Shown here: positions 1 through 64,000 of the stretch, one piece after another
How the letters are laid out: each line of letters starts with the position of its first letter
Numbering within the stretch: position 1 is the first letter of the stretch
Assembly (NCBI GenBank): GCA_000091205.1
Contig: AP006496.2
DNA: 64,000 nt
Reading direction: 5' to 3' (one strand)
Origin: Cyanidioschyzon merolae
Lineage: Eukaryota
Position numbers and translations under genes: made by a program
The notes under the pieces: generated by a model
Told to the model about the DNA's origin: nothing
Databases searched by the model: none
The model's input: only the letters and a program-made list of their open reading frames with translations

Positions 1-51
1 ATCGGGCGCAGGCAAGATGGTCGCTTATGCCTGGACGAGGCTCTGCGAAGG

Positions 52-1164
52 ATGCAGCAAACGGGGAGCTTTGATGGCTGGAGTGAGGCTCGGATCAAAG
101 CTTGGCTCAACAAGGATGCGAATCCGAATGCGTATTATTACCGATTTAACGACCCTGGAGAAGAGCAGCGAAACGGCAAGTGGACCAAGCAGGAACACGA
201 GCGCTTCATGCAGCGACTGAAAGAATGCCACATCGGAGAGAACTACGAGTGGGGAATCTTCTCGATGGCACTGCCTGGGCGGGTCGGGTACCAGTGCAGC
301 AACTATTACCGCACTCTCCTCAAGAGGGGCATTGTGAAAGATGATAACTACTACTTCAACGAGAAGGGTGAACCCAAGTTTCGTTTCAAAACCAAGAGCG
401 GTGTCCAGTTGACGTCAGACGAAAACGGAACTAGCTGTGCCGTTTCCAATGCTGCCAGAGTCGCTACGAAACGCAGCGGCCAGCGCCGCCTGGCGAAGCG
501 AAAACAATCTCTCTGGGACTCGGACGATTCGGACTCTGCCGCCGATGACGACGAGACTGAATACGTTCCGAACCATGCCGTGTCTGCGCAGTCTGTTCGC
601 CGCTCGGCGCGGTCGCGAAGGATAGTCAACTACGCCGATGTGGAGGACGGGGCGCCTGCAAATGCTGGCGAAATGGAGATGCATCCGGATGGTACCGCTG
701 CTGTTGGGTCCGGCACGAACCCTAAGCGATCGCGACGGGATACGGAATCAGGTGCTCCGAACAATGAGTTACGGATGATATCCCAAGTTACCGCATCTGC
801 CTCAGATTCTGGCGAATCATCTTTGCGCTCGAGTTTGAAAGACAGTTCGACGCCGTCCGAGTATTCAGACAAGGCCGGAGCTCTGTGCGAACTCAATGGG
901 AACGAATTCCGTTCGAGATCTCATGCACGAGATTCGGACAACCCGCTTCCCGACTTTATCGATGTCATTACAATGGAGCCCGTACGTCGACCAGCGATAT
1001 CCCCATCGGGGCACGTATTAGGCTATTTAACCTGGAGGCGACTTCTTCAGCAACACCCCCGAAACACATGTCCATTCACGAAGAAGCCACTTCGACTTGC
1101 TGACTTGACGCTGCTCACGCATGAAAACATCCACGAGTACACACACCGCATTGTTGGTCGATGA
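52..1164 (+). CDS. Myb/SANT-like DNA-binding domain protein with C-terminal U-box-like domain (5' end may lie left of window)
   Basis: 370-aa ORF. 'KWTKQEHERFMQRLKECHIGENYEWGIFSMALPGRVGYQCSNYYRTLLKRG' fits the Myb/SANT pattern (W..EE..F....G..W..IS....GR...QC). C-terminal 'ITMEPVRRPAISPSGHVLGYLTWRRLLQQHPRNTCPFTKKPLRLADL' resembles a Prp19/Rtf2-type U-box. Confidence 0.5.
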   Translation: MQQTGSFDGWSEARIKAWLNKDANPNAYYYRFNDPGEEQRNGKWTKQEHERFMQRLKECHIGENYEWGIFSMALPGRVGYQCSNYYRTLLKRGIVKDDNYYFNEKGEPKFRFKTKSGVQLTSDENGTSCAVSNAARVATKRSGQRRLAKRKQSLWDSDDSDSAADDDETEYVPNHAVSAQSVRRSARSRRIVNYADVEDGAPANAGEMEMHPDGTAAVGSGTNPKRSRRDTESGAPNNELRMISQVTASASDSGESSLRSSLKDSSTPSEYSDKAGALCELNGNEFRSRSHARDSDNPLPDFIDVITMEPVRRPAISPSGHVLGYLTWRRLLQQHPRNTCPFTKKPLRLADLTLLTHENIHEYTHRIVGR

Positions 1165-1169
1165 AACAT

Positions 1170-2891
1170 CTAGCACCTGAGATCTTGGATCTCTCGCTCA
1201 AGACCTGCAATCGTTCTCTCTAGGATGCGTTTCTCACTTCGACGCAAACGCACAGAGAGTCGCTGCTTGCGCGAGAGAAGCTGCGCCATGGACTTGTCTT
1301 TGAGCGCAGCATCGTCTTCATCGGCGGAAGTCGGATACGCTTGAAGCGCAATCTTACACGCTTGGAGCAGAGCGCTCTTCGCTGCGATTTCATTTTCTCG
1401 ATTTACCGGTTGCGCGACATCGATCTGCTCGAGATCCGAATATCCCGCCGCATCTTGTTCGGTAAGCGAGGCGAATCGCAAAAGCTGCATAAGTTCCAGC
1501 GGATATCGGTCAGCGTACAGGGGGAAGCATTCCGGCTTATCCGGATCGCGCCCACAAGCTAAAAGAAACGATCGTTTCCGGTCGAGAAGCCCAGCACCCG
1601 CGGCCTCTGATCCGGAGAGTGACACGCAGACCTCAACTGAGTTGTATGGGTTGCGGTCCGATACGAAGCCGTAGAGCAAAAGAAGCTCAGCATTGGATTT
1701 TTGACCGTAGGAAACATACACTTGTTCGAATTTGTCGTAAAAGCGGTCTGCATATGCAACGACTTCTCGCTGGGCGTCTTCGCGATAATGGGAAGAGTCT
1801 GTGTTCGCGACTGCGCCGGCATCGTCGCTATTCGGGGCCAGGAATCGTTGCCACCATTGACCGCGCTTTTGTTTCGAGGAAGCGCGAAAAGCGTACGGGA
1901 ACGCTGCGGTGCGGGCATCAATAAACGAAACGCAGAACGCCGAATGATTCGCAAGGTCCGCGTATGGAACCAGCGCGAGCATACCATTCTCCGCCGGAAG
2001 TGAAACCGCCCTTGAGAACAAGACTCCGAAAGCCCAGAGGAAACGCTCCAGGCGAAAGGCACCCTCTAAATCAAAGATATGCGGATGTCGTCGATACAAA
2101 CGTTCGCACGCTTCTGCATATTCCCGCTCGACTTTGGATCGGAGTGCGCGAGCGGACAATAGCGTTGGGCTTCCCTGCAACCACTGCATCTCGTCCTCTG
2201 CCCAGAGCCAAAGGGCATCCAGTGGATCCATCGACAGGGACTCGGCAGGCTCTGCCCCTTTGAATTCCCACGGCACGGGTGGCAGGATGTCGAGGTAAGG
2301 TCCCCAGAAGGAGCCTGGCCCTCGTCCACTCTTTTTCCATGACTCGTCAAGCCCTCTTTCATAGAGAAGAAGTGTAGCAAGCGCAAAAAACTCCTCCTCG
2401 TCTGCAAGCTCGGGAACATTGAGGGCGGCGAACCGCCGCACTGCGACATCCTTTGTGAAGCACAGATGAAACGGAACTTGAAAGAGAACTTCGCCGGCCT
2501 GGATGTCGCGACGAGCAAGGAAACCGCGTCCAGCCGGCTCGCTTTCGATTAGCGTCTGCTCTGCGACAACGAGCGGATGCGATGCTCGCCCCCAGGTCGC
2601 CTTATCTGACACAAAAACCTCGTTCGCAGCGAGCCATTTAACAAAGGCCTCCAGGCGCGAACTCGTCTTGCTCGCTCCGGGCATCTCTGCAACAGCTCGA
2701 AGCTCTCTGCGCCATCGCTTGCTTCGAGCAGCCCTAAAGAACTCCGTGGGTCTCGAGTGCCTCCCCGCAGAGAAGCGCGCCCTGTCGTTGCTCCGCCAAA
2801 GCGAAGAGCGTTGCTGTATGCCAACTATGCTGCTCCCGTGGCAGCCACCCGCTGGTGCAAATGCGCACACCATACCACTAACAGACAGCAA
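1170..2891 (-). CDS. SET-domain protein-lysine methyltransferase, Rubisco LSMT/SETD3-like
   Basis: 573-aa ORF. 'GRGFLARRDIQAGEVLFQVPFHLCF', 'EEEFFALATLLLYERGLDESWKKSGRGPGSFWGPYLDILP' and 'LALVPYADLANHS' match the LSMT-type SET domain and its substrate-binding region. The N-terminal ~70 aa look like a targeting extension; the true start may be the internal M of 'MPGASKTSS'. Confidence 0.75.
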   Translation of the reverse strand: MLSVSGMVCAFAPAGGCHGSSIVGIQQRSSLWRSNDRARFSAGRHSRPTEFFRAARSKRWRRELRAVAEMPGASKTSSRLEAFVKWLAANEVFVSDKATWGRASHPLVVAEQTLIESEPAGRGFLARRDIQAGEVLFQVPFHLCFTKDVAVRRFAALNVPELADEEEFFALATLLLYERGLDESWKKSGRGPGSFWGPYLDILPPVPWEFKGAEPAESLSMDPLDALWLWAEDEMQWLQGSPTLLSARALRSKVEREYAEACERLYRRHPHIFDLEGAFRLERFLWAFGVLFSRAVSLPAENGMLALVPYADLANHSAFCVSFIDARTAAFPYAFRASSKQKRGQWWQRFLAPNSDDAGAVANTDSSHYREDAQREVVAYADRFYDKFEQVYVSYGQKSNAELLLLYGFVSDRNPYNSVEVCVSLSGSEAAGAGLLDRKRSFLLACGRDPDKPECFPLYADRYPLELMQLLRFASLTEQDAAGYSDLEQIDVAQPVNRENEIAAKSALLQACKIALQAYPTSADEDDAALKDKSMAQLLSRKQRLSVRLRRSEKRILERTIAGLEREIQDLRC

Positions 2892-3226
2892 AACGCTGTG
2901 AAACGAGTCCTAATCGTTTACAATAACAGGGAGCTGCCGCAGTTGCGAACGCTTCCACTCGTGCAACAACCTCCAGCGTCGAAAAAAGTACTGTGTGCAC
3001 CTCCAGGCGATGAATCGCGTCACGACTGAACCGCAGCGCGGCTGCTGGAAAAAACAGCCGCGCACTATTTTACCGATACAGCGTGGTCGCTCGTGCATCT
3101 GCGCATAACTGGGATGCATGTACCACCGACATGGAGGACGTCAATCGAGTCTAAACGTCGTGCTCTGAGAGGCTGCATGTTATGGCTTGCACGGGCATCC
3201 AGCGGCGATCCGGTGCATAACGAGCG

Positions 3227-4066
3227 TCAGTCGCGTTCTGATAGGCGATGAAGCACTCCATCCACTTCCTGCTCGGTCAGGACCCGGAAGCGCTTCTTCT
3301 CTTTGGTCACGATGGCAATTTCCAGGTCGGAGGGCTTGAGCTCGGCGCTCGTGACGGACTGAAGTGCGCCGATCGCAAGCTCCAGCGTCTCGTCGTCCGA
3401 GAGCGGTATGTCGCAGAGTGGTGCACCGTATCCTGCCTGCACCGCAGCTCCTGATACGGCAAGCCGATCGCGCTGCTCTTCACTGAGCTCTTCTTGTTTC
3501 TCTCGCAACCGTTTCTCCAGCCAATTCTGGGCCTCAACATCTTTCGCCCCGGCGGCACATGCGCGGTATCCGATGCAGTAGCCGGCTGGATCAACCTTAT
3601 AGAGACGTGGTCCACTGTAGCCGCCCTCGTGATCATCCCAGCCCAGGAAGAGCAGCGTCACCCCAAGCGGGCGCATATACGCGTGCTGTGTGTACACCTG
3701 GTTGATGTCCGCAAGCCGCGTCGCCAGATACGACACGGGCGCCTCGTAGCCGTTCTCGTAGCGAAACTCCGAGGCCTCCGCACGAAGTCGTTGAACCTGC
3801 GCTCTTCCGTCTGTAGCCAGGCCAGCAAACACCACACCGTGCTGCTCCGATATTCGCGCAGCGCTCGACACCGAGTCCGGCTCCACAAGACGATCCGGCA
3901 GCTTCCGCTGAACTGCCACACACACACACTGCGTGCCCCGAACTGCAACCGCCGTTGTGCCCGGTAGCTTCACCGCCTTGAAGGCGTATTCTACTTGGAA
4001 CAGCCGTCCTTCAGGTGAAAACACGGTTATATGCCGGTCATAGCCGGCACTAGTCCCGCGACTCAT
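3227..4066 (-). CDS. PSMA6: 20S proteasome subunit alpha type-6
   Basis: '[32 protein letters not shown]...[18 protein letters not shown]...[19 protein letters not shown]' is collinear with human PSMA6 ('[32 protein letters not shown]...ISQVYTQNAEMRPLG'). The track ORF extends to 4234, but the conserved N-terminus begins at the M at 4066. Confidence 0.9.
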   Translation of the reverse strand: [279 protein letters not shown]

Positions 4067-5237
4067 CACGCGTTTTACGTCTTCCACTATGAAGCGGGCC
4101 TCGTGCAACTGTAGCTGAAGTTCGCAGCGGCGTAGTGCACGAGACATCCGCGCTGAATCTTCGCCATGACGATTTCTGATGACAAAACGTTCACATTGAC
4201 CATGGATCGCAGGGTGCGAGATGGATATTGGCATTCTGGAAAACGTTCATCATGCTGGATCCTACCTCCGATATCCATTACTTAAACTTCTTCTCGAATT
4301 TACTGGTCGCTTCACACGATCCATCGAGCGCCGAGTGCCTGTTTTGAGCTCCAGCTAAAGCGCCCAAACCGCCAATGCTGAAGCAGCACGGAGACAGAAC
4401 AGCTTTGCCATGCTACAGAGGGCATCGGCTCGAGAAGTGTTTCATCCGACACGGGGTCGAGATTCATTATCATTCTGGGAGCCTGCAAGCTGTGCTGATA
4501 GATCTACTGCCTGCGGCAGCGGGAAGCGATTTACAAGGAGTCCAGTGCGACCGATGCGACGCCCAAACGCACCCTACCTGCCCCTTATCCAAGAATAAAA
4601 TACGTTGCGGACGAGCAGCTCAAGACGCTCCACTGCACCTGCCACCGAGGGTAGCATGAAGCACCAGTCCGGCAGACTCAGCCGGCTCGCGGGACTTTCC
4701 GACTAGAATGTAAAAGTTCGACAATATGGAAACCTATTCCCCGTTCAACGTTTATCCTAGAGGGGAACGAAATTGTTATCTTGGCGCTAGTTAGTGGTCA
4801 GTTTCTGTTCTTTGTTCTATAGAGCGCAGTCGATATGCGTACATACAAATCTGGCATGCATGAGACACGAGGCGCATCTCGCCGTTGAAAGGAAACACGA
4901 TCCTTACCACTAGTTGACTTGTTGCTCTATTGGGCATGTTGCATTTGCGTTGAAGTCGTAGCAAAGAAAGTTTTCAGTTCAATCGTATTTCAAACCGCAA
5001 GCAAGCATATTCTAGTGTTTTTCGGTGTTTATAACAGAAGTGTTCGAAGCGGGTTCGTTTTCAAAAAAAAAGAAAAGTTATCGAAATGGAAAGGGAGGAC
5101 CCTGGAGGGCCAGTATCGCTGGTTGGCGGAAGAAACCAAAAGCATGACGGAGCAAAGAGGTACAAGAGAAGACGAGGAAGCATAAGGGGGAGACCCGACG
5201 TTAATGGCTGCACGAAAGACGACACCACGACAAGAAG

Positions 5238-7200
5238 TTGGTGAAAGCCTGTCTTCTGAGACATATCAAGAGCCCGTACTACCAAAAGTTGCAAAAGGCT
5301 GTCAGAAAGCCTGTCAAGTCGTACTCCACGAGTGTGGGTGACGTTTCTTTAAGACTGATGCGTATGGCGAGAGATCTGTATCGCGAATTGCTGCACATGG
5401 AAAGATTCGGGTTCCGTAAGAGTTTTTCAACAGGATCTTCACCAGCTACCTGATGGCTGGAACAGGGAAAACGTCTTGGAGAGACGAGCGAGTGCACGTC
5501 CTCCAGGAAAACTTCGCGGAGTACCGCTTCAACGGTACGTCATACAAGGATGACTCGCATATTTACGAATACGGGGTGATGAAGTACCTCACGAACCTGA
5601 AGAACCACATGATCGTGCGCCTCGAACGCTTCATGGTACGCTCTTTCTTTGCACTCTACCCGGGACTGTCTCGCAAAGGGATATGGGCCATCATCCACGG
5701 TATCACGAAAGATCGTCATCATGAACAGTAGATAGAATTCATCGACAAGAAGAAATCACACAGGAGAAAGAATCAGGGTTATGTAATATGTGTGGCTATT
5801 CAAGAGCACCGTTCGGTCCTGGAGCTTGTCAACCCACAGTGGGAGTATCAGATATGAAAAAAGATGAAGAAAGATGTCATCTCCTCATCCTGCGCTATGT
5901 CGTGTTTTTGAATCGAGAACTCGAACGCAAGGCAGAGATGGATCAGGATATGGAAGAAAATGAAGCGTCGGTGGAACGGAATGCTATGCCTTTGAAGAAG
6001 ATCTTCTATGTCGTTCCGCTATGCAACACCAAGTCACATTTTGTGACGATCGACTCCAGAATCTTTTACGGCGTCATGAAGGAGATCCGCTCGGAGTTCG
6101 ATGTAAGCAGGTAGGAGTTCACTGGCAAAAACTGGGAGACGTACTGGAAGAATACCTTCCATTTCAAACGTCTCAAAACGAGCAAGCAAGGGCTATTCAC
6201 GGAGATCACCGAAACCGATGGAGTATCCATTTGCGCACACTATAGTCGCTTGAAGGCGGATCGTCCTATTGTGTTTTCGGCTTCGCCCTCGCTGAAGCAT
6301 GAAGATGAGAGGGAAGCAGGCCATAAGACGAAGGAGATGCAAGAGAACGACTCCCTGGTCAGCGCAGATCCTGGGAACACGAATATCATAACCATCGCGG
6401 CACGCAAGTGTCGGGAAGATGGTATCGACGGCAACTTACGTCACAAAGACATGCGTCTTTTGAAGTTCTCAAGAGCGAGATACTACCGAGAATCGGGAAT
6501 AATGAATTGGAGGAGGAAAAGTGAGAAATGGAATGCAGGAGTGAGGGAGCAACTGGAAGCGATCAGCCAGGTGACTAGCCATGGGGCGGACTTCAAAGCT
6601 TACCTAGAGTTCATAGAAACTCAAGCTGCTCATTACGAGGAGCTGCGGAAAGAGTACACAAAGCCCCCGCGGGCTCGTCTGCTTATGAACTTGTACTGTG
6701 GGTAGCAGCGTGCATTTGCCAAACTTTTCAATCAGATGAGCACCCTCAAGGAGGTCAAGAGTCAAAGACTCGTAGTAGCTTATGGAGCACGGCGCTGGAG
6801 GCCCAACAGAAGAGCATACCAGCTCTATCAACGAGAGCGTACAAGGAGTGCGCCATTCGTTTCGTCACGGTACCGATAGATGAGTTTCGAACGACCTATG
6901 TGCACCACGAGCTGGGGTGCCTGCTCCAGAGGATCGAGATGCAGTGAAGGCAGCGGAGCCCTGAGGATATAGAAAAGTACGGAGAGCTCACAGAGAAGGA
7001 TGTGGAGTAGAGAGCACGAGTTCGAGGACGACTTGCCCCAGAGAGTACAACCAGCGGCGGCAATAAACGCATGGATTTTGTGAAGCTTGAATTGAACACC
7101 TCCCTCAATGGCAGACGATGTGTGGTATTGAAGACGAGACCCGCCGAGCTGACGCGATCCAACTTTGTGGGCAGCCTGTCAGGTTCGAACCGTACAAGGG
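5238..7200 (+). pseudogene. TnpB/Fanzor-like RuvC nuclease pseudogene (copy A)
   Basis: Segments align with copy B and with ISDra2 TnpB landmarks. 'KCREDGIDGNL' matches RuvC-I 'GVDVGI'; 'SRARYYRES' matches 'PKYYRST'. In-frame TAG at 6112-6114 where copy B has AAG. A 1-nt deletion near 5790 changes frame. The RuvC-III motif is degraded to 'NTSLNGRRC'. Confidence 0.55.
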
Positions 7201-7315
7201 AAAGCCAATGCCGATGGCAAGGCGCCGGCCAAAATAGGCGGGAGGCGTCTGCAGGTGGTTGTGTATATATAGACTCTCTCGTCGGTATGTATTCGCCATG
7301 ACGATGAGAATCAAC
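7170..7315 (+). other. conserved non-coding 3' tail of Fanzor/TnpB-like element A (candidate omegaRNA/fRNA scaffold region)
   Basis: Nucleotide conservation with the tails of the other five copies continues past the stop codons. Shared blocks: 'GAGCTGACGCGATCCAACTTTGT', 'GGGAGGCGTCTGC.GGTGG'. Confidence 0.3.
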
Positions 7316-8167
7316 AGCACTTCTCCCTGCGATTCGCTTGGCTACAGGAGCGGTAGTTTGAGGAACTTTGGAGATGAAGATAGTTGGAAATAAAGGGAGC
7401 AATGGCATCCGAGGTGGCGCCAAATTTATCATGGCTACTGAATGAAGGATTTGTGCAGTCTGCGGATGCTGGTGGATGCGGCTGCTCGTGGTAGCACAGT
7501 TGAAACGAAGTTCAGCTGTACAGCGACGGCGCATCGGCCTCGAGTCCCGTCATTCGTGCAAGGCTTCAAGCTTTCAGAGCTCGAATTCGAAAATGATTAC
7601 TAGGTCCCAGTGATCCCTGTTTTTATGTGACGGGCCTATCGGTGAAGACGACAACGCATAGCGGCTTCAGCTGACTGTCCGCCTGCGCTGCCAACAACCT
7701 GTTGCAGGCGCCTGTTACGTGCGAGCAACGTTCTCGTTGAGATTGCGGGCGATCTTTCACCAGCGGTAAGCAGGGCGTTGCGTCTCCTGTGTTGCAAGCT
7801 CGCCATGTCCAGCGGGTTCTGAGACAGAGCACTGGCTGCATAGCGCTGCAGTTGAGAGACGGAACCTGTCTCAAGTTGATCGCGTGCGCCTTAGCGCTGT
7901 ACCGCAGGCAATGCAGTTGGAGTATTTGTCGCCCGGTAGCTGGCGACAGCCGCAGCATTTGTCCCGAGCTCGTTGCACCGGCGAGATGCGCACCCCAAAA
8001 CTCGTGCGCTAGATTAGGATTTCGCACTTGTTTCGATCACTCCACTCTGGAAACAAGGAGTGCGAAAGCAGGTAACACAAGAAGGTCTTTGTAATGTGTC
8101 ATGATCGATGCGTGGAATGTACACAGGCATGCGAGCTCGGGCATGCCTGGTGATTCTAACCGGTTTC

Positions 8168-9142
8168 TTAGTCTGAATCCGAAGCAGAGCTTTCGCTATC
8201 GTCGTCCCCTTCATCGTCCGCGGGCACCTCTCGGTTACGCAGCTCCAACTCTTCCATGAGATTCGACAGCAGGCGATCATCGCGCTCGCTCACGACGCGG
8301 GGAGCAACTTTCACTACGCATTTGCCCCGACGGGCTTCAATCTCATTGCGGATGACTTCGATGACCTTCGCAAGCGCTTCCAGGCCTTCTTGCCGCTGTA
8401 GCGCACTCGTTGTGAGTATGTACGTTGGCGGCGCTAACAGACGAATTTTCACGGAATTCGACGTCTGCGTGATGCACTCAGTGCCAAGGCGCAATGCCTC
8501 TTTGATAGCGTCGATACCCTCAAAGTCGAAACAAGTGACATCAATATCGGCTCTAATTTTCGTCGCCTGCGGAGTAAGCTTTCGACGAATGCTCTTCAGT
8601 AGCTCCTCCTTCTCCTCGGGACCAATATCCAGAGAGCCCAGCACCGAAGATACGTTCGCCTCGACGGCCACGGGGTTGTCAATGTTCCCGTCGGCCACCA
8701 TGAGGCGAAAGGCGTCGAACGCATGGCCATATTTGCGGTAGAGCGGCCAACCTACGCGCTTGTAAAGATCTTCTAGGTCTACTCCAACAGATTCAGCAGT
8801 GTGCCGCATGATCGAGTGCACAGTGCGCGACTTGGACCATTTTTCCTCCATTTTCTGCACGTCCTCGGGAGAGACGCGCCGCTTGCTTAAGTCGATGTAT
8901 CCCTTCTCCTGATCAACACGTACAACCATACAAACCTCCTGCCTGCCAACACGAAGAAGCCGGTTGATCGAACGTATTCTTCGCCTTGAAACTTCACTCA
9001 GCATAATCATGCCTTGGCAGTCTGCGTACTCGGGGAGTGTCACGTACGCGCCCATTTCTTGGATGTCTCGCACAACTGCTATTACGAGATCGTCGGGGTC
9101 TGGAAAGGGATTCTCGTACATACGACATTGCAGATTCACCAT
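8168..9142 (-). CDS. EIF2S1: eukaryotic translation initiation factor 2 subunit alpha
   Basis: 'MVNLQCRMYENPFPDPDDLVIAVVRDIQEMGAYVTLPEYADCQGMIMLSEVSRRRIRSINRLLRVGRQEVCMVVRVDQEKGYIDLSKRRVSPED' is near-collinear with human eIF2-alpha, including the S1 domain and the Ser51 region 'LSELSRRRIRSI'. Confidence 0.95.
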   Translation of the reverse strand: MVNLQCRMYENPFPDPDDLVIAVVRDIQEMGAYVTLPEYADCQGMIMLSEVSRRRIRSINRLLRVGRQEVCMVVRVDQEKGYIDLSKRRVSPEDVQKMEEKWSKSRTVHSIMRHTAESVGVDLEDLYKRVGWPLYRKYGHAFDAFRLMVADGNIDNPVAVEANVSSVLGSLDIGPEEKEELLKSIRRKLTPQATKIRADIDVTCFDFEGIDAIKEALRLGTECITQTSNSVKIRLLAPPTYILTTSALQRQEGLEALAKVIEVIRNEIEARRGKCVVKVAPRVVSERDDRLLSNLMEELELRNREVPADDEGDDDSESSASDSD

Positions 9143-12100
9143 CCTGGACGTAGCCTGAGCCTCGAACCCAAGCTCTGTGGCCTTTGTTCCTATGCTCGTC
9201 CGTTTGCAGGCTGTCTCGAATGCGACGACCGCTTATACGCAGCGCAGCGGGAGCTGGACTGTATTGATATGTAGGAATATGTACTTATGCGAATACTTCA
9301 TGACAAGAGTAAAAGAAGTTGGACACAAGCAATGCGCATCGACGGCTTGCGAGCGATGTACTCGACCCTCGTTCACAAAAAATGCAGCACTGAACTGCTC
9401 GCTCTGATCATGTATTTCGAAATTTTCCATAATTTTTTGGATGAGCAGCCTCAAACTTCGCAGCAGATCAATAGGGACGTACTGACTCAAACGCGGATTG
9501 AGGAAACTCACCCGTCTTTTCAATGTGGCCTCTTCGATCACTTGCCACTGAATTTCGTTACGTCACGGGAATTAAGATGATTCGAATTACCCCAAAAAAG
9601 GTCCCTGTAATAAAGGATAGCATTACCCGTTTCATACGCACAAGCCTCCACTCCTCGCCTTTTTACGTATAGATGCTCAAATCACGTGTTGTTTTAATTT
9701 GCGACTTTTTCATCGCAACTCGTGTGCGCTGCCACTCGAGCCGCAGTATTGGCGACACAAAACAGTGAACGCTGTCCCTTGACGTCTTCAGCACATGCTC
9801 ATGCCGAAAGTTCTCTGAAATTTTCATGTCAAGTAATTGATTACTTTCGAGAAACACTTACTCCTCACTTCGTGGCTCTCGACAAAACGGCATTCGACAG
9901 CAGCATACTACTTCAAATGGGATCTGCTTCCACAAGATTCTGCGTCTTCCTACTACAAGGAATATGGTCATAGACGGTGCTTGCAGTCATTGCGGCAATC
10001 CCTTGCACTGAAGAGCTCGCCACCGCATCAGTAGAAGAGGATTAGACGAGTCGAAATTTCCCGACTTGATATCGAATCTGTATTGTGCTTCCGTTGTTAT
10101 TTTTACTATGGAAAACATCGCGTCCGAAAAGTAGTCTGTTGAATGTAACAGTGTGCACCTGTGTGAGCAGGGGACAGAGTAGTTGTCGAAGGGATCGCGC
10201 AGAAGCAGCTCGTCCTTGTAGGGTGCGGCACTGGTGGCTGAAACGGAGGAGGTCATAGAGGGATGTCCCCTGTACACGTCAAGGGCGTATACTGACATGA
10301 AGTAAACGTTCATGCGCCACCGGTCGACGCTCGGAAGATGAGATCTGGTGAACATATGTGTACAACTCACCACAGCAATGCATCAGCGCTGCGAAGGGTG
10401 CGTCATAGCTGTATCCATAGAAGATGAAAATGGCAAGAAATGCATAGATTCTTACTTCCGCATGTACGTGAATTGTGCCGGCAATATCGGACAGCGATTA
10501 AACCAGGACCTGAACGCTGGCATCAACCTCCTTTAAGCACTGACAACGGAGCTCGAGGGTAAGGATAGGCCGGCATTTTTGAATCCAGATACAAGAGAGA
10601 GGAAAATGAAGCAGACTCAGAAAAAGCACGAATGGTTTGTGTTGATGGCAAAGGGAAGAAAACAAAACATTAGAATGCACGCCTGAGCTACCTAGGAAGG
10701 AATGTTCCCGCTTCGTGTGTCATGGTTGTATTCGTCGCTCATTTGCGTTGCAGTTGGAGTTCAAGACGCCCACGGTGCGCCTTGTTGCTGCCAAAATGAG
10801 TTGAACCGCGAGCCACTGACCTAAACAATAGACCTGGGAATGCAATGGCGAGCGCTGGACTTCTGGGTGTGCCGCTCGACTGGAGCGCTTGGGGCATGCG
10901 CCACGCAAGCGCGCATCATCGACGGGGCGGCACTTTGTTCACTGGGTATTAGAAGTGTTGCAGCTTTCCGCTATAGGTCCGGTGAGGAAGCCACGACGCC
11001 CTTAAACGTTGAAGTGCAGTCCAAGAGGCGGAGATGTGAGCACAGGTGCTAGCGTGTTCAGAAGAAACTGGGCCCCGGCGCTAACCTTCCGGGACGCGGT
11101 AGACGTCCATCGCGACGAGCATCCGATCCGCATGGACTCGACCAAGACAACATATAGCGCAGCGGTCTGAAAAACGCGTTCTGGATCCCCATGCACTGTA
11201 ATGCCGTGTGAGAATCTCGGGCGAACCGATGTCTCTACTTGTGAATCAGAATATATGCGCCCTTAGATTGGTACTGGGGTTGCAATTCGTCGGCAGAAAG
11301 TGACGCTTTCGCCCCAGAGATGCACTGCAACCAATAATGCGACTCTAGTGGAGTCGCTTTTTCTCTGCATGACGACTGCAGCAGCGGCGGAGAATCCAAT
11401 GTTGCAGCAAGCGCCCGCTATTGGCTAGGTACAAGGAGAGTTGACGGATGAATCGAAGCGCGTTCCGCCGACCGCCTTTGAATGATGGATAGCTATCTAG
11501 TGTATGAGCAGTACAGAAGGATATGGGAAGCAGCAGCCTGGAAAAGTACTTTATCGAACAATGGTTCGTTGAACGCTGGTACCCGTCCGGCGATGCGTAG
11601 GATACCGCATGACTGAATCGCCGAAAGAATATATGTTGTTGTCATTCTCCTCCCTTTTCTTTGTGAACTGCGGGTTCGTCCGTCTTGGAGAATCCCACAC
11701 ACAGGTCAAGCATTTCTCCAGACTCAAGTCTCTTTCGGCGAAACAAATACGAGTGCTGTCTATGTTAGGAGTTCGCGTTTCAGTGCGATATCAAAAATGT
11801 TCTAGTCAAGTGGCGACGATTTGACACAGAAACCTGCTTTATTCTTTCTCCATACGTGTCTCCTCAATACCTTTCATGTCAAGGGCATGAAACTTCAAAT
11901 CCTCTGACTAGATTGATAGTACTTGCGAGAGAACACATGCGGTTGAATGAATTTACGAATTGGCAATCTTGTGTGCAGTGTGCGATGAGCTCTACTCGGG
12001 ATGAAAGCCCTTCAGGATAGGGACCCTGAGATGCGCAGCTCATCCACCTGCTGCCCACAGAATGACTGACTTAAAGAGGTGAGGCAGTTTTTCGCAAGAT

Positions 12101-12280
12101 AGCGATGGCTGCATATAGTCCTTCCAGGATCTTCCTCCAATCTATAGGAAACATTCCCTTTGTTGGACACAGGCGAGAAACACAGATAAAAGAAAAAGGG
12201 TCTGATCATACACGCATACCGGAACTCATTCGTCTAGATACACCAATGCAAGCACCAGAGAACGCCATCTACTTCTTCTA

Positions 12281-13591
12281 TCATTCGGCTTTGCGCACTT
12301 CGTCGGCCAATGAAGGCTTCGGTTCCGCCGTTTGAACTGACCACGGGACACGGCCCGGTACCTGGTCTTCAACAGAATCGTCCACACCGTCGTTCGCATG
12401 GGCATCGCTTGCGCTTAATATATCTGTACGGCTCTGCACCTGGGATTCGACAAGGTTCGGTAACTCTCCACCGCGGACTGCCTCTCGTCTCTTGGGTGCA
12501 ACGCTCGAAACCGGTCGCTCTGGCAACGATGGACCGATTCGAGGGCGCAAACCCGCCACAGCACCTCCGTCGGGGCGGCTTCTGCCAAACCCCACAGTTA
12601 GCGAATCCTCAGCTCGAGCGCTTGGCGTATCTTCCACCGAGAGCGTCCCGGGTGCATCGGTCGCATGCCATGCAGAGCCGCTGGCTCTATCTGTCTCGAG
12701 CTGCCACGGCGTCTCTATCTCAAGCGAAACTTGATCATTGTCGAATGGAGCTGTTGTGTCATGTTGCCGCAGCCAGTGCTCAATCTCGTCGCGACGAATA
12801 CTCTGTTGGAGGATTTTCATTGCCCTCTCCGTAAGCAGACCCGCACCAGTGCGCCCTGGCCCGGCCATGGGAGCGTCTTCATTCGCGGCAAGTTCCGGCG
12901 ACGACGCTCCGTCCGCAAGTTCGCCAGACTCCGCGGCCGTACTTGAGTAGTTTGGGCTGCTGCCAACGAGCTCCAGGGACTGCTTCGCATCCTGGAGAAT
13001 GAAGCGAATCTCGTTCGCCATAGCAGAGCGTGGGCCAAGAGCAAGCAGGTCCTCCAGGCAGTACGTGCCGGTGCGCTGGGCTCCATAGTAAGCCCCTATC
13101 AAGGTGCCACACGTCACGAGGACGCCTCTCCTCCAGGCGGGGGCTCGATCCGCTCTAGTCACTCTGGAAGCAGCGCTGTGCGGAAGTGTTTGTGATCCCT
13201 CAGGATGCGGTCCGGCATCGGCAGCAGGGCCGCTGCTCGGAGACCCACCGGTTTCGCCGAATCCCGACCTGCCTAGCGAGTCAGGCGCGACAGACCCAGA
13301 GGATCTACTCTGCCAACCCCCGCCGTTTCTGCCAAGTGGACTCTGGCGCCATAGGTTAAACCGCAGGAGGCCAAGAGCGCCCCAGCTTGTGCTCAACGGC
13401 CGCGAAAGGAAAAGCCACGCTATTACGGCCGCTGCTCCTCCTCCGAAAAAGGCGCTTCGTAGCGCTTTCGAGCGACACTTTTCCAAGGTCTCACGCTCCT
13501 CTGGACTGGGAGAATACTTGTTCCTGATTATTCGCGCCTGCAGCTCAGCGTAAACCAGCTGCTCGACGGCGCCCATACAAGCTGTCGACAA
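12281..13591 (-). CDS. hypothetical low-complexity protein with one predicted TM helix
   Basis: Longest ORF in a GC-rich stretch (436 aa), Ser/Gly/Ala/Pro-rich, with a hydrophobic stretch 'AAAVIAWLFLSRPL'. Antisense ORFs of 150-175 aa also occur here, so the call is tentative. Confidence 0.35.
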   Translation of the reverse strand: MSTACMGAVEQLVYAELQARIIRNKYSPSPEERETLEKCRSKALRSAFFGGGAAAVIAWLFLSRPLSTSWGALGLLRFNLWRQSPLGRNGGGWQSRSSGSVAPDSLGRSGFGETGGSPSSGPAADAGPHPEGSQTLPHSAASRVTRADRAPAWRRGVLVTCGTLIGAYYGAQRTGTYCLEDLLALGPRSAMANEIRFILQDAKQSLELVGSSPNYSSTAAESGELADGASSPELAANEDAPMAGPGRTGAGLLTERAMKILQQSIRRDEIEHWLRQHDTTAPFDNDQVSLEIETPWQLETDRASGSAWHATDAPGTLSVEDTPSARAEDSLTVGFGRSRPDGGAVAGLRPRIGPSLPERPVSSVAPKRREAVRGGELPNLVESQVQSRTDILSASDAHANDGVDDSVEDQVPGRVPWSVQTAEPKPSLADEVRKAE

Positions 13592-14199
13592 CTCACGATA
13601 GCAGCGACACGATACTCCTCTGCGCCAGCGTCAGGTATAAAAATGGAACGCTGTATTTCCGTTACGTTTATGCATGTCGCGTTTTCCGTGCATTTTTAGA
13701 TACATAGCCTTGGCATTGGAAACGCAGGTATATGTGCTTACAGATTCATACGAAGTTCTAGGATTCTCGGTTGTGTTCTCAGAGTGGCCCCTTCGACACT
13801 GCAGCTGGAATTCGATTCGTCACCCTGGTTCAAGATGATTCACGATAGCATCGAACAAGGGTTCATAAAATAACCGATGTATTATATGATGCTTTTGTGT
13901 AGGCTTCAACTCTTCTCCTTTGCTTATGTGCAGCACGCACAGATAACAACTTCTGCAAGCTTTTTACCTTTTCGTTTGAAGGGAGCACGTTGATGCAGCC
14001 ACTCCTGCCAATAGATTGACGAGGAAACCTATGAATTGACCTAGTCCCTTGACGATATTTTCACGAGATCATCCCGAACGTTCAATGCATTCATCACGCC
14101 AAAAAAATTGATTCCTTTCAAAACACGGATGCTCCGATCTGTATCGTCACCTGTGATTTTTGGAATTCGACATTTGCTTGATTCCAGTCTGGGGATATG

Positions 14200-14610
14200 A
14201 TCCCAAACGCTCCCTGTCTCTTCTGGTTGAGTGGATAAGAGTGTTGGACTTTGACTTGATTCACAGCAGTGATTGCTTTCCGAGGCGAGTGCGTCACCGT
14301 CTCTCATATCGGTAGCGTCGACGAACCGAAAATTCTCGAGTTGTTCTCAAGCCCTGGTTTTCCATCATGTACTCGTTCAGTAATCGACAATATCGCATTC
14401 CACAAATCCACTATCGACAAGAACAGCGGACGTTTCCGCGTTCAGCATACAGATTGGTCGCCAAGGGGATCCTTTTGAAGAAACCCGTGAGCGCAGGATG
14501 CGACACCGATAGCGGAAACGGTGGAAGGAATCGAGGGTAGTCTGCTAAAGCCTTCGACGCCATATATTTGACGATGAAGCAAGCGTTCGCTCGCCACAGT
14601 GCGAAGCTTG
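14200..14610 (+). repeat. dispersed repeat family 3, copy 1 (~65-75% identical to 33620-34120 and 60130-60640)
   Basis: Alignable blocks with the 60130-60640 copy: 'gagtgttggactttgacttgattcacagc', 'cgatagcggaaacggtggaaggaatcgagggtag', 'gatgaagcaagcgttcgctcgccacag'. Confidence 0.5.
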
Positions 14611-15174
14611 GAGCAGGATCTTTGGTGAATACATATGGGAACACCTGTCGACCGTCAACTGTCAACGCTGCGAACAGCTAACCGGGGGATGCATCCAATG
14701 AAGATGCAATTGGAGAGTGAAGCGCATATCGCAATTTCCGCCTGCGCAGGAAATATACCGACAACAGCTGGAAACAACTCCATTGGGAATTTAAGGCTGC
14801 CATGAACATGCTTTCAGTGCAGAAAATGGAGCTGGAGGTGAAGCAGAGGACGGTGTATTTAGAGCCTTGAATAAGGAAGAAGAAAAGGAATCAGTCGCAG
14901 ACAAGGCCCATAGATACTTTCGTTGATGACAATGGGAGGAGGCCCAAACTTTAGAATGTATGCCCGAGTGAGCGTAATGGGGTGCTTCGAATTAATTCTG
15001 AAATAGGCATCTAGGGCCGTCCTTTCCATGAGATCAAATCGATGATGGACCGAACGAGCGACACAAAATGGGATCCACTTCGGTGCCTGTGTTCTCCGAG
15101 AGAGCGTGATCGGTAGCCTCCTGAGGTCCATTTCAACGCTCTCATTTCCATGCAGCATGATCCAGCCGCATCAC

Positions 15175-15310
15175 AGGGATCCCCTAAAGCGCGTTGGTGT
15201 TCATGACATTTTATCGATGGACCTACCTGGGATCCCCTGCACTGCGCATTGATGTTCATGACATTTTAGCGATGGACCTCCCTGGGATCCCCTGCAGTGC
15301 GCTTTCGATG
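15175..15310. repeat. ~55-bp tandem repeat, ~2.3 units
   Basis: Unit 'gttcatgacattttatcgatggacctacctgggatcccctgcactgcgcattgat' is repeated at 15199-15253 and 15254-15310, with a partial unit before. Confidence 0.7.
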
Positions 15311-15593
15311 ATCTGCTGCGGAAGGCTTGCTCTCCGGGCTAGACCCCGGCAGGCTGCGATTTCGGTATCATGTAAGATCTATGAACCTTAACGGTTCCCC
15401 CTGGATGTGTGCGAGATACCAGAGCAATCATCTGAGATCATGGTTCCTTGTGCTATACTGAAGCCTATGCGAAACTCCAGTGGATGATGTCCCCGGAAAA
15501 TAGAAACCAAATCGCTGCGAAGCAGAAAAATCGACATGGCGCGAACGCAGACAAGCGATTCGAACAGACTGCACAAGCCAGACTCGACTCGCT

Positions 15594-18344
15594 ATGTGGC
15601 TTCGTACGGTCCGCGGCAAAGCGAATCGCCGGCAGCATGAACAGCAACTAGCGCCTCAGCAGACGGAATCTGCACTCTTGAATGCACTTACCGTGCGGGA
15701 CGAAGGTGAGCGGGGAGTTTCGAAACAGGGGACAGCCACGGCGGACCCTAGCGACGCGGAGCGTCAACTGCGGCTTGCGCTTGCAGCCTCTCAGCAGGAA
15801 GTATCCGTGCTGCAACGGGTCCTTCGCGATATGGAGATAGACCAGTCTAGAAAAGTGGCTTCTGCTCGGCATACCTGGCGCCCTGGAGAGTCGCGAGCAC
15901 CCGACAGTAGGCGTTCGGGTCGCGAGGAGCTGCGCGCGGTGACGCTGGAACTTCAGGAGCTGCGCGAGCGAAACGCACAACTCGAGAGGGAAATCGAGCG
16001 CGCTCATAGCAAAGACGGGCAGCTCGTACAGCGGACCTCCGATGACGGCTATGTTCGCCAGATGCGGGCGCGCCTGCGGCAGAAGGAGGCTATTATGGAG
16101 GCCGAACGAGAACGTTTCCAGTGCCTTGAGCGCGAGCACCGACAGCTCCAGAAAGAGACCCTGGCATTGCAACAGGACACCGAGCTCCTTTTGAATGAAT
16201 ACGAATCAGCCCAGCAGATCATTCTTTCGTTGCGGAAAGAGCTGAAACACTACGCTCTGCAGGAGCAGCACCAATCGATACCTGAGGCCCGCAAGCGAGA
16301 CGCACCCGCACAACAGCTCAAAGCGGGAGGTCCACATGAAAGAGGCAAAGCTCACGCACTTAAGGATTTCGCGCAACAGGAGGTAGGTTCAGCTAGCGTT
16401 TTAGATCATATGATGCAACCGATGCTGGAGAAGGAGTTCGGAGAAGAGTGCATTCGTTGCGAGCGGTGTGGTGCGCGCATGCGGCTTCCGGTGTGCAATA
16501 TCCGGAGTGCTGGTGCCACCGCGGATGTTCCGACAAGAGATACGACACAGACTGGAGCACACAACAAGTTCTCGCAGGAGGCTCCAAGTGAGCAGAAAGA
16601 GAATCCGCAAGGTCAGTGCCCAGAAGCGGGATCTTCTCTGGGTCCGCAGGATATCCGGAGTTGTTCCGCAACGGATCCGACGCCACCGCCACCGCCACCG
16701 CCACCACCACCGCCAACATCCCTGGGTGCACAGGCTGGACGATTGAGCGGGCAAGAGGTGGAAAGTGCAGGGGGTCCGCCGCCACCGCCACCACCGCCGC
16801 CACCGCCACCACCGCCGCCACCGCCGCCACCGCTGCATGATGCTCCCAAAAGCATACAGAATGAAGAAAAACATTTCGTACGAAAGTCGGGTTCTATGGA
16901 TGCGCTCCAACCGCGAAAACCGCCCATCCATCCCCGGGTGGAAATGCGGAGTTTCTTCTGGAAGCGCATTATTCTACCGGCTAGCAGCTCTAGCAGATCT
17001 TCCAATGATCAAGCAGCGAACAAACCAGATGAGACGATCTGGTCCCAGATTCACGAAGTACCTTTCGATCTCGATGAATTTGAGAGTCTTTTTGCTCGCA
17101 AACCACCCAGCAAAAATAAGCAAGCAGTCATTCCAGGAAATGGGTCAGAGAAGACGATGCCACTCCAGGGCAATCGGGATCAACGTTCCCGAGCATTGGA
17201 CCAGTCTTCGGTGTTGTTGGAGCACTCGGGCTTGTTGAATGCATCGTCCTCTGGTACTGGATCGCGACGGACTGCCGCAGATGAGCCCGCTCTTTTGGAT
17301 CCGAAGCGAGCGCATCTTATAGGCTTGCTCACTGCATCGCTGCCGCCTATAGAGCGCGTCAAAGAGGCCTTGCTGCGTATGGACGAGCAGGCTCTCAGTC
17401 GTGGAGATTGCGATGCGCTAATGAAAATCATTCCAACGGACGAGGAGGCATCCAGGTTGTTGCAGGTCCATCCGGGCCGTGCTCTGAACAAAACCGAGCA
17501 GTATCTGCGGGAGCTCGCGAGACTCAGGTCTGCTCCGATCCGACTACGGGCCCTGATCTACCGGCAGTCATTTGAGGAGCGCGCTGAACAGATTCTAGCA
17601 CCACTGGAGACCATTCAAACGGCATGTCGTTCCATTCGCTCTTCCGATGCGTTGCGGACGATTCTAGCGGTTATGCTTTCGCTGGGAAACTACATGAACG
17701 GCGGCACCAGTCGCGGGCAAGCCGACGGGTTCGAGTTGATATCCGCTCTCGACAAGCTCGGAGACACCAAGGCGCTTGATGGCCAAATGACGCTTCTGAC
17801 TTACGTTGCGTGCATCTGTGGGCGATTTTTTGCCGAAGAACGACCACCAAATGATTCTCGCGGCGAGCAGCGCAGGGCAGGGCAGCGCACAAACACCGAT
17901 GGCGAGTGCAAAGCTCTTTCATCGTTGGAGAAACTCCAGCGTTCGTGCCGCGCTGCCGCGCGGGAGTCGCTCAAAGACGTTCAGACTGAGGTAGCTGGAA
18001 TGCGAACTGAACTGGAGGCTCTTCTTGATTCGATCCATTTGGCGGTCAACGACACTAAACAGTGTCCTCGAGGCAGCTCAGATGCTCACGAAAACAGTCA
18101 ACTCGCACATTGCATGGAAGCGTTCGCGCGGGAAGCCCGAGAGGCGCTCCATGATATTCAGGAAACGGTGCGACTGGCTGTTCAGGAGTACCAACGTACC
18201 CTCCGCTTTCTGGGTTACAGCTCTGCAGAGGCCCAGTCCATCCAACCGGAGGAATTCTTTGGACCGCTCAGTCGTTTTCTGGAGAGGTTTCGAAATTGCC
18301 TCGGTGGGCGCCTCACCAGGAAAGAAGCCGTAACAGGCAGGTAA
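15594..18344 (+). CDS. formin (FH1 poly-proline + FH2 domain) with N-terminal coiled coil; N-terminal regulatory exons possibly upstream
   Basis: 916-aa ORF. FH1: 'PTPPPPPPPPPPPTS...GPPPPPPPPPPPPPPPPPPPPLHD'. FH2 hallmark: 'LGNYMNGGTSRGQADGFELISALDKLGDTKA' (GN-MN...GF-L..L.KL.D-K). Confidence 0.85.
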   Translation: MWLRTVRGKANRRQHEQQLAPQQTESALLNALTVRDEGERGVSKQGTATADPSDAERQLRLALAASQQEVSVLQRVLRDMEIDQSRKVASARHTWRPGESRAPDSRRSGREELRAVTLELQELRERNAQLEREIERAHSKDGQLVQRTSDDGYVRQMRARLRQKEAIMEAERERFQCLEREHRQLQKETLALQQDTELLLNEYESAQQIILSLRKELKHYALQEQHQSIPEARKRDAPAQQLKAGGPHERGKAHALKDFAQQEVGSASVLDHMMQPMLEKEFGEECIRCERCGARMRLPVCNIRSAGATADVPTRDTTQTGAHNKFSQEAPSEQKENPQGQCPEAGSSLGPQDIRSCSATDPTPPPPPPPPPPPTSLGAQAGRLSGQEVESAGGPPPPPPPPPPPPPPPPPPPLHDAPKSIQNEEKHFVRKSGSMDALQPRKPPIHPRVEMRSFFWKRIILPASSSSRSSNDQAANKPDETIWSQIHEVPFDLDEFESLFARKPPSKNKQAVIPGNGSEKTMPLQGNRDQRSRALDQSSVLLEHSGLLNASSSGTGSRRTAADEPALLDPKRAHLIGLLTASLPPIERVKEALLRMDEQALSRGDCDALMKIIPTDEEASRLLQVHPGRALNKTEQYLRELARLRSAPIRLRALIYRQSFEERAEQILAPLETIQTACRSIRSSDALRTILAVMLSLGNYMNGGTSRGQADGFELISALDKLGDTKALDGQMTLLTYVACICGRFFAEERPPNDSRGEQRRAGQRTNTDGECKALSSLEKLQRSCRAAARESLKDVQTEVAGMRTELEALLDSIHLAVNDTKQCPRGSSDAHENSQLAHCMEAFAREAREALHDIQETVRLAVQEYQRTLRFLGYSSAEAQSIQPEEFFGPLSRFLERFRNCLGGRLTRKEAVTGR

Positions 18345-18402
18345 GCCATGTGGTTCAGCGCGATCCATCTCCGCAGTAGCAATGCTCGCTGCTGAGCGGC
18401 GT

Positions 18403-18957
18403 TCACTCGTATTGTTTTCGTTTTTCTTTAGACAAGAGCGTAATCCTTTGGATGCACAGCGTTCCATGAGGAATCTCGGTACATGCCTTGAATCCTCCCT
18501 TGCAAACATCGTACAGGGCGAGCGCCGCAGCAGCAGCGCCCGTCAACGCCTCCATTTCCACTCCAGTCTTAGCAGTTGCCGAAACCTGGACGCGTATTCT
18601 AACGCTGAGTGTCTGAGGATCGGGGTCCAGCTCCACGTTGACCATGTCGAGGGGTAGCGCCGGGTGACACAGCGGGACGAGCGTGCTCGTTTGCTTTGCT
18701 CCTTGAATCCCGGCGAGTCGCGCGACAGCAAAAGCGTCCCCCTTGGGAAGCGCGCCTTGGAGCAGAGCAGTGAAGACGCCTTGGTCGCCGATATTCAGGC
18801 TCGCTTCTGCCTGGGCCTTTCTAAAACAGGCTTCCTTAGTACTAATATCCACCATGCGCGCTTCTCCGCGCTCATTCAGGTGAGAGAGCACCGAATAACG
18901 CCTCAGGCTTTGTCGCAAGGAGCCGAACGTCCCTGCGAACGCCCAGTGCCGGAGCAT
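18403..18957 (-). CDS. moaC: cyclic pyranopterin monophosphate synthase accessory protein MoaC (molybdenum cofactor biosynthesis)
   Basis: 'ARMVDISTKEACFRKAQAEA...GDAFAVARLAGIQGAKQTSTLVPLCHPALPLDMVNVEL...ATAKTGVEMEALTGAAAAALALYDVCK' matches the MoaC fold motifs (MVDVS.K, IPLCHPL, GKTGVEMEALTA). An N-terminal ~30-aa extension looks like a targeting peptide. Confidence 0.85.
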   Translation of the reverse strand: MLRHWAFAGTFGSLRQSLRRYSVLSHLNERGEARMVDISTKEACFRKAQAEASLNIGDQGVFTALLQGALPKGDAFAVARLAGIQGAKQTSTLVPLCHPALPLDMVNVELDPDPQTLSVRIRVQVSATAKTGVEMEALTGAAAAALALYDVCKGGFKACTEIPHGTLCIQRITLLSKEKRKQYE

Positions 18958-19893
18958 ACTAGTCGAGGTTTTCGATCAGTTTCCGCAGTGCAAGTGCCTG
19001 CCAGCAAAGTCCTCCGCCCCTACCCAATCTGGCTTCTCGGTCAGGCCAAGGGCGACACAGAACCCGATACTCCAGGCAGCTGGCAAGCTTCTCAGCCAGG
19101 TTTCTTCCAGCAGTGTAAGTCCGTAGCGCCGGGTAACGGTCCTTTGGTCGCCGCTGCTCGCGTTACGCTAGGGGAGCACGCACCAACTGGCAAGTATACC
19201 AGCGGTACGCACCGCAGAAAGTGTGCGCCGTTGTTTTTGATCGACCCGCTCTGTGATGGATCGGACTGACCAGACGAAGCTCTCTATGCTACGCGTCAAG
19301 CTCCGTCTCTGTAGCTAACTTCGAATAAAGCGCATCCAAGAAAAACGAATCTGGCGGGGAAACTCACAAGTCGCAGATCGAAAGCATGTATTCTGGACGG
19401 CGCTCGGGGTGCAGTACCATTTGCATAGAGCATCGCATGCTCAACGTGCCGAGCCGTACACCTAGGCTCTGCAGCAGGCTTTATTGCTCGTTCAGCAGCA
19501 CAAGTGCATCCACTTGCTTCGTGCGAGGAGGGAGCATCCCTCACGCATAGAGCGGCGTTTGAGCGCATGATGCGGTGCTAACTTATAGCGCGTCACCGCT
19601 TCACAGGATACCGTATAGGAGCATGACACGGGTGCATCCCTGCTCATGAGACTGACTTTACTGACTCGTGTCCGTGCTGGTCGCTGATTTGCGGCAAGCA
19701 TCCCACTGACAAGGGTTCTTCGAGTTTTTCTCCATCGAATGTCGATGGATATTGATAGCGCCTTTCTGTGGTGTGGTGCGAGACGAGGTGCAAACTCGGC
19801 CTGTCCCCTTTAAACTGGGGGCGTTTTCGTGGACCTATGAATTTGGAACCTCCGGAGACGGGTATCTAGATGAAATAGGCAACTGAAGGATGT

Positions 19894-19919
19894 GACGCGA
19901 CGCGACGCGACGCGACGCC
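19894..19919. repeat. (GACGC)5 microsatellite
   Basis: gacgcgacgcgacgcgacgcgacgcc. Confidence 0.85.
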
Positions 19920-20402
19920 ACAAAGATATGAGCATCCGTCCTCAGCCCTCATGTGCTTTATGCGGCCGCTGGAGATCCGCTTTTGCGATAAGGCATTTCG
20001 GAACCTTTTCATCGTATTCGAGTTGAGCCTGTATTATGCACGTGTTGTTCGTGCCCGCCTGGAGATACACACATGTGTTGGCAGAAACGAGGAGTGCTTG
20101 TACCAAATGCCCTGAACGGAGCGACGCACCGCCTGATCCTCTACAGCTTTGTTCAGGTACAAGCACTCCTGCGTTTACGCCAACACATGCACAGCTGCTC
20201 TGCATGCGTGGCATCAGGGATTTGCGGTGAGTCAGACGCAGACCCCCGGTGTCAAGAGGCGCTCGCAGGGCAAGCTAATCCTTCCGGGGCTGAGCTCTGG
20301 TACCATCGCGCGGTCGTAAACGCGGATGCCTCTGCGTCCAGGGTCTTCTCAGAAGACGATCATTCAACTAGGTCTCTTTCTCAGTGCCTGTCGTCGCCAC
20401 GT

Positions 20403-22067
20403 TCATGTTACGGAAGCGTTCCCTGAAGGCACGCTCCATTGCGCGGACCTGATGAGACCGCGGCTCTCAAGCATAGAGGATAGTGCTCGATGCAGTTCAA
20501 GCTGTTCCTGGAAGCTCAGGTCCGCGATATAGGCAAGTAAGTTTCCCACGTCTGGTGCCGAGACACTAACCGCGTTGAGTCGGTACACAAAAGTGAAAGC
20601 GCCCATGAGAAGCTGGCAGTCCATGCGGTCCGTTACTCCACCATGGCCGGGAATCAGGTCCGCGAAATCCTTCACTCGGAAGGCCCGCTTAACGCCTGAG
20701 GCAAAGAATCCCCCAAATGGCCCCAAAGTCGAGGCAAATGCCGCTAGCACCATCCCATGAATGATGATCGGTTTGATCAACAGAACGTCACGCTTGAGAA
20801 ACGGTCGAGCCCAGCTGGGAACCGCAAAAGGCTGGGGAAGAAACGTCGGCGGGACACTGCAGTGGAGCGGTGGATCCGGCCGAAGGATATCGCAATCGCC
20901 AAAATCAGTCTTGGGACAGACCATGTACTCAAAGCGTGAGAGGTGATGGGTGAGCAGAATACCGGCAACGAAAGTGAAAATGGCGCCCCCGATGTAGCCC
21001 TCCCAGGTTTTTTTCGGCGACAGCGCGGTCAATCGTGTGCGGCCGAAAAAGAACCCCACACAATAGGACATGATATCGTTAGTGATGATCATCAGTGCCG
21101 GCAGCAGAAACCAGATGAGACCCTCTTTGATGTTGAAGATGATGAAGTTCGCCTGCGCAACGACCACTAAAAGCAGCATAAGCATACGAGCGAACTCATT
21201 CAGCTGGTGGCGATAGCATCCCGGGCGGAGTGAGAGCACAAACATCATGAAGCCGATAAGGAAGAGCCAAAACGAGACGAACGTATGGTGCATGAGTAAG
21301 AATACGAGCGGTCGCTTTGTCATGAACGCGAATCTCTTGTCGTAAAAGTGACTCAGCGTGCGTTTCCCGTAAATGAAGTACATCGCACTAAGCAGGAACC
21401 ATGTATTGATCGTCCGAAAGAGCGGAATGCGGCGTTTGCTGGCCTGCAGATATCCAATGGAAAGCACTTCCTTCGCAATGAGTGCTTGCAGCACAAAGAC
21501 CATCAAGGCAACTTTCTGGTGCCCCAGGTAGACAATGCGAGTGAAAATCGTGAGCATGACGAGCGTAAAAACCGCTCTGACTGCAAAAGAGCGCAGTTTC
21601 TGAAGTAACCCGTCGCTTTTCGCGCGGACTTCCCTAAGGCTGTGTCCTCCGCGCAAACCCTGGAGGGCAGTGCTTCCGTCGCCGGTTGCTGTGTCGACTG
21701 GTCGGCTCCGAACGCGCCTCTGCTCCCAGGGGAGCGCCTGTCTGCGGAGGCTGCCAGGAGGCGTGCTTTCGCCAGCTTCCCAAGCGTGTTCAGCAGTACG
21801 TGTGTGCAACTTGCGTGCCGAATAAGGTGTTTCGACTTCCGGCTGGCGCCTGTGCTCGTTCGTTTCGGCGGTGTCGTCCGTGTCCGAGCCGCTCGTCGTG
21901 TCCGGCTCCGTTTCTGAGCAGATGTGCAGACTCTGGTTTACGAAAGCTTTCGGCACCTGGGACAGCTCCTTTCTGCCATTTCGTGTTCGACGAGCTTCCA
22001 TGCCAGCAGCGTCCGGTCCTCCGCTGCGCATCTCGTGAGTTCCGTACCAAAAGCAGGCAGCTCCCAA
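20403..22067 (-). CDS. CDS1: phosphatidate cytidylyltransferase (CDP-diacylglycerol synthase)
   Basis: Multi-pass membrane ORF with the CDS signature 'SPKKTWEGYIGG' and C-terminal 'GHGGVTDRMDCQLLMG' (GHGG-DR-D). Acidic/Ser-rich N-terminal extension. Confidence 0.9.
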   Translation of the reverse strand: MGAACFWYGTHEMRSGGPDAAGMEARRTRNGRKELSQVPKAFVNQSLHICSETEPDTTSGSDTDDTAETNEHRRQPEVETPYSARKLHTRTAEHAWEAGESTPPGSLRRQALPWEQRRVRSRPVDTATGDGSTALQGLRGGHSLREVRAKSDGLLQKLRSFAVRAVFTLVMLTIFTRIVYLGHQKVALMVFVLQALIAKEVLSIGYLQASKRRIPLFRTINTWFLLSAMYFIYGKRTLSHFYDKRFAFMTKRPLVFLLMHHTFVSFWLFLIGFMMFVLSLRPGCYRHQLNEFARMLMLLLVVVAQANFIIFNIKEGLIWFLLPALMIITNDIMSYCVGFFFGRTRLTALSPKKTWEGYIGGAIFTFVAGILLTHHLSRFEYMVCPKTDFGDCDILRPDPPLHCSVPPTFLPQPFAVPSWARPFLKRDVLLIKPIIIHGMVLAAFASTLGPFGGFFASGVKRAFRVKDFADLIPGHGGVTDRMDCQLLMGAFTFVYRLNAVSVSAPDVGNLLAYIADLSFQEQLELHRALSSMLESRGLIRSAQWSVPSGNASVT

Positions 22068-22948
22068 GTGCCCAGTCGCCGTAGGGCGATCAGTCCGCCA
22101 CCTTTGTCAGAGGCCAAGCCGCTGGCTCGTGTTCTCTCGTAGCCAGCGGAGCGCCTACAGCGTTTCCTAGCAGGGCACCGAGCGTCCTGAACGTCTCCGC
22201 AAACTTTCAGAGTTGTGGGAGCTCAGTCTGGTACCTATACAAGTGCTTACGAATGCGTACGGGTGTGCTTCAGCTACGAATGCGCGTGAGAGCAACCGCG
22301 AGTAATGCGCTGCGCTTCCTGGACTGGACAGGAAGCTGCGTTAAGAAGCCGTTTGGGAAAGCGTTATTAAATTTTGCTGTGTTTCAGTATCGTGGAGCTT
22401 TTGAGTTCCACCATTTAATGAAGAGACTTTATGGAGCCGTTTAGGGTACAAGTATCACCAGAACCGGATCAAAAACACACAATAAGGTGTTCGGTACTGG
22501 GAGCTCTACACTGACCACGCGTGGAAAACACATAGCGGGTAGCTGCTCACGGGTTCGGGCGTGTCTCGTTACCCGAATGCTGACATGGCTTGCAACTATT
22601 TTTCAGAGGTGTTGGGGAACCGAACCTAGCGTGTGGGGCTCGCGTGGCTGGCGCTGTCGTGGTGCGCCGCTTCAAGGGCGCTCTGCTTGATGTTCGCTTT
22701 GCGTAACGGGTCCTCTGTCCATAGGTTCGCTCTTCGGTTCGTGGTGCCCTGGGCGAGCGCCGATAGCCGTTAGCGTCGCTAGAGCACGTACGAGTATTAC
22801 TCAGGGAACGTGTATGCAACCGTCAGGGCAACGCTTCGCCGACAAGACTGCTGCTCCCTCAAGGTGTTTGGGCGCCTTCCCGTAGCCGATGCAAATGCTC
22901 CCCGCAGCCGTTCTCCACCGTCATTCTAAACGGATCTGTTTGTGCAGA

Positions 22949-23039
22949 ATATGCAGGCATGCACATTGTCGCATGCTTTTACATGCCTGGAAGATTCACT
23001 TTGAGCTATATATGCAGGCATGCACATTGTCGCATGCTT
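22949..23039. repeat. direct repeat of 31-bp unit at 60-bp period
   Basis: 'atatgcaggcatgcacattgtcgcatgcttt' at 22949-22979 and 23009-23039. Confidence 0.6.
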
Positions 23040-23431
23040 TCAGCACTGCAAACTCTACATACATGCACGAGAGGTTCCTCATCTCGCGGTGCATAGAGGC
23101 GACCGCTTAGCAGTATGCCTTGTGTATATCGATGTCATTATTTTGTGTGTCCGTCAATTGCGGTCCTCTGCCTTACTTGCAACCTCCGAGAGGTTAGCCA
23201 CGAAGAAGTGGTATCGTGCGCATGCACTGCTCAGTTTGGCGTTCCTGGACCTCACCTATTCAAGGATGCATCGTCACAGTCGCGGAAGTATTCGCAGAGG
23301 CGGATAATTTGAGGCACTGTACCCGGCAGCTACTGGGTGTCCAGTAGCGCGGGGTTCCGCCTTCTGTCACAACACTCCAATGGATCGTTGCAATGTCGGA
23401 GGCGTTGGTGCTAGCTCCGTCAGCGTATCGC

Positions 23432-24022
23432 TCAGTGTCTGGGGTATTTCGCTAGTTTTGTTGCCGGAGGGTTATCTCCTGCATCCATCAGAGCACACTG
23501 GATTTCGGGCTGTGGGTCCCTGACTGCATGCATCTCTTGCATGAGAATGAGACGCTCAGCGCGTAGTTCAGCAAGCCGCTGCTCGAGGCTAGCTATGCTA
23601 TCCTGCAGGCGTAGTTCTGAGAGTTCGCTGCCCCCGAAACAGGAGCTTACAACTTTCTTCATTCTCGGAAAATATTCGAGCAGAAGCGCATCCTTCAGTC
23701 GCTCCAACTCCCGACGCTTTTCCCGCAGCATCAGAGCGCTGACCTCGTCAGCACGTTGCTGCCAAGAAGCAGCGTCATCTGCACGTTCGTCTCCATCCGA
23801 GGGTTCTCTACCAGATTGTTCACGAGCAAGTTCCAACTCCGGTACGGTGTCTACGTGCAGGGTGTCGAGTGCAAGCTCTAAGGCACGCGCCACTCTGGGC
23901 AGGAAGCAGAAAGCGCTCAAGATGTCTTCTGTAACCAGCTCACCGCGAGTTTCTAGCCGGGACAGCGCTTCTGCGAGAGCAGCCGGCTGGCTCTGCGACC
24001 ATTGCTGGCTCCCAGCTTCCAT
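23432..24022 (-). CDS. hypothetical coiled-coil protein
   Basis: 196-aa ORF with heptad-like 'LMLREKRRELERLKDALLLEY...LEQRLAELRAERLILMQEM'. No family recognised. Confidence 0.4.
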   Translation of the reverse strand: MEAGSQQWSQSQPAALAEALSRLETRGELVTEDILSAFCFLPRVARALELALDTLHVDTVPELELAREQSGREPSDGDERADDAASWQQRADEVSALMLREKRRELERLKDALLLEYFPRMKKVVSSCFGGSELSELRLQDSIASLEQRLAELRAERLILMQEMHAVRDPQPEIQCALMDAGDNPPATKLAKYPRH

Positions 24023-24190
24023 TTACGTATCGATGAAGGCCTCCAAAACGAGGGTCTTGCGTTAGCAGCGAGCTCGAAAGCGTACAAACAAGTACATTCC
24101 ACGTCGACGGAGCGGTAGCGCCAGCATCCCAGTGCTGTTGCAGCTGGCAGTGCCCTTGAGCCGTACGCAGCGAGCTGCAAAGAACCTCCT

Positions 24191-24877
24191 TTGCACGTTC
24201 TTGGAAAGGTGAGCGACTGTAGGCGCGTGGGCATGATCTTGCATAAACTGGAGTACTTGCGGAAGAAAACTATCTTGCTAGCGAGTCAATCGCCACGAAG
24301 GAGAGAGATCTTGCGTCTACTAGGTTTAGAGCCTGTCGTCGTGCCGTCCGGATTCGATGAGGAGTCTCTTGACAAAGGAGTCTTTGTAACGCCAGCGGCA
24401 TACGCAGAAGAGAACTCCCGACGAAAAGCATTCGCGGTCTTGGAAAAGCTGAAAGACCGGAACGCGTTGAAAGTGGAAACGGAGCCGCTGAAACCGGACT
24501 TTATCGTGAGCAGCGATACGATCGTCGTCCTGGACGGGCATATACTGGAGAAGCCAACGGACGAAGGCGACGCCTTTCGAATGCTCCAGCTTCTATCGGG
24601 ACGCAAGCACTTGGTCATCTCCGCGGTTACAGTGCTGAATGTCATTAACCTAGAGAGCCGTACCTTCCACATGGAAACTGAGGTTGAGTTTGCGGAACTG
24701 ACGCCCGAAGAGACCTGGGCATATATTCGGACTGGGGAACCCATGGACAAGTCCGGCGCCTACGGCATCCAAGGATACGGTGGTGCTCTGGTTCGTCGGA
24801 TCGAAGGCGACTTCTTCTGCGTCATGGGGCTGCCCATGCATGAATTCTGTAAAGTGCTGTCAGAAATGCTGGATTAA
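24191..24877 (+). CDS. Maf-like nucleoside triphosphate pyrophosphatase
   Basis: 'TILLASQSPRRREILRLLGLEPVVVPSGFDEESL' is the Maf family N-terminal motif (LASgSPRR-elL). Ends '...GAYGIQGYGGALVRRIEGDFFCVMGLPM', typical Maf. The true start is probably the M at 24233. Confidence 0.85.
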   Translation: MHVLGKVSDCRRVGMILHKLEYLRKKTILLASQSPRRREILRLLGLEPVVVPSGFDEESLDKGVFVTPAAYAEENSRRKAFAVLEKLKDRNALKVETEPLKPDFIVSSDTIVVLDGHILEKPTDEGDAFRMLQLLSGRKHLVISAVTVLNVINLESRTFHMETEVEFAELTPEETWAYIRTGEPMDKSGAYGIQGYGGALVRRIEGDFFCVMGLPMHEFCKVLSEMLD

Positions 24878-25359
24878 GATGACGGCTCACTAGGATGCAG
24901 TTCTTGAACGTGCTCCGTGCCGCATGCCGCTAGAAGTACGCAACCTGTTTGGGATAGGTTCACGAAGAAGTTATGCTCCCGAAATGTTCGCCTGTGCTGG
25001 CGTCTGTGACTTGTTTTCTCTTGCACAGGCGCTTAGAGTCATAAGTATGTTTGTTTCCGTCTGTAATAAGTCAAATTAGTGCGATTGTGGAAGCTGCCTT
25101 CATTGCAATGCCCTCGACGTGAGAGGCTCCTTGCCGGAGGCTGATTCCGAACGACACGCTGCTTGGTCACGATCCTGGAATACGCAGTGTGTGTAGATGA
25201 TTGCAGGCTCCATTTTCGGCTGTTTCATATATGCGACAGAAGGCGCTGGGCATGACGAGGTCTTGCAATGACCCAAATGGCGCACCTGAACGATCTCCGG
25301 ATTGTAAACCGCTCCTCGGGGCTTCCGTGCTCGCTGCAGATCCATAAAGCGTAACTACA

Positions 25360-25745
25360 GAGCACTTAGCATCTGTTGCACGAGTAGGAAACTGGATGGA
25401 ATGCTCCACTCCAACCTGCGGCGATGCAGCACAGCAGATCCAGATACAATATTTGCAGGACATTTCGCGTCAAGTGCACAGGTAGGAAACTGAAAAGAGT
25501 GCTCCGCTCCAACCTGCGGCGATACAGCACATCAGATACAGGTAGAGTCTTTGCAAGACATTTCGCGTCAGTTGCACAGTTAGGAACCTGACAAGAGCAC
25601 TCCACTCCAGCGAACCGCAATGCAACACAGCAGATCCAAATAAGTCTTTGCTGGACATTTCGCGTCAAGTACACAGATAGGAACCTGAGAAGAGCGCTAC
25701 GCTCCAGCGTGCTGCACCGCAGCCCGAGCTCTATACACGAGATAC
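25360..25745. repeat. ~93-bp minisatellite, ~4 diverged units
   Basis: Recurring unit '...gcacaggtaggaaactg(a/g)a(a/g)agagtgctcc(g/a)ctccaacctgcggcgatgcagcacagcagatccagata...gacatttcgcgtcaagt' with period ~90-95 bp. Confidence 0.75.
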
Positions 25746-25924
25746 GCGCTGAAGCGAGGCTCCCGAGCACATCCAGAGCTACTAGCGACTGTCCAGGGCC
25801 CACCGGACGTCGATGCGTCACTAGGATTAGACAGGTCCGCGGGAATTGAACATTTAATCGAAGATCAATGGTTCCGATTTCATCTCGACTTTATGATTGC
25901 CAGGAAGTGGTGCGTTAATCGCGA

Positions 25925-27121
25925 TTACATAAGCGCTTCGGGCTCTTCCAGCTCCATCAGCTTCGCGCACAAGGACGGCACAACCTGTGCAGGCCAGAGA
26001 CCCTCGACGATTCGCTCCCTACCGAGCAGGATCAAGCGTAGGTCGTAACTGTAGGGGCTGCCCGAGGCGCCTAGCCACATCAAACTGCTCTCGAACTCGG
26101 CAACAATTCTGCTGCTTTCTCCGTCAGACGCGTTCCACGAAATTCGCTCCTTACAAAACCCATCCCCCGAATGCACGGGTACACCTTGCGCGGTGGGTTT
26201 CGACGCCACGCCATTCATTATATCGCCCATTTTGTACTGTAGGGCCTGCACCAGCCTCCGAAAATGCCGGAATTCCTCGCGCGAGAGTGCAATCGTCCAA
26301 TGATCATCGCCCACGAGAGCACAGTCAGACGGCGGTGCCGCGGGATCGTGGCCGATCTTGAAACCTGGCCCGCTGAAAACATACTGGGGACGTACGCCTC
26401 GCGGTGCCGAATGATCGCCATCGCGTACTATAAGCGAGCAGCAGCCATTGATATCGCACTCCACGATCATTTGCGCAGGCTCACTTTTCTGGATTGGGAG
26501 CTCCATGGCAGGAGCAGAGTATTCATCGCCTTGCAGTTGCTGCCCCATTTCGTCCAGATTTGGAGTCGACGCTGCTGTGTAGGTTACGCTGTTTGCATAG
26601 TCGTCACCGGCATCGTTCAGGCCCGTCCGAGGAAGCTGGTACCAGCCGGTAGTGTCCTGCTCGGGCTCGACAAACAGCTCCGCATCGGAGACCGCAACTT
26701 TCCTTCCGACTTGCGCGCGAACTGCCTCTTGTCCGGACGCCGCCTTGCCCTCTTCTGGGCGCATCTTTGCCCGCACCTCTTGCAGCAGCTCGTCGAGCTG
26801 TGAGCGCAAATCGTCCAGTGCTTTCATCGCCTGCTTGCGCATCCGCTCCCTTCGTTCGCTGATTGCCCTCAGCTCAGCCTTAAGCTGCTCCTGTGTCTTC
26901 CGCGGCCGCATAGGAAGCACGCTGGGAATATCCGCATGCGACTCGCCTGAATCGCTGGACGGTATCGAAGACGACTCCTGGAGCGTTATCAGCGGTGCCG
27001 TCGCGCCACGGCGTCGCCTGCCGGTGCCCTTAGCATCGACCCTGGAGCTTGATCTCGCTGCCACGGCAACCGAGGGACACAGACTCCAGGCACCGGGATA
27101 CGCAAAACCAATCATAAGCAC
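25925..27121 (-). CDS. hypothetical protein (signal-peptide-like N-terminus, central coiled coil)
   Basis: 398-aa ORF, longest in region. 'KAELRAISERRERMRKQAMKALDDLRSQLDELLQEVRAKM'. No recognisable domain. Confidence 0.4.
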   Translation of the reverse strand: MLMIGFAYPGAWSLCPSVAVAARSSSRVDAKGTGRRRRGATAPLITLQESSSIPSSDSGESHADIPSVLPMRPRKTQEQLKAELRAISERRERMRKQAMKALDDLRSQLDELLQEVRAKMRPEEGKAASGQEAVRAQVGRKVAVSDAELFVEPEQDTTGWYQLPRTGLNDAGDDYANSVTYTAASTPNLDEMGQQLQGDEYSAPAMELPIQKSEPAQMIVECDINGCCSLIVRDGDHSAPRGVRPQYVFSGPGFKIGHDPAAPPSDCALVGDDHWTIALSREEFRHFRRLVQALQYKMGDIMNGVASKPTAQGVPVHSGDGFCKERISWNASDGESSRIVAEFESSLMWLGASGSPYSYDLRLILLGRERIVEGLWPAQVVPSLCAKLMELEEPEALM

Positions 27122-27539
27122 AAAAATAAACGCGTATCTCTGCGCAGCTCAGAGAAACTCCAACGGTGTCACCGCTTGCAGCAGCGAATCGAGGAGAGTT
27201 TTCTCGGAATGAACTGCGAACGTGCACCGGGTCGCGACGGTGCTCAGCTGGAAGTCGCCGCCGCCGCCGCCGCCGTGCTGCACATCTGAATGGATTGACG
27301 GGCGATACAGGATGTTGTTGTGGTACAGTCTTTCATCTCCATTGTGTTCCATCCCCGGGGTTCTTGTTATCAAATGCTTTTCGCAGTTTATAGCAGATTC
27401 GGCACAAGTGCGTTCATTTAAAAGAAGTACAAATTCCAAAGGAGCGGTACGGACATGGAAGTCTAGGATCCTGGAGGGTCGATGTCGGCGCCTGCTGGAA
27501 AAAGCACGGAATACAATGCCGAGCTCAGAGGACCAAGAG

Positions 27540-29555
27540 AAGATGAAGAGGCAAAAGCAGGAGGTCCGACGTCAACAGCAATTCGAAAGGCTAGACTGTG
27601 AAGAGATTGTAGTGGAAGCCAGTCTTCATCGACATATCAATGATCCGCACAAGCGAAATATGCAAGAGGCCATCAGAAACCGTATCGCGTCGTACTCTAC
27701 GAGTGTTTGTATCGCTTCTCCAGGAATAATCCGTTTGGTGAGGGAGATGGATCACGACGTGACGGAGATCAAAACAGTCGAGGTTTCGGGGGAATTTTTC
27801 GACAGGACCTTTATTCGTTACCTGATGGTTGGCACAGGGGAAATGTCGAGGAGAAATGAGCGAGTGCAAGCCCCGCACGAAAATCATGCTGAATAACGCT
27901 TCAACGGTACTAGATATAGGGACACTGGCGAATCTACGAATACGGCGTGATGGACAACATCACGAACCTGAAGAGCCATATGACCGTGAACCTCAAACGC
28001 TTCATGATACGCTCCATCTTTGCGTTCTTCCCTGGCCTGTCTCGCAAGCGGACATGGGCCATCATCGATGTCAGCATGAACGATCGTCGGAACGAAGAGG
28101 AGATCGAAATTGTCGGTAAGAAGACGCCACGCAAGAGAAAGAATGAAGCTTCTGTAATCCGCGCGACTATTCATGAGCACCGTGCGGTCTTGGGTCTTGT
28201 AAATCCAACAGAAAAGGTAACAGATACAAAAAAGACGCTATCCCCTCATCCTGCGCTGTTTCGTCCTCCTGAACCGAGAGCTCGAACGCAAGCCCGATAT
28301 GGAGCAGCGTGCGGAAGAAAAAGCAGAGTCGGTGGAACGGAAGGTTTCCCTACTTGGGAAGCGCTTCGGCGTCGTTCTGTTGTGCAACATAAAGTCATGT
28401 TTCATGAGTATCGATTCCAGCGTCCTTTACGGTATTATGAGGGATATGTGTCCGGAGTTCTTTATCAGCAACAAGGAGTTTACAGGTCAAAACCGGGAAA
28501 CTTATTGGAGAAATAGATTCGATTCAAGCGTTTCAACACGAGCAAGAAAAGGGTACGCACGGGGCGATCGAAACCGATGTATTAGCCATGCGTGTGCACT
28601 ATCAGCGCTTAACGGCAGATTGTCCAGTTCCGTCGTCGGCTTCGCCCTCGGCGAAGCACAAAAAGAAGAAGGCGGGCCCTGGAACGTATAATCCCCCGGA
28701 GAACAACTTTGTCGTCGGCGTGGGCCCGGAGAACAAGGATATCATGAGCATCGCTGTGTCCAAGTGTGGGGAGGATGGTATCGACGGCAACTTATGCCAA
28801 AAAGACATGCATCTTTTAAAGCTATCGAGAGCGAAATATTACAGAGATTCTGGGGTATTTAATGCGAGGAAACTAATTGAGATATGGAACTCAGGAGTAA
28901 AGGAGCATCTGGAAGCGATCAGCAATGTAACGCTCCGCGGAGTGTACTTTCGAGTTTTTCCGGAATTCATGGAAACCCAAGCTGCTCATTACGAGGAGCT
29001 GCGGAAAGAGTACACAAAGCCGCGTTGGGCTCGTCAGCGTATGAACCTGTACAGACTGAAGCAGCACGCACTCGCCGACTTCCTTAATCTGTTGACCGCC
29101 CTCAAGGAGGACAAGAGTCAAAGGCTTTTATTGGCACACGGAGCAGGGAACTGGGCGTCCAAAAAAGGGAGCATACGAGCTCTATCGGCACGAGCGGACA
29201 TGGAGTGCGCACTGCGTTTTGTCACAATATCGATACATGAGTTCCGAATAGCGTACGTGCTCGATGGGCTGGAGTGTACACTTCAGAAGGTCGATACGGA
29301 CAGAAGCCAGCCGAGCGTTTCGGAGACAGAAAAGTCCGGAGAGCGGACAGAAGAGCAAATGGAACGGAGGGCACGAGTTCGGGGAATCCTTGCATATTTG
29401 AGTACAGCCAGCGGCAATGCTGGAAAGAGTCGGTGAATCGAGACTTCAACGCCGCCACCAATATCAGGAAATGTGCGGTGCTGGAGAAGAGACCCCAGGA
29501 GCTGACGCGATCCAACTTTGTCGTGCAGCCTATCAGGGTCGAAGTGTACAAGTAG
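27540..29555 (+). pseudogene. TnpB/Fanzor-like RuvC nuclease pseudogene (copy B)
   Basis: Landmarks versus ISDra2 TnpB: 'LKRFMIRSIF' ~ 'ARFVYNHFL'. 'KCGEDGIDGNL' = RuvC-I. 'AKYYRDS' ~ 'PKYYRST'. 'LYRLKQHALADFLNLLTAL' ~ '[22 protein letters not shown]'. 'AHGAGNW' ~ 'SDAGWG'. 'CIFEYSQRQC' is the second zinc-finger Cys pair. 'NRDFNAATNIRKC' ~ RuvC-III 'DRDENAALNIRR'. The protein is split over all three frames by indels (a 10-nt deletion near 28235, a frame change near 28580). Confidence 0.6.
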
Positions 29556-29660
29556 CTGAAGACGATAGCAGCGGGCCAGTCAAAATAGGCCGTAAGGCGC
29601 CTGCGCGTTGGTATGAATTTATCCAACACGGCCGAGAGAAAGTTTTCGTTTCACTGAGCG
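29525..29660 (+). other. conserved non-coding 3' tail of element B (candidate omegaRNA/fRNA scaffold region)
   Basis: Conserved with the other tails beyond the stop at 29554-29556, ending in '...gagagaaagttttcgtttcactg' (compare copy E '...gtgaaacgttttcgtt'). Confidence 0.3.
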
Positions 29661-29670
29661 TTTGTGAAAG

Positions 29671-32391
29671 TTGTGTGGCTTTGTTGACGGGCGCATGGTT
29701 GCTTTCTTGCAAAGTGGCGCGTTTCCGCTCAACGGCAAGCTATGGAGTTGGACGGCGTCTCCTAAAGGGAGGCCTCTTCGCTGCGAGCGGACCCGGAAGC
29801 TGTCGTGGCGTAGAGGCCGTGGCTCCTGGTCGGTGCGGGCGTCGCACTCGGGCGAGACGGACCCACGACTGGTGCAACTTGGTGGAACAGACCGCACAGG
29901 AACCTCAGGCGACCACGAAAGGTTGCTGTGGGAGGCGTTAGAGCGCGACGTGAGCGAAGCTGAAACCGTAGGTAAGCTTCCACAGCCTTTGAGGACAGAG
30001 CTTTTGTCGAAAATAAGGGAATTTGTAGAAGAGGTAGCGCAGCGTCAGTCAGTGCACGATCTGAAAAGTGCGGATTTCGCACTTAAGGATGAGGCCCTAG
30101 CGCCCGACAGTCAGTGGCAGCTCGTTGAACCTAACGAACCGTCGGACGCGGTTCGCTCCACCCAGCCCAGGCGTGCATCGAGTTTTGGGCCGGCTGCTGA
30201 CTGCCTCACACAAAGCCCGCGAGATCGGCTCGCTTCTCAGCCCGGAGGCGCGGACTTTAATCAAAACGGCCAAGAACGCCTTGCAGGCATCAATACCTCA
30301 GGCGTGGACAGCCCTGAGAAAAGGTCAGTGTGTCCGCCCACTGCCGTACACAGAAGGAGCACTGTTTCCGTTCACGCGGAAGAGTGGACTTGGTCAGATG
30401 ATAGCGCGTACGACCCGGTTGATGGAGCGAATGAATACAGACCCGAACAACAACTCAACTCTGATACGCCAAACCCGATACGAGGGAGTGCAAAAGACCC
30501 CTCTGAAAGAGATATCAAAGCCCAGGAGTCCGCGCACCACGCTACCGAGGATCGAGAAATCCTCTCAGAATTGTCGGAAGTCGAGCATGCCAACGACGAT
30601 CGTACCCTGGACACACGCGATGCGTATGGGCGGATGCAGCAGCGCTTGCGCCCAGCGTCACGCACGCAAATGCGCATGGATGTGCCTGGCAACGACACGC
30701 AGCGCGCGCGCGAAGATGCACGAATCGGCCCCGAGCAGCCTGTGTCGCAAGCATCGATGCGCCCTGGGAAACGCTATCGACGGCGAACTGGGAACGGGAC
30801 ACGTGTCGGGATAGCGACCCCCGAGCCGGAGCAGCCTCCGGCATCGCGCGCCCTGCCAGAGCGGCTCGCGAAAGATGCCCATGACTCCGCAACGGATGAG
30901 GAAGTCTTCAGGCTGGCCCGAATGTATTATGCTCAGTTTCGAGGGATGCTAAGTCTCGCACTTCGAGAGGTATCGGAGTGCAACGCTGAACGGTGGAATC
31001 GACGCGAGAGGCTCACGAGTCGTCTCCGCTCGACCCTGGAGGGTGCCATCGCGCTTCTGGGAGAAGCGGGCACCGAAAGACTCGTGACTACCAATGACAT
31101 GAACGATCTGCTGAGCTGCCTCGCGGGGCTGCGTTTCCTCGACGAGCTGGAGGAGGTCCTCGAACTGATGGAGTCGCGAAATATTCCACGTGACAATCGC
31201 ACGTATACCCTCGTGCTAGACGCCCTCTGCAAGGCGAAGCGCATTGATACCGCCATCGATATATTTGAGAACTATGTGGTTCGTGGGGCCGCCCAGGATG
31301 GAGCACCCTGCGGCGGTCGGCATCAACGCGCTAGTCGAGTGCATCCTACCCTTGTGATGTACAATATACTTATTGGGGGCTGCGCACGGACCCTGCGTCT
31401 GGACAAGGCGTTTGAGTTTTTCGAACGCCTACAGAGTCCTCCTGACAACTTTTCGCCGGATACCCATACATACTGCGCTCTTCTGGATGCCTGCGCTAGG
31501 TGCAGTAACACGGAGCTCGCGCTGCACGTCTTTGAAGAAATCGAGCGCAAGGGCGAGCAGATAGACAGTGCGGTGTACGGAGCTCTGCTCGCGGCAGTTG
31601 CCCGCTCTGGAGACCGTCGCCTCGCGTTCGCTGTTCGCGGACTCATGCGACGCCGTGGCCTTGCTCCGACGACTGCGGTGTTTGCCAACTTGATGGAGCT
31701 CTGTGCGGCGGATGGGGACTATTTAAGCGGCTTTGCACTTCTCCGGGAGATGCGGGCCTGGGGTAGGGATCCCACGCATCCCATTTACGTGAATCTCATG
31801 AATGCCTGTGGACGCAGTGGCCAACCAGAGTACGCAATGGCGGTTCTGGACTTGATGAAGTCGAATGGCGTTGCTCCATCGGAGTCAGCGTACTGTGCTC
31901 TTATCGACGCCTGGGCGCGCATCAAGCGCCTTGATCGAGCGTTCGGAGTCTGGAGAGATATGCGAGCCGGCGGCTTTGAGCCGCGGCTGCGTACGGCGAG
32001 TGCGCTGCTTTCTGCGTGCAGGCGCTGTAAGAATCTCCAAGTGGCACACTGGCTCTACCAAGCGCTCAGGGCGGAGCTTGCTCGGGAACGACGCACTGCG
32101 GAAACTTCCGAAGACGGTACGAATTCCTTAGCGTCGCAGCAAGTGCAGATATTCCGCACGATGATGGAACTCGCCTGCGACGTGGGCGACTACCGTCATG
32201 CGGTGCTGATCTATCTCACGGATGCCGCTCAATCTGGGCTCCTAGAGAGCAAACATGCACGCTTGGCATTGAGGTCGAGTCTTCGTCGACTCCGGCAGGC
32301 GGTGTTTCGATGCTCGGCAAGCGGAGACGATATGGAGACGCTGCGGAACGCGTTTCGTAACCTGGTCGATGCACGGGCGGCGCAGATATAG
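29671..32391 (+). CDS. pentatricopeptide repeat (PPR) protein
   Basis: 906-aa ORF. The C-terminal half has tandem 35-aa PPR-like units: 'TYTLVLDALCKAKRIDTAIDIF', 'MYNILIGGCARTLRLDKAFEFFERL', 'THTYCALLDACARCSNTELALHVFEEI', 'AVYGALLAAVARSGDRRLAFAV', 'IYVNLMNACGRSGQPEYAMAVLDLMKSNGVAPSESAYCALIDAWARIKRLDRAFGVWRDM'. The N-terminal half is acidic and low-complexity. Confidence 0.75.
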   Translation: MCGFVDGRMVAFLQSGAFPLNGKLWSWTASPKGRPLRCERTRKLSWRRGRGSWSVRASHSGETDPRLVQLGGTDRTGTSGDHERLLWEALERDVSEAETVGKLPQPLRTELLSKIREFVEEVAQRQSVHDLKSADFALKDEALAPDSQWQLVEPNEPSDAVRSTQPRRASSFGPAADCLTQSPRDRLASQPGGADFNQNGQERLAGINTSGVDSPEKRSVCPPTAVHRRSTVSVHAEEWTWSDDSAYDPVDGANEYRPEQQLNSDTPNPIRGSAKDPSERDIKAQESAHHATEDREILSELSEVEHANDDRTLDTRDAYGRMQQRLRPASRTQMRMDVPGNDTQRAREDARIGPEQPVSQASMRPGKRYRRRTGNGTRVGIATPEPEQPPASRALPERLAKDAHDSATDEEVFRLARMYYAQFRGMLSLALREVSECNAERWNRRERLTSRLRSTLEGAIALLGEAGTERLVTTNDMNDLLSCLAGLRFLDELEEVLELMESRNIPRDNRTYTLVLDALCKAKRIDTAIDIFENYVVRGAAQDGAPCGGRHQRASRVHPTLVMYNILIGGCARTLRLDKAFEFFERLQSPPDNFSPDTHTYCALLDACARCSNTELALHVFEEIERKGEQIDSAVYGALLAAVARSGDRRLAFAVRGLMRRRGLAPTTAVFANLMELCAADGDYLSGFALLREMRAWGRDPTHPIYVNLMNACGRSGQPEYAMAVLDLMKSNGVAPSESAYCALIDAWARIKRLDRAFGVWRDMRAGGFEPRLRTASALLSACRRCKNLQVAHWLYQALRAELARERRTAETSEDGTNSLASQQVQIFRTMMELACDVGDYRHAVLIYLTDAAQSGLLESKHARLALRSSLRRLRQAVFRCSASGDDMETLRNAFRNLVDARAAQI

Positions 32392-33619
32392 GGCGCAATG
32401 GCCGCGGACTCTCGCCGCATGAACACCACCCAATGGTGTTTCAAGTGGGTCCTAAATACATCTAATGCTGTATTGCGAAAGCTTTTTATGTTCGATGTAG
32501 TTATACCGACGAAGTGCATGCTGTGCGTATGCGTAGAGAGGCAGCTTTCGGGTATGCTTAAAGAGCAGCGACCTCGGGCCTCGTAGCGATGACGCGACAT
32601 CGATTCCGTAGAAAGAGTGGTGAAATTGAGTGGTCGCCTGGCAGCGAAGCACGAGGGATACGTGCCGATGCCAACATTGCTGCCTTGAGCGCTGGATACG
32701 GAAATTGCGGAGCAGGGACGGAAGCCGGCGAGGGTGTCGTATGGGATGGAGGCTTTCAGGGAGGTCTCCGAACACGCCGCGCCCAAGAGACTCGTGCACC
32801 TATGGCGGATACTGCTCCAGATGCCGGGTCCGGTCGAATGCCCACACGTGGTACGTCCTCTGAGCATATGGATTGGTTGTGTGGTTCTGGTTGCGCCTTG
32901 GCTTGCCTTGCGCCGAGCGTGCTGCGCTGAGGTTAGCGAGCGCCCGCCAATCAGGACCTGACCTCGCGCGCATCCAGCAGTGGTTCAAACATGCTGCGCC
33001 CGTTGAAATGTCCTCAGAGTTGCTTGCATGTGGGCCCCAAGTGTTCTTTCCAACTTAATTCCGAATGATGTGTGGGCTTTTGCGCACGCCCGGCCGCTAT
33101 GCCTGCGAGATGCACACGCGCTACCACACTCATCTCAGGTTAAAATAGAAAAAGAACGAAGCGCACTCTGCCTGGATTTTTTATTTTCGAATTTTTTCTT
33201 AGACCTAGGTTATTGACGTTCGAAGATCATCAGTAAGAGTTTATACACTTGTACGAGGTTGCTGGGTTCTCTTTCGTTTTTTTCGGAGATGCTCCTTCGA
33301 CGCGTTGCGGCTGGAATTTATTCCTTCACCGCCACCAAGATGACTCGCGATGTATTCGAACGCGGGTTCCTAAAATGACGGATATCATTATCCCATTCAT
33401 ACGTAAAAGACTCAAATCTTCGCATTTTCTCAAATGTAGCATGCACAAACCACGCATTTCTCAACCTGCCAGCCTTTCTGTTTGACGGTAATTCGAGGGC
33501 GCAGCGACTGACGCCGCTGAACTGAGGAGCAACGAATCTCGATGTCGCCTATTGAAAACTTGTTCACAAGCTGATGACGAAAAGTGACTGAAAATGCCAC
33601 GACAAGTGATTGATTCCGT

Positions 33620-34120
33620 TTGAAAAATGAATCCTCCTATGTTTATGGTCATCGACGAAATGGAATTCATCACCTACATCATAAGTCTTACTGGATATGC
33701 TCCCAGAGGCTTACATCTCTTCTGTTTGGATGGAGAAGGGTGCTGGACTCGGACCTGTCATCGCAGCGATCGCCTCCGGTGTAGGCTGCGCCACTCTGTT
33801 TCGCGGAGGCGTGCATGGCTCGAGCTTTCTCGACTTGTTTCCCTGCCTGGGTTTTCCTTCTGGTGCTCGTATTATCGTGGACAATATCGTGTTATACAAT
33901 TCCTGTATCCAACGGAACAGCATACGCTATCGTGAGTAGCAGACAGAGTACTGGTCGAGGGTATCGCCTTACAGAATTTTTTATCGTTTAGGGTGCGGCA
34001 CCTGGCGCGGAAACGAAGGAGGACACCGACGACATCCCTCAATTCCCGTCACGGGAATGTATCGAGCACCGCAGCACGCTTTCACCTACCGCAAAGCGGT
34101 GCTCAGAGTAGGGGATATTG
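33620..34120 (+). repeat. dispersed repeat family 3, copy 2
   Basis: Aligns with 60130-60640: 'atcgacgaaatggaattcat...ctcccagaggcttacatctcttctgtttggatggagaagggtgctggactcgga' versus 'gtcgacgaaatcgcactcga...ctccgagaggtttccttctattctgtttgtatgccagagcgtgctggactcgga'. Confidence 0.6.
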
Positions 34121-34798
34121 CAGCGGACTTATGGGAACACCTGATCACGCTCACGTATTGAGAGTGCAAATAGTGTATCCAGGCTCAATACGAAGAAGAT
34201 GAAAATGGGAAGCGAAGCATGGATTGCAGCTTCCGTCTCTGAATCAAATGCCTGAACAACATCCGGAAGTACCAAAACCACGACTTGAACATTGTCTCCT
34301 TTATCTTTTGCCAGCAAACAATGAATCTGGATAGACAGAAGAGACCTGCGTAAAATAACCCTGAGATAAGAGACAAGCAAATGAAGCAGTCGCATAACCA
34401 AGTCCACAAACGCTGGTATTGATAATCGTGGAAAGAGACCCAAACTTTAGTATGCACGCCCGTATTCGCGCAATGGGCGTTTTTCATGGTTCTCAACTGG
34501 ATGTCCGCGTTGCTCTGTGTCGCTTGCTGCAATGCTTCAAAGAGAGCGCTAAACTACTCGTTTCTATAAATTACAAATTCGGCCGCATCGCAGTACCTTA
34601 TCGTTCCGAAAGGCGGTAATCGCAAGCACGACTTTTAGGTACATCACGGACATGCGCCGCGTACCGCCGTTTCTGCTCGCGAAACGCGCAGAGGGCCTCG
34701 GCCGGTGCGGCGTCATCAGCATCCCTGCCCGCGCTGCGCATGCGCTATCGTTGCTCCATATCGAGTTCGAGAACGGGAATACACGTCCTGCGAACAGG

Positions 34799-35050
34799 AT
34801 GCCTCAGTACTGGCGCGTTGCTGGACTTTCGTATTTACAATATGCAAATGTTTGTGCGGAGTATGTGCGTCGTGTTCTGAAAGAACCTGAGCGTACGAAG
34901 GCGCTTTCCCGAGCGGGCTACTCGATGATAAAGGCGACCTGGAAGGACGGTAAAGTGGCCTCGCGCGTAACACTGGAGTCGGCACTGCTCGATGATCCAG
35001 TAAAGTCCATATCAGCCGCTGCTGCCGCTTCTGAAAAGAACAACTCCTGA
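34799..35050 (+). CDS. ATP5E: mitochondrial ATP synthase subunit epsilon (small ORF)
   Basis: 'MPQYWRVAGLSYLQYANVCAEYVRRVLKEPERTKA' matches the ATP5E/Atp15 N-terminus ('[25 protein letters not shown]'). The track ORF starts at 34652, but homology begins at this internal M. Confidence 0.55.
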   Translation: MPQYWRVAGLSYLQYANVCAEYVRRVLKEPERTKALSRAGYSMIKATWKDGKVASRVTLESALLDDPVKSISAAAAASEKNNS

Positions 35051-35306
35051 GCCGCTTGACGCTGCCACTGGCACGGTGATGCAGCGCTCAACGCATGGCA
35101 GCGGAAGCCGCGCACGGGAGCTCGTGCCTTGGATCAGCCCGTATATGTGCAGCGTAAGCGCGGACTCCGCCCCTTGTATGGAGTATGTTCCTACGCATGA
35201 CTGAACGGTGCGCGAGGCACGGCTTCACCGCCAATATCCGAAGGGTCGCACTGCTTTTCCCAGCTTCAGGATGATGGCGTTGCGGGTCGCTGTTACCGAA
35301 ACGTAT

Positions 35307-36335
35307 CTAGCGCCGTGAAGCGAGCTCCCACGCAGCAGCATAGTCGCCCCTAATTGCTGTGCTATACGCGGACGCGGGAGTTCCACATGAAGACTTCGGC
35401 TCGATGAGCGATGCAAAGTCCATCAGTTGGAAATTGAAGCGAATTGGATGGGTTTTGTTGCTATGCTCTACATAACGAAGCCGTCCGCAGTAGAGATAGT
35501 GCGAGTCGTACGGCTTGGGCATACGACAAAAGAGCAGTATATTGGTTTCTGATGCACCACGGCGTTCGCTATCAACAATCAGTCTGCGCAATGTCGGGTG
35601 TTCAGGGTCTTGGGTGCGCTGCGCGTACCAGACGATGTACTCACCAGATCCATAAAACACATTCACGTAGCCGCGGCCCAGCGAAGCATTCGGAATCGAC
35701 GGTTTGTCATTTTGCAGCGCACGGTCACCAGCGGGCAGGTTTACAAACAACATCACTGCATTCCACCATTCACAGATACCTGACATGCGGTTGAAAACTG
35801 GCCGCACGGCAGCTGCGCATGCAGCTTCGATGACGGAGCGTTTTACTTGGCCTCCCAGACGCGGTGGTACCGGAACGAATCCTCCCAGGTATGTAGAAAG
35901 CTTGTCGACGTCGCAGTTCAAGTATTTTGTGGAGTTGCTTGCCGACAGGCTTACAGAAGCCGTCTCTCGTGGATCCGACACGGACGTGCGCAAACGCTTG
36001 CAACGGACGCCATGTAGGCGGGCAACGATACGGGAGTTCAATGGCTGCTCCTGGTTGGTGCACGCCACCAGTTCGCGTTCCCGTAGCCGTGTGGACCGAC
36101 GCAGAGTGAAACTCGTGTTCCGGGTCTCTGTGGACTCTGCGTTTGCCTCTGGATTGTCCTCGAGTACGTGCGAGGGCGACGCTTCGCACGCTGCCTTGCA
36201 CGGCCTTTTGGCCAAAGTCACGCTCCGAACGCGCTGCAAGCCCAGATCGTGAATACCAAACTGGTGTAAGAGTTCTTTGTTCCTCTCTATGCGTTGCTGC
36301 CGCTGGAGCTCATAGGCGCTCGCCCCAGATATCAT
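35307..36335 (-). CDS. hypothetical protein with conserved-looking C-terminal domain of unknown family
   Basis: 342-aa ORF. C-terminal 'YVNVFYGSGEYIVWYAQRTQDPEHPTLRRLIVDSERRGASETNILLFCRMPKPYDSHYLYCGRLRYVEHSNKTHPIRFNFQLMD' reads like a folded domain (SRA/PUA-like beta-rich), but I cannot assign it. Confidence 0.4.
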   Translation of the reverse strand: MISGASAYELQRQQRIERNKELLHQFGIHDLGLQRVRSVTLAKRPCKAACEASPSHVLEDNPEANAESTETRNTSFTLRRSTRLRERELVACTNQEQPLNSRIVARLHGVRCKRLRTSVSDPRETASVSLSASNSTKYLNCDVDKLSTYLGGFVPVPPRLGGQVKRSVIEAACAAAVRPVFNRMSGICEWWNAVMLFVNLPAGDRALQNDKPSIPNASLGRGYVNVFYGSGEYIVWYAQRTQDPEHPTLRRLIVDSERRGASETNILLFCRMPKPYDSHYLYCGRLRYVEHSNKTHPIRFNFQLMDFASLIEPKSSCGTPASAYSTAIRGDYAAAWELASRR

Positions 36336-36546
36336 GCTACCTGGCAGATTCTAGCGCATGTTCACCGCAGTCGCCTGCAGTCCGACGAGCCAATGCCGCC
36401 TGCGATGCTATCAGCGCTCGTTGCCGACAATCGCTATGGTGTAGACTTACGCTGGTCCCGGTATGGAGCGGCGTTCGTTCGTTTCCTAAAGGAACGCGAA
36501 AGCGGAACGCCTCTCAGACTTATTGAAACAACTCTAGGCGGCTAAA

Positions 36547-37290
36547 GTGGCTCGAGATCCATTTTTATTCGGTTTTAGGGTTTCGTTCTTGAGCAAAGTG
36601 GCGCCGTGGCTCCGTCGCTGCGTTCTTAGCCGGTTAACCGATCGCGCGTCCGCGTCAGACGCGGGTATGGCATACCAGTACTTCGGCGGCGATGACACTG
36701 CTCTAACTGCGGCAGCTGCAACGTATATGGAGCTGCTACGCGAAAGGCGGGACGCAGAGCTGGCATTGAAGCGTGCACGGCAGGAGGAGGTGGAAGCAAA
36801 ACGCCAGTGGCACGAAAGAGCACGCAAGGCTGCCGACTTCAAGTCCAAGTTTCGGGATCTTAGCGACCCCTGCACGCACCATGAGGGGCGGATAGCCTTC
36901 CGTTGCATCGGACTGCTCCAGCGCGTCGGGGAGCGCGACAGTTCTGCGCTCTACAAGTTGCACGTTTCTAGAGCTTATGCACGAGGTTTACGTGGCATCG
37001 ACGGCTTCGACGCTGTGTGGGTGCTTGAGGCCCATGAGCTCTGGGGTAGTGCCGGCGAAGCGCCGACAACGCCTTTCGTCACCCACAGCCTGCATCTCCG
37101 GCTATACAACTTGCTAAGGGTTGAGCGGCTGCCTGCTGACGAATGCATTCTTCATTTGCGCACGTTGGAAACACTAGGACAAGGCGCGAGCACAGAGCCA
37201 GCGCTGCAGGTCGTGGACGTGAAGCCATACATTCCAAATTATGACGCGCTTCACAGCTTGGAAGGGCATAAAGACACCGAAGGGCATTGA
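36547..37290 (+). CDS. TsaA/YaeB-like (tRNA methyltransferase O, UPF0066) domain protein, divergent
   Basis: 'ARGLRGIDGFDAVWVLEAHEL' ~ TsaA 'RGLEAFSHLWILFVFH'. C-terminal 'LRTLETLGQGASTEPALQVVDVKPYIPNYD' ~ TsaA 'LDLVDGTPVVDIKPYLPF'. The central beta-barrel region is poorly matched. Confidence 0.45.
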   Translation: MARDPFLFGFRVSFLSKVAPWLRRCVLSRLTDRASASDAGMAYQYFGGDDTALTAAAATYMELLRERRDAELALKRARQEEVEAKRQWHERARKAADFKSKFRDLSDPCTHHEGRIAFRCIGLLQRVGERDSSALYKLHVSRAYARGLRGIDGFDAVWVLEAHELWGSAGEAPTTPFVTHSLHLRLYNLLRVERLPADECILHLRTLETLGQGASTEPALQVVDVKPYIPNYDALHSLEGHKDTEGH

Positions 37291-37362
37291 GTCTATTGGC
37301 CGCCGGCTTGACTGGGCAGCATCGATAGCTGACGTCAGTGGGCGCCTTCATGTGACTTCACT

Positions 37363-37403
37363 GACCCGACCCGACCCGACCCGACCCGACCCGACCCGAC
37401 CCT
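37363..37403. repeat. (CCGAC)n microsatellite, ~7 units
   Basis: gacccgacccgacccgacccgacccgacccgaccc, about 70 bp after the stop of the TsaA-like ORF. Confidence 0.85.
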
Positions 37404-37526
37404 CAAGTGGATGTGGTTTCATTAGCGCTTAAGGCGGCCTCCACGAGCATCACTTCCAGTGGAACCGCTTTGTCCGCTGGTGACAGGTTCGGAGGCCAGG
37501 CTGCACAGCCCGCTCGAAGGCGGTTG

Positions 37527-37988
37527 TCACTCGGGTTCCACGACCCTGCGACGAGTGCGCTGGAAAGCTTTCCAGTCGTACCGATGAATAGTGCCGCGCC
37601 AACCCTCTTTGCAAAGTGGCGCGCAGGCTTCTGCTTCAGTATGCTCTCGACTGTTCAGGTGTGTTCTCTCTTGGTCCAGCAACTTGTAAAGCGTCAACGC
37701 AGTCGACCCCCTGAGTTGGTCCTTACGTCGTTGCTCACGCAGAAAGCGCAAGCCATACGCCCCTTTCCAGTCCAGAAACCCGGTCGCAAGCACTCTTGCA
37801 GGTGGAAGGACTGAAAATCCAAAGTCCCGAGCATACAGCGTATGCCATAGGGCAGAATCGTCGAGCACGTTTTGGAGAAAGCGTGCGGTGCGCTGCAAGT
37901 TTGCTGCAGTGCGGCCATCTAGTTTGAGAACAATTGAGCGCCAAATGTCCTCCGGCAGGTCTCCAAGTTTCGCGCCAGCAAAACTCAT
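37527..37988 (-). CDS. F-box domain protein
   Basis: N-terminal 'LGDLPEDIWRSIVLKLDGRTAANLQRTARFLQNVLDDSALWHTLY' fits the F-box consensus (LP.E.l..I...L....l.....vck.w......lW). Confidence 0.55.
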   Translation of the reverse strand: MSFAGAKLGDLPEDIWRSIVLKLDGRTAANLQRTARFLQNVLDDSALWHTLYARDFGFSVLPPARVLATGFLDWKGAYGLRFLREQRRKDQLRGSTALTLYKLLDQERTHLNSREHTEAEACAPLCKEGWRGTIHRYDWKAFQRTRRRVVEPE

Positions 37989-39419
37989 GCGCCCACTAGT
38001 CCAGACAGTTTCCAGTTTAGGAGCACCTCAGTGCCGTTGAACGCTGCGGCGTTCAGGCCTGCTGGTATGAGCGGGTACAGAACCAACGATCGTTTTCAGA
38101 GACGTTCTGGCTCGTTGGCTGATCGAATGATTCTTCCAATTTTCCGTTCGTTCAGTGAAGCAGCGCTTTTGATAGTTCATAGCAGCCAATCCTGATCAAC
38201 GTTGAAAGACTTGATGCGCTTTCTTTGTAAGTGCCTCGGAGATGATGTTACATAAAGTAAGAGGACGTTCGTAGCGGTGGATTATATACTGGGTGCAATG
38301 GGTTCTGGAACACCTGCCCAAGCACGCCCTTTTGAATCGTTTTCTGCTAGATATTCAACACAAAGAATGTTTTTGTGGATTGCGGAAAGGAGACGGAAAG
38401 ACTTTGAGATGACGGCTAGCTTGCGAAAATGCCGAAACTTCTACAAGTCTTTCATTCTTCGATTTGCACTCGGATGAGCCGCTCTTCGTGCAGTCCATAT
38501 CGTGAAGCTCGAGCATCCAGAGTAGAACTTATAAAAATGCTTGTGGGCGACGGCCTTCTCGATAACCGATTCAACTTCATACGTGCTCTGAGAAAGACTA
38601 CCAAAAAGGCCACCGTATTCGAAGAGTCCATACCGTTAACAAGCACGGTGATGAAGCGGCAGAGATCGACGAAGGAAGAAAGGGCGCCTCTATGAAAAGC
38701 CATTGCGCGTTGACCGGTACGCGATCCACTTCGGACTACAACGCGGACGCTTTATAGTCTTTGAACTCAATTCTGTTTCACAAGTGTTGCGTTGTATAGC
38801 AGCAGGTCGGAATCACGATGGAATGCACTGTGTAGATCGTAGACGGATCGCTTGTAGTATATATTCTTTAATGAACTTTGCAAGGAGGACTGCATTTTTT
38901 CCTCATTTCAGTACTAACACAGTACTCAGATAGTTGAGAGACACTGAAAGAACCAAGAACATGCGTCCCTCGCCAAAAACCGATATTCTCTAAGAATGAT
39001 TGCCGGTTGTCGTGGTAAACGACCCATTGCACACCTTCCGGGAAGGAAAAGCGACGACAGTAGCCGCCACAGGCATCTCCGTTTGTCAACAGCTCGTTCA
39101 TATTGTCCAGAAAACACTGGGATACAGTCGTAAAGAAGGTCATAGATCATTCACGGACATCTTCCACCGCAATCGCAATTACGGAATCACTGGAACGTCG
39201 CGATCGGAATGAAGTACAGGGACGTCGGCTTTCTCGTTTTAGTTGATGTGACTTGCTTCGAAGGAGACGATCGGAGCCCATCTGGGTATTCGCGGAGCAA
39301 ATAGCGCGTTGTATATCCGATCGAACTCCAAGAGAACCATGACATCATCTGTAACAGCTGCGGTGGATACATTTGGCGACATTAGTTTCGCTCGTCGAGA
39401 TGGCTCATAAAACAGCACC

Positions 39420-39926
39420 CATGACATGGAATCATCAAATACTTTTTCCACGACACCTGGCAATGTCCTTCCATTGGACAACGTGGCATTTCACCATTCC
39501 CCTCGAGTTCGAGTATTTGCCGATTCTATTCGGGTAGAATCCTCTCCTCGCCGACGATCGAGAGAAGAAGAAGAGGTGAGATAAACCAGAAAAAGTGTGT
39601 GCCTGAAGGGACGATGACGAGACTGTAATGGCACAGAGGGCACAATTTCGAGGACTCCTCGCATTGATCAGTTCAACCAGCGCCAATGCACGTAATGAGT
39701 TCATGGACCGAGACACCAACGCCGCCATCAATATCAGACGATGTTTGGTGCTGAAGACGAGACCCAAGGAGCTGACGCGATCCAAAATCCCAGGGGCAGC
39801 CTCCCAGGCTCGAAGTATGCCCGTATAAAAACTGAAACCGATAGTAGTCGTTCAGTCGGGAAAGCCCGGGAAGCGTCTGCGAGTGGGTAGATATGTATCC
39901 TCCATGGTTGTGAAACGTTTTCGTTA
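39420..39926 (+). mobile_element. Fanzor/TnpB-like element, short internal-deletion copy E
   Basis: 5' block remnant ('aatcctctcctcgccgacgatcgagagaagaagaagaggtgagata') joined at 'gggacgatgacgagactgtaatggcacagag' directly to the RuvC-III segment. ORF 39628-39828 reads '...DRDTNAAINIRRCLVLKTRPKELTRSKI', the best-preserved RuvC-III motif (ISDra2 TnpB 'DRDENAALNIRR'). The tail runs to '...gggtagatatgtatcctccatggttgtgaaacgttttcgtt'. Confidence 0.6.
39790..39926 (+). ncRNA. candidate omegaRNA/fRNA scaffold region (3' tail of copy E); speculative
   Basis: Non-coding after the stop at 39829, yet conserved with the other five tails: 'ctcgaagt.tgc', 'ctgaaaccgatagtag', 'gggaagcgtctgcgagtgggtagatatgtatcctccatgg'. 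Confidence 0.25.
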
Positions 39927-42900
39927 AGCTACACATGTAGACGCCAGGGGACCTGATTCGTGGAAAAGGGTACACCTGCATATGGGAACACAAAGAGAGG
40001 TCAACCGCAGTTGCTAAAGAAGAGACAAGCGAGAATGACGAAGACATCCGCCCTAGCAACGATTCAGTTGCTTGCTCGCGTACAAGTCGCCATAAAAGAC
40101 AGGATCGCACGGCTCCTCATCTTTCGTACAAGCGCCCTTCGCGGCTGCTCCGCTCCATATTCCTCTGGCCTGTTCTTGAACAACTTCGATTTCTATCCCT
40201 GAAAAAATCAAAGAGTATGCAGCTGAGGTTGGCGTTGAGCTGCTCTTTGTGCCCCCGAAATCTACCTGGTTCAATCCAGCCGAAGGCGTTCCTCTGCTGT
40301 AAAGAGTCATTTTTACCCGCACACACCAGTTCTCGAGTTGTATGCATCCGTCACTCCGTTCTTTGCCGAGTTGCTCCCTATTTACACCAACCCTTAACTG
40401 CCCTGTTTCGTTTCCGCTCATGTGCGAGAAAGAGCGAGCAAGGTGTACTTCGGTCCGTGGTCATGACGCGTAAGGTGACGCAAATGTACTTGAGAAGCAC
40501 TAGATACGAAGACAGCAAATGCCAGCTCCGGTGCCGTGGTCTACCCACTGCGTCTAAAACCCAGAGCAGAAACGGATATGAGGTACTGCGCCCGACTGCA
40601 TTCGATTCCTTCAAGTAGAGAAGGAGGCGGAGAAGTATAAGAAGAAGGAACAACGGGACAATGAAGGGAAAGACTCTTCTTAAAAGCCGACGATGAAGGA
40701 CGACAAGGAGAGACTGTCGAGGCGGAATGCCCGGTCTGAAGTCATTTTGTCATTGCCCCTGTACTAAAACATGTCAACAGAGAGAATCTTCCGAAACGTA
40801 GCACGGAGGGCCCCATTTCAGATGGGGTAACTTCTTACCCGAGCAGGACTTGTTCATCTACCCTTGCGTTGGCGCACTTCCTCAGGCAAATGTTGATCGG
40901 AGCTCTCTGTGCAAGGCTGCAAGCCGTCCATATTCCACCGGAATACGTTGATCAGTCCTTTGTCTGAGAACTGATGCTCGTGACAGAAGACGGGACACAG
41001 CCTGATTATGAATTCAAAGATTTGCATACACGCTTTCCGGAAGAACCAGACGCGATGCCGCGCAACCCAGGCGATGGGATGATCTGCAGCGACAGTGCCA
41101 AACGAGTACCAAGCCATCCTCAATAACCGTGCACGGGGTCAATGTAGAGCGCTTCATGAAAATCGCCTTGTGGGCGTTAGGGCTTCATCATAGAGGACCA
41201 GAAAAGTGGAGACGAATGGAAGGGATTCTTGGGGTTTCAATCAAGGCGAATGACGAGTTGGTTGCGGCGGAGAGCGAGCTGGTACCGGGATCGGGAGAAA
41301 TGCCGCAGTGTGAGCGAGCGTCGCTGTAGCTCGTCGGAACTCATTGTGTGGTCGTCGGCATCGAACTGACAGAGGTCGTGTCCAAAGGATGTTTGAAACG
41401 CAATGCACGACTTGCTTGCATCTCGCACAATTACTTTCTCCTGAACAGAGCCCTCCGGAGCGCAGCAAACTCCATTCTCGAATCTGAACGTAATCCCCTC
41501 CTCAGGCGCGTATTAGAACTGGTTTCGACGTGCAACATCAAGGCTCGTAGAATCACCGAAGACTCGTTCGTGCTATGTGGATTGCTCAGTGAGCCACAGC
41601 TGGTCTCTGCGAGCAATCATTGAACATTCAGAGCACTCCACAAAGTGCGTTGGCGGAGCTCGTTCAAGGATCCTCGTTTTCAGGGAGGAAATGGAAATCC
41701 GTTGACAGGGAATACGGTGACTCAAGGCATATCAGTGTGCACGCAGCTGTAAAGCCGCGGCCTGTGCCGAGTAACGACGCTCGTTCTCAGCCGTTCAAAA
41801 TCGACTAAAAGAAACGCTCACGAATTCGCGTGGATCTGTTTTTTTTGAGAATATCGTGGTTATTGCCTGTCCCTGAATCAGCACGACGCAGCCGAAGATC
41901 TGAACGGAAAGCGGGCACTGCTTCTCAATTTTCCCACGGATCGGCATTCTCGAGAGTTGGGCCTGATGGACTCCACGAGGCATCTCAACAGGTAGAATGG
42001 CGGCGTCGGGACCCACCTCGACGCATTGAGCACGGTATCGAGCAGACGAGCATACGTTGTCGGCTTCATTCAGAGAATCGATCAGCGTCCGAATCGCTTA
42101 TGTGGAGCATCTTTTGCGGGAGGATATGAGACAGCGCCGGGGCATCCACCGGTCACCGTTGTACGAAGGCAGGAGGCTTGCACTCACCAACTTGTTCAAT
42201 GAATCTGAAAAGACGAAGAAGCAGCGTCGTTTTGAGGTAGCCTACGGCGCTGGCCGTGCCGCACCGTGCAACGGCTGCACTCCATCTCATTCGACCAGAG
42301 TGTGCAACGAGTGCAGGAATGGATTCTACACGATTCCCATCGATAACTTCAGGTCTGCGAATACAAATCACGAGCACGGGTGCGCGCTGATACTGGCAAA
42401 GAAGTGCGTAAAACAGAACCAGATGGGTTACATGGTGCACGGTAAGCTGACCGATCGTCGGATGGTGAGGCAATCGAAGTTGAGAGGCATGTTATAATGC
42501 GGTTCCACCAGCAACTAGGCGTGCACACAGTTTTCGCATCGTGACACGAACGCCTCCAATAATATCCGAAAACGGCTCGTGATTCCGGAGCGTTTATCGA
42601 CTGTGTTACAAGCGAACCTTTGAGGCTTTCAATTTGTACTCAGTATGGGTGTTACACTGAGACAATGAAAGCCTGCGATGACAACAATCAATGGTCAGGA
42701 TAGAGGACGCTTGGTTCCCGCCTAAACCAATGCACTGGTATGGTATGATCAGCAATCCAGACGAGTGGTGCTTTCGCCAAGCAGCGAACCAGCCCAGGCA
42801 CTTGTTTCATTCTTATCGTGTATGATCGATGCATGCAAATGGGATTGCCTAGAAGCGCAAACGCCACTGGCAGCCAGAAGAGAGACTACCATGCGTCTCT

Positions 42901-43251
42901 GGACACTTGTACGGACTACCAGGTAGTCGGTGCATCTCTCCTCATCCAACAGGCCTGCGTACCCAAAATCCCCTCCAGAACTTTTGAAAAGCATTCGCTC
43001 GCACAAGAATGCCGGTGTCCATGCGTTGGAGTCCGTCATAGTACCGCTTGCGTTTCTGGTCGAGGCACAGCGCGGCTCCAGCTCCGGTAGATGTACAGCG
43101 TATTTGTACCTGGGAAATACATGCCTCTATGCGCTGCTCTTCGAGGTTGCGAAAGGGCTATGGTCTCATTCCAGTGCCCAACGAGGCACAACAACTCGAT
43201 TCTGGCGACGACCTCGTTACTCGACAGCGCGCCTTTGGCATCTGTTTTGGC

Positions 43252-44319
43252 CTATGATGTCAAGTAGTTCCGCCGACGACGAATAAACGCGTCCGTGAAT
43301 TCCTCGGTCCGCATATCCCAGTTGGGGTCCGGTTGGCAGGCGTACATTCCGAGTACGGTGCGCCCGTATCGACGGTTGCGCATCCCAATGAGCCGGTTTT
43401 CGATCACTGGCGGCAGCGAGCCCAGTTCATACGGGTACTCGAGCATAACAACTGTTCGTTCACTAATCACGGCGCTCTGACTCAGTGTCCTCAGCAGTTC
43501 GTCGTAACTTATCTCCTCATAGGGCGGCGTGAGCGCAACGATTTGAAGCACGCCATCCGGCGCTGTCGCCAAGTATTCCTCGACAGTTGTCTCGCGGACA
43601 AGAGCGATTCCTTCGCCCACTCCCAGCTTGCTCATGTTGCGCCGAACGCACGCGCAACACTCCGGGGAACGATCAACGAAGACTGCCGAGGAAGCGCCTC
43701 GCGACAACGCTTCGAAGCCCATGGTGCCTGCGCCACAAAAAAGATCCAGAAAACGAACAGGCTGTCGTGATGGGAGAATTTGCAACTCCCGCAGAATAGA
43801 AAAACACGCTTCCCGAACCTGAGCCATGGCTGGACGTACATACACGGGTGGCGACTCGAGTCGTCGCCCGCGTGCCGTGCCACCAGTGATGCGTAGCCGC
43901 GGCTCCAGCGGTATGGCAACCTTCTGCCAGCGTCGTCTTCCGCCAGGGAGCGTCACACCCTGCCGAATGACTTTGTACTTGCGCATCTGCTCGTAGCGTC
44001 CACGAGGAAACCGCTTCGGCTTCGCCTGCTGCGGGGCGCCGGGCTCCTCAGCAGGCACCCCATCCCCGCTCGGGTCGGCAGAAACGGCCATGTGCAGCCA
44101 AAAGTCCCTAAGCTGAGGCCGCCCTTGCCTGCCTACCACGAAGTGACGAGCAACATTCGCTCGGCCGTGTCGCAAAGCGAGCGGCACCAGCGCCTGCTGC
44201 CCAGGCGGATGCTGCTTGCAGACCTCCCGAAGTGTACAAAGCTGTCGCGCAGAACATGAGACCGGCCCCGCAGGAATGAACCCCGCCGCTCTCTCCGACA
44301 GTCCACAACTAGACATCAC
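43252..44319 (-). CDS. rsmD: RsmD-like rRNA (guanine-N2) methyltransferase, probably organelle-targeted
   Basis: 'RITGGTARGRRLESPPVYVRPAMAQVREACFSILRE...FLDLFCGAGTMGFEALSRGASSAVFVDRS...LQIVALTPPYEE' matches the RsmD family (Rossmann GxGxxG plus the (D/T)PPY motif). The ~100-aa N-terminal extension suggests a targeting peptide; an alternative start is the M of 'MAVSADP'. Confidence 0.8.
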   Translation of the reverse strand: MMSSCGLSERAAGFIPAGPVSCSARQLCTLREVCKQHPPGQQALVPLALRHGRANVARHFVVGRQGRPQLRDFWLHMAVSADPSGDGVPAEEPGAPQQAKPKRFPRGRYEQMRKYKVIRQGVTLPGGRRRWQKVAIPLEPRLRITGGTARGRRLESPPVYVRPAMAQVREACFSILRELQILPSRQPVRFLDLFCGAGTMGFEALSRGASSAVFVDRSPECCACVRRNMSKLGVGEGIALVRETTVEEYLATAPDGVLQIVALTPPYEEISYDELLRTLSQSAVISERTVVMLEYPYELGSLPPVIENRLIGMRNRRYGRTVLGMYACQPDPNWDMRTEEFTDAFIRRRRNYLTS

Positions 44320-44459
44320 GAGTGACGCTGCAGCTGCAGCTTCGTTTCGTGTTGCACAGCCTCAACGGCAGCGGCATGAAGCGTCGGGAGGCGCATGCGG
44401 TGGATGTACGCACATCAAGGAGCTCCGCAATGGGCGCGTTCCGAACCCTCCAACGGGCG

Positions 44460-44481
44460 CTGCTGCTGCTGCTGCTGCTGC
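44460..44481. repeat. (GCT)7 microsatellite
   Basis: gctgctgctgctgctgctgctg. Confidence 0.85.
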
Positions 44482-45229
44482 TGTGACACAGAGTTTCTGG
44501 TATGTTGCGAGATCGATGAATACAACCAGGGATCCTGCGGGTGTACGTTGGCTATCGGCAGCCAGGGAAGCGACAACCACCCCACTCTTTACCTTCTGCG
44601 TGCCATGAATCGCTGATCAGGCTTCATTATTTCTGGTATCATATTTGGTTCTAAGGACCTTCAGCGCATAAAGCCTACAGAGGGCGCCTGCTGTGGCTCC
44701 AAAAAAGGACACGCAATCGAACGGGGATGCTCAGCGAATGCATCTGCGGTCGATGGATTGCGGCACCAAGGCAACGGCGACGGATGCGGCGTGGAATCGA
44801 ACGACTCTGCAGGCACATTCCAGTGGCGGTGCGCCTGCGAACCTGCGAACGGACCTGCTGTGTGGACCTGCTCCGTGAACGCAGCTACCAACAATGGGGA
44901 ACGCACAGGTGCCCGGGCATACCCAATTTCCAACTTGCATATCCGAATGCCAAGAAACAGCTCCGCCTTTGTCGTTTGGTGCTACCCCGAGCTTGCACGG
45001 TGATCGAGCTGCACGACAACTCAGACATTTCCCAGTCAAAATCCGAATCGTCCCTATTTCCCGTCAATACGGCACCTCCGACCGGGCGACTAATGTGGCG
45101 TTGTTCATGCCTGCTAGAGTGCCAGCGAGAACGACGCTCGATGTCCCTTCTACTGACAGCAATCATGCATCCTGCGGATTCAGATTCTATGAATTTCTTC
45201 TCTACCGTAAAACGCAGCACCGGCAGAGG

Positions 45230-45450
45230 CACACGCATCACAGAGCAGAGGCATCGGCATCGGCACCGGCATCGGCATCGGCACAGGCACACGCATCAGA
45301 GGGCATCGGCACAGGCACACGCATCAGAGGGCATCGGCACAGGCACACGCATCAGAGGGCACCGGCATCGGCATCGCGAGCATCGGCGATCGACGGCGCA
45401 CGAGGGCAGAGCGGCCGCTGCGCGCGCCACTCACACGCACACGCACACGC
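45230..45450. repeat. compound low-complexity tandem repeats: (GGCATC)n, a 28-bp unit x3, (CACACG)n
   Basis: 'ggcatcggcatcggcaccggcatcggcatcggcac'; 'gggcatcggcacaggcacacgcatcaga' x3; 'cacacgcacacgcacacgcaca'. Confidence 0.8.
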
Positions 45451-45637
45451 ACATCGTCCATCCAAGAACCGCACGCGTCAGCGCATGCGGACGATGCGGT
45501 GGCGACGGCGGTGCCAGTGTGATGCCTTCAGGTTAGCGCATTGTGGACGACGACAAAGACGACGACGTAGGCGTCGCTTTGATACACTTCAAACAGTTTC
45601 TGAAGCCTCCGATACGCAAATTAGTACTTAGCAAAAA

Positions 45638-46819
45638 ATGACAGCCACCGAGGAGGTTCGTCGCTTTTTCTTCACGTCGGAGTCGGTGAACGAGGGACAC
45701 CCGGACAAGCTCTGTGATCAAGTTTCTGACGCTGTTCTAGACGCCTGCCTGGCACAGGACCCGTTTTCAAAAGTGGCCTGCGAGACAGCAACGAAAACAG
45801 GTTTGATAATGGTTTTTGGGGAGATCTCAACGAAAGCGACTGTCGATTATGAGAAAGTTGTTCGTGAGACGGTTCGGGAGATCGGCTTCGACGACGAAGA
45901 AAAGGGTCTCGACTTTCGCTCTTGCCGGGTGCTGCAGGAGATCCACGAGCAGTCACGCGAAATCGCAGCGAGCGTATACGGAGGTCGGGACACGCTGGAT
46001 ATCGCTGCGGGTGATCAGGGCATCATGTTCGGATACGCTACGAACGAAACGCCAGAGCTGATGCCACTCTCTCACTCTCTAGCGACGAAACTAGGCAAAA
46101 GACTCACGGATGTGCGTAAGCAAGGCATTCTACCGTACATCAGACCTGACGGGAAGACGCAGGTCACAGTAGAGTACGAAAGACGTGGAGGCGCTCTGAA
46201 ACCGCTGCGTGTCGATACGATTGTGATTTCAACGCAACACGCACCGCATACATCGCAGGAGAAGCTCCGAGCGGATTTGCGGGAACACGTCATTCGACCT
46301 GTAGTGCCTGCCGAGTTCCTCGATGATCGAACGAGGTACGTGCTGAACCCGAGTGGGAGTTTCACGGTTGGGGGTCCAGCTGGTGACGCGGGTCTCACCG
46401 GGCGCAAAATTATCATCGATACGTACGGAGGCTGGGGCGGGCACGGAGGAGGTGCCTTTTCCGGAAAAGATCCCTCGAAAGTCGACCGTAGCGCGGCGTA
46501 CATGGCGCGCTGGATGGCCAAATCCGTGGTGGCGGCCGGCCTCGCTGCACGCTGTCTCATTCAGCTCAGTTATTCCATCGGCGTCGCAGAGCCGACGTCC
46601 ATCTTCCTGGACACATACGGGACAGCCAAGCCCGACTGGACCGACGACCAGATCCTGAAAGTTGTCGAGAGGAACTTTGATTGCCGCCCTGGCGCGATCA
46701 TTCGCGAGCTAGATTTACTGAAGCCCAAGTACCGCAAAACCGCTGCATATGGTCACTTTGGCCGTGAGGATGATCCCGACTTTACCTGGGAGATACCGAA
46801 GCGTCTGCAGGTTGACTAG
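45638..46819 (+). CDS. metK: S-adenosylmethionine synthetase (methionine adenosyltransferase)
   Basis: 393 aa. '[29 protein letters not shown]', '[10 protein letters not shown]', '[34 protein letters not shown]' are canonical MAT motifs across the whole length. Confidence 0.95.
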
Positions 46820-47699
46820 ACAAGATTCGGAGGATGGGCGGCTGTTTTCGTCATGTGCGGCAGCTGCACGGCGTTCGCGTCAACTGCAGTTCAGCGCTTC
46901 GTTCATCATGGCGGTGCTGGACGCCAGCCCGCAAAACCAAATGCGCAACAGCACATTTGCTTATAGAGCGAGTACAGTGCTCGCTGCAGACGCGTCATGC
47001 AGTCGCTGCAGCTTCGATTGCAGCGCATGCATCGGACGTGATGAGCCGAGGTTTTTGTAAACGTGCCAGAAAACTTGATATTATCTACACAACGGTGCGT
47101 GAACAGTTCACGATTTTCAAAAAATGATCACATGACTTTGCGCTCCTCTCTGCTTTCATGATGATGTGTTTACGGCGCATTTTTTGAGGTGCGACACTCG
47201 AAGAACGCATATCCATTTGCTGCTGTGTTACAAGCTGGAAACCACCTACGACAGCACAACGCGCTGCAGTCAGTCGCAGCGCAGCTTGGAAGAGGTACAG
47301 AACAGCTGCGTCGGCCGCTTGCCAGTGACGCGGCACCTTCTCTCAAGTAGTTGGTGCCGCCACGCATTGCAGTTCGTGTCTAGATGCTTCGAGAGTTGTC
47401 GCTGCGACCACCTAAGATACTCAACGCCCCGAGATGATGTCGAATTCCCGGTCTCGCGGTTTCGGGTTACAAGTTCACCGTCGCATATACTAAGTCTGCC
47501 TCCAAGCATTCCTAGTCCCGGGAATGGACCAAAATTTTAGGAAAAGACAGGTCCGAGAATGACGGAGTGGAGTACCTGTTGCAACGGAACAGCAATCGCT
47601 TCGCTTCGTATTTTGCGGGCAATTTGCTTGCCGGGAGAGTCATCGGATTCGATATCTTGATCCTATCGTCTTTCAACGCAATTGTGCTCAATCCTCAGG

Positions 47700-48230
47700 T
47701 ACGTGCCATCGAATGCTTTTTTCGCGGTTGTAGCAGACGCGTTCATGTTTAGAAATAAAAAATCCAAGGGAAAGGTACGGACGTGGTTGTCGGGGATCCC
47801 GGAGGGCCGGCATCGTCGGATCCGACGAAAAAACGAAAAAATACTCTCCTCGTCGACCATCGAGCGAAGAAGCGCAAGTGAAGAAGCAGCAGCAGAAGGG
47901 TTGTACGCGAGAACAGGTGCTTGCCCTACGGGACGATGACGAGACTGCTATGGCACAGAGCGCACGGGTTCTAGGTATTCATGCAAAGGTGCGTTCCGCC
48001 AGCGGCAATGCACGTAAGCAGTTTGTCAAACGACACCTCAACGCCGCCATCAATATCAGACGATGGATGGTGCTGAAGACGAGACACGAGGAGCTGATGC
48101 GATCCAACACTTTGTGGAGCAGTCTCTTGTACTCGAAGTGTACACGGTGGAGCTGAAGCCGTCAACCCGTGGCCGGTCAAAAACTGATGGGAGGCTTCTT
48201 CGCATGGGTATTAGTGTACCAGCTCGAGCC
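47700..48230 (+). mobile_element. Fanzor/TnpB-like element, short internal-deletion copy C
   Basis: 5' block 'aatgcttttttcgcggttgtagcagacgcgttcatgtttagaaataaaaaatccaagggaaaggtacggacgtgg...ggatcccggagggccggcatcg', then junction 'gggacgatgacgagactgctatggcacagag', then RuvC-III ('KRHLNAAINIRRWMVLKTRHEELMRSN', ORF 47878-48156) and a partial tail. Confidence 0.6.
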
Positions 48231-48779
48231 GACACCCTCTGCGGTACAGCAACGCCGATCTATCTCTCGGTGCCACGACAGCACGGGCGCTGTAGGCGCT
48301 ATTGCGAATCCATCAATGCGTGCACTCGGCGCACGAGAGAACGTATGAAACGACCAATATAGCCGAAAAGACTCATGGGTTATGGAAGTTGGATGTTGGT
48401 AGAAAGATGGATGCTTCACCACGCGCTGATACTACGCACATAGTAGGGGAACACTGACAAGTTTTGCCAAACAGAACATGCGTCGAAGCTACGGCAAACC
48501 AGTGCATGGATAAAACAGAACTTTTAGGGCCTTGTATGTATCAAAAGGACATGCCGTGTGGAAGCGTATGCCGCCTCCGCTGCAGCCGCCGGCCCGCCGA
48601 GACTCAACGCGATGCGCAGGCGCGTCAAATACGAACCTGCAGCGTAACGGACGACAGGAGCGTCGGCGCGTTGGGTACACACTACACCCGCCACGGTCTG
48701 GTGTAGCATAGCGCGTGCCTGTGGGTACACTGCCTGAGGTTCGGTTTATGCGCTGAGCACCGACGCTCTATCGCAGTAC

Positions 48780-50738
48780 TTGGATCTCGCCTGGATGGAA
48801 CTGGCAGCGTTTGCTTCGGCAGCAACGGGCACCAGCCCGATACTGGGCGGCAGCGCCTGTGCCCGCGTGCAACAAACGCGAGCGTCATGTGGCACGCTTG
48901 AGGGCCGCTGCGCTCACCCCCGAGCAATATCTGTCAAGGATCAGCGCAGAGATTCCTGGGGGCGCTCGAAATCGATCCTGGCGCCCGCATCAAGCGCGTC
49001 GAAAGGTCTTCCGCTGTGTGGGCGACGCAAGAACAGCGCTCGCAGGTTCACGCTTCGCGCGCAGGGCAGCGGCCGACTCTCGGACATGTTCATCGAATAC
49101 TACGAGCGGAATCGAGTGACGCTGCCAGCAGGCATCGGCAAACAAACGCTGCTGCCTGTATATCGACGGATTTTCGCGGACGACCTCACACCCGTGATGG
49201 CCTATCGACGGCTTGTTCATGATGCCTCCGGAGACCCGAGGCCGTCCTTTCTCTTTGAGTCGGTTGTCGGTGGCGACCAAATCGGACGCTTTTCCTACGT
49301 GGGTTCTTCGCCCTGTATGCAGATCATTGCCTATCAAAACGATATCCAGATTATTGATAGCAGCGAGCACCTGCAGCACAAGTTACACGTCCCGGATCCG
49401 TGGGTATTTATGCGACAGCTGACGGAGCAGATCAAGGTCGCAGAGAAGGGCCCAGTGCCTGAGGCGTTTTGCGGTGGCTGGGTCGGCTTTGGCGGCTACG
49501 ACACGGTGCGCTACTCGGAACCAAAGAAGCTGCCGTTCTCAGCGGCACCGCGGGACGATCGAGGCCTACCTGATTTGCACTTTGCACTGTACCAAGAGGT
49601 GGTCATCTTTGACAATGTAACCAAGACTGTGTACATTGTTGTGTGGGTACCGCTCGAGGATCACCGTTCAATAGAAGCGGCTCGTGCCCACGGGTGGTCT
49701 CGGTCCGAGCAGCTGGTACGTGTACTCACCTGCGCCGAGCGGGATCACCTCTTGTTGCCATCGAGTGAGGTGCTCTTGGATCCAGTCGAGAAACCCGAGC
49801 CCATGCGCAGCAACATGACCAAGGAGCAGTTTTTCCATGCACTCGAACGCATTTCAGAGTATATCTACCTTGGTGATACTTTTCAAACGGTCTTCAGTCA
49901 GCGCTTCGAGAGGGATACGTTCGCCGACCCGTTCCAGGTGTACCGCGCGCTCCGCATTGTGAATCCGTCGCCGTATATGCTCTACATGCGGGCCAGGGAC
50001 TGCATTCTGATCTCATCCTCACCGGAGATCCTCTGCAAGACTCGAGGTCGCAAGGTTTGGAACCGACCTCTGGCTGGCACTCGGCCGCGCGGATCCTCAC
50101 CCGAGGAGGACGCTCGGCTCGAGCAGGAACTGCTTGCGGACGAAAAGGATCGCGCCGAGCATGTGATGCTCGTAGACCTCGGTCGCAATGATGTTGGGCG
50201 GATTGCCGAACTGGGCTCTGTGCAAGTAGAGAAACTATTTGAAATTGAGCGATACAGTCACGTGATGCATATTAGCTCGACGGTGACTGGGAAGTTGCGA
50301 GCCGAGCTGTCCTGTTGGGACGCGCTACGAGCGACGCTTCCGGCAGGAACGATATCAGGAGCACCAAAGATTCGCAGTATGCAAATTATCGACGAGTTGG
50401 AACCGACAAAGCGGGGTCCGTATGGTGGCGGCATTGGCTACGTATCATTCGATGGCAACGAGATGGATGTGGCGCTCGCGCTCCGTACCATGGTGATTCC
50501 CACAGCCATGCGGAGCTCGAATGGTGCCTGGCGGGTCCATATTCAGGCCGGGGCCGGTATTGTTCTGGACTCGAACCCCGAGTCAGAGTATTTGGAAACG
50601 ATTAACAAGGCTGCGGCGCTGGGTCGAGCCATCGACGTTGCAGAGCACGCTTTCGTGCAATCACCGACCGAGCAGATTGCAGAGGACTTGCTGAACAGCT
50701 CACCCGATGCAGCAAGCGTTGCACCGTCGCGGGACTGA
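48780..50738 (+). CDS. trpE: anthranilate synthase component I (TrpE-type chorismate-binding enzyme)
   Basis: 652 aa. 'IFADDLTPVMAYRRL', 'FLFESVVGGDQIGRFSYVGSSP', 'GGAIGYVSFDGNEMDVALALRTMVI' are TrpE/chorismate-utilising enzyme motifs. The ~95-aa N-terminal extension is likely a transit peptide. A PabB or isochorismate-synthase paralog cannot be excluded from sequence alone. Confidence 0.8.
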   Translation: MDLAWMELAAFASAATGTSPILGGSACARVQQTRASCGTLEGRCAHPRAISVKDQRRDSWGRSKSILAPASSASKGLPLCGRRKNSARRFTLRAQGSGRLSDMFIEYYERNRVTLPAGIGKQTLLPVYRRIFADDLTPVMAYRRLVHDASGDPRPSFLFESVVGGDQIGRFSYVGSSPCMQIIAYQNDIQIIDSSEHLQHKLHVPDPWVFMRQLTEQIKVAEKGPVPEAFCGGWVGFGGYDTVRYSEPKKLPFSAAPRDDRGLPDLHFALYQEVVIFDNVTKTVYIVVWVPLEDHRSIEAARAHGWSRSEQLVRVLTCAERDHLLLPSSEVLLDPVEKPEPMRSNMTKEQFFHALERISEYIYLGDTFQTVFSQRFERDTFADPFQVYRALRIVNPSPYMLYMRARDCILISSSPEILCKTRGRKVWNRPLAGTRPRGSSPEEDARLEQELLADEKDRAEHVMLVDLGRNDVGRIAELGSVQVEKLFEIERYSHVMHISSTVTGKLRAELSCWDALRATLPAGTISGAPKIRSMQIIDELEPTKRGPYGGGIGYVSFDGNEMDVALALRTMVIPTAMRSSNGAWRVHIQAGAGIVLDSNPESEYLETINKAAALGRAIDVAEHAFVQSPTEQIAEDLLNSSPDAASVAPSRD

Positions 50739-52502
50739 AGGCTGGACGCATCCGCTTCAACAGCTGGGCACGTGTGTGTTTGCGTGTTCGCATATGTTTA
50801 TGTGTTTGCGCATAGTCGGACTCGCAACAGGACGCAGTGCGGCGCGAGTTTCGTCCAGCGATCGAGACGCGAACTCGCATCAACGAGTTCACTGCATGCG
50901 AACGCGTGCTCGGCACTGCGCACCGGAGTCTCACGCAGCGAGGATATGGAGCGGTGCTGCTCAGCGATGAGCGTATGCTAGGGATATCGAGGCGTGCACC
51001 AGGGCTCATTGGTTATGACACAACGACGCCGCTTGTCAGGTTGTGCGCGCATCTGTGACAATTTCTTTACAGGAGGCCCGAGTCGGCCCGCACCAGTCGT
51101 TGTACCAGCCTGAGCGACTCGTCAGCGATCGGAGTGCTGTCACCACAAAAGCAAACCCGGACGGCCTCGTAATATGTGTAGGTTAGATGGGGAGACGTTG
51201 CGACTTGGCGAGCGGCTGCTTGCATCTGTTTCACGGCGATCACAGGGCTGGGGCCGGGGCTCCAGAACCCGCGGATCTCACGATATCGTCACTCCTTGCG
51301 GGTAAAGGATATGCCGGGTGCGTCACTGAACCCATGTGGCGACGCATACGCATGCTGCGTCGCTGCTCGTATGGTCTGGGAGGCCAGCCAGCGCCGCTCG
51401 ATGCCGCAATTGTTCCATGTTGCATTTACCACGCACGACTCTGGGGTCACTGGTTATCTCGGTCGCCAACCGATACATTCTATCTCGATGTCTCGCAAGG
51501 TCTGGATAAACACCGTAAGACAAAGTCGGGCGACCGTTTGCAACGGAACACCATATTCCTCGCACCCGGTGAACGCGGCTACGCGCGCCAACGATCCAGG
51601 GATATGCACCCGTCCACGCCTGAAGCGCTACTGCGTCGCAGGCGTGCCATATATGACCATGGAGACGCTCTACGAGTGCGCTGTGCACCGGTGTCGACGC
51701 GGGCAGGGATCGAGTGCCTCGCTGCAAGGATTCGACATGCGCCGGGAGGCTTTTTGCATTACGTGCGGCACCGTTGCGTGTCTCCAACAGCGTTGACCAT
51801 GCGTATCCCGGGTTGTCGAAGCGCTCGATACCGCCCAGGAAGCGGGATGTATGTTGTGGCGCGCCAGTACGGCATTAGACGCGAGCCCGATCATGACATG
51901 CCGCCATGTTCGCCAAGCTCCAAAGTGCAGCAGCTCAGGTCGTGCGTGGCGCTCTCGATATGACTCCAACCGGTCATCCTCAGGTAAGCTCGGTGCAAGC
52001 AAGTATGCATGCACGTCGTAGAAGCAGATGGATCGTTAGCGCCGTGGTGCAGGAACATCGCGTTTGCGCTGTATTTTGAATAGAGTACGTCGTTGTCTGG
52101 CGGGTACCGTACCTGGAGCAGCGCGTATCAGATGAGATCGGGAAAACAGGAGTATTCGGCTTCCAGTCCCGCTCTGATTCTCCTTATGGTTTGTAATCGA
52201 TAACAGGAGCCCCCCGGGGATCCGCCCCAGATCCGTGATGCTTATCGGCATCCGGGAAATGAACCACCACCATAGACCAGGTTTTCCAAGTTGCACCAAC
52301 CACAAACCAGACTTGACTTGGAATTCAACGTTCGTTCGAGCGAAGCGCTGGGTGCAGTGCTCACCACGTGTACCCGCAACATCGCCGAAAGCGCAGGCTG
52401 CCCTGCTGCGCCTCCGCTGGAGGTCGATCAACATGTCCGATTCCGGGGTGCTGAATGGGCGCGATGCGCTGAACGCCGCTGTGTGACGCATCGGATTCTG
52501 GC

Positions 52503-53642
52503 GTGACGCACATGCAGCGACGACTCCGTAGCCTGCATGCGTGCGCGCTGGTACCCGAGCGTGCCGTAGGGAGCGGCGCTCGCGATGCCTCTCTGGTGCT
52601 CCACACTCCAGTTGCGTGTGAGCGACGTTTGCTTGGATTCCAAGGCGACTTAAAGAGAGCCTCTGGACGGTTTACTCTTTTAGTTGTCTGCTGGTCGCTC
52701 GTTTTTCTCGTGTGTATGCGGCGGGCGTTTCACGAGAGACTCCGTCGCTCCAGGGTTCTCTCTCTGGTGGTGCTCGTTTTGTTTGCAGCATCAGCTCTGA
52801 GCCTTCGCCTTCGGTTCAAGAGGCTATCGCCAGCAGGTTGGAAGGCCGAAATCCATGATCTGCAAAAATGTCCAGAAGGCGGACTATGTCGGCTTCGTAT
52901 CTATGCGATAGCAGTGAAGAACCGGCGAAAAACTATTGAGCGAGCGTTACAGCGAATTCGTGCGAACTACACCATCATTGACGCGGTCTTGACGGACTCT
53001 GAGTTGGTATCATGGTACCACTGGCATATCGTGCCGAGTGAACAGGTACACCTCCACGAGCAAGGTGCTGGCGGATACGTTGCTGGTCCGTGGCAAACTG
53101 TGGTGGCATGTTTTTTGTCGCACCTCAAAGCGTTGAAAACGCTCATAGATGACCCCGATGCAGAGGCAGCTATGATTCTCGAGGACGATGTCGTATTCTT
53201 GCGCGACGTCGAATTGCTTTGGCAGCGAATCAGCGACGCATTCAAACTGCTCAACGACGCTGATGTGGTTCGGCTCTCGTATCTCGATCACGCCAAGCAT
53301 ATCAGCCCGCGAACCCAGGCCGAGTTCCAGCTTAATGGCACTTGGTCGGGTGCCCAAGCGTACATGATATCGAAACAATTCGCGAAATTAGCCGTAGATA
53401 CCGTCGACCATCCCGTGCGTTTTCTTCGAAATCGTTTTCTAAGCATCACGAGCGAACTTGTCTTGAACGCTGATTTTGCGGACACCAAGGTCACCGTCCC
53501 AGTGCATCCGCGCTGCAGGGTATTCGTTTTGCAACCACCAATCGCGATAGAGCGTGTCGATGTGAAAAGCACCATTGGGAATTCTCCGCATTGGCAGGAG
53601 TTTGCTATGTATGGATTCGAGAATTACGCATTGGACATCTGA
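52503..53642 (+). CDS. glycosyltransferase family 25 (Lic2B/COLGALT-like), type II membrane protein
   Basis: TM anchor 'FTLLVVCWSLVFLVCM', then 'RLRIYAIAVKNRRKTIERALQRIRANYTIIDAV' and 'VVACFLSHLKALKTLIDDPDAEAAMILEDDVVFLRD' (GT25 hallmark 'ILEDD'). Confidence 0.7.
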   Translation: MTHMQRRLRSLHACALVPERAVGSGARDASLVLHTPVACERRLLGFQGDLKRASGRFTLLVVCWSLVFLVCMRRAFHERLRRSRVLSLVVLVLFAASALSLRLRFKRLSPAGWKAEIHDLQKCPEGGLCRLRIYAIAVKNRRKTIERALQRIRANYTIIDAVLTDSELVSWYHWHIVPSEQVHLHEQGAGGYVAGPWQTVVACFLSHLKALKTLIDDPDAEAAMILEDDVVFLRDVELLWQRISDAFKLLNDADVVRLSYLDHAKHISPRTQAEFQLNGTWSGAQAYMISKQFAKLAVDTVDHPVRFLRNRFLSITSELVLNADFADTKVTVPVHPRCRVFVLQPPIAIERVDVKSTIGNSPHWQEFAMYGFENYALDI

Positions 53643-54479
53643 GCGGAGCGATGTGCGGACGTTCGCGATCGCACCGTTTTCGAAAATAAGAGGATGATTA
53701 AGGGGCATCTTGCAAGCAGTGACACTGTTCCGTACGCATTTCATAGTTGGTTCCGACGCTAGCTGTACCCTGAAATGACATTCCGGTAACGCTGGTATTG
53801 GTTAATGCCCATTGCAGCGGCGTTACGCGAACGAATGCCATTCAGCTTTCGTCGGTGTCCAGTCACTGCAGATTGGCGCATGGCCTGTTCCCGTCGACCA
53901 TGCAGTCGAAGAAACTGGTGCCCAAGATCCCCGCTCGACTGTGTCGGCCGTCGAGCTGCCCGCCTGCCGAGACTCATACGCGAAGTTCGGCTCGACGGAG
54001 CTGCCTTTGTAATCCTGGAGCAGGCTGGATTGTTTTCTGGGGGCGTTTGCATGGCTAGACTAAATTCTAATGGTGAGCAATCCGGGAATCTGACAAGGAA
54101 AAGTCGACCCCCGTCACCCCGGTGCGGCTGGATACATTCAGATGCCCTCGAGACTGCTCAGCGCTGACACGGATCCATCCATCCATCCATTCGCGTCTTT
54201 CCCAGAACGGTTCAAGGGGCGTTGCGACGCTTTCGCTCAGGGCCAGGACCAGGCACCAGTCCAGCCTCATGAAACGTGATGCAGAGCAGCACCATTCGCC
54301 ACATGGTAGCGCTTGCGGATAGCTGCCGTTTGCACTGGCCTAGCTTGCTGCCGTTCGTGCAAGCGCGTTGCAGGCTCCACGGGGAGTTGTACGTCTGGCT
54401 TTGGCAGAGCGCCGAAGGCATCTTCGCTGTGCAGAACAAGCCGAAAACGTTGCCGTGCAGTGCGCTGCGTCGTATTCGC

Positions 54480-55110
54480 ATTCTAGACAAGATCAGCAAA
54501 ACGAACAATGTTTCACGGTCATGGAAGATAAATATATCCAACCATCCGCAGACGCTTCCCAGCCTTTCCCAACCGGCAGCATGCTATTGGTTTTAGTTTC
54601 TCTCTGCACACATCGAGCCTTTGAGGTAGCCCTACGAAGTTTGATTGCGTCAGCGCCGCGGGTCCCGTCTTCAACACCAAGCATCTTCTGGTATGGGTCG
54701 CGGGATTGAAGTCCCACTTCATGATCTCCTTGCGTTTATTGCCTCTGGTTGAGCTCACCGAGGGAGAGCGTGCTCGAGCTCGCACCCTCTGTGCCACCAA
54801 AGTCTCCTCATCATCCCGTTGAGTAAACACCTTTTCTCGCTTATCTCACATCCTCTTCTTCTTCTTCTCGTCATTTGCGCTTCTTCACTTGATGGTCGGC
54901 TAGAAGAGGATTTGATCGATTCTTTTTTTCGGTGAGCCGGCGATGACGGCCCTCCGGGATCCCCGCCTTCCATGTCCATACCCTTCGCTTGGATTTTTTA
55001 TTTCTTGAAAATGAACACATTCCTTTGGAGGCTTCGGCGAGAACCATTCCGGAGGGGTAAGCGCTTGCGGAAGAGAAACGATATGTGCCACGGTATGGCG
55101 CCATGTGCGG
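54480..55110 (-). mobile_element. Fanzor/TnpB-like element, short copy D (minus orientation), degenerate
   Basis: Minus-strand ORFs 54871-55104 ('RNKKSKRRVWTWKAGIPEGRHRRL', the 5' block) and 54519-54830 ('WDFNPATHTRRCLVLKTGPAALTQSNFVG', a degraded RuvC-III). The tail ends near 54495 ('...ccatgaccgtgaaacattgttcgtt' on the minus strand). Confidence 0.55.
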
Positions 55111-56030
55111 AACGCCTCAGCGATTCGCCCAGTGGACCGATTATTACGTTTCACGGTAGAACGCACTCCTTGGATGAAGCTGAACCTCGTAGAGTACGCA
55201 GGAATGAAAAGCAGCTCTACTCCCCGGATAGAATCGGCAACAGCTCGAACGCAAGAGGAATGATCAAATACCACGCTGTCCGATAGGAGGTCGTCGCCAG
55301 ACGTCAGGGAGGAGTCTCCAATGGTTCGGCAAAGTTGACGGTGCTGTTGTATGACGCTCTTCCACTTGAGAAACCGAGGTCGCCGAATGACTCCACCACG
55401 CCAAGAATAGATGGTGATGTCATCCTTCTCTTTGGGTTCGATTTCACATGCAACGGGCTCCCGGCTGCGCGACAACCCAGGTGCACTCCGACCGTTTCGT
55501 CCGAAGCAAGTCTCGTCAACTGAAACAGAAAAACCGATGTGCCTGTGTCTCATTCCGATCCCAAAGTTCCAAGAATGTTGTAGCAGGTACGATGTCGGTG
55601 GAAGATGGCGGTGCTTGAACTTGGACTCTTTCCTTGAGACTGTATCGCGGTGTTTTCAGGGCCAAAATGAACAAGCTGTTGAGAGAAAGAGACGCCCCTG
55701 GAGACTGCCATCGTCGCTTTTTGCTCTTCGTAATGCGTCCAAGAGGTCGTCTTCTACCATTGACGGCAAACAGCGTCTGATTATACCTGTTTTTGGCACA
55801 GAGCGCACATAGGCTTCTTTCTGTCGCTGTGGCTTAATCATGTGAGGACTGCGATATGACCGACCTGAGAGAGGAATGCTGTCCTCCTTGCGCTTTTCAT
55901 TAAAGAACACATCCTATGTGCAATGCGTCTACGATCTACAGCATACATTGCATCGTTATTTCGATCTCCTGCTGCACACCACTTCGGGGGTGAAATCATA
56001 CAGAGCTGAAAGACTCCAAAAGGAAAGATT
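54985..56030. repeat. dispersed repeat family 2, copy 1 (~95% identical over ~780 bp to 61935-62700; weaker similarity to ~62970)
   Basis: Near-identical runs, e.g. 'cattcctttggaggcttcggcgagaaccattccggaggggtaagcgcttgcggaagagaaacgatatgtgccac'. The longest ORFs (minus 54900-55553, 217 aa; plus 55411-55812) have no recognisable domain. Abuts the 5' block of copy D. Confidence 0.8.
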
Positions 56031-56224
56031 CGCAGCGAGCATCCAGGTCGCACGAGTCGCTTCCAGCAGGCACCTCGGGATAGAACACAAGCGTCCAGTG
56101 GCGGTGAGCCGTGTTCGCAGTCGAGGCACTTCGAGAAGGCGCTTTTCTTTCCAGAAAACGTTGACGGGCTTGGTGTGTGCGAGCGTGCGTGCGTACCACC
56201 TAGGCAGCGAGTCCCAGAGCGTTC

Positions 56225-56965
56225 ATGAGCGTTCAAGCGCAACTTGTTGGCGGGGAGTTTTGGGTCACTGACCCAGTGAGCGCACGACTGTGTTGGCAGT
56301 CGCTCATGGGGTTCGGGAAAGGCAACTTGAGCCGTAGTCGACCTGTGTACGGGGAGCTAGTCCGGGGTGCGGTCGATCACGTCCACTTGGGACGAGCGCT
56401 GCGCAGCCTGGTGCGTGCCGGGCACTTTGCAGCACGGACTGACAAGGAGGACGTGGAGCACCTGCACCTAGCTCCATTCGAAGCAGCCTACCTCGCTTTT
56501 GACGAACAATTTCTGACCGTGAAAGGTTTCGAGAACACCCAGTCACTCTGGACGTACTTCGTATCCCTACCGAAAGAGCACTTGCGACAGTATGCAGTTT
56601 ATCGAGCATATCGGCACGCAGGCTGGGCACCGCATTCCGGATGCAAGTATGGCGCGGACTTTGTACTTTACCGGTTCCGAGCGTCAGAAGGTCGTCATTC
56701 GCACGCACCGTACGCGGTTCTCGTTCGGAGTGCAAACGAGCGCATCCATCAGCGTTGGATTGCCGTCCAGAATCAGCTGAGGCTCACCAAACAAGTGGCT
56801 AAGCGCCTTGTCTACGTGGAGGTGTCCATGAGCACAGCGATGGAGCATCTCCAGCATCGCGAACGCTGGCTCCAGACCGTGTGTCTGCATGAGGTTCTCG
56901 TCGATCGCTGGACGCCATCCATTCGCACTCGTTCGAAAGAGGCAAAACAGCGTGCCGCGAAGTAG
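56225..56965 (+). CDS. tRNA-splicing endonuclease catalytic subunit (Sen2/Sen34 family)
   Basis: 'AVYRAYRHAGWAPHSGCKYGADFVLYRFRASEGRHSHAPYAVLV' matches the tRNA-intron endonuclease catalytic domain (vY.dLr.rGy.v..G.KfG.DF.lY......HS.y.v.v). Upstream 'EAAYLAFDEQFLTV' fits the N-terminal domain. Confidence 0.8.
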   Translation: MSVQAQLVGGEFWVTDPVSARLCWQSLMGFGKGNLSRSRPVYGELVRGAVDHVHLGRALRSLVRAGHFAARTDKEDVEHLHLAPFEAAYLAFDEQFLTVKGFENTQSLWTYFVSLPKEHLRQYAVYRAYRHAGWAPHSGCKYGADFVLYRFRASEGRHSHAPYAVLVRSANERIHQRWIAVQNQLRLTKQVAKRLVYVEVSMSTAMEHLQHRERWLQTVCLHEVLVDRWTPSIRTRSKEAKQRAAK

Positions 56966-57537
56966 TCTGTGCGGCAAGCCTGCTGAAAGGCATCGTCCAG
57001 CGCAAGTCCAAAGGCGGCGCAACAGCAGCATCTATCTGCACAACGGGAACGCACACCAGAAGTGCGACGAGAACAAGTCACGGGTTTGCATCCTGGCTGC
57101 AGCGGGAGCACCTGGAACGCACTCATGACACACACTCTCTCACCGACAGGGGCACGAGAACAAGTCGCAAGTTTGCACCCTGGCTGCAGCGGGAGCTCCT
57201 ACAACGCACTCGTGACACGCTCTCACACCGACAAGGGCACGCGCCTCAGTTTTGCGTTCGTGCTGCTGGAAGTGGATTGACTGGTGCACGATGACTGTCG
57301 ACATCGGGGCCGTCGCTGGCTGTCTCTGAGCGGACTCGGCAGCAGTGCCTCGTGTAGTGTTACCAGTATCGAAGTGCAAGAGCGGAAACCTCCAAACCTG
57401 AAAAACATGCGCGACGCCCGAACAGCCGAATGCGTCATGCTGCGGACCCACTGGAGCACGCACCGGGTTAGAAACGCTGCCCTGTGCACGCGCTCGCAAG
57501 GTTGCACTGCAGTAAAACCTTCGATGCGCTTTGCGAG

Positions 57538-59271
57538 CTAATTCGATGTCGGGACTGCTGCTCGCTGCGACTTCCACTGAATGAGCTCATCGACTCGCCT
57601 CCAGTTGGAGCGGGCGCAATCGTACTGAGCGTCGAGTTCGAGAGCGCGCGTGAACATCGCCTTGGCCTCTTGGGTGGCGTCCATCATGAGCAACAGGATG
57701 CCGAGATTGTTGTACACGAATGGTTGCTCACCGCCTGCCACAAGCGCTTGCTTGTAGCAACGAAGCGCTTCATTATGGTGCCCTCGCTGACGGTAAAGGG
57801 ATCCGAGATTGGTCCAAATTGCAGCGTACAGCGTCGGGCACCGCAATGCGCCCGCGTGCTGCAGCGCCTGCCACAGGGCATGGCAGCCCTCTTCTGGGCG
57901 CCCTGACAAACCGAGCACGATACCGACGTTGTTCAAGATTACGGGATTATCCTGATCGCGATCCCAGGCCTGCAGCAGCAGATCAACAGCGTCAGCGTAC
58001 TCGCCGATGTCTACCAGCAGCAGCGCCAGGCTAATCCAATTCGATGCATGGTCTGGGTGGCGCTCCAGTGCCAGGCTGTAATGACGAGCACTACTATCAG
58101 CGAGTCGAGAGTGTCCATGTTCATCGCCGCATTCGCTGCGAAGTCGAGCGCATAGACCCATAACGATTTGCGCTGCTTCCAGGAGCACAGTGCACCGGCT
58201 CACCCGTTCAGAAAGCAGCTTGAGGCTGGATGCCGCCCGTCGCAGACGGTCGACGTTTTCCGAATGCCGGAGCGCGTCTCTGGAGAGGTCTGCATACGCT
58301 GTTAGAATGCGTGCGAGCAGTGCAAATTCCGCCTGGAATTCATCAGGCGAGCTACTAACCGACACACAAGCAGCAGCATGCGCTAGCACGTGCTCGTTAC
58401 GGAGACTGTGCCAAAGCGCAAGACCGCCCCATGTGAAGGCCAGGAAAGGATACAGGGGCGATTCCGGTGATTCCGTCGACGCATGTGCGACCGACGAAAG
58501 CTGCGTCTCACAGACGGCCTCCAGCAGCGCGAACGAGGGCAGGCGGCTGTCAGCCTGGAGTTGCAGCCATTGTCGACGCTCGTGCTCATGTCTGGTGCGC
58601 GCGTGCGGCGACAGTGCCATGAGCTGCGCATAGTTGCCCAGCGCAGGTGCAGTGCATCCGCGTAGAATAGCCTGCTCAAAGCATGCTGCGGCAGTTAGAT
58701 AGTGTTCATCGCGGGTGAACGCCACGCCAAGGTTGTTCCAGTGGTCGGCATCGTCACAACCGCGCCCAACGATATCCTGCATCCGGTGGACGCGACTGGC
58801 TGCGTCTAGCTCTAGCCAGGCCTGGTCTTCCTCGACGTTACAGTCCCAGAATGAGGTACCACTCTTCCCGTCGAGTCGCGTTAGGCCCCGGGTGGTGATC
58901 CACAGCGCGTGAAGCACCCCAAAGTACAGCGAATGCTTGCGCCCTGCGGAGCCGAGGCGCTGCGCGGCCAGCTCAAGCCAACTCTGGGCGGCCTTCCGGT
59001 CACCAAGGCGTAAGTAGCATAGCCCGACGTGAAACGCAGCCGACGCCGAGCTGGGAAGCCGGCGTGCAACCAGACGAAGCTGGCTCACGAGAACGCTTCC
59101 AGCGGACCAGCCGGGAATCGTCGGTGGCTGTAGCACGCCAGAGGGTGTACCCGGCTGTTGGTGCAGTGGCGTCGAGTTTGGTAGCTCAAGTTCCGCCAGA
59201 ACACCCGAGAATCTCGGAAGAAAACGCTCTATGAAAATTCGATTCTCATCTGTGTCCTCAGAAGCGTCCAT
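57538..59271 (-). CDS. tetratricopeptide repeat (TPR) protein
   Basis: 577 aa with repeated 34-aa TPR-like units: 'AAFHVGLCYLRLGDRKAAQSWLELAAQ', 'WNNLGVAFTRDEHYLTAAACFEQAI', 'PVILNNVGIVLGLSGRPEEGCHALWQAL', 'WTNLGSLYRQRGHHNEALRCYKQAL', 'VYNNLGILLLMMDATQEAKAMFTRALELD'. Confidence 0.7.
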   Translation of the reverse strand: MDASEDTDENRIFIERFLPRFSGVLAELELPNSTPLHQQPGTPSGVLQPPTIPGWSAGSVLVSQLRLVARRLPSSASAAFHVGLCYLRLGDRKAAQSWLELAAQRLGSAGRKHSLYFGVLHALWITTRGLTRLDGKSGTSFWDCNVEEDQAWLELDAASRVHRMQDIVGRGCDDADHWNNLGVAFTRDEHYLTAAACFEQAILRGCTAPALGNYAQLMALSPHARTRHEHERRQWLQLQADSRLPSFALLEAVCETQLSSVAHASTESPESPLYPFLAFTWGGLALWHSLRNEHVLAHAAACVSVSSSPDEFQAEFALLARILTAYADLSRDALRHSENVDRLRRAASSLKLLSERVSRCTVLLEAAQIVMGLCARLRSECGDEHGHSRLADSSARHYSLALERHPDHASNWISLALLLVDIGEYADAVDLLLQAWDRDQDNPVILNNVGIVLGLSGRPEEGCHALWQALQHAGALRCPTLYAAIWTNLGSLYRQRGHHNEALRCYKQALVAGGEQPFVYNNLGILLLMMDATQEAKAMFTRALELDAQYDCARSNWRRVDELIQWKSQRAAVPTSN

Positions 59272-59334
59272 CGGAACCGTTACGCCTCACTGGGGCCACA
59301 CTCCCTCGACGGCCTTGCCAGACAGTGTCGGTGT

Positions 59335-59362
59335 CGGTAGCGGTAGCGGTAGCGGTAGCGGG
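59335..59362. repeat. (GGTAGC)4 microsatellite
   Basis: gtcggtagcggtagcggtagcggtagcgggtacg. Confidence 0.8.
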
Positions 59363-60129
59363 TACGCGAGTAGAAGCGAAAGCTTGGCCAGTGCGGCTGC
59401 AGCGCGCGCGCGCCCAAGCGCATACCTCGAGCGCGCAACACCAGTCGTGTTGCCTGCTGGAGTGCAGTCCGCGGATGGAGGCAGTGTTCCGGTGAGTCGG
59501 CAACGCTGCGGAGAGGCGAGGTACATTTCAGGTGAGTTGTGCTTCAGACACTAGGAGACGCTTGCGAAACGAGAACAGCGTTTGCTGGACGCTGGGGAAC
59601 GCGATCGAGGCGGTGAGCCTGCGGGTACCCGGCTTGCAGTAGACGCTAGACCAGTGCCAGGTGAAGATGGAACGCGAAACTATTCGGTCTCTTCCTGGTA
59701 TGAAGTTTTCTCCAAAGTTTTCGTTGGATATAATACGCCGAGATTCGACGTGGGAATGTAAATGGCTTTGGGATTTGTGAATGGTTTCAGGTTTCTCTGG
59801 TGTGTTTTCCAGAGTGACTCCAATGACGCTCTGCCGCTGGAACTCGTTCCATCACGGGAATCAAGAAGGTTCGCGATGCCCCCGAACAAGCACCCGGATC
59901 ACGACCAACACCCTGATCCATTGCACATGTGCAAGTCTCGACGCTTCTACTTTCGTTACGAGTCGCACGCTCAAATCACGTATTCTTGGGGGTTTCGACC
60001 TTCCTGTTTCAAGGCGATTCGCTGGTGCAGCATTGGGCGCTGCTGGTGTGGCGAGGCAAAACGATGAATGTCGCCTCGTGATGACTTGTTCACGAGCTCA
60101 TACGGAAAGAACGCGGAAGTTGTGACGTC

Positions 60130-60640
60130 AGATGATGAACTCTGATCGAAATATAAATCCTTGTTTCTTTCTTGCGGTCGACGAAATCGCACTCGACACT
60201 GGCAGCATGAAACTTATCACGGGACATGCTCCGAGAGGTTTCCTTCTATTCTGTTTGTATGCCAGAGCGTGCTGGACTCGGATTTCAGTCATCAGGGCGA
60301 TCGTTTCTTGCGGGGCGTATTTTACTGGTTTGCACAAAGGGAGCGTATACGGGTAGAATTTTTTCGGCTTCTTCAGCCTGGCTTTGCGTTCCATATCTGT
60401 TTCGTCATGGACAAGCTCACGTTATACAAAAATACCCATCGAATGGAACAGCGTGAGCGTGCAGCGAATAGCGTCCACCCCGGCGAACATTGCCCAGAGA
60501 AGGCCTGTGACCGCAGGGTACGGCATCGGGCGCGGAAACGGAGAAAGGGCATCGAGAGGAGCCCTCTGTTCCCGTTATCAGCATGTATCGAGCGATGAGG
60601 CAAGCGTTCACGTGCCACAGAGCTGTGCCCTGACCAGGAG
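60130..60640 (+). repeat. dispersed repeat family 3, copy 3
   Basis: Aligns in blocks with 33620-34120 and 14200-14610: '...gcgcggaaacggagaaagggcatcgagaggagcc...', '...gatgaggcaagcgttcacgtgccacagagc'. Confidence 0.6.
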
Positions 60641-61524
60641 GTGCGATGGAAATTTGCAGACACCTGACCACAGCCAAGTACAACCGATGCGAATAACGCA
60701 CCCAGGCTGTCTACGAAGGAGATGCAGAAGGCGTGCGAAGCGCCGATCGAAACGAACGCCCCTGCATGAAACGCGAAGAAAAAACCGGAAGCTGCGATAG
60801 AATGACTTTAACGATAACATCAGCATCCTTCGACTGATAACACAACGGCGCCGGCGAGCCAGGAAACACCGGTGTGTTGAAAGCGCGCGATAGGCGTACT
60901 GGAACGGGAGCAAGCACCGAAAAAGCGCCCCAAACGCTTGTCTTCATGACATTCGTAAGAGACCAAAATCTTTAGTGTATGCACCCGAGTTCACAAAGTG
61001 ACCTGTTCCATCATGGTCTGACACGGGCGTGTCTCGATTCACGTGCCGAATGTGCAGTCAAAAGCGCTCCACAGAGATAGAACGGCTTCGCGATGCCTTC
61101 CCAGACCTCAGCTCGACGCGTGGAGAGAAGGCACACCAGCCGGGACTCCTTGTTGGCATGAGCGCCCACAGCTGGTTGGCCCAGGCCTGCGTGCAGCGGC
61201 GCCGAACGATTCCATGAAGGAACTCGTACACGACAGCGGCGCGGTACTGCTGGGCATCCCTTCACAGTCTGCAGGCGACTGCGTCGCGCTCACGCCCCGT
61301 GAGTGTCGCCACGCCACCCTGCACTGCGGTGATGCAATACGCATTCGCTCAGCCGACGTGTCTGGTCAGCATGGCTTTCCAACTAATTTTCTCCATTTCG
61401 CGTAGGCGATAGCAGGGACGCCCGCGCGACCTGAAGCCCTGAAAGACCGAAGCTTTAGCAGACGGCAGCATGTGCGAGCATCAGCGGAACGCATCACTCA
61501 AACTGTGCACCACACTCGCCGGGT

Positions 61525-61990
61525 ATACCATGGGGTCGATGGAATGAAACCGGTTTGCGACCATGGTTCATAAATGTATCTACCCACGCGCAGACACCTC
61601 CCAGCCTTTTTCGACCAGCCTCCTGCTATCGATTTCAGCTTTTCCGTGTACACCTCGAGCATCGGAGGCTGACCCACAAAGTTGGTTCATGCCAGCTCTG
61701 CGCGTCTCGTCTTCAGCACCGCACATCACCTGATATTGATCGCGGCATTGAAGTCTCGGCTCGCAAAATTCCTTGCTTTAATTGCGGCTGCGGGAACTCA
61801 CCAGTGTAAGGATTGCTAGAGCTCGTGCCCTCCGTGACATGTGCTGTTCTGGCAGCACACTGTACTTTACGATCGACAAAGCGCACTGCTGGCTTGTCTC
61901 CACCTAAACCGTCTGAAGTATGCGTCCGAGGTCGTCGCTTAATTTCTTGAAAACGAATACATTCCTTTAGAGGCTTCGGCGAGAACCATT
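61525..61990 (-). mobile_element. Fanzor/TnpB-like element, short copy F (minus orientation)
   Basis: The minus strand of 61690-61775 reads 'DFNAAINIR*CAVLKTRRAELA*TNFVG' (RuvC-III with in-frame stops). Tail: '...ggctgggaggtgtctgcgcgtgggtagatacatttatgaaccatggtcgc'. A 5' block remnant at 61935-61990 joins repeat family 2 copy 2. Confidence 0.55.
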
Positions 61991-62970
61991 CCGGAGGGGT
62001 AAGCGCTTGCGGAAGAGAAACGATATGTGCCACTGTATGGCGCCATGTGCGGAACGCTTCAGCGATTCGCCCAGTGGACCGATTATTACGTTTCACGGTA
62101 GAACGCACTCCTTGGATGAAGCTGAACCTCGTAGAGTACGCAGGAATGAAAAGCAGCTCTACTCCCCGGATAGAATCGGCAACAGCTCGAACGCAAGAGG
62201 AATGATCAAATACCACGCTGTCGGATAGGAGGTCGTCGCCAGACGTCAGGGAGGAGTCTCCAATGGTTCGGCAAAGTTGACGGTGCTGTTGTATGACGCT
62301 CTTCCACTTGAGAAACCGAGGTCGCCGAATGAATCCACCACGCCAAGAATAGATGGTGATGTCATCCTTCTCTCTGGGTTCGATTTCACATGCAACGGGC
62401 TCCCGGCTGCGCGACAACCCAGGTGCACTCCGACCGTTTCGTCCGAAGCAAGTCTCGTCAACTGAAACAGAAAAACCGATGTGCCTGTGCCTCATTCCGA
62501 TCCCAAAGTTCCAAGAATGTTGTAGCAGTTATGATGTCGGTGGAAGATGGCGGTGCTTGAACTTGGACTCTTTCCTTGAGACTGTATCGCGGTGTTTTCA
62601 GGGCCAAAATGAACAAGCTGTTGAGAGAAAGAGACGCCCCTGGAGACTGCCATCGTCGCTTTTTGCTCTTCGTAATGCGTCCAAAAGGTCGTTATCCACG
62701 AATCGCCGCAAGCATGCACACGGCATATCGGTTATTGACGCATCGTGCATCTACCTGATTCTCTCAGCGTACCTGAACCATCAAAGTCCTCTTGTATGAC
62801 TGACCTCAACGAGGAATACATTCCTCTTTGCACTATTCCATATATAATCTAGCCCATAGGCAGTTCGTCTAAGATCTATAGAATACATTGCATCGCGATG
62901 TCGATCACCTGCTGCACACCACATCTTGAGTGAAATCAAAGAGAGTCGAAAGACTACGACAGGAAAGCGA
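61935..62970. repeat. dispersed repeat family 2, copy 2
   Basis: See 54985-56030. Minus-strand ORF 61713-62495 (260 aa) is nearly identical to the ORF at 54900-55553. Confidence 0.8.
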
Positions 62971-63314
62971 TTCGCTGGTGCACGGATCGCCGCCGCGCCG
63001 CCGCCGCCGCCGCATCGCCGCCGCCGCGGAAACGCTCCTGCGCATACCAGTGGCAGTGCTAGTCGCACTCGTGGCATCCGAGGAGGCGCTACAGTGTGGC
63101 AAGTGCCACGGTTGCAGGTCCTTGGGCCTGTTGGAACAGTGCACGCTACGAGTCATGGTGTTGGACGGCGCGGGACACGCCCTAAGCTTGGCTTTTGTAG
63201 GAGGAATTCCGACCTCGAAGAGACGCGCGGCAGTGCGCCCGGGGTCCCGTCCTCGAGGGTCACCGCCCTTCTGGAGTAACTTCCCGTGCACTTGGCGATG
63301 GGGGAGCGCGCGGA

Positions 63315-64000
63315 TGCGCTTGGCGCCTCGGCAGCTTGGGCGTAGCTTTTTGCGCATGGAGGTTTCACCTGAGGTTCGCGAGCGAGTCCAGGCGCATGAG
63401 GTTTTCATGCCGGCGCTGAGCTCGACAATGACCGAGGGGAAAGTTGTTCAGTGGTTGAAGAAAGTCGGCGACCGCATCGAGAAGGGTGACGTAATCCTGG
63501 TAGTCGAGTCGGACAAGGCGGACATGGATGTCGAGGCATTCGACGAAGGCTATCTGGCGCATATACTAACAAAAGAGGGCGAAACAGCCGTCGTAGGGGC
63601 GACGATAGGCCTGATCGCCAAAAACGTTGAAGATATCGAAGCGATTCAGGCCTGTGGACTGGATTGCATTGTGGATGGCAGCGGGTCGCGGCACGATGGA
63701 ACAACGGCGGTGGAACCTGGCGATGCAGCACCTGCTCCGTCCACGCACCAGAGAGAGTCTGCTGCTGAGCGGTCCGCAGCCTTCGGGGGACGAGACGCCA
63801 TAGTGACTGCACCTGCAGCGGCCGCTCCACTGGTGCCGAAACCGGCCGGCACAGTTGAGGTCTTCTTGCCAGCGCTTAGTTCGACCATGACAGAAGGCAA
63901 GATCGTAGAATGGACCAAGAACATTGGCGATGAGGTGAAGAGCGGCGACGTCATCATGGTTGTCGAGTCGGACAAGGCAGACATGGACGTAGAATCTTTT
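63315..64000 (+). CDS. dihydrolipoamide acyltransferase (2-oxoacid dehydrogenase E2), N-terminal part with two lipoyl domains; runs off the window
   Basis: Open frame from 63315 (second ATG at 63357) to the window end. Encodes '...HEVFMPALSSTMTEGKVVQWLKKVGDRIEKGDVILVVESDKADMDVEAFDEGYLAHI...' then an Ala/Pro linker, then 'VEVFLPALSSTMTEGKIVEWTKNIGDEVKSGDVIMVVESDKADMDVESF'. Two biotin/lipoyl-attachment domains with the lipoyl-lysine motif ESDKA. Confidence 0.85.

Follow-up and report, generated by a model that had tools for sequence, protein, structure and literature searches.

We conclude with high confidence that two long repeats in the window (the whole 64-kb stretch of DNA analysed) are decayed remnants, in a hot-spring red alga, of a TIR-less, non-autonomous-looking cyanidialean transposable element with a single gene, which coded for a Fanzor1 protein. 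Proteins of this kind are carried by transposons in eukaryotes and are related to TnpB, the RNA-guided DNA endonuclease of bacteria. The original prediction from the DNA letters had called the repeats TnpB/Fanzor-like; family profile, structure and motifs support that call and specify Fanzor1. All Fanzor copies in the 64-kb window are inactive. Dead transposon copies that encoded Fanzor1 have been on record for cyanidialean red algae since 2013 (PMC3627910).

The two long repeats are real. Copies A and B align by blastn within the window at 71.6 % identity over 2,128 columns (5150-7270 against 27521-29622); the similarity reported earlier thus stands, with a lower figure than the ~75 % then given. 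Copy A had been placed at 4995-7315, and its extent also changes, since homology to about 30 metagenomic copies continues upstream to ~4175. The elements and their non-coding parts are as follows.

4174-7291, + strand: copy A, a full-length dead Fanzor1 element of 3,118 bp, delimited by homology to about 30 metagenomic copies
4174-4813, + strand: 5′ non-coding module of copy A, which also occurs alone elsewhere
27323-29655, + strand: copy B, a dead Fanzor1 element without the 5′ module, delimited by its homology limits
29556-29655, + strand: non-coding 3′ tail of copy B, a candidate ωRNA scaffold or right-end site by analogy, conserved among copies as strongly as the coding end

The full element measures ~3.1 kb and comprises a 0.64-0.75-kb non-coding 5′ module, an ORF of ~2.1 kb (~680-725 aa) and a conserved 3′ tail of ~100 nt. 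Copy A follows this layout, with a non-coding 5′ module of ~0.64-0.75 kb, ORF remnants from the ATG at 5144 to ~7210 and a short 3′ tail; its 5′ terminal motif, GATGACAAAACGTTCACA (4178-4195), is kept in the roughly 30 metagenomic copies. Copy B is without the ~0.75-kb 5′ module carried by copy A, and its ORF remnants run from the ATG at 27516 to a stop at 29553-29555, followed by a 3′ tail of ~100 nt.

Decay is evident in both copies. Their frame-stitched translations, of 680 aa for A and 673 aa for B, are ~50 % identical to each other. Measured against a 724-aa near-intact relative, copy A has at least three frameshifts and nine in-frame stops, and copy B at least four frameshifts and one stop within the aligned pieces. 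Substitutions between A and B are distributed almost evenly over the codon positions (0.279/0.254/0.306), and 12 of the 14 indels that separate the copies break the frame. A catalytic residue has been lost from each, the RuvC-III Asp from A and the RuvC-I Asp from B. Nucleotide identity among copies is 67-75 %, and no intact ORF was found among the 82 related loci searched. Among related loci, L001 has a single in-frame stop, and L007 has a 772-aa ORF with a frameshifted N-terminus.

An earlier count of six family copies in 64 kb was about right: four further Fanzor-derived stretches were located besides A and B, and all of these, with a lone fragment of the 5′ module, total 10.3 kb, or 16 % of the window. 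The four stretches and the fragment are listed below.

38755-39925, + strand: S1, a short derivative in which a 5′ module of ~0.8 kb, unrelated to that of A, is joined to the final ~70 Fanzor codons, with a RuvC-III that reads MDRDTNAAINI (39703-39735), and to the 3′ tail
47668-48210, + strand: F4, a short derivative in which the Fanzor 5′ UTR and ORF start are joined to the 3′ end
48223-48371, - strand: lone fragment of an A-type 5′ module, 70 % identical to 4289-4434
54500-56033, - strand: S2, a short derivative in which a ~1-kb S-type 5′ module precedes the Fanzor 5′ UTR and ORF start; a deletion follows, and then the final ~70 codons with the 3′ tail
61543-62975, - strand: S3, a short derivative of the S2 type

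S2 and S3 have a ~700-bp block in common at ~99 % identity. In S1, F4, S2 and S3 the 3′ remnant of the ORF amounts to the last 60-110 codons, plus the tail, and the chimeric derivatives have only the 3′ ~370 bp in common. Because all derivatives keep these same ~370 bp, the retention suggests that this end is required for mobility and/or the RNA. Solo copies of the 5′ module, in both orientations, align to positions 4261-4813, 4261-4780 and 4261-4599 of A, and the copies that are without it (B and F4) share one start point. The module of copy A is likely the 635-bp TE-N2_CMe, which has been described as the 5′ end of CMe-1A. The 5′ module of S2 and S3 contains an ORF of 251-271 aa, which we do not regard as a gene because it lacks a Pfam match and is interrupted by stops in S1, L036, L042 and L043.

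The assignment to Fanzor1 depends on the family as a whole. Raw ORF pieces and stitched proteins gave no Pfam or NCBIfam match, and single-sequence phmmer searches of the PDB returned noise only. We gathered 25 relatives at first and then 66, and 6,020 representative clusters reached E<=1e-3. Searched against the PDB, a 7-sequence profile found SpuFz1 as its sole match (E 9.3e-5), while a 50-sequence profile found PpFz1 (4.5e-15), SpuFz1 (5.2e-12) and GtFz1 (6.9e-3), and no other PDB match below E=1. The Pfam TnpB-type models stay below threshold, the best score being that of PF07282 in a distant relative (E 0.0038, 17.8 bits against a 26.3-bit cut-off). The precomputed Pfam annotation of the relatives is PF26935 (DUF8286). 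Structure gives the same answer. With an AF2 model of the relative P0001 (pLDDT 77, pTM 0.68), the top seven Foldseek matches were all Fanzor1 (E 4e-11 to 2.5e-7, 617-745 aligned columns), with TM values of ~0.59 for SpuFz and 0.48-0.52 for GtFz and PpFz. On this model the family protein has the Fanzor1 architecture, a WED/REC lobe and a RuvC/TNB lobe.

The catalytic motifs were located in alignments with relatives.

6361-6387, + strand: RuvC-I of copy A, SADPGNTNI, aligned with the invariant D-P-G column, with the Asp within DPG retained
6772-6789, + strand: canonical RuvC-II site of copy A, VVAYGA, where Gly replaces the TnpB catalytic Glu in the family alignment
6876-6899, + strand: alternative RuvC-II Glu of copy A, IDEFRTTY, in a Glu column that is invariant in the 50-sequence alignment
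7080-7109, + strand: RuvC-III region of copy A, where the motif has decayed to VKLELNTSLN and the catalytic Asp is gone, by alignment with B and relatives
28717-28743, + strand: RuvC-I of copy B, GVGPENKDI, with Asp changed to Gly, by alignment with A and relatives
29233-29256, + strand: alternative RuvC-II Glu of copy B, IHEFRIAY, by family alignment
29433-29465, + strand: RuvC-III of copy B, VNRDFNAATNI, retained and aligned to the NRD of SpuFz1 and PpFz1

At the canonical RuvC-II site copy A has AYGA and copy B has AHGAG; in alignment with the alternative Glu of copy A, SpuFz1 has DEYKTS and PpFz1 has DEFRTS. Three positions do not vary across the 50-sequence alignment (D318, P319 and E490) and six hardly do (G320, R558, D559, N561, A562 and A563); of the 166 full-length relatives, 94 % have DPG and 95 % have RuvC-III. 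As read from the alignments, the predicted active site is a rearranged one, formed by Asp (DPG), Gly at the canonical Glu site, the alternative Glu (DEFRTS) and Asp (RD.NAA). Gly or Pro at the canonical RuvC-II Glu, together with an alternative Glu before the TNB/zinc-finger segment, is typical of Fanzors (PMC10530073, PMC10711439). Bacterial TnpB of the IS200/IS605 or IS607 kind was rejected as an identity: no Pfam match exceeds the cut-off, Gly occupies the canonical Glu site and there is no adjacent transposase.

Several motif readings of the original prediction change as a result. GIDGNL (28777-28794), taken as RuvC-I, falls in a clade-specific insertion, the real RuvC-I being at 28717-28743. 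The RuvC-III match NRDFNAATNI is genuine in B and is degraded in A. The supposed Cys pair CIFEYSQRQC (29391-29420) comes from an out-of-frame reading; the conserved frame at 29386-29427 is ILAYLSTASGNAGK, matching LLALVSTTNDGKK of the relatives. The remaining pairings with ISDra2 TnpB are unsupported by the sequence, and no TnpB chain appeared in the PDB profile searches even at E<=10. None of the cyanidialean proteins has the CxxC...CxxC zinc finger; the stretch in question reads TSYTHHELGC...LLALVSTT. In the set of 166 proteins of the wider family the first Cys pair occurs in 7 % and the second in 14 %, so that each is absent in about 86-93 %. Since the literature attributes the zinc finger to "many", not all, Fanzors (PMC10711439), we read its absence as a clade difference and not as an exclusion.

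Three other explanations for the long copies were weighed. That the motif match is coincidental, the ORF coming from an unrelated transposase or from a different family with the RNase H fold, is very improbable: the stitched proteins alone match nothing in Pfam, NCBIfam or the PDB and several earlier motif pairings were wrong, but the 50-sequence profile and Foldseek both single out Fanzor1, which effectively refutes coincidence. We hold it to be equally improbable that one or both long copies are a functional or domesticated host gene, read for example through introns or programmed frameshifts. Introns are present in Fanzor genes of other eukaryotes (PMC10530073), and copy B has just one in-frame stop within its aligned pieces. 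However, the host genome is essentially intronless in the window, frame changes lie inside conserved blocks without splice-like gaps, a catalytic Asp is gone from each copy, substitutions between A and B are near-equal at all codon positions and the 5′ module is missing in B.

Least credible of all is an origin by contamination, from bacteria (IS605/IS607 TnpB) or a giant virus, or by a recent horizontal insertion. Although distant intact relatives sit in giant-virus-like gene neighbourhoods, the copies here are old and decayed and are interspersed, at equal GC content, with red-algal nuclear genes. These flanking genes are intronless and encode proteasome alpha, eIF2alpha, formin, PPR, Rubisco LSMT and SAM synthetase, the last 93 % identical to a Cyanidiococcus protein. 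Moreover, S1, F4 and S2 fall within the stretch covered by L089, a syntenic contig from another sample that is 98.95 % identical, and recur on it, and the DPG and alternative-Glu signature, with the Fanzor1 structural match, is not that of an ordinary TnpB. The copies are thus best read as dead Fanzor1 elements resident in the red-algal nuclear genome.

How these elements moved is less firmly established. Copy A is bounded by a perfect direct repeat.

4160-4173, + strand: left copy of the 14-bp repeat TTCGCCATGACGAT, directly upstream of copy A, a candidate target-site duplication (TSD)
7292-7305, + strand: right copy of the same 14-bp repeat, flanking copy A

This 14-mer occurs exactly twice in the window, at these two sites, and a repeat as long as 14 bp was found in 0 of 300 random window pairs. 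A weak candidate for copy B, TTGACGGGCG, is found 19-28 nt beyond both mapped ends and was equalled by 2 of 300 null pairs. No TIRs were found for copy A, and when 12 other full-length copies were searched for TSDs, the matches did not surpass those of controls. No empty site was obtained, the syntenic contig L089 holding the same insertions. Among the window ORFs there is no transposase in or beside the element. Because the element encodes no transposase, its transposition must rely on a factor supplied in trans.

An unlikely but substantial alternative is that the elements were retroposed, or mobilised purely through recognition of their 3′ end (with a LINE partner or in a Helitron-like way), Fanzor being a passenger and not part of an IS200/IS605- or IS607-like DNA transposon. 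The lack of TIRs, the common start point of B and F4, which are without the 5′ module, chimeric derivatives alike only in their 3′ ~370 bp, the unequal candidate flanking repeats (14 bp for A, possibly 10 bp for B) and a small hairpin near the 3′ end are all consistent with it, as is the published association of Fanzor1c with LINEs and Helitrons (PMC10530073). On the other hand, the elements do not end in poly(A) or a simple repeat, neither a reverse transcriptase nor a Rep/helicase with the same 3′ end was found, the flanking repeats were not seen again in the 12 other full-length copies, and under the TSD reading the tails of A and B are of unequal length. Helitron-like ends (a 3′ hairpin and CTRR) were rejected: some group-1 tails fit (B, and S2 ending ...CTGA), but the 5′ end and the group-2 tails do not.

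A still more speculative proposal, which we rate as rather improbable, combines these features: a distinct, largely zinc-finger-less Fanzor1 clade (in Pfam only DUF8286; ~6,000 representative clusters, many of them on giant-virus-like contigs) whose red-algal elements would move without a transposase of their own, needing only the ~370 bp of 3′ sequence that they share, where the ωRNA and right end presumably lie, and would make target duplications of 10-14 bp. If true, this combination of clade, 3′-end mobility and 10-14-bp duplications fits no classified transposon superfamily.

The 3′ tail is the part of the element in which a guide RNA would be expected. It is kept in all derivatives, and column conservation over 67 copies is ~0.83-0.85 at 29550-29609 and 0.64-0.75 at 29610-29649, falling to 0.43 by 29670. 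RNAalifold on 18 tails gave -0.64 kcal/mol, no consensus fold and no compensatory pairs, an alifold analysis of 67 tails gave no positive result either, fold z-scores ranged from +0.6 to -1.6, with no significant stability, and two hand-picked helices covaried no more than controls; all copies being neutrally decayed, these are weak tests of an ωRNA fold. Rfam contained no match to the tail. By analogy with SpuFz1, GtFz1, PpFz1 and TnpB, transcription of the element's 3′ end would supply an ωRNA for the nuclease of active family members to bind, with the sequence just beyond the right end serving as guide. The guided nuclease would then cut matching DNA beside a short adjacent motif, and such cutting, if it acts as in TnpB systems, would favour retention or spread of the element.

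This work shows that the Pfam TnpB models miss this Fanzor1 clade, as would regex censuses requiring CxxC. Because only family profiles or structure recognise the clade, Fanzor censuses may under-count it. The bounded 3,118-bp copy with its 14-bp repeat and the chimeras that have only the 3′ end in common offer first concrete clues to the build and movement of TIR-less elements. Hot-spring metagenomes are rich in the family, with metagenomic copies numbering ~240. Intact relatives include P0164 and P0146, and intact cousins occur in giant-virus-like contigs; these cousins could yield active thermotolerant or compact nucleases for testing.

The nearest known system is the Fanzor1 element CMe-1A, with its protein CMe-1, described in Cyanidioschyzon merolae (Bao & Jurka 2013, Mob DNA 4:12; PMC3627910). 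Judged from the published description alone, the window elements match this family. Both are ~3 kb long (3,118 bp here) with no TIRs and a single Fanzor1 ORF in a cyanidialean host (PMC3627910), and both exist as many old copies, ~20-30 % diverged (~80 % identical in the paper, 67-75 % here; PMC3627910). The first ~635 bp of CMe-1A also form a separate short element, TE-N2_CMe, as the module at 4174-4813 of copy A has solo copies here. In contrast, TSDs were undeterminable for CMe-1A (PMC3627910), whereas one copy here is flanked by a perfect 14-bp repeat, and chimeric derivatives with only the 3′ end in common are found here but not in the CMe-1A description (PMC3627910).

SpuFz1 (8GKH), PpFz1 (9CF0) and GtFz1 (9CER) have been characterised biochemically and structurally, whereas the window copies are dead. 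Sequence identity to these three is just 13-16 %, their TNB CxxC...CxxC cysteines are missing in the red-algal proteins and most of the clade, and the red-algal clade has, unlike them, an acidic clade-specific insertion after RuvC-I. The bacterial IS200/IS605 TnpB (ISDra2, 8H1J) resembles the family in its RuvC-fold core and RuvC-III D.NAA.NI motif and, presumably, in a logic of cleavage guided by an ωRNA that comes from the element's 3′ end. Fanzor2 (mimivirus ApmFz2, 9B0L; IS607-like elements) is likewise a TnpB homologue borne by eukaryotes and viruses, with DPG and the alternative Glu, and some distant relatives of the window family are also found in giant-virus-like contigs.

The evidence supports reading this region as dead copies of a Fanzor1 transposon in a red-algal genome. 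The original observation of two long copies is confirmed, and their interpretation as a TnpB/Fanzor-like nuclease element is supported. Comparing the window with itself bears out the pairing: 5150-7270 and 27521-29622 align across 2,128 columns, 71.6% of them identical. The elements are as follows.

4174-7291 (+): copy A, long Fanzor1 element
27323-29655 (+): copy B, long Fanzor1 element
38755-39925 (+): S1, short derivative
47668-48210 (+): F4, short derivative
54500-56033 (-): S2, short derivative
61543-62975 (-): S3, short derivative

An ORF search of the window found no long ORF in copy A or copy B, and three-frame translation showed the conserved reading frame switching repeatedly between frames. 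We rebuilt the ORF as proposed, choosing the frame piecewise by A/B conservation, and the stitched products, 680 aa long for A and 673 aa for B, have a mutual identity of about 50%. Counted against a near-intact 724-aa relative, copy A carries at least three frameshifts and nine in-frame stops, and copy B at least four frameshifts and one in-frame stop. Substitutions between A and B affect the three codon positions almost equally (0.279/0.254/0.306), and of their 14 indels 12 have a length not divisible by three. A and B are old pseudogenes in neutral decay.

Searched singly, the ORF pieces and stitched proteins gave no match in Pfam, NCBIfam or the PDB. With the A+B alignment as query, 25 homologues were retrieved from a 5.8-billion-protein collection, the majority from JGI hot-spring metagenomes at about 50% identity and three of them distant (25-27%). 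A 7-sequence profile matched a single PDB entity, the Spizellomyces punctatus Fanzor1 (8GKH, E 9.3e-5). After the family was enlarged to 66 members, a profile from an alignment of 50 sequences matched Parasitella Fanzor1 (E 4.5e-15), SpuFz1 (5.2e-12) and Guillardia Fanzor1 (6.9e-3) and no others in the PDB; TnpB, Cas12 and Fanzor2 chains were absent even at E<=10. Scanning 1.84 billion representatives exhaustively with HMMER gave 6,020 clusters at E<=1e-3, 803 of them at E<=1e-30. The closest relative, P0001, was modelled with AlphaFold2 (pLDDT 77, pTM 0.68); for this model Foldseek ranked all seven Fanzor1 entries first (E 4e-11 to 2.5e-7), with TM of about 0.59 against SpuFz and 0.48-0.52 against GtFz and PpFz and with 617-745 columns aligned, while Cas12 matches were no more than marginal. 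Since family profile and predicted fold both single out Fanzor1, sequence and modelled structure agree independently on this identity, as originally interpreted. Many family members (P0001-P0022, P0154 and others) carry the precomputed Pfam label PF26935 (DUF8286). The results indicate that this domain, to which Pfam assigns no function, is part of a Fanzor1 nuclease.

Fanzors are defined by a D-P-G RuvC-I, a Gly or Pro where RuvC-II canonically has its glutamate and an alternative glutamate immediately before the zinc-finger segment (PMC10711439; PMC10530073). Motif alignments of A, B and their relatives contain all three.

Catalytic motifs of copies A and B in the alignments
RuvC-I: A 'SADPGNTNI' (6361-6387); B 'GVGPENKDI', mutated
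Canonical RuvC-II site: A 'VVAYGA'; B 'LLAHGAG'
Alternative Glu: A 'IDEFRTTY'; B 'IHEFRIAY'
RuvC-III: A 'VKLELNTSLN', degraded; B 'VNRDFNAATNI' (29433-29465)

The RuvC-II region had seemed short or unclear because the site is rearranged, with Gly at the canonical place and an alternative Glu. Two proposed landmarks were wrong: 'GIDGNL' is not RuvC-I, lying about 20 residues past the real one inside a clade-specific insertion, and the Cys pair 'CIFEYSQRQC' arises from reading the conserved 'ILAYLSTASGNAGK' out of frame. Cyanidialean proteins of this Fanzor1 clade have none of the usual zinc-finger cysteines. Among 166 full-length relatives either Cys pair occurs in only 7-14%, DPG in 94% and RuvC-III in 95%.

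Element ends were mapped with 82 related loci. Conservation across about 30 copies starts at '...GATTTTTTTCGATGACAAAACGTTTACA' (4178-4195 in copy A), and similarity stops about 100 nt past the stop codon, near 29655 in copy B. The first ~640 bp of copy A are found on their own as well, in both orientations, and match a TE-N2-like module; copy B, beginning at 27323, is without it. The 3' tails form two subfamilies, both with short hairpins. A perfect 14-bp direct repeat, TTCGCCATGACGAT (4160-4173 and 7292-7305), brackets the 3,118 bp of copy A, in which no terminal inverted repeats were found. It has no third occurrence in the window, and 300 random window pairs produced no direct repeat of this length. 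This makes it a candidate target-site duplication (TSD), and it stays a lead rather than a result because flanking repeats in 12 other full-length copies were no better than controls and no empty insertion site was found, a 19.5-kb metagenomic contig colinear with the window (98.95% identical) carrying the same insertions. Copy B has a weaker 10-mer repeat 19-28 nt outside its mapped ends, equalled by 2 of 300 null pairs. The perfect preservation of the 14-bp repeat is surprising given how decayed copy A is, and part of it loosely resembles the element's consensus 3' end.

The surrounding genes are dense and intronless, of the kind expected in a photosynthetic eukaryote (Rubisco LSMT, PPR, DUF1818, anthranilate synthase, proteasome alpha, eIF2alpha, formin); the SAM synthetase shares 93% identity with its Cyanidiococcus yangmingshanensis counterpart and ~70% with the one in Galdieria. 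The mechanical 335-aa proteasome-alpha ORF (3227-4234, -) extends into copy A. As the Pfam domain is not reached until residue 65, translation probably starts near 4060, which would place copy A in the gene's 5' UTR or promoter region, at a distance of ~100 nt upstream.

The 5' part of S1, F4, S2 and S3 consists of an unrelated module of ~0.8-1 kb, of the Fanzor 5' UTR with its start codon, or of both, and is joined to the final 60-110 codons plus the 3' tail. Since the ~370-bp 3' end is the only part they share with A and B, and ORF search and translation revealed no transposase encoded by the element, we suggest mobilisation in trans, dependent on the 3' end. S2 and S3 (54997-56033 and 61939-62975, minus strand; 6.9 kb apart) share a ~700-bp block at ~99% identity, against 40-79% in the parts flanking it. 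The pattern resembles a recent event between old elements, either gene conversion or the copying of a segment; an ORF of 251-271 aa within the block is probably spurious, as it is not conserved in other copies. In a metagenomic contig, a reverse-transcriptase (RVT_1) gene (L001 814-2710, -) lies head-to-head with a near-intact Fanzor1 copy, ~0.7 kb upstream of it, and is without the element's 3' tail.

Intact distant relatives occur at L083 7075-9869 (NCBI GCA_013573015.1, JACCDW010235443.1) and on ENA marine metagenome scaffolds (L086-L088), in gene-dense, giant-virus-like surroundings with D5 primase-helicase, HNH, 2OG oxygenase and Ser/Thr kinase genes. In L083-85 a DDE_3 (Tc1/mariner/IS630-type) transposase gene precedes the Fanzor1 gene by 33 bp, suggestive of a mariner-type carrier at those loci. 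The window also holds an apparently non-coding ~1-kb dispersed repeat pair unrelated to the Fanzor element (33257-34218 and 59783-60741; 64-67% identity), weakly matched in loci L060 and L075. Self-comparison further revealed short tandem or local direct repeats at 25336-25715 (~98-bp offset copies, 77% identity, adjoining the DUF1818 gene), 57067-57241 (~88 bp, 86%) and 63397-63993 (a 138-bp pair, 459 bp apart).

Characterised Fanzor and TnpB systems carry the ωRNA scaffold at the 3' end, Fanzor1 ωRNAs being 75-150 nt (PMC11423790). Tests for a conserved RNA structure in the tails did not reveal one, and because every copy is neutrally decayed they are weak evidence either way: RNAalifold on 18 tails gave -0.64 kcal/mol and zero compensatory pairs, fold-stability z-scores ran from +0.6 to -1.6, covariation in two explicit helices was not above shuffled or slid controls, and one small hairpin, paired in 78% of cells, never covaries. 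An Rfam search gave no match. By analogy with characterised relatives, ωRNA-guided DNA cleavage would help such an element persist; copies A and B cannot carry it out, both having a broken reading frame and one catalytic Asp missing.

A Fanzor1 of Cyanidioschyzon merolae was on record as early as Bao & Jurka 2013, with a ~3-kb CMe-1A consensus and ~150 copies each ~80% identical to it, without TIRs, with TSDs undetermined and with a 5' 635 bp identical to the separate element TE-N2_CMe (PMC3627910); later Fanzor censuses also name Rhodophyta (PMC10530073). A and B are thus a known kind of element, a new member of the family described in 2013, and therefore offer little that is new. What remains of interest is a zinc-finger-less Fanzor1 clade that escapes standard detectors, together with the 14-bp flanking repeat, a candidate TSD for a family whose TSDs had been reported undeterminable, and the 3'-end-only derivatives, these last two being relevant to the mobility of Fanzor1 elements that lack TIRs.

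Follow-up and report, generated by a model that had tools for sequence, protein, structure and literature searches.

Fanzor1-bearing transposons and the CMe-1A copies of the window

Fanzor1 proteins are RNA-guided, TnpB-like nucleases of eukaryotes, with a fold that comprises WED and REC domains and a split RuvC domain into which a zinc-finger/TNB domain is inserted. CMe-1A, a founding family of Fanzor1, exceeds in abundance every other DNA repeat reported for Cyanidioschyzon merolae. Its consensus is about 3169 bp long and encodes a 734-aa Fanzor1, and there are about 150 copies with about 80% identity to the consensus (Bao & Jurka 2013, Mobile DNA 4:12, PMC3627910). As published, CMe-1A has no TIRs and no transposase, its TSDs are undetermined, and it was treated as a non-autonomous element of 'classification unknown' (PMC3627910). 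Mariner elements that carry Fanzor1 (PUl-1, PUl-2 and PGv-1), and that have TIRs and TA duplications, were described in the same study (Bao & Jurka 2013, PMC3627910), and an association between Fanzor1c and Mariner/Tc1 has been reported (Jiang et al. 2023, PMC10530073).

The DNA analyzed here (the window) is a stretch of 64,000 nt from C. merolae (contig AP006496.2). It is gene-dense, with about 55% G+C, and contains ORFs identical to three proteins of C. merolae strain 10D, a Sen2-like tRNA-splicing endonuclease (BAM81323.1), a TPR protein (BAM81324.1) and proteasome alpha-1 (BAM81308.1); Rfam and tRNA scans of positions 53500-64000 were empty. A preliminary description of this stretch reported a repeat, family 2, that adjoins two short Fanzor-like copies, D and F. 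When compared with the CMe-1A consensus, taken from the supplementary file of PMC3627910, the Fanzor part of the window was found to belong to the CMe-1A family, which is from the same organism. Copy A is 80.5% identical to consensus positions 2-3021 and copy B 77.7% identical to positions 785-3020, while parts of copies E, D and F map to the 5' block and the 3' end. The published identity of about 80% to the consensus fits the pairwise identity of about 70% among the window copies.

The features of the copies are listed below, with Fanzor1 used in the sense supported by the fold comparison, and transposase in the sense of homology, both described in later sections:

4178..7290, plus strand: copy A, a full-length decayed CMe-1A with its left end at about 4995, no transposase, and a Fanzor1 pseudogene (Fanzor region 5031-7181)
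27323..29650, plus strand: copy B, with the left end, a deleted transposase, a Fanzor1 pseudogene (Fanzor region 27390-29561) and the right end
38752..39925, plus strand: copy C, with the left end, transposase pseudogene (residues 1-232 at 38823-39537), a deletion and a Fanzor tail (39559-39925), about 70% identical to D and F throughout
39897..42665, plus strand: copy G, with transposase residues ~134-304 (39897-40421), followed by a full-length decayed Fanzor1 (40749-42665)
47664..48210, plus strand: copy E, short, with the left end, Fanzor 5' block and tail, carrying both deletions
54483..54870, minus strand: 3' tail of copy D, with the last ~60 codons of the Fanzor1 pseudogene (RuvC-III region) and the 3' non-coding right end
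54871..55019, minus strand: Fanzor 5' block of copy D, with the post-transposase spacer, an ATG at 54979 and ~35-60 N-terminal codons, joined by a deletion to the tail
55020..55950, minus strand: DDE_3 transposase pseudogene of copy D, from tblastn with intact transposases and aligned motifs
55951..56033, minus strand: left end (LE) of copy D, '..AGTCTTTCAGCTCTGTATGATTTCAC..', corresponding to CMe-1A consensus position ~785
61535..61938, minus strand: longer 3' tail of copy F with the right end, starting at the equivalent of A 6907 (CMe-1A consensus 2753-3088)
61939..62890, minus strand: remnant of ~20 nt of the Fanzor 5' block of copy F, and its DDE_3 transposase pseudogene (tblastn)
62891..62975, minus strand: left end of copy F, the LE common to six copies

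The six CMe-1A-like copies (A-F) have one left end in common, '(T)AGTCTTTCA.CTC.ATT.TGTTTCA'. Copies A, B and E keep the sequence from this left end to about the start of the transposase and then jump to the Fanzor 5' block, which indicates that the transposase gene has been deleted from them. The transposase is kept in D, F and C, where most of Fanzor has been lost, in each case through a different internal deletion. Copy D retains about 130 nt of the Fanzor 5' block, followed by the last ~60 codons, and in copy C the transposase ends ~220 nt short and the Fanzor 5' block is missing altogether. Copy C is a third copy of family 2 (38755-39537, plus strand), with a Fanzor tail attached, and does not appear in the preliminary description.

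The 5' block of D aligns with positions 849-966 of the CMe-1A consensus (z = 18) and also with copies A, B and E. Its tail is 69-73% identical to the tails of A, B, C, E and F, and is matched by intact Fanzor1 relatives at 54612-54806 (tblastn); the RuvC-III region reads KWDFNPATHTRRCLVLKT, compared with NRDxNAAxNIRRC in intact copies. The deletion form seen in D recurs in copies E and C and in P0017, P0020, P0036 and P0047, and the breakpoint of F was also read in P0024, P0033, P0046 and P0051. A repeat search and inspection by eye found no convincing TIRs, TSDs or TA duplications at the ends of D, F and C, where only a motif of about 9 nt (GTTTCAC/GTGAAAC) recurs near both ends and other pairs are at chance level. 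A suspected resemblance of the region that precedes A, B and E to the 3' part of family 2 was rejected, as the local alignment was no better than that of shuffled sequences; the actual similarity of the family-2 copies to A, B and E lies at the opposite end, in the shared left end.

Family 2 is by homology a decayed DDE_3 transposase gene

Family 2 had been taken for a separate repeat family whose ORFs are without a recognizable domain, and neither view holds. The minus-strand ORF, which is 217 aa long in D and 260 aa in F, matches Pfam DDE_3 weakly (PF13358; E 0.04, 14 bits against a cut-off of 28.6). Since this direct match is below threshold, the assignment is made through intermediate relatives (transitive homology). 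HMMER returned 48 relatives of family 2 from 1.84 billion representative proteins, and those of full length (P0037, P0040, P0050, P0056 and P0063, about 300 aa) match DDE_3 with E values of 1e-22 to 1e-27 (79-94 bits) and align to family 2 over residues 1-264. The relatives have N-terminal HTH domains that match HTH_Tnp_Tc3_2, HTH_23 and HTH_33, and this region is seen in D and F by tblastn, but is frameshifted. Intact transposases cover D with residues 1-289 (55948-55086) and F with residues 1-283 (62888-62028), the transposase Met being at 55948-55950 in D and about 62888 in F.

Motifs of D can be paired with those of the relatives (DETCFG with DETSFG, SDSVVFDHS with LLDNVAFHHS and FSFIQG with FNPIEG), and LLFIPAYSTRFSFIQG of family 2 stands opposite LLYVPPYSPWFNPIEG of the relatives. 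The catalytic triad of D and F reads D, D, Q, with a spacing of 35, whereas the intact relatives in contigs L011-L013 are DD34E, and the change of the catalytic E to Q indicates that family 2 is a dead descendant and not an active member. The N-terminal third of the transposase is interrupted by frameshifts and stop codons in both copies, with at least two frameshifts in D. Judged by homology, family 2 is a frameshifted pseudogene of a Tc1/mariner-type (DDE_3) transposase of about 300 aa, on the minus strand in D and F, and its extent is that of an essentially full-length transposase pseudogene plus about 80 nt of upstream end sequence. The plus-strand ORFs of family 2 are antisense to this gene and have no domain match. 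No intact C. merolae copy of the transposase was recovered from the window, the protein libraries or one metagenome collection.

The adjoining gene is supported as Fanzor1

Searches of Pfam, NCBIfam and PDB sequences gave no match for the Fanzor-like copies of the window or for an intact relative, so that the Fanzor assignment needed an intact relative together with a fold search. Homologues of the protein encoded by contig L012 were collected (44, of which 39 were aligned), and the fold test was done on P0181, an intact relative about 35% identical to copies A and B. With its AlphaFold2 model (pLDDT 86.5, pTM 0.83), the top seven PDB matches found by Foldseek were all Fanzor1 (9cf1, 9cez, 8gkh and 9cer among them), followed by Cas12 proteins. 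The Fanzor1 matches were to Parasitella PpFz, Spizellomyces SpuFz and Guillardia GtFz, with E values of 1e-14 to 1e-17 and TM scores of 0.5-0.7. This comparison of a predicted fold supports the neighbor of family 2 being a Fanzor1, and so bears out the 'Fanzor-like' label of the preliminary description.

Another homologue, P0211, passes Pfam PF07282 (Cas12f1-like TNB domain), and copies A and B, like the relatives, still show the motifs DPGNTN, VDEFRTT..C and NRDFNAAxNI. The conserved Fanzor1 motif is D ... [TS][TS]-x-x-C4 zinc finger ... RD (Bao & Jurka 2013, PMC3627910). Copies A and B have this motif, with the zinc-finger cysteines partly lost in the window pseudogenes. An alignment of seven tails gave no covariation support for an omega-RNA fold (RNAalifold, covariation term +2.0, three compensatory pairs).

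The junction between family 2 and Fanzor is a native gene boundary

Immediately downstream of family 2, in the same orientation, comes the Fanzor1 gene. That D and F meet the Fanzor 5' block at the same point had been noticed earlier and is confirmed here: the two copies have a common sequence up to 'GTTC(A/G)TTTTCAAGAAAT' and then part, because the different internal deletion of F begins there. The shared sequence can also be read to 'TTCAAGAAAT' before the divergence.

The same arrangement was found in metagenome contigs L011, L012 and L013, where a DDE_3 gene of 298-306 aa is followed, after a gap of 190-225 nt, by a gene of 577-702 aa on the same strand. This second gene is without Pfam matches and is about 35% identical to window copies A and B over the full length of those copies. 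In contrast to the window copies, with their lack of convincing TIRs and TSDs, contig L013 (3384 bp) carries imperfect inverted repeats of 34 nt, and TA is present at each of its ends. Within the window, the order is repeated in copy G, where a transposase remnant precedes a full-length decayed Fanzor1. Thirteen pseudo-ORFs of other copies, about 45-50% identical, extend past the C-terminus of the transposase, and all 13 run on into Fanzor sequence, either in the manner of D (into the 5' block) or at the exact breakpoint of F (into the tail). Every family-2 copy of the window that reaches its own 3' end adjoins Fanzor sequence. Given the gene order in L011-L013 and copy G, together with the 13 pseudo-ORFs, the constant junction of family 2 with Fanzor is the native boundary between two genes of one element, and not an insertion site.

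A near-identical tract in copies D and F

Copy D occupies 54483-56033 and copy F, in the same orientation and 6.9 kb away, 61535-62975. They had been described as about 95% identical over some 780 bp, and a BLASTN comparison of D 54997-56033 with F 61939-62975 gives 89.8% identity over 1039 nt, an average that conceals a step. In a three-way alignment with sliding identity, the near-identity is confined to one segment of 759 bp, in which 743 positions (97.9%) are the same. The similarity reported earlier is thus real, but it does not have the extent of family 2: the patch takes up some three quarters of family 2, and its start is internal to the repeat. The remainder of family 2 (D 55760-56033) is 66.9% identical between the two copies (182/272), and the Fanzor-like tails are 69.4% identical (193/278), in agreement with the figure of about 70% given previously. 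The contrast between tract and surroundings is highly significant (Fisher p about 1e-54), and the edges are sharp:

54997..55755, unstranded: putative gene-conversion patch in D, sharp-edged, matching F 61939-62697 with 97.9% identity
61939..62697, unstranded: putative gene-conversion patch in F, partner of D 54997-55755

One edge coincides with the point where homology between D and F breaks, at the deletion breakpoint of F, and the other (D 55755) is within the transposase gene.

The preliminary description offered three explanations for this similarity, one being that family 2, or its core of 760 bp, is a separate and younger mobile element with a preference for the 5' ends of Fanzor. It draws on the 98% identity of the core in surroundings of about 70%, and on the adjoining Fanzor sequence at every window copy of family 2 that is complete at its 3' end. 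However, the core starts in the middle of the transposase frame, and copy C, which is about 70% identical to both D and F, runs collinearly across the 55755 edge at that same level on both sides, so the inner edge is not the end of an element. The order of transposase and then Fanzor is native to intact elements of unrelated metagenomes and to PUl-1, and the left end upstream of family 2 is the one that precedes Fanzor in A, B and E. Nor was a third locus with the core found in the protein libraries or the JGI metagenome contigs. In the latter, a 30-mer from the tract matched the D and F loci only, both on one contig of 116,875 bp, and in the HMMER scan of representative proteins the next relative of the family-2 protein beyond the D/F cluster was only 48% identical. 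A cluster of 33 members at 90% protein identity looked at first like a set of many genomic copies, but represents the D and F loci resequenced across samples: every member examined is of the D or the F type and comes from a contig that holds the orthologous D-F interval of another sample, 99.1-99.4% identical to the window. This census of copies covers the window, the protein libraries and one metagenome collection. On this evidence a younger element is very improbable.

A recent segmental (tandem) duplication of the 1.45-kb composite unit, or of a larger block, is slightly less probable again. Although D and F have the same orientation, a spacing of 6.94 kb and a shared composite order, the uniform identity over unit and flanks that such a duplication would leave was looked for and not found. 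Identity falls from 98% in the core to 67-69% on both sides, and the sequences beyond the element ends are unrelated. The two copies also have different Fanzor deletions, each of which is common to diverged copies elsewhere. Since D and F are different deletion forms, with only about 67-69% identity outside the tract, they are old and separate copies.

We give as little weight to the idea that a transposase-derived gene was domesticated and that purifying selection, rather than conversion, keeps the core similar. In its favor, D, F and every strain variant retain an open frame of 217-333 aa. Selection at the protein level, however, cannot produce a core in which all codon positions alike show 98% identity when copy C stands at 70%. 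In addition, Q replaces the catalytic E, a shifted frame and stop codons disrupt the N-terminal third, and the strain variants differ in amino acids and by an indel that alters the length of the ORF. Least likely of all is an artefact of assembly, in which a repeat was collapsed or wrongly joined. Within the core, the short-read contigs L001, L003 and L009 do pass from the flank of one copy to that of the other, but the same two-copy arrangement and identity profile are present on the independent 116,875-bp metagenome contig and recur in about ten other assemblies at 99% identity, and there are 14-16 fixed differences between D and F inside the core.

The third explanation, that gene conversion had homogenized one part of the repeat, is supported by the step in identity, the collinearity of copy C and the finding of the tract only at D and F. 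The tract is best explained by recent ectopic gene conversion (non-reciprocal recombination) between the neighboring paralogues D and F, a process that we infer from the sharp edges, the collinear copy C, the age and separateness of D and F, and the lack of any other locus with the tract. The pattern resembles ectopic gene conversion between dispersed repeats in having a sharply bounded near-identity inside old paralogues that lie close together on the same chromosome, and in having one tract edge at a break in homology. A tract of ~0.76 kb and a copy spacing of 6.9 kb are typical for ectopic gene conversion and in no way unusual.

The tract differs between D and F at about 6 sites in related strains (99.1-99.4% identical), compared with 16 in the window. 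At one site in the tract, both paralogues carry a strain-specific base, and this single site hints at ongoing exchange between D and F after the strains diverged. In metagenome contigs L001, L003 and L009, the flanks of one copy are connected via the tract to those of the other, in both reciprocal ways, for which path switching by the assembler is the likelier cause. As to what might have started the conversion, an active CMe-1 Fanzor1 could have made an RNA-guided double-strand break in or near one copy, which was then repaired from its neighbor. We consider this highly doubtful; if true, it would mean that a Fanzor1 nuclease drives concerted evolution (homing-like conversion) among the copies of its own transposon in a eukaryotic genome.

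Decay of a two-gene transposon and the placement of CMe-1A

The decay of a two-gene transposon, combined with a gene-conversion tract between D and F, very probably accounts for the whole of the observations. D and F would be two old, dead copies of one C. merolae DNA transposon with two genes, inserted separately. The parent element, of about 3.3 kb, would have consisted of the left end, a DD34E (DDE_3) transposase gene of about 300 aa, a short spacer, the Fanzor1 gene and the right end. Cut-and-paste transposons usually yield internally deleted copies that keep both ends and are mobilized in trans. One lineage would have lost the transposase, and is represented by the published CMe-1A consensus and by copies A, B and E, the last of which has lost most of Fanzor as well. 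Other lineages would have kept the transposase and lost most of Fanzor, with different breakpoints (D-type, F-type and C). As both the D-type and the F-type breakpoint turn up again in further diverged copies, the deletion forms themselves were probably mobilized, presumably in trans. The 759-bp stretch would be the result of recent conversion between these two neighboring paralogues.

The comparison with CMe-1A fits this scheme. The consensus is without a transposase, whereas D, F, C and G carry a DDE_3 pseudogene upstream of Fanzor, at a site that corresponds to the interval between the left end (~785-860) and the Fanzor start. The consensus passes from about position 785 almost straight to the Fanzor start, and so represents a transposase-deleted form. 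It also has about 785 bp of extra 5' sequence (the TE-N2_CMe part), which in the window is present only in copy A.

Compared with PUl-1, PUl-2 and PGv-1, the arrangement is the same: a Mariner-like transposase of about 300 aa, then Fanzor1, on the same strand of an element of 3.4-3.8 kb. Homology links the PUl-1 transposase with the intact family-2 relatives (E 1e-15 to 1e-21), and L013 resembles PUl-1 in its TIRs and terminal TA. The differences are that the window copies are pseudogenes with large deletions and without recognizable TIRs or TSDs, that the sequences have little identity with PUl-1 (27-34% in the catalytic domain), and that the spacing between the second D and the E is 34 in the family-2 relatives and 43 in PUl-1. 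With the relic transposase gene, the intact DD34E relatives with TIRs and TA, and the homology to the PUl-1 transposase, CMe-1A can now be classified among the Mariner/Tc1-borne Fanzor1 elements. The pairing of a transposase with Fanzor1 was already known; the descent of CMe-1A from it, and the survival of transposase relics in C. merolae, seem not to have been stated before.

The placement adds one more case to the known association of Fanzor1 with Mariner elements, and leaves the understanding of how Fanzor works unchanged. Its main value is that a puzzle is cleared, in that the supposed second repeat family is the transposase half of the same transposon. What the window records is ordinary transposon decay, and the gain is a modest one, in the annotation of repeats in a model red alga.

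Transposon Copies, Solo Remnants and Other Repeats

Besides the dispersed copies of the two-gene transposon (DDE_3 transposase plus Fanzor1), a nested cluster occupies 38750-42665, where copy C abuts copy G. Copy G has diverged too far from copies A and B to be detected by BLASTN, and is recognized at the protein level only. The components of the cluster are:

within 38750-42665, copy C: left end, transposase pseudogene and Fanzor tail
39897-40421, copy G: transposase remnant, upstream of its Fanzor1
40749-42665, copy G: Fanzor1, full-length but decayed, following the transposase remnant

Transposase remnants also occur alone, with no Fanzor sequence detected beside any of the three, and the third is overlapped by one member of a further, old repeat pair (~65% identity, in two blocks), the other member of which sits between copies D and F:

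11470-12172, minus strand: remnant of the same transposase as in D, F, C and G
14311-14463, plus strand: weak DDE_3 match (E about 1e-4)
33642-33906, plus strand: weak DDE_3 match (E about 1e-4)
33257-34218 and 59783-60741: old repeat pair

Three further repeats were found. The last lies within a gene, a dihydrolipoamide acetyltransferase-like ORF whose two lipoyl domains it represents, and is a domain duplication of the ordinary kind:

25336-25721: tandem repeat of a ~98-bp unit, in four copies with 63-81% identity
57054-57241: tandem repeat, two units of ~87 bp, 81% identical, just downstream of the Sen2-like gene
63397-63534 and 63856-63993: direct repeat, 73% identical

Element Ends and Intact Relatives

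The published consensus of the C. merolae Fanzor1 family CMe-1A carries an extra ~785 bp at its 5' end, which is present in copy A alone (4178-4960) and is said to be a separate repeat, TE-N2_CMe (Bao & Jurka 2013, PMC3627910). A fragment of this part lies inverted just past copy E:

48223-48416, minus strand: fragment of the ~785 bp 5' part

When reverse-complemented, the right end of C, D and F resembles the opening ~30 nt of the consensus; this likeness may be what is left of a terminal inverted repeat. Intact elements encoding a DD34E transposase and Fanzor1 are common in metagenomes (L011, L012 and L013 are among the examples), frequently on contigs 3.1-3.5 kb long that appear to be whole elements, and the G+C content of the contigs carrying them is 47-50%. 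L013 has imperfect terminal inverted repeats of 34 nt, with TA at each end. Many of the Fanzor1 relatives collected (proteins P0183-P0219) have a precomputed Pfam match, PF26935.

Contigs Joining the Flanks of Copies D and F

In three metagenome contigs (L001, L003 and L009), the 760-bp tract shared by D and F links D-side to F-side flanks, and both reciprocal configurations are present. These joins reflect either path switching by the assembler or real alleles produced by unequal crossover; if the latter, the Sen2-like and TPR genes would be deleted or duplicated.

Follow-up and report, generated by a model that had tools for sequence, protein, structure and literature searches.

Mariner-type elements have been known to capture Fanzor1 genes since 2013, when Tc1/mariner elements such as PUl-1 and PGv-1 were described that carry a transposase and a Fanzor1 gene and have terminal inverted repeats (TIRs) of 24-33 nt (Bao & Jurka 2013, Mobile DNA 4:12, PMC3627910). 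Deletion derivatives and Fanzor-only derivatives share their TIRs with such elements (PMC3627910). [quoted passage not shown] In its passages on C. merolae repeats, the report of Nozaki et al. (2007, PMC1955436) counts 26 retroelements, 8 class II elements and a 3.2-kb repeat, present 253 times, whose ORF is WSV486-like. Given the WSSV Fanzor1 in the survey of Bao & Jurka, we infer that this 253-copy repeat is probably CMe-1A. The eight class II elements are characterised there as "most closely related to bacterial transposases", with BLASTX E values of 0.07 to 6e-7 (PMC1955436). De novo searches for MITEs reported none in C. merolae (PMC3964958).

We analysed a window of 64,000 nucleotides of nuclear DNA from chromosome 14 of the red alga C. 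merolae 10D, starting from a repeat flagged at 60130-60640 and at two further loci (14200-14610 and 33620-34120). The original prediction read these loci as three copies of a non-coding element of about 500 bp, such as a SINE or MITE. Our analysis indicates that the flagged sequence is very probably the central part of a single copy of a DNA transposon, dead and non-autonomous, which derives by internal deletion from an IS630-type carrier of Fanzor1. An environmental contig, L041, has the same architecture as the Tc1/mariner-Fanzor1 elements of Bao & Jurka, whereas in the window copies the transposase is reduced to its 5' three-quarters and Fanzor1 to its 3' quarter. The family further differs from those elements in that its transposase is closest to bacterial-type IS630 models, and in a TA duplication that is weakly supported.

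The other described repeats of this genome compare as follows. Low copy number and weak similarity to bacterial transposases would fit the eight class II elements of Nozaki et al., and by description, the only level at which the two could be compared, our family (at least nine copies) is probably the same; the passages concerned mention no TIRs, Fanzor1 half or chimeric structure (PMC1955436). MITEs and Ds-type internal-deletion derivatives are likewise non-autonomous, keep both TIRs and are presumably mobilised in trans, but our family is 1.38 kb long, occurs in few copies and still carries large remnants of coding sequence. CMe-1A is also a decayed Fanzor1-bearing repeat of the same genome and has copies within this window, yet it lacks the TIRs and the transposase remnant seen here. 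The CMe-1 protein (tblastn) and the CMe-1A 5' consensus placed it as follows:

4178-7271: CMe-1A copy (CMe-1 protein match at 5094-7172)
27370-29653: CMe-1A copy (CMe-1 protein match at 27501-29609)
39619-39885: CMe-1A fragment
41432-42626: CMe-1A copy or fragment, divergent
47941-48138: CMe-1A fragment
54543-54806: CMe-1A fragment
61582-61933: CMe-1A fragment

None of the copies of our family in the window (A to D, below) was matched by CMe-1 in tblastn, and blastp of the family consensus against CMe-1 gave E=0.03, around the RuvC-III motif. By these comparisons the present family is a Fanzor1-related family distinct from CMe-1A. The window has a GC content of ~55% and otherwise holds long intron-less ORFs, among them those for a formin, a PPR protein, anthranilate synthase and Rubisco LSMT. 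Its SAM-synthetase ORF (45638-46816) is identical to BAM81320.1 / XP_005537356.1 of C. merolae 10D, an assignment with which the GC content and the intron-less ORFs are in accord.

Copies of the repeat family

Four copies were located in the window by blastn and nhmmer, with bounds set by an eight-copy alignment and the consensus TIRs:

9362-10730, plus strand: copy A, overlooked in the original prediction
13621-15011, plus strand: copy B, includes 14200-14610
33125-34505, plus strand: copy C, includes 33620-34120
59647-61031, plus strand: copy D, nhmmer model positions 15-1510, includes 60130-60640

Sensitive blastn aligned the three flagged loci at 59.6-61.3% identity over 1.2-1.38 kb (E = 8e-66 to 6e-99), so the predicted similarity is real and far above chance. 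With copy A added, the four window copies were 58-62% identical in pairs (blastn E = 3e-57 to 6e-99), copy D being 59-62% identical to all other copies, inside the window and beyond it, and an nhmmer profile of the family recovered exactly these four copies in the window and nothing weaker. Each is ~1.38 kb long (1.37-1.39 kb), the flagged coordinates being confined to its middle third; the predicted copy number and length were both too low, and the shared orientation was borne out, all window copies lying on the plus strand. The prediction also described conserved blocks of about 65-75% identity in AT-richer islands. The similarity stands but the patchiness does not: identity is ~60%, and the invariant columns among the four copies (30-40%) are spread evenly along the element and not clustered in a few patches. 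The element's 5'-most part is the least conserved among paralogs. Lower GC was found at copy D, the sole copy compared (50-54% against 58-63% in its flanks).

A single degenerate 29-mer, drawn from the stretch where invariant columns lie most densely, was then used to scan a metagenome collection. The scan returned orthologs from closely related strains, which share 98.7-99.7% identity with the window copies, and two new paralogs with different neighbouring genes, E (contigs L010, L011, L032) and F (L021, L031). Protein-profile searches added three more, G7 (L037), H8 (L038) and I9 (L042-L044), which brings the family to at least nine loci, five of them beyond the window on other C. merolae-like contigs. 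All nine paralogs are mutually 58-64% identical, a star-like pattern. Homology ends at the element termini and the flanks of the copies are unrelated, as in a dispersed mobile-element family and not a gene family or segmental duplication.

Transposase and Fanzor1 remnants

The coding ancestry of the family is hidden in single copies. No long ORF was present in any window copy in the ORF listing, six-frame tblastn between single copies favoured no frame and scored alike in all six, and pairwise mismatches between copies were flat, with no 3-periodicity. Stop counts in alignment-defined frames, with copy F as the reference, were equally uninformative. Only a multi-copy consensus, which the original prediction had proposed as a check, exposed that ancestry: the consensus of six copies restored an open frame of ~280 codons in the 5' part and one of ~215 codons in the 3' part, offset by one base. 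The resulting anatomy of copy D was:

59647-59675, plus strand: 5' TIR, family consensus TACACCCGTGTCAGGCTAAAAATGGAACA
59762-60435, plus strand: IS630/Tc1-mariner (DDE_3) transposase remnant (consensus translation, hhalign, tblastn)
~60174, plus strand: VAIDE, first catalytic Asp of the transposase
~60222, plus strand: GYAPRG of the transposase
~60404, plus strand: IMDN, second catalytic Asp of the transposase
60431-60440, plus strand: transposase/Fanzor1 breakpoint, from frame +0 to frame +2 of the consensus
60440-60978, plus strand: Fanzor1 (TnpB-like) remnant, last ~180 codons (Pfam, hhalign, tblastn)
~60522, plus strand: GIGRGNGG loop of Fanzor1
~60655, plus strand: WEHLTT with the RuvC-II Glu
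~60679, plus strand: first CxxC
~60798, plus strand: NQDLNAAINIL, RuvC-III
~60973, plus strand: stop
60979-61031, plus strand: 3' non-coding tail
61003-61031, plus strand: 3' TIR

The transposase part makes up the 5' 60% of the element and contains the helix-turn-helix region together with the first and second catalytic Asp. Its consensus matched Pfam DDE_3 at E=3.4e-6 (27.4 bits, just below the 28.6 cut-off) and the NCBIfam IS630 family transposase model at E=1.4e-8, and carries the motifs VAIDE, GYAPRG, R..VIAAI.S.G and FIMDNIAFHKS. In hhalign it aligned to an intact IS630-type transposase, P0138, with a probability of 98.8% (E=6e-17) over residues 27-238, including the helix-turn-helix region, and a second intact transposase, P0288, was 37% identical to the consensus transposase frame. 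The catalytic triad is incomplete: homology stops right after the second Asp (MDN), and Fanzor1 sequence replaces the region of the third residue. Neighbouring repeats at 38751-39537, 55220-56020 and 62162-62956, whose ORFs have weak DDE_3/HTH_48 matches, were rejected as kin of this transposase half (hhalign probability 0.1%).

For the 3' part, the consensus matched PF07282 (Cas12f1-like TNB, the TnpB/Cas12f zinc ribbon) at E=4.3e-6, above the gathering score, and hhalign aligned it with the C-terminus of an intact 682-aa protein, P0137, at a probability of 99.6% (E=6e-24, 49% identity). Motifs common to the consensus and P0137 are VIVG.GIGRGNGG, PVKGMYRAMKQAF, WEHLTT.KC.RC, RNFR.C.KC and NQDLNAAINIL. 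The Fanzor1 C-terminal motif has been defined as [TS][TS]-x-x-C4 zinc finger-x(5,50)-RD (Bao & Jurka, PMC3627910); the zinc-finger and RuvC-III region of the consensus reads TTVKCHRC...CMKC...NQDLNAAINIL, with the C4 zinc ribbon kept and QD instead of RD. At 50% clustering, 378 relatives of P0137 were counted, most of them 650-850 aa long. A profile of 25 of these relatives matched the solved Fanzor1 proteins of Parasitella (9cf0, 1.8e-15), Spizellomyces (8gkh, 3.9e-13) and Guillardia (9cer, 1.1e-5), as well as the mimivirus TnpB-like protein L79. That profile was required, since phmmer searches of PDB sequences gave nothing useful with either the consensus or P0137 as query, and the kinship of our family to the solved Fanzor1 proteins is an indirect one, running through the P0137-family profile. 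A Fanzor1 RuvC-I Asp (GxDPG) is expected 125-275 residues before the zinc finger. In every copy this region and the N-terminal half were absent: Fanzor homology begins no more than ~75 codons ahead of the zinc finger and is preceded by transposase-derived sequence.

Intact database proteins also matched the raw window copies in tblastn, so the coding signal does not depend on the consensus. P0138 matched raw copy D at 59826-60374 (E=3e-5). P0134 matched it at 60517-60693 (E=5e-13) and also matched raw copies A (10447-10626) and B (14337-14680); raw copy C was matched by P0134 and P0137 (33988-34323). The description of the repeat as a non-coding element is thus contradicted by two consensus frames, IS630-like transposase and Fanzor1, and by the raw-copy matches that agree with them. 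The blocks to which structural constraint had been attributed correspond to the protein motifs GCWTR (transposase), GIGRGNGG.H (the Gly-rich loop of Fanzor) and AMKQAF (Fanzor), and the pair YAPRGLHLFCL / HAPRGFLLFCL, taken as weakly conserved translation, is the conserved GYAPRG motif of IS630-type transposases. Nor was there any sign of RNA-structure constraint, divergence being about equal across codon positions and conservation uniform.

Termini, breakpoint and intact relatives

The 5' end of the consensus is TACACCCGTGTCAGGCTAAAAATGGAACA and the reverse complement of its 3' end is TACACCCATGTCAGACT-AAAATGGAACA. These 28-nt consensus TIRs matched at 26/29 positions and scored 41, whereas 2000 shuffles averaged 15 and never exceeded 28. 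TIRs, one of the checks proposed at the outset, are therefore present in the consensus, and they are visible in copy D, where the arms 59651-59673 and 61005-61027 form the first-listed inverted repeat of the region. Searched copy by copy, TIRs did not rise above shuffled controls; most single-copy TIRs are too decayed. Both consensus termini begin with TA, and at the ends of individual copies the A was found at 12/15 and the T at only 6/15. A TA target-site duplication at the element ends would be compatible with these data, the flanking TA being weakly supported. Judged from its sequence, copy D is a full-length, decayed, non-autonomous TIR transposon.

The breakpoint between the two remnants is identical in every copy. 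Homology to P0138 stops at MDNIAFHKS, and homology to P0134 and P0137 starts at RMEQRALA.AAD, overlapping the same nucleotides. Because all copies share this one breakpoint, they descend from a single founder that was already chimeric; because the founder lacked both the third catalytic residue of the transposase and the RuvC-I Asp of Fanzor, it was non-autonomous from the start.

Intact relatives of both halves were found in environmental contigs. L041 (ENA, 2.7 kb) carries TACAACCATGTTAAGTGAGAATGGAACA, which is the family's 5' TIR, ~70 nt upstream of the intact IS630-like transposase P0288 (DDE_3 at 7.8e-26, with HTH_32 and HTH_33). On the same strand, 48 bp past P0288, an ORF that reaches the contig end represents the N-terminal half of a Fanzor1 (hhalign against the N-terminal half of a Fanzor1 profile: 100%, E=6e-49). 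Two other contigs, L036 and L039, hold intact Fanzor1 genes of the same lineage, followed ~30-100 nt past the stop by a terminus of the form ...TGTTCCATTTT...ACAT.GGTGTA, which is the family's 3' terminus; the 3' tail is conserved across the family, L036 and L039. Together the three contigs would reconstruct an element of the order 5' TIR, transposase, Fanzor1, tail and 3' TIR, a composite layout pieced together from L041 on one side and L036 and L039 on the other, as no single contig has both TIRs around both intact genes.

An origin of the chimera from two independent elements, one IS630-like and one with Fanzor1, joined through nested insertion or illegitimate recombination, seems unlikely. 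Such an origin would be in keeping with L036, where neither a 5' TIR nor a transposase was detected within ~700 bp upstream of the intact Fanzor1 gene, and with the often chimeric nature of Fanzor elements (Bao & Jurka, PMC3627910). It sits poorly with L041, where transposase and Fanzor1 already lie in tandem behind the family's 5' TIR, and with the two ends of the family, which are inverted copies of each other. Given that layout and those ends, a simple deletion suffices.

For the internal-deletion origin that we prefer, the ancestor would have consisted of a 5' TIR, an IS630/Tc1-mariner DDE transposase, Fanzor1 (an RNA-guided RuvC nuclease), a short 3' tail and a 3' TIR. A deletion that began just past the transposase's second catalytic Asp and spared only the last ~180 codons of Fanzor1 would have produced a founder with both ends in place, yet coding for no active transposase and no active nuclease. 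The derivative would have been mobilised in trans, by the transposase of a full-length relative acting on its TIRs; in C. merolae itself the searches gave no full-length or intact relative, and neither profile search gave an NCBI-sourced protein.

Decay, orientation and possible roles of the copies

Under the deletion model, amplification would have been a single burst that postdates the separation of C. merolae from its sequenced relatives; the ~60% identity of all pairs and its star-like pattern can be read in this way. The timing was examined at copy B in two syntenic relatives with conserved genes, a metagenomic species (L033; eIF2alpha 86% identical) and Cyanidiococcus yangmingshanensis (L035). 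The space at this locus is ~265-270 bp in both relatives against 2.0 kb in C. merolae, and no family match was found there in L033 or L035, even with nhmmer --max. This suggests that copy B was inserted after the split, in intergenic regions that are too diverged in the relatives to align.

Since then the copies appear to have decayed. In no copy is the restored frame free of stops, and the reading frames that are open vary from copy to copy; within the transposase part the restored frame nevertheless has fewer stops than any of the other five (32 against 46-83). At the three codon positions the transposase part differed from the consensus by 0.24/0.27/0.30 and the Fanzor part by 0.27/0.24/0.24. 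Such divergence fits neutral decay, with ~0.26 differences per site since one amplification. The copies would now be without function, remains of a cut-and-paste element that is dead.

One observation, an orientation bias, is neither predicted by pure neutrality nor accounted for by decay alone. Left flanks could be interpreted for seven copies, and in each of these the 5' end of the element faces the 5' end of a divergent gene or ORF, at roughly 30-650 bp from its start (estimated from ORF starts and element bounds). Six of the divergent neighbours are genes that were either identified or found conserved in synteny, namely those for eIF2alpha, a TPR protein, a WD40 protein, EF-P and LigT and a conserved gene of 436 aa; the seventh is an unannotated 212-aa ORF. 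Transposon-derived copies might accordingly have been co-opted, as a promoter or insulator for the divergent gene, as lncRNA units or as a source of Fanzor guide-like (omega) RNA. We regard this as unlikely. The seven consistent flanks speak for it, as do the conservation of the 3' tail between the family and the intact Fanzor1 loci and a between-strain divergence of the copies (0.44-0.59%) that is about half that of other repeats (0.65-1.2%), next to 0.5-1.0% in other intergenic sequence and 0.75% at 4-fold degenerate sites. Against it, conservation among paralogs is uniform and low, and lowest in the 5'-most part; substitution is about equal across codon positions, and copy B is absent from the syntenic relatives. 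The copies are also not clearly different from 4-fold sites between strains (19/3437 against 20/2658), and weak constraint on them is not clearly separable from neutrality in a comparison that is underpowered, the strains differing by only 0.4-1%. The orientation bias itself comes from seven cases (p about 0.01-0.02) and may reflect selection against the opposite orientation. The more specific forms of co-option, in which copies are kept preferentially at divergent promoters (as promoter, insulator or truncated helix-turn-helix protein) or their 3' tails yield guide-like RNAs for Fanzor1 elsewhere, strike us as distinctly unlikely. If either were true, the relic of a transposase-Fanzor fusion would have been exapted in a genome that is among the most reduced of free-living eukaryotes.

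That the family is a non-coding SINE or MITE, its patchy blocks held by RNA or DNA structural constraint, as first proposed, is very unlikely. The proposal drew on features that do exist: single copies without long ORFs and alike in all six frames, dispersal in one orientation, AT-richer DNA at copy D and, as now found, TIRs. Weighing against it are the two protein-coding ancestries, seen in the consensus and through intact database proteins, the identity of the blocks as protein motifs, the uniform conservation and the length of 1.38 kb. No tRNA-like sequence was found in a tRNA scan and no Rfam family in a gathering-threshold search. A SINE was accordingly rejected on the missing tRNA and Rfam matches, on ends that are inverted repeats and not a poly-A or simple-repeat tail, and on the DNA-transposon protein remnants. 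A classical MITE, under about 800 bp, with no coding remnant and usually of high copy number, was rejected for an element of 1.37-1.39 kb with large coding remnants and at least nine copies known. What survives of the MITE suggestion is the mechanism, a non-autonomous element bounded by TIRs. A local segmental tri- or quadruplication of chromosome 14, the outcome by which the original prediction would have fallen, is extremely improbable, since four copies within 52 kb in one orientation are set against homology that stops at the TIRs, unrelated flanking genes, five paralogs on other contigs with different neighbours, and equal distances between all pairs.

The deletion-derivative reading does not overturn the current understanding of Fanzor1 capture by mariner-type elements. 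It does correct a plausible misreading: what had been taken for a structured non-coding element is the fossil remnant of two protein genes fused together. For genome annotation, it explains several gene-free 1.4-kb stretches of chromosome 14, where lncRNA mining needs controls. The C. merolae genome is usually cited as nearly transposon-free and devoid of MITEs; to this genome the family adds a second Fanzor1 lineage, one tied to an IS630-type transposase and bounded by TIRs. It also offers a direct comparison, in which a non-autonomous element arising through internal deletion of a transposase-plus-Fanzor1 composite can be set beside intact composite relatives that persist in environmental sequence.

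Genes adjoining the 5′ ends of the element

Seven copies of the decayed TIR-bounded transposon have a left flank that can be interpreted. In every one of them, the element's 5′ end and the start codon of a divergently oriented gene or ORF are ~30-650 bp apart, a rough estimate based on ORF starts and element bounds.

5′ ends compared
window 9362, 13621, 33125, 59647: the four window copies
L010 ~1930-2575: interval, paralog E
L031 ~6000-6403: interval, paralog F
L037 5633-5865: interval, paralog G7

These neighbours comprise eIF2alpha, a conserved gene of 436 aa, a 212-aa ORF, a TPR protein, WD40, EF-P and LigT. The chance expectation for seven out of seven divergent arrangements is ~1/128; this count leaves out paralogs H8 and I9 (L042; left flank ambiguous). 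The orientation pattern may stem from biased insertion, from biased retention or from co-option as promoters.

Intact environmental relatives

Both halves of the element, the IS630-like transposase and Fanzor1, have intact counterparts in environmental data, on contigs L036 (JGI 3300035702, 7.7 kb), L039 (SRR20069381) and L041 (ENA ERZ27265945). On L041 the TIR of the family is followed by an intact IS630-like transposase and immediately thereafter by Fanzor1. On L036 (GC 55.7%), RNA-ligase, 2H-SAK and Peptidase_S74 genes adjoin the Fanzor1 gene, so the contig may be viral or algal.

Other repeats in the window

Further repeat families, comprising two long and four short loci, proved to be copies or 3′ fragments of CMe-1A, a known C. 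merolae Fanzor1 element of ~3.2 kb. Both long copies, located by tblastn with its protein (CMe-1), carry frameshifts and retain 57-68% amino-acid identity to CMe-1; positions 1-630 of the CMe-1A consensus match window 4178-4807 at 82%. An additional ~3.3-kb family (inter-locus identity ~59-60%) contains a very divergent Fanzor1-like pseudogene (window 41432-42626, 25-37% identity to CMe-1 aa 274-699). One of its copies is split by nested insertion of a different repeat, and another lies directly downstream of paralog F.

Repeats other than the family studied
4178-7271 (+): CMe-1A long copy
27370-29653 (+): CMe-1A long copy
39619-39885 (+), 47941-48138 (+), 54543-54806 (-), 61582-61933 (-): CMe-1A fragments
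38297-42760 (+): ~3.3-kb repeat, interrupted at 38751-39930
11477-12230 (-): ~3.3-kb repeat
L031 1108-4337: ~3.3-kb repeat
38751-39537 (+), 55220-56020 (-), 62162-62956 (-): ~0.8-kb repeat
25336-25721: four 98-nt tandem units, overlapping ORF 25366-25821 (-)
15189-15298: two 55-nt tandem units, upstream of the formin gene
57054-57224: two 87-nt tandem units
45216-45373: 28-nt tandem units, within ORF 44727-45536

The ~0.8-kb repeat adjoins a C-terminal fragment of CMe-1, and its ORFs (54900-55553 and 61713-62495, both -) gave weak DDE_3 and Mos1-HTH matches (E about 0.04-0.07). Kinship with the family studied was rejected (hhalign probability 0.1%). Since 54997-56143 and 61939-63090 share 86% identity overall and 98% over one 300-nt stretch, they are the youngest among the window's repeats. 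At the ~0.8-kb repeat, metagenome contigs break off.

Synteny and intergenic size

Across window 1-23000, C. merolae, a metagenomic relative (L033) and Cyanidiococcus (L035) share the gene order Rubisco LSMT, proteasome alpha, eIF2alpha, 436-aa gene, formin, MoaC and CDP-diglyceride synthase. Intergenic regions bearing the family studied or CMe-1A are 1.5-3 kb longer in C. merolae than in either relative. Wherever a repeat sits the intergenic region is longer, and the repeats therefore explain much of the local size difference.
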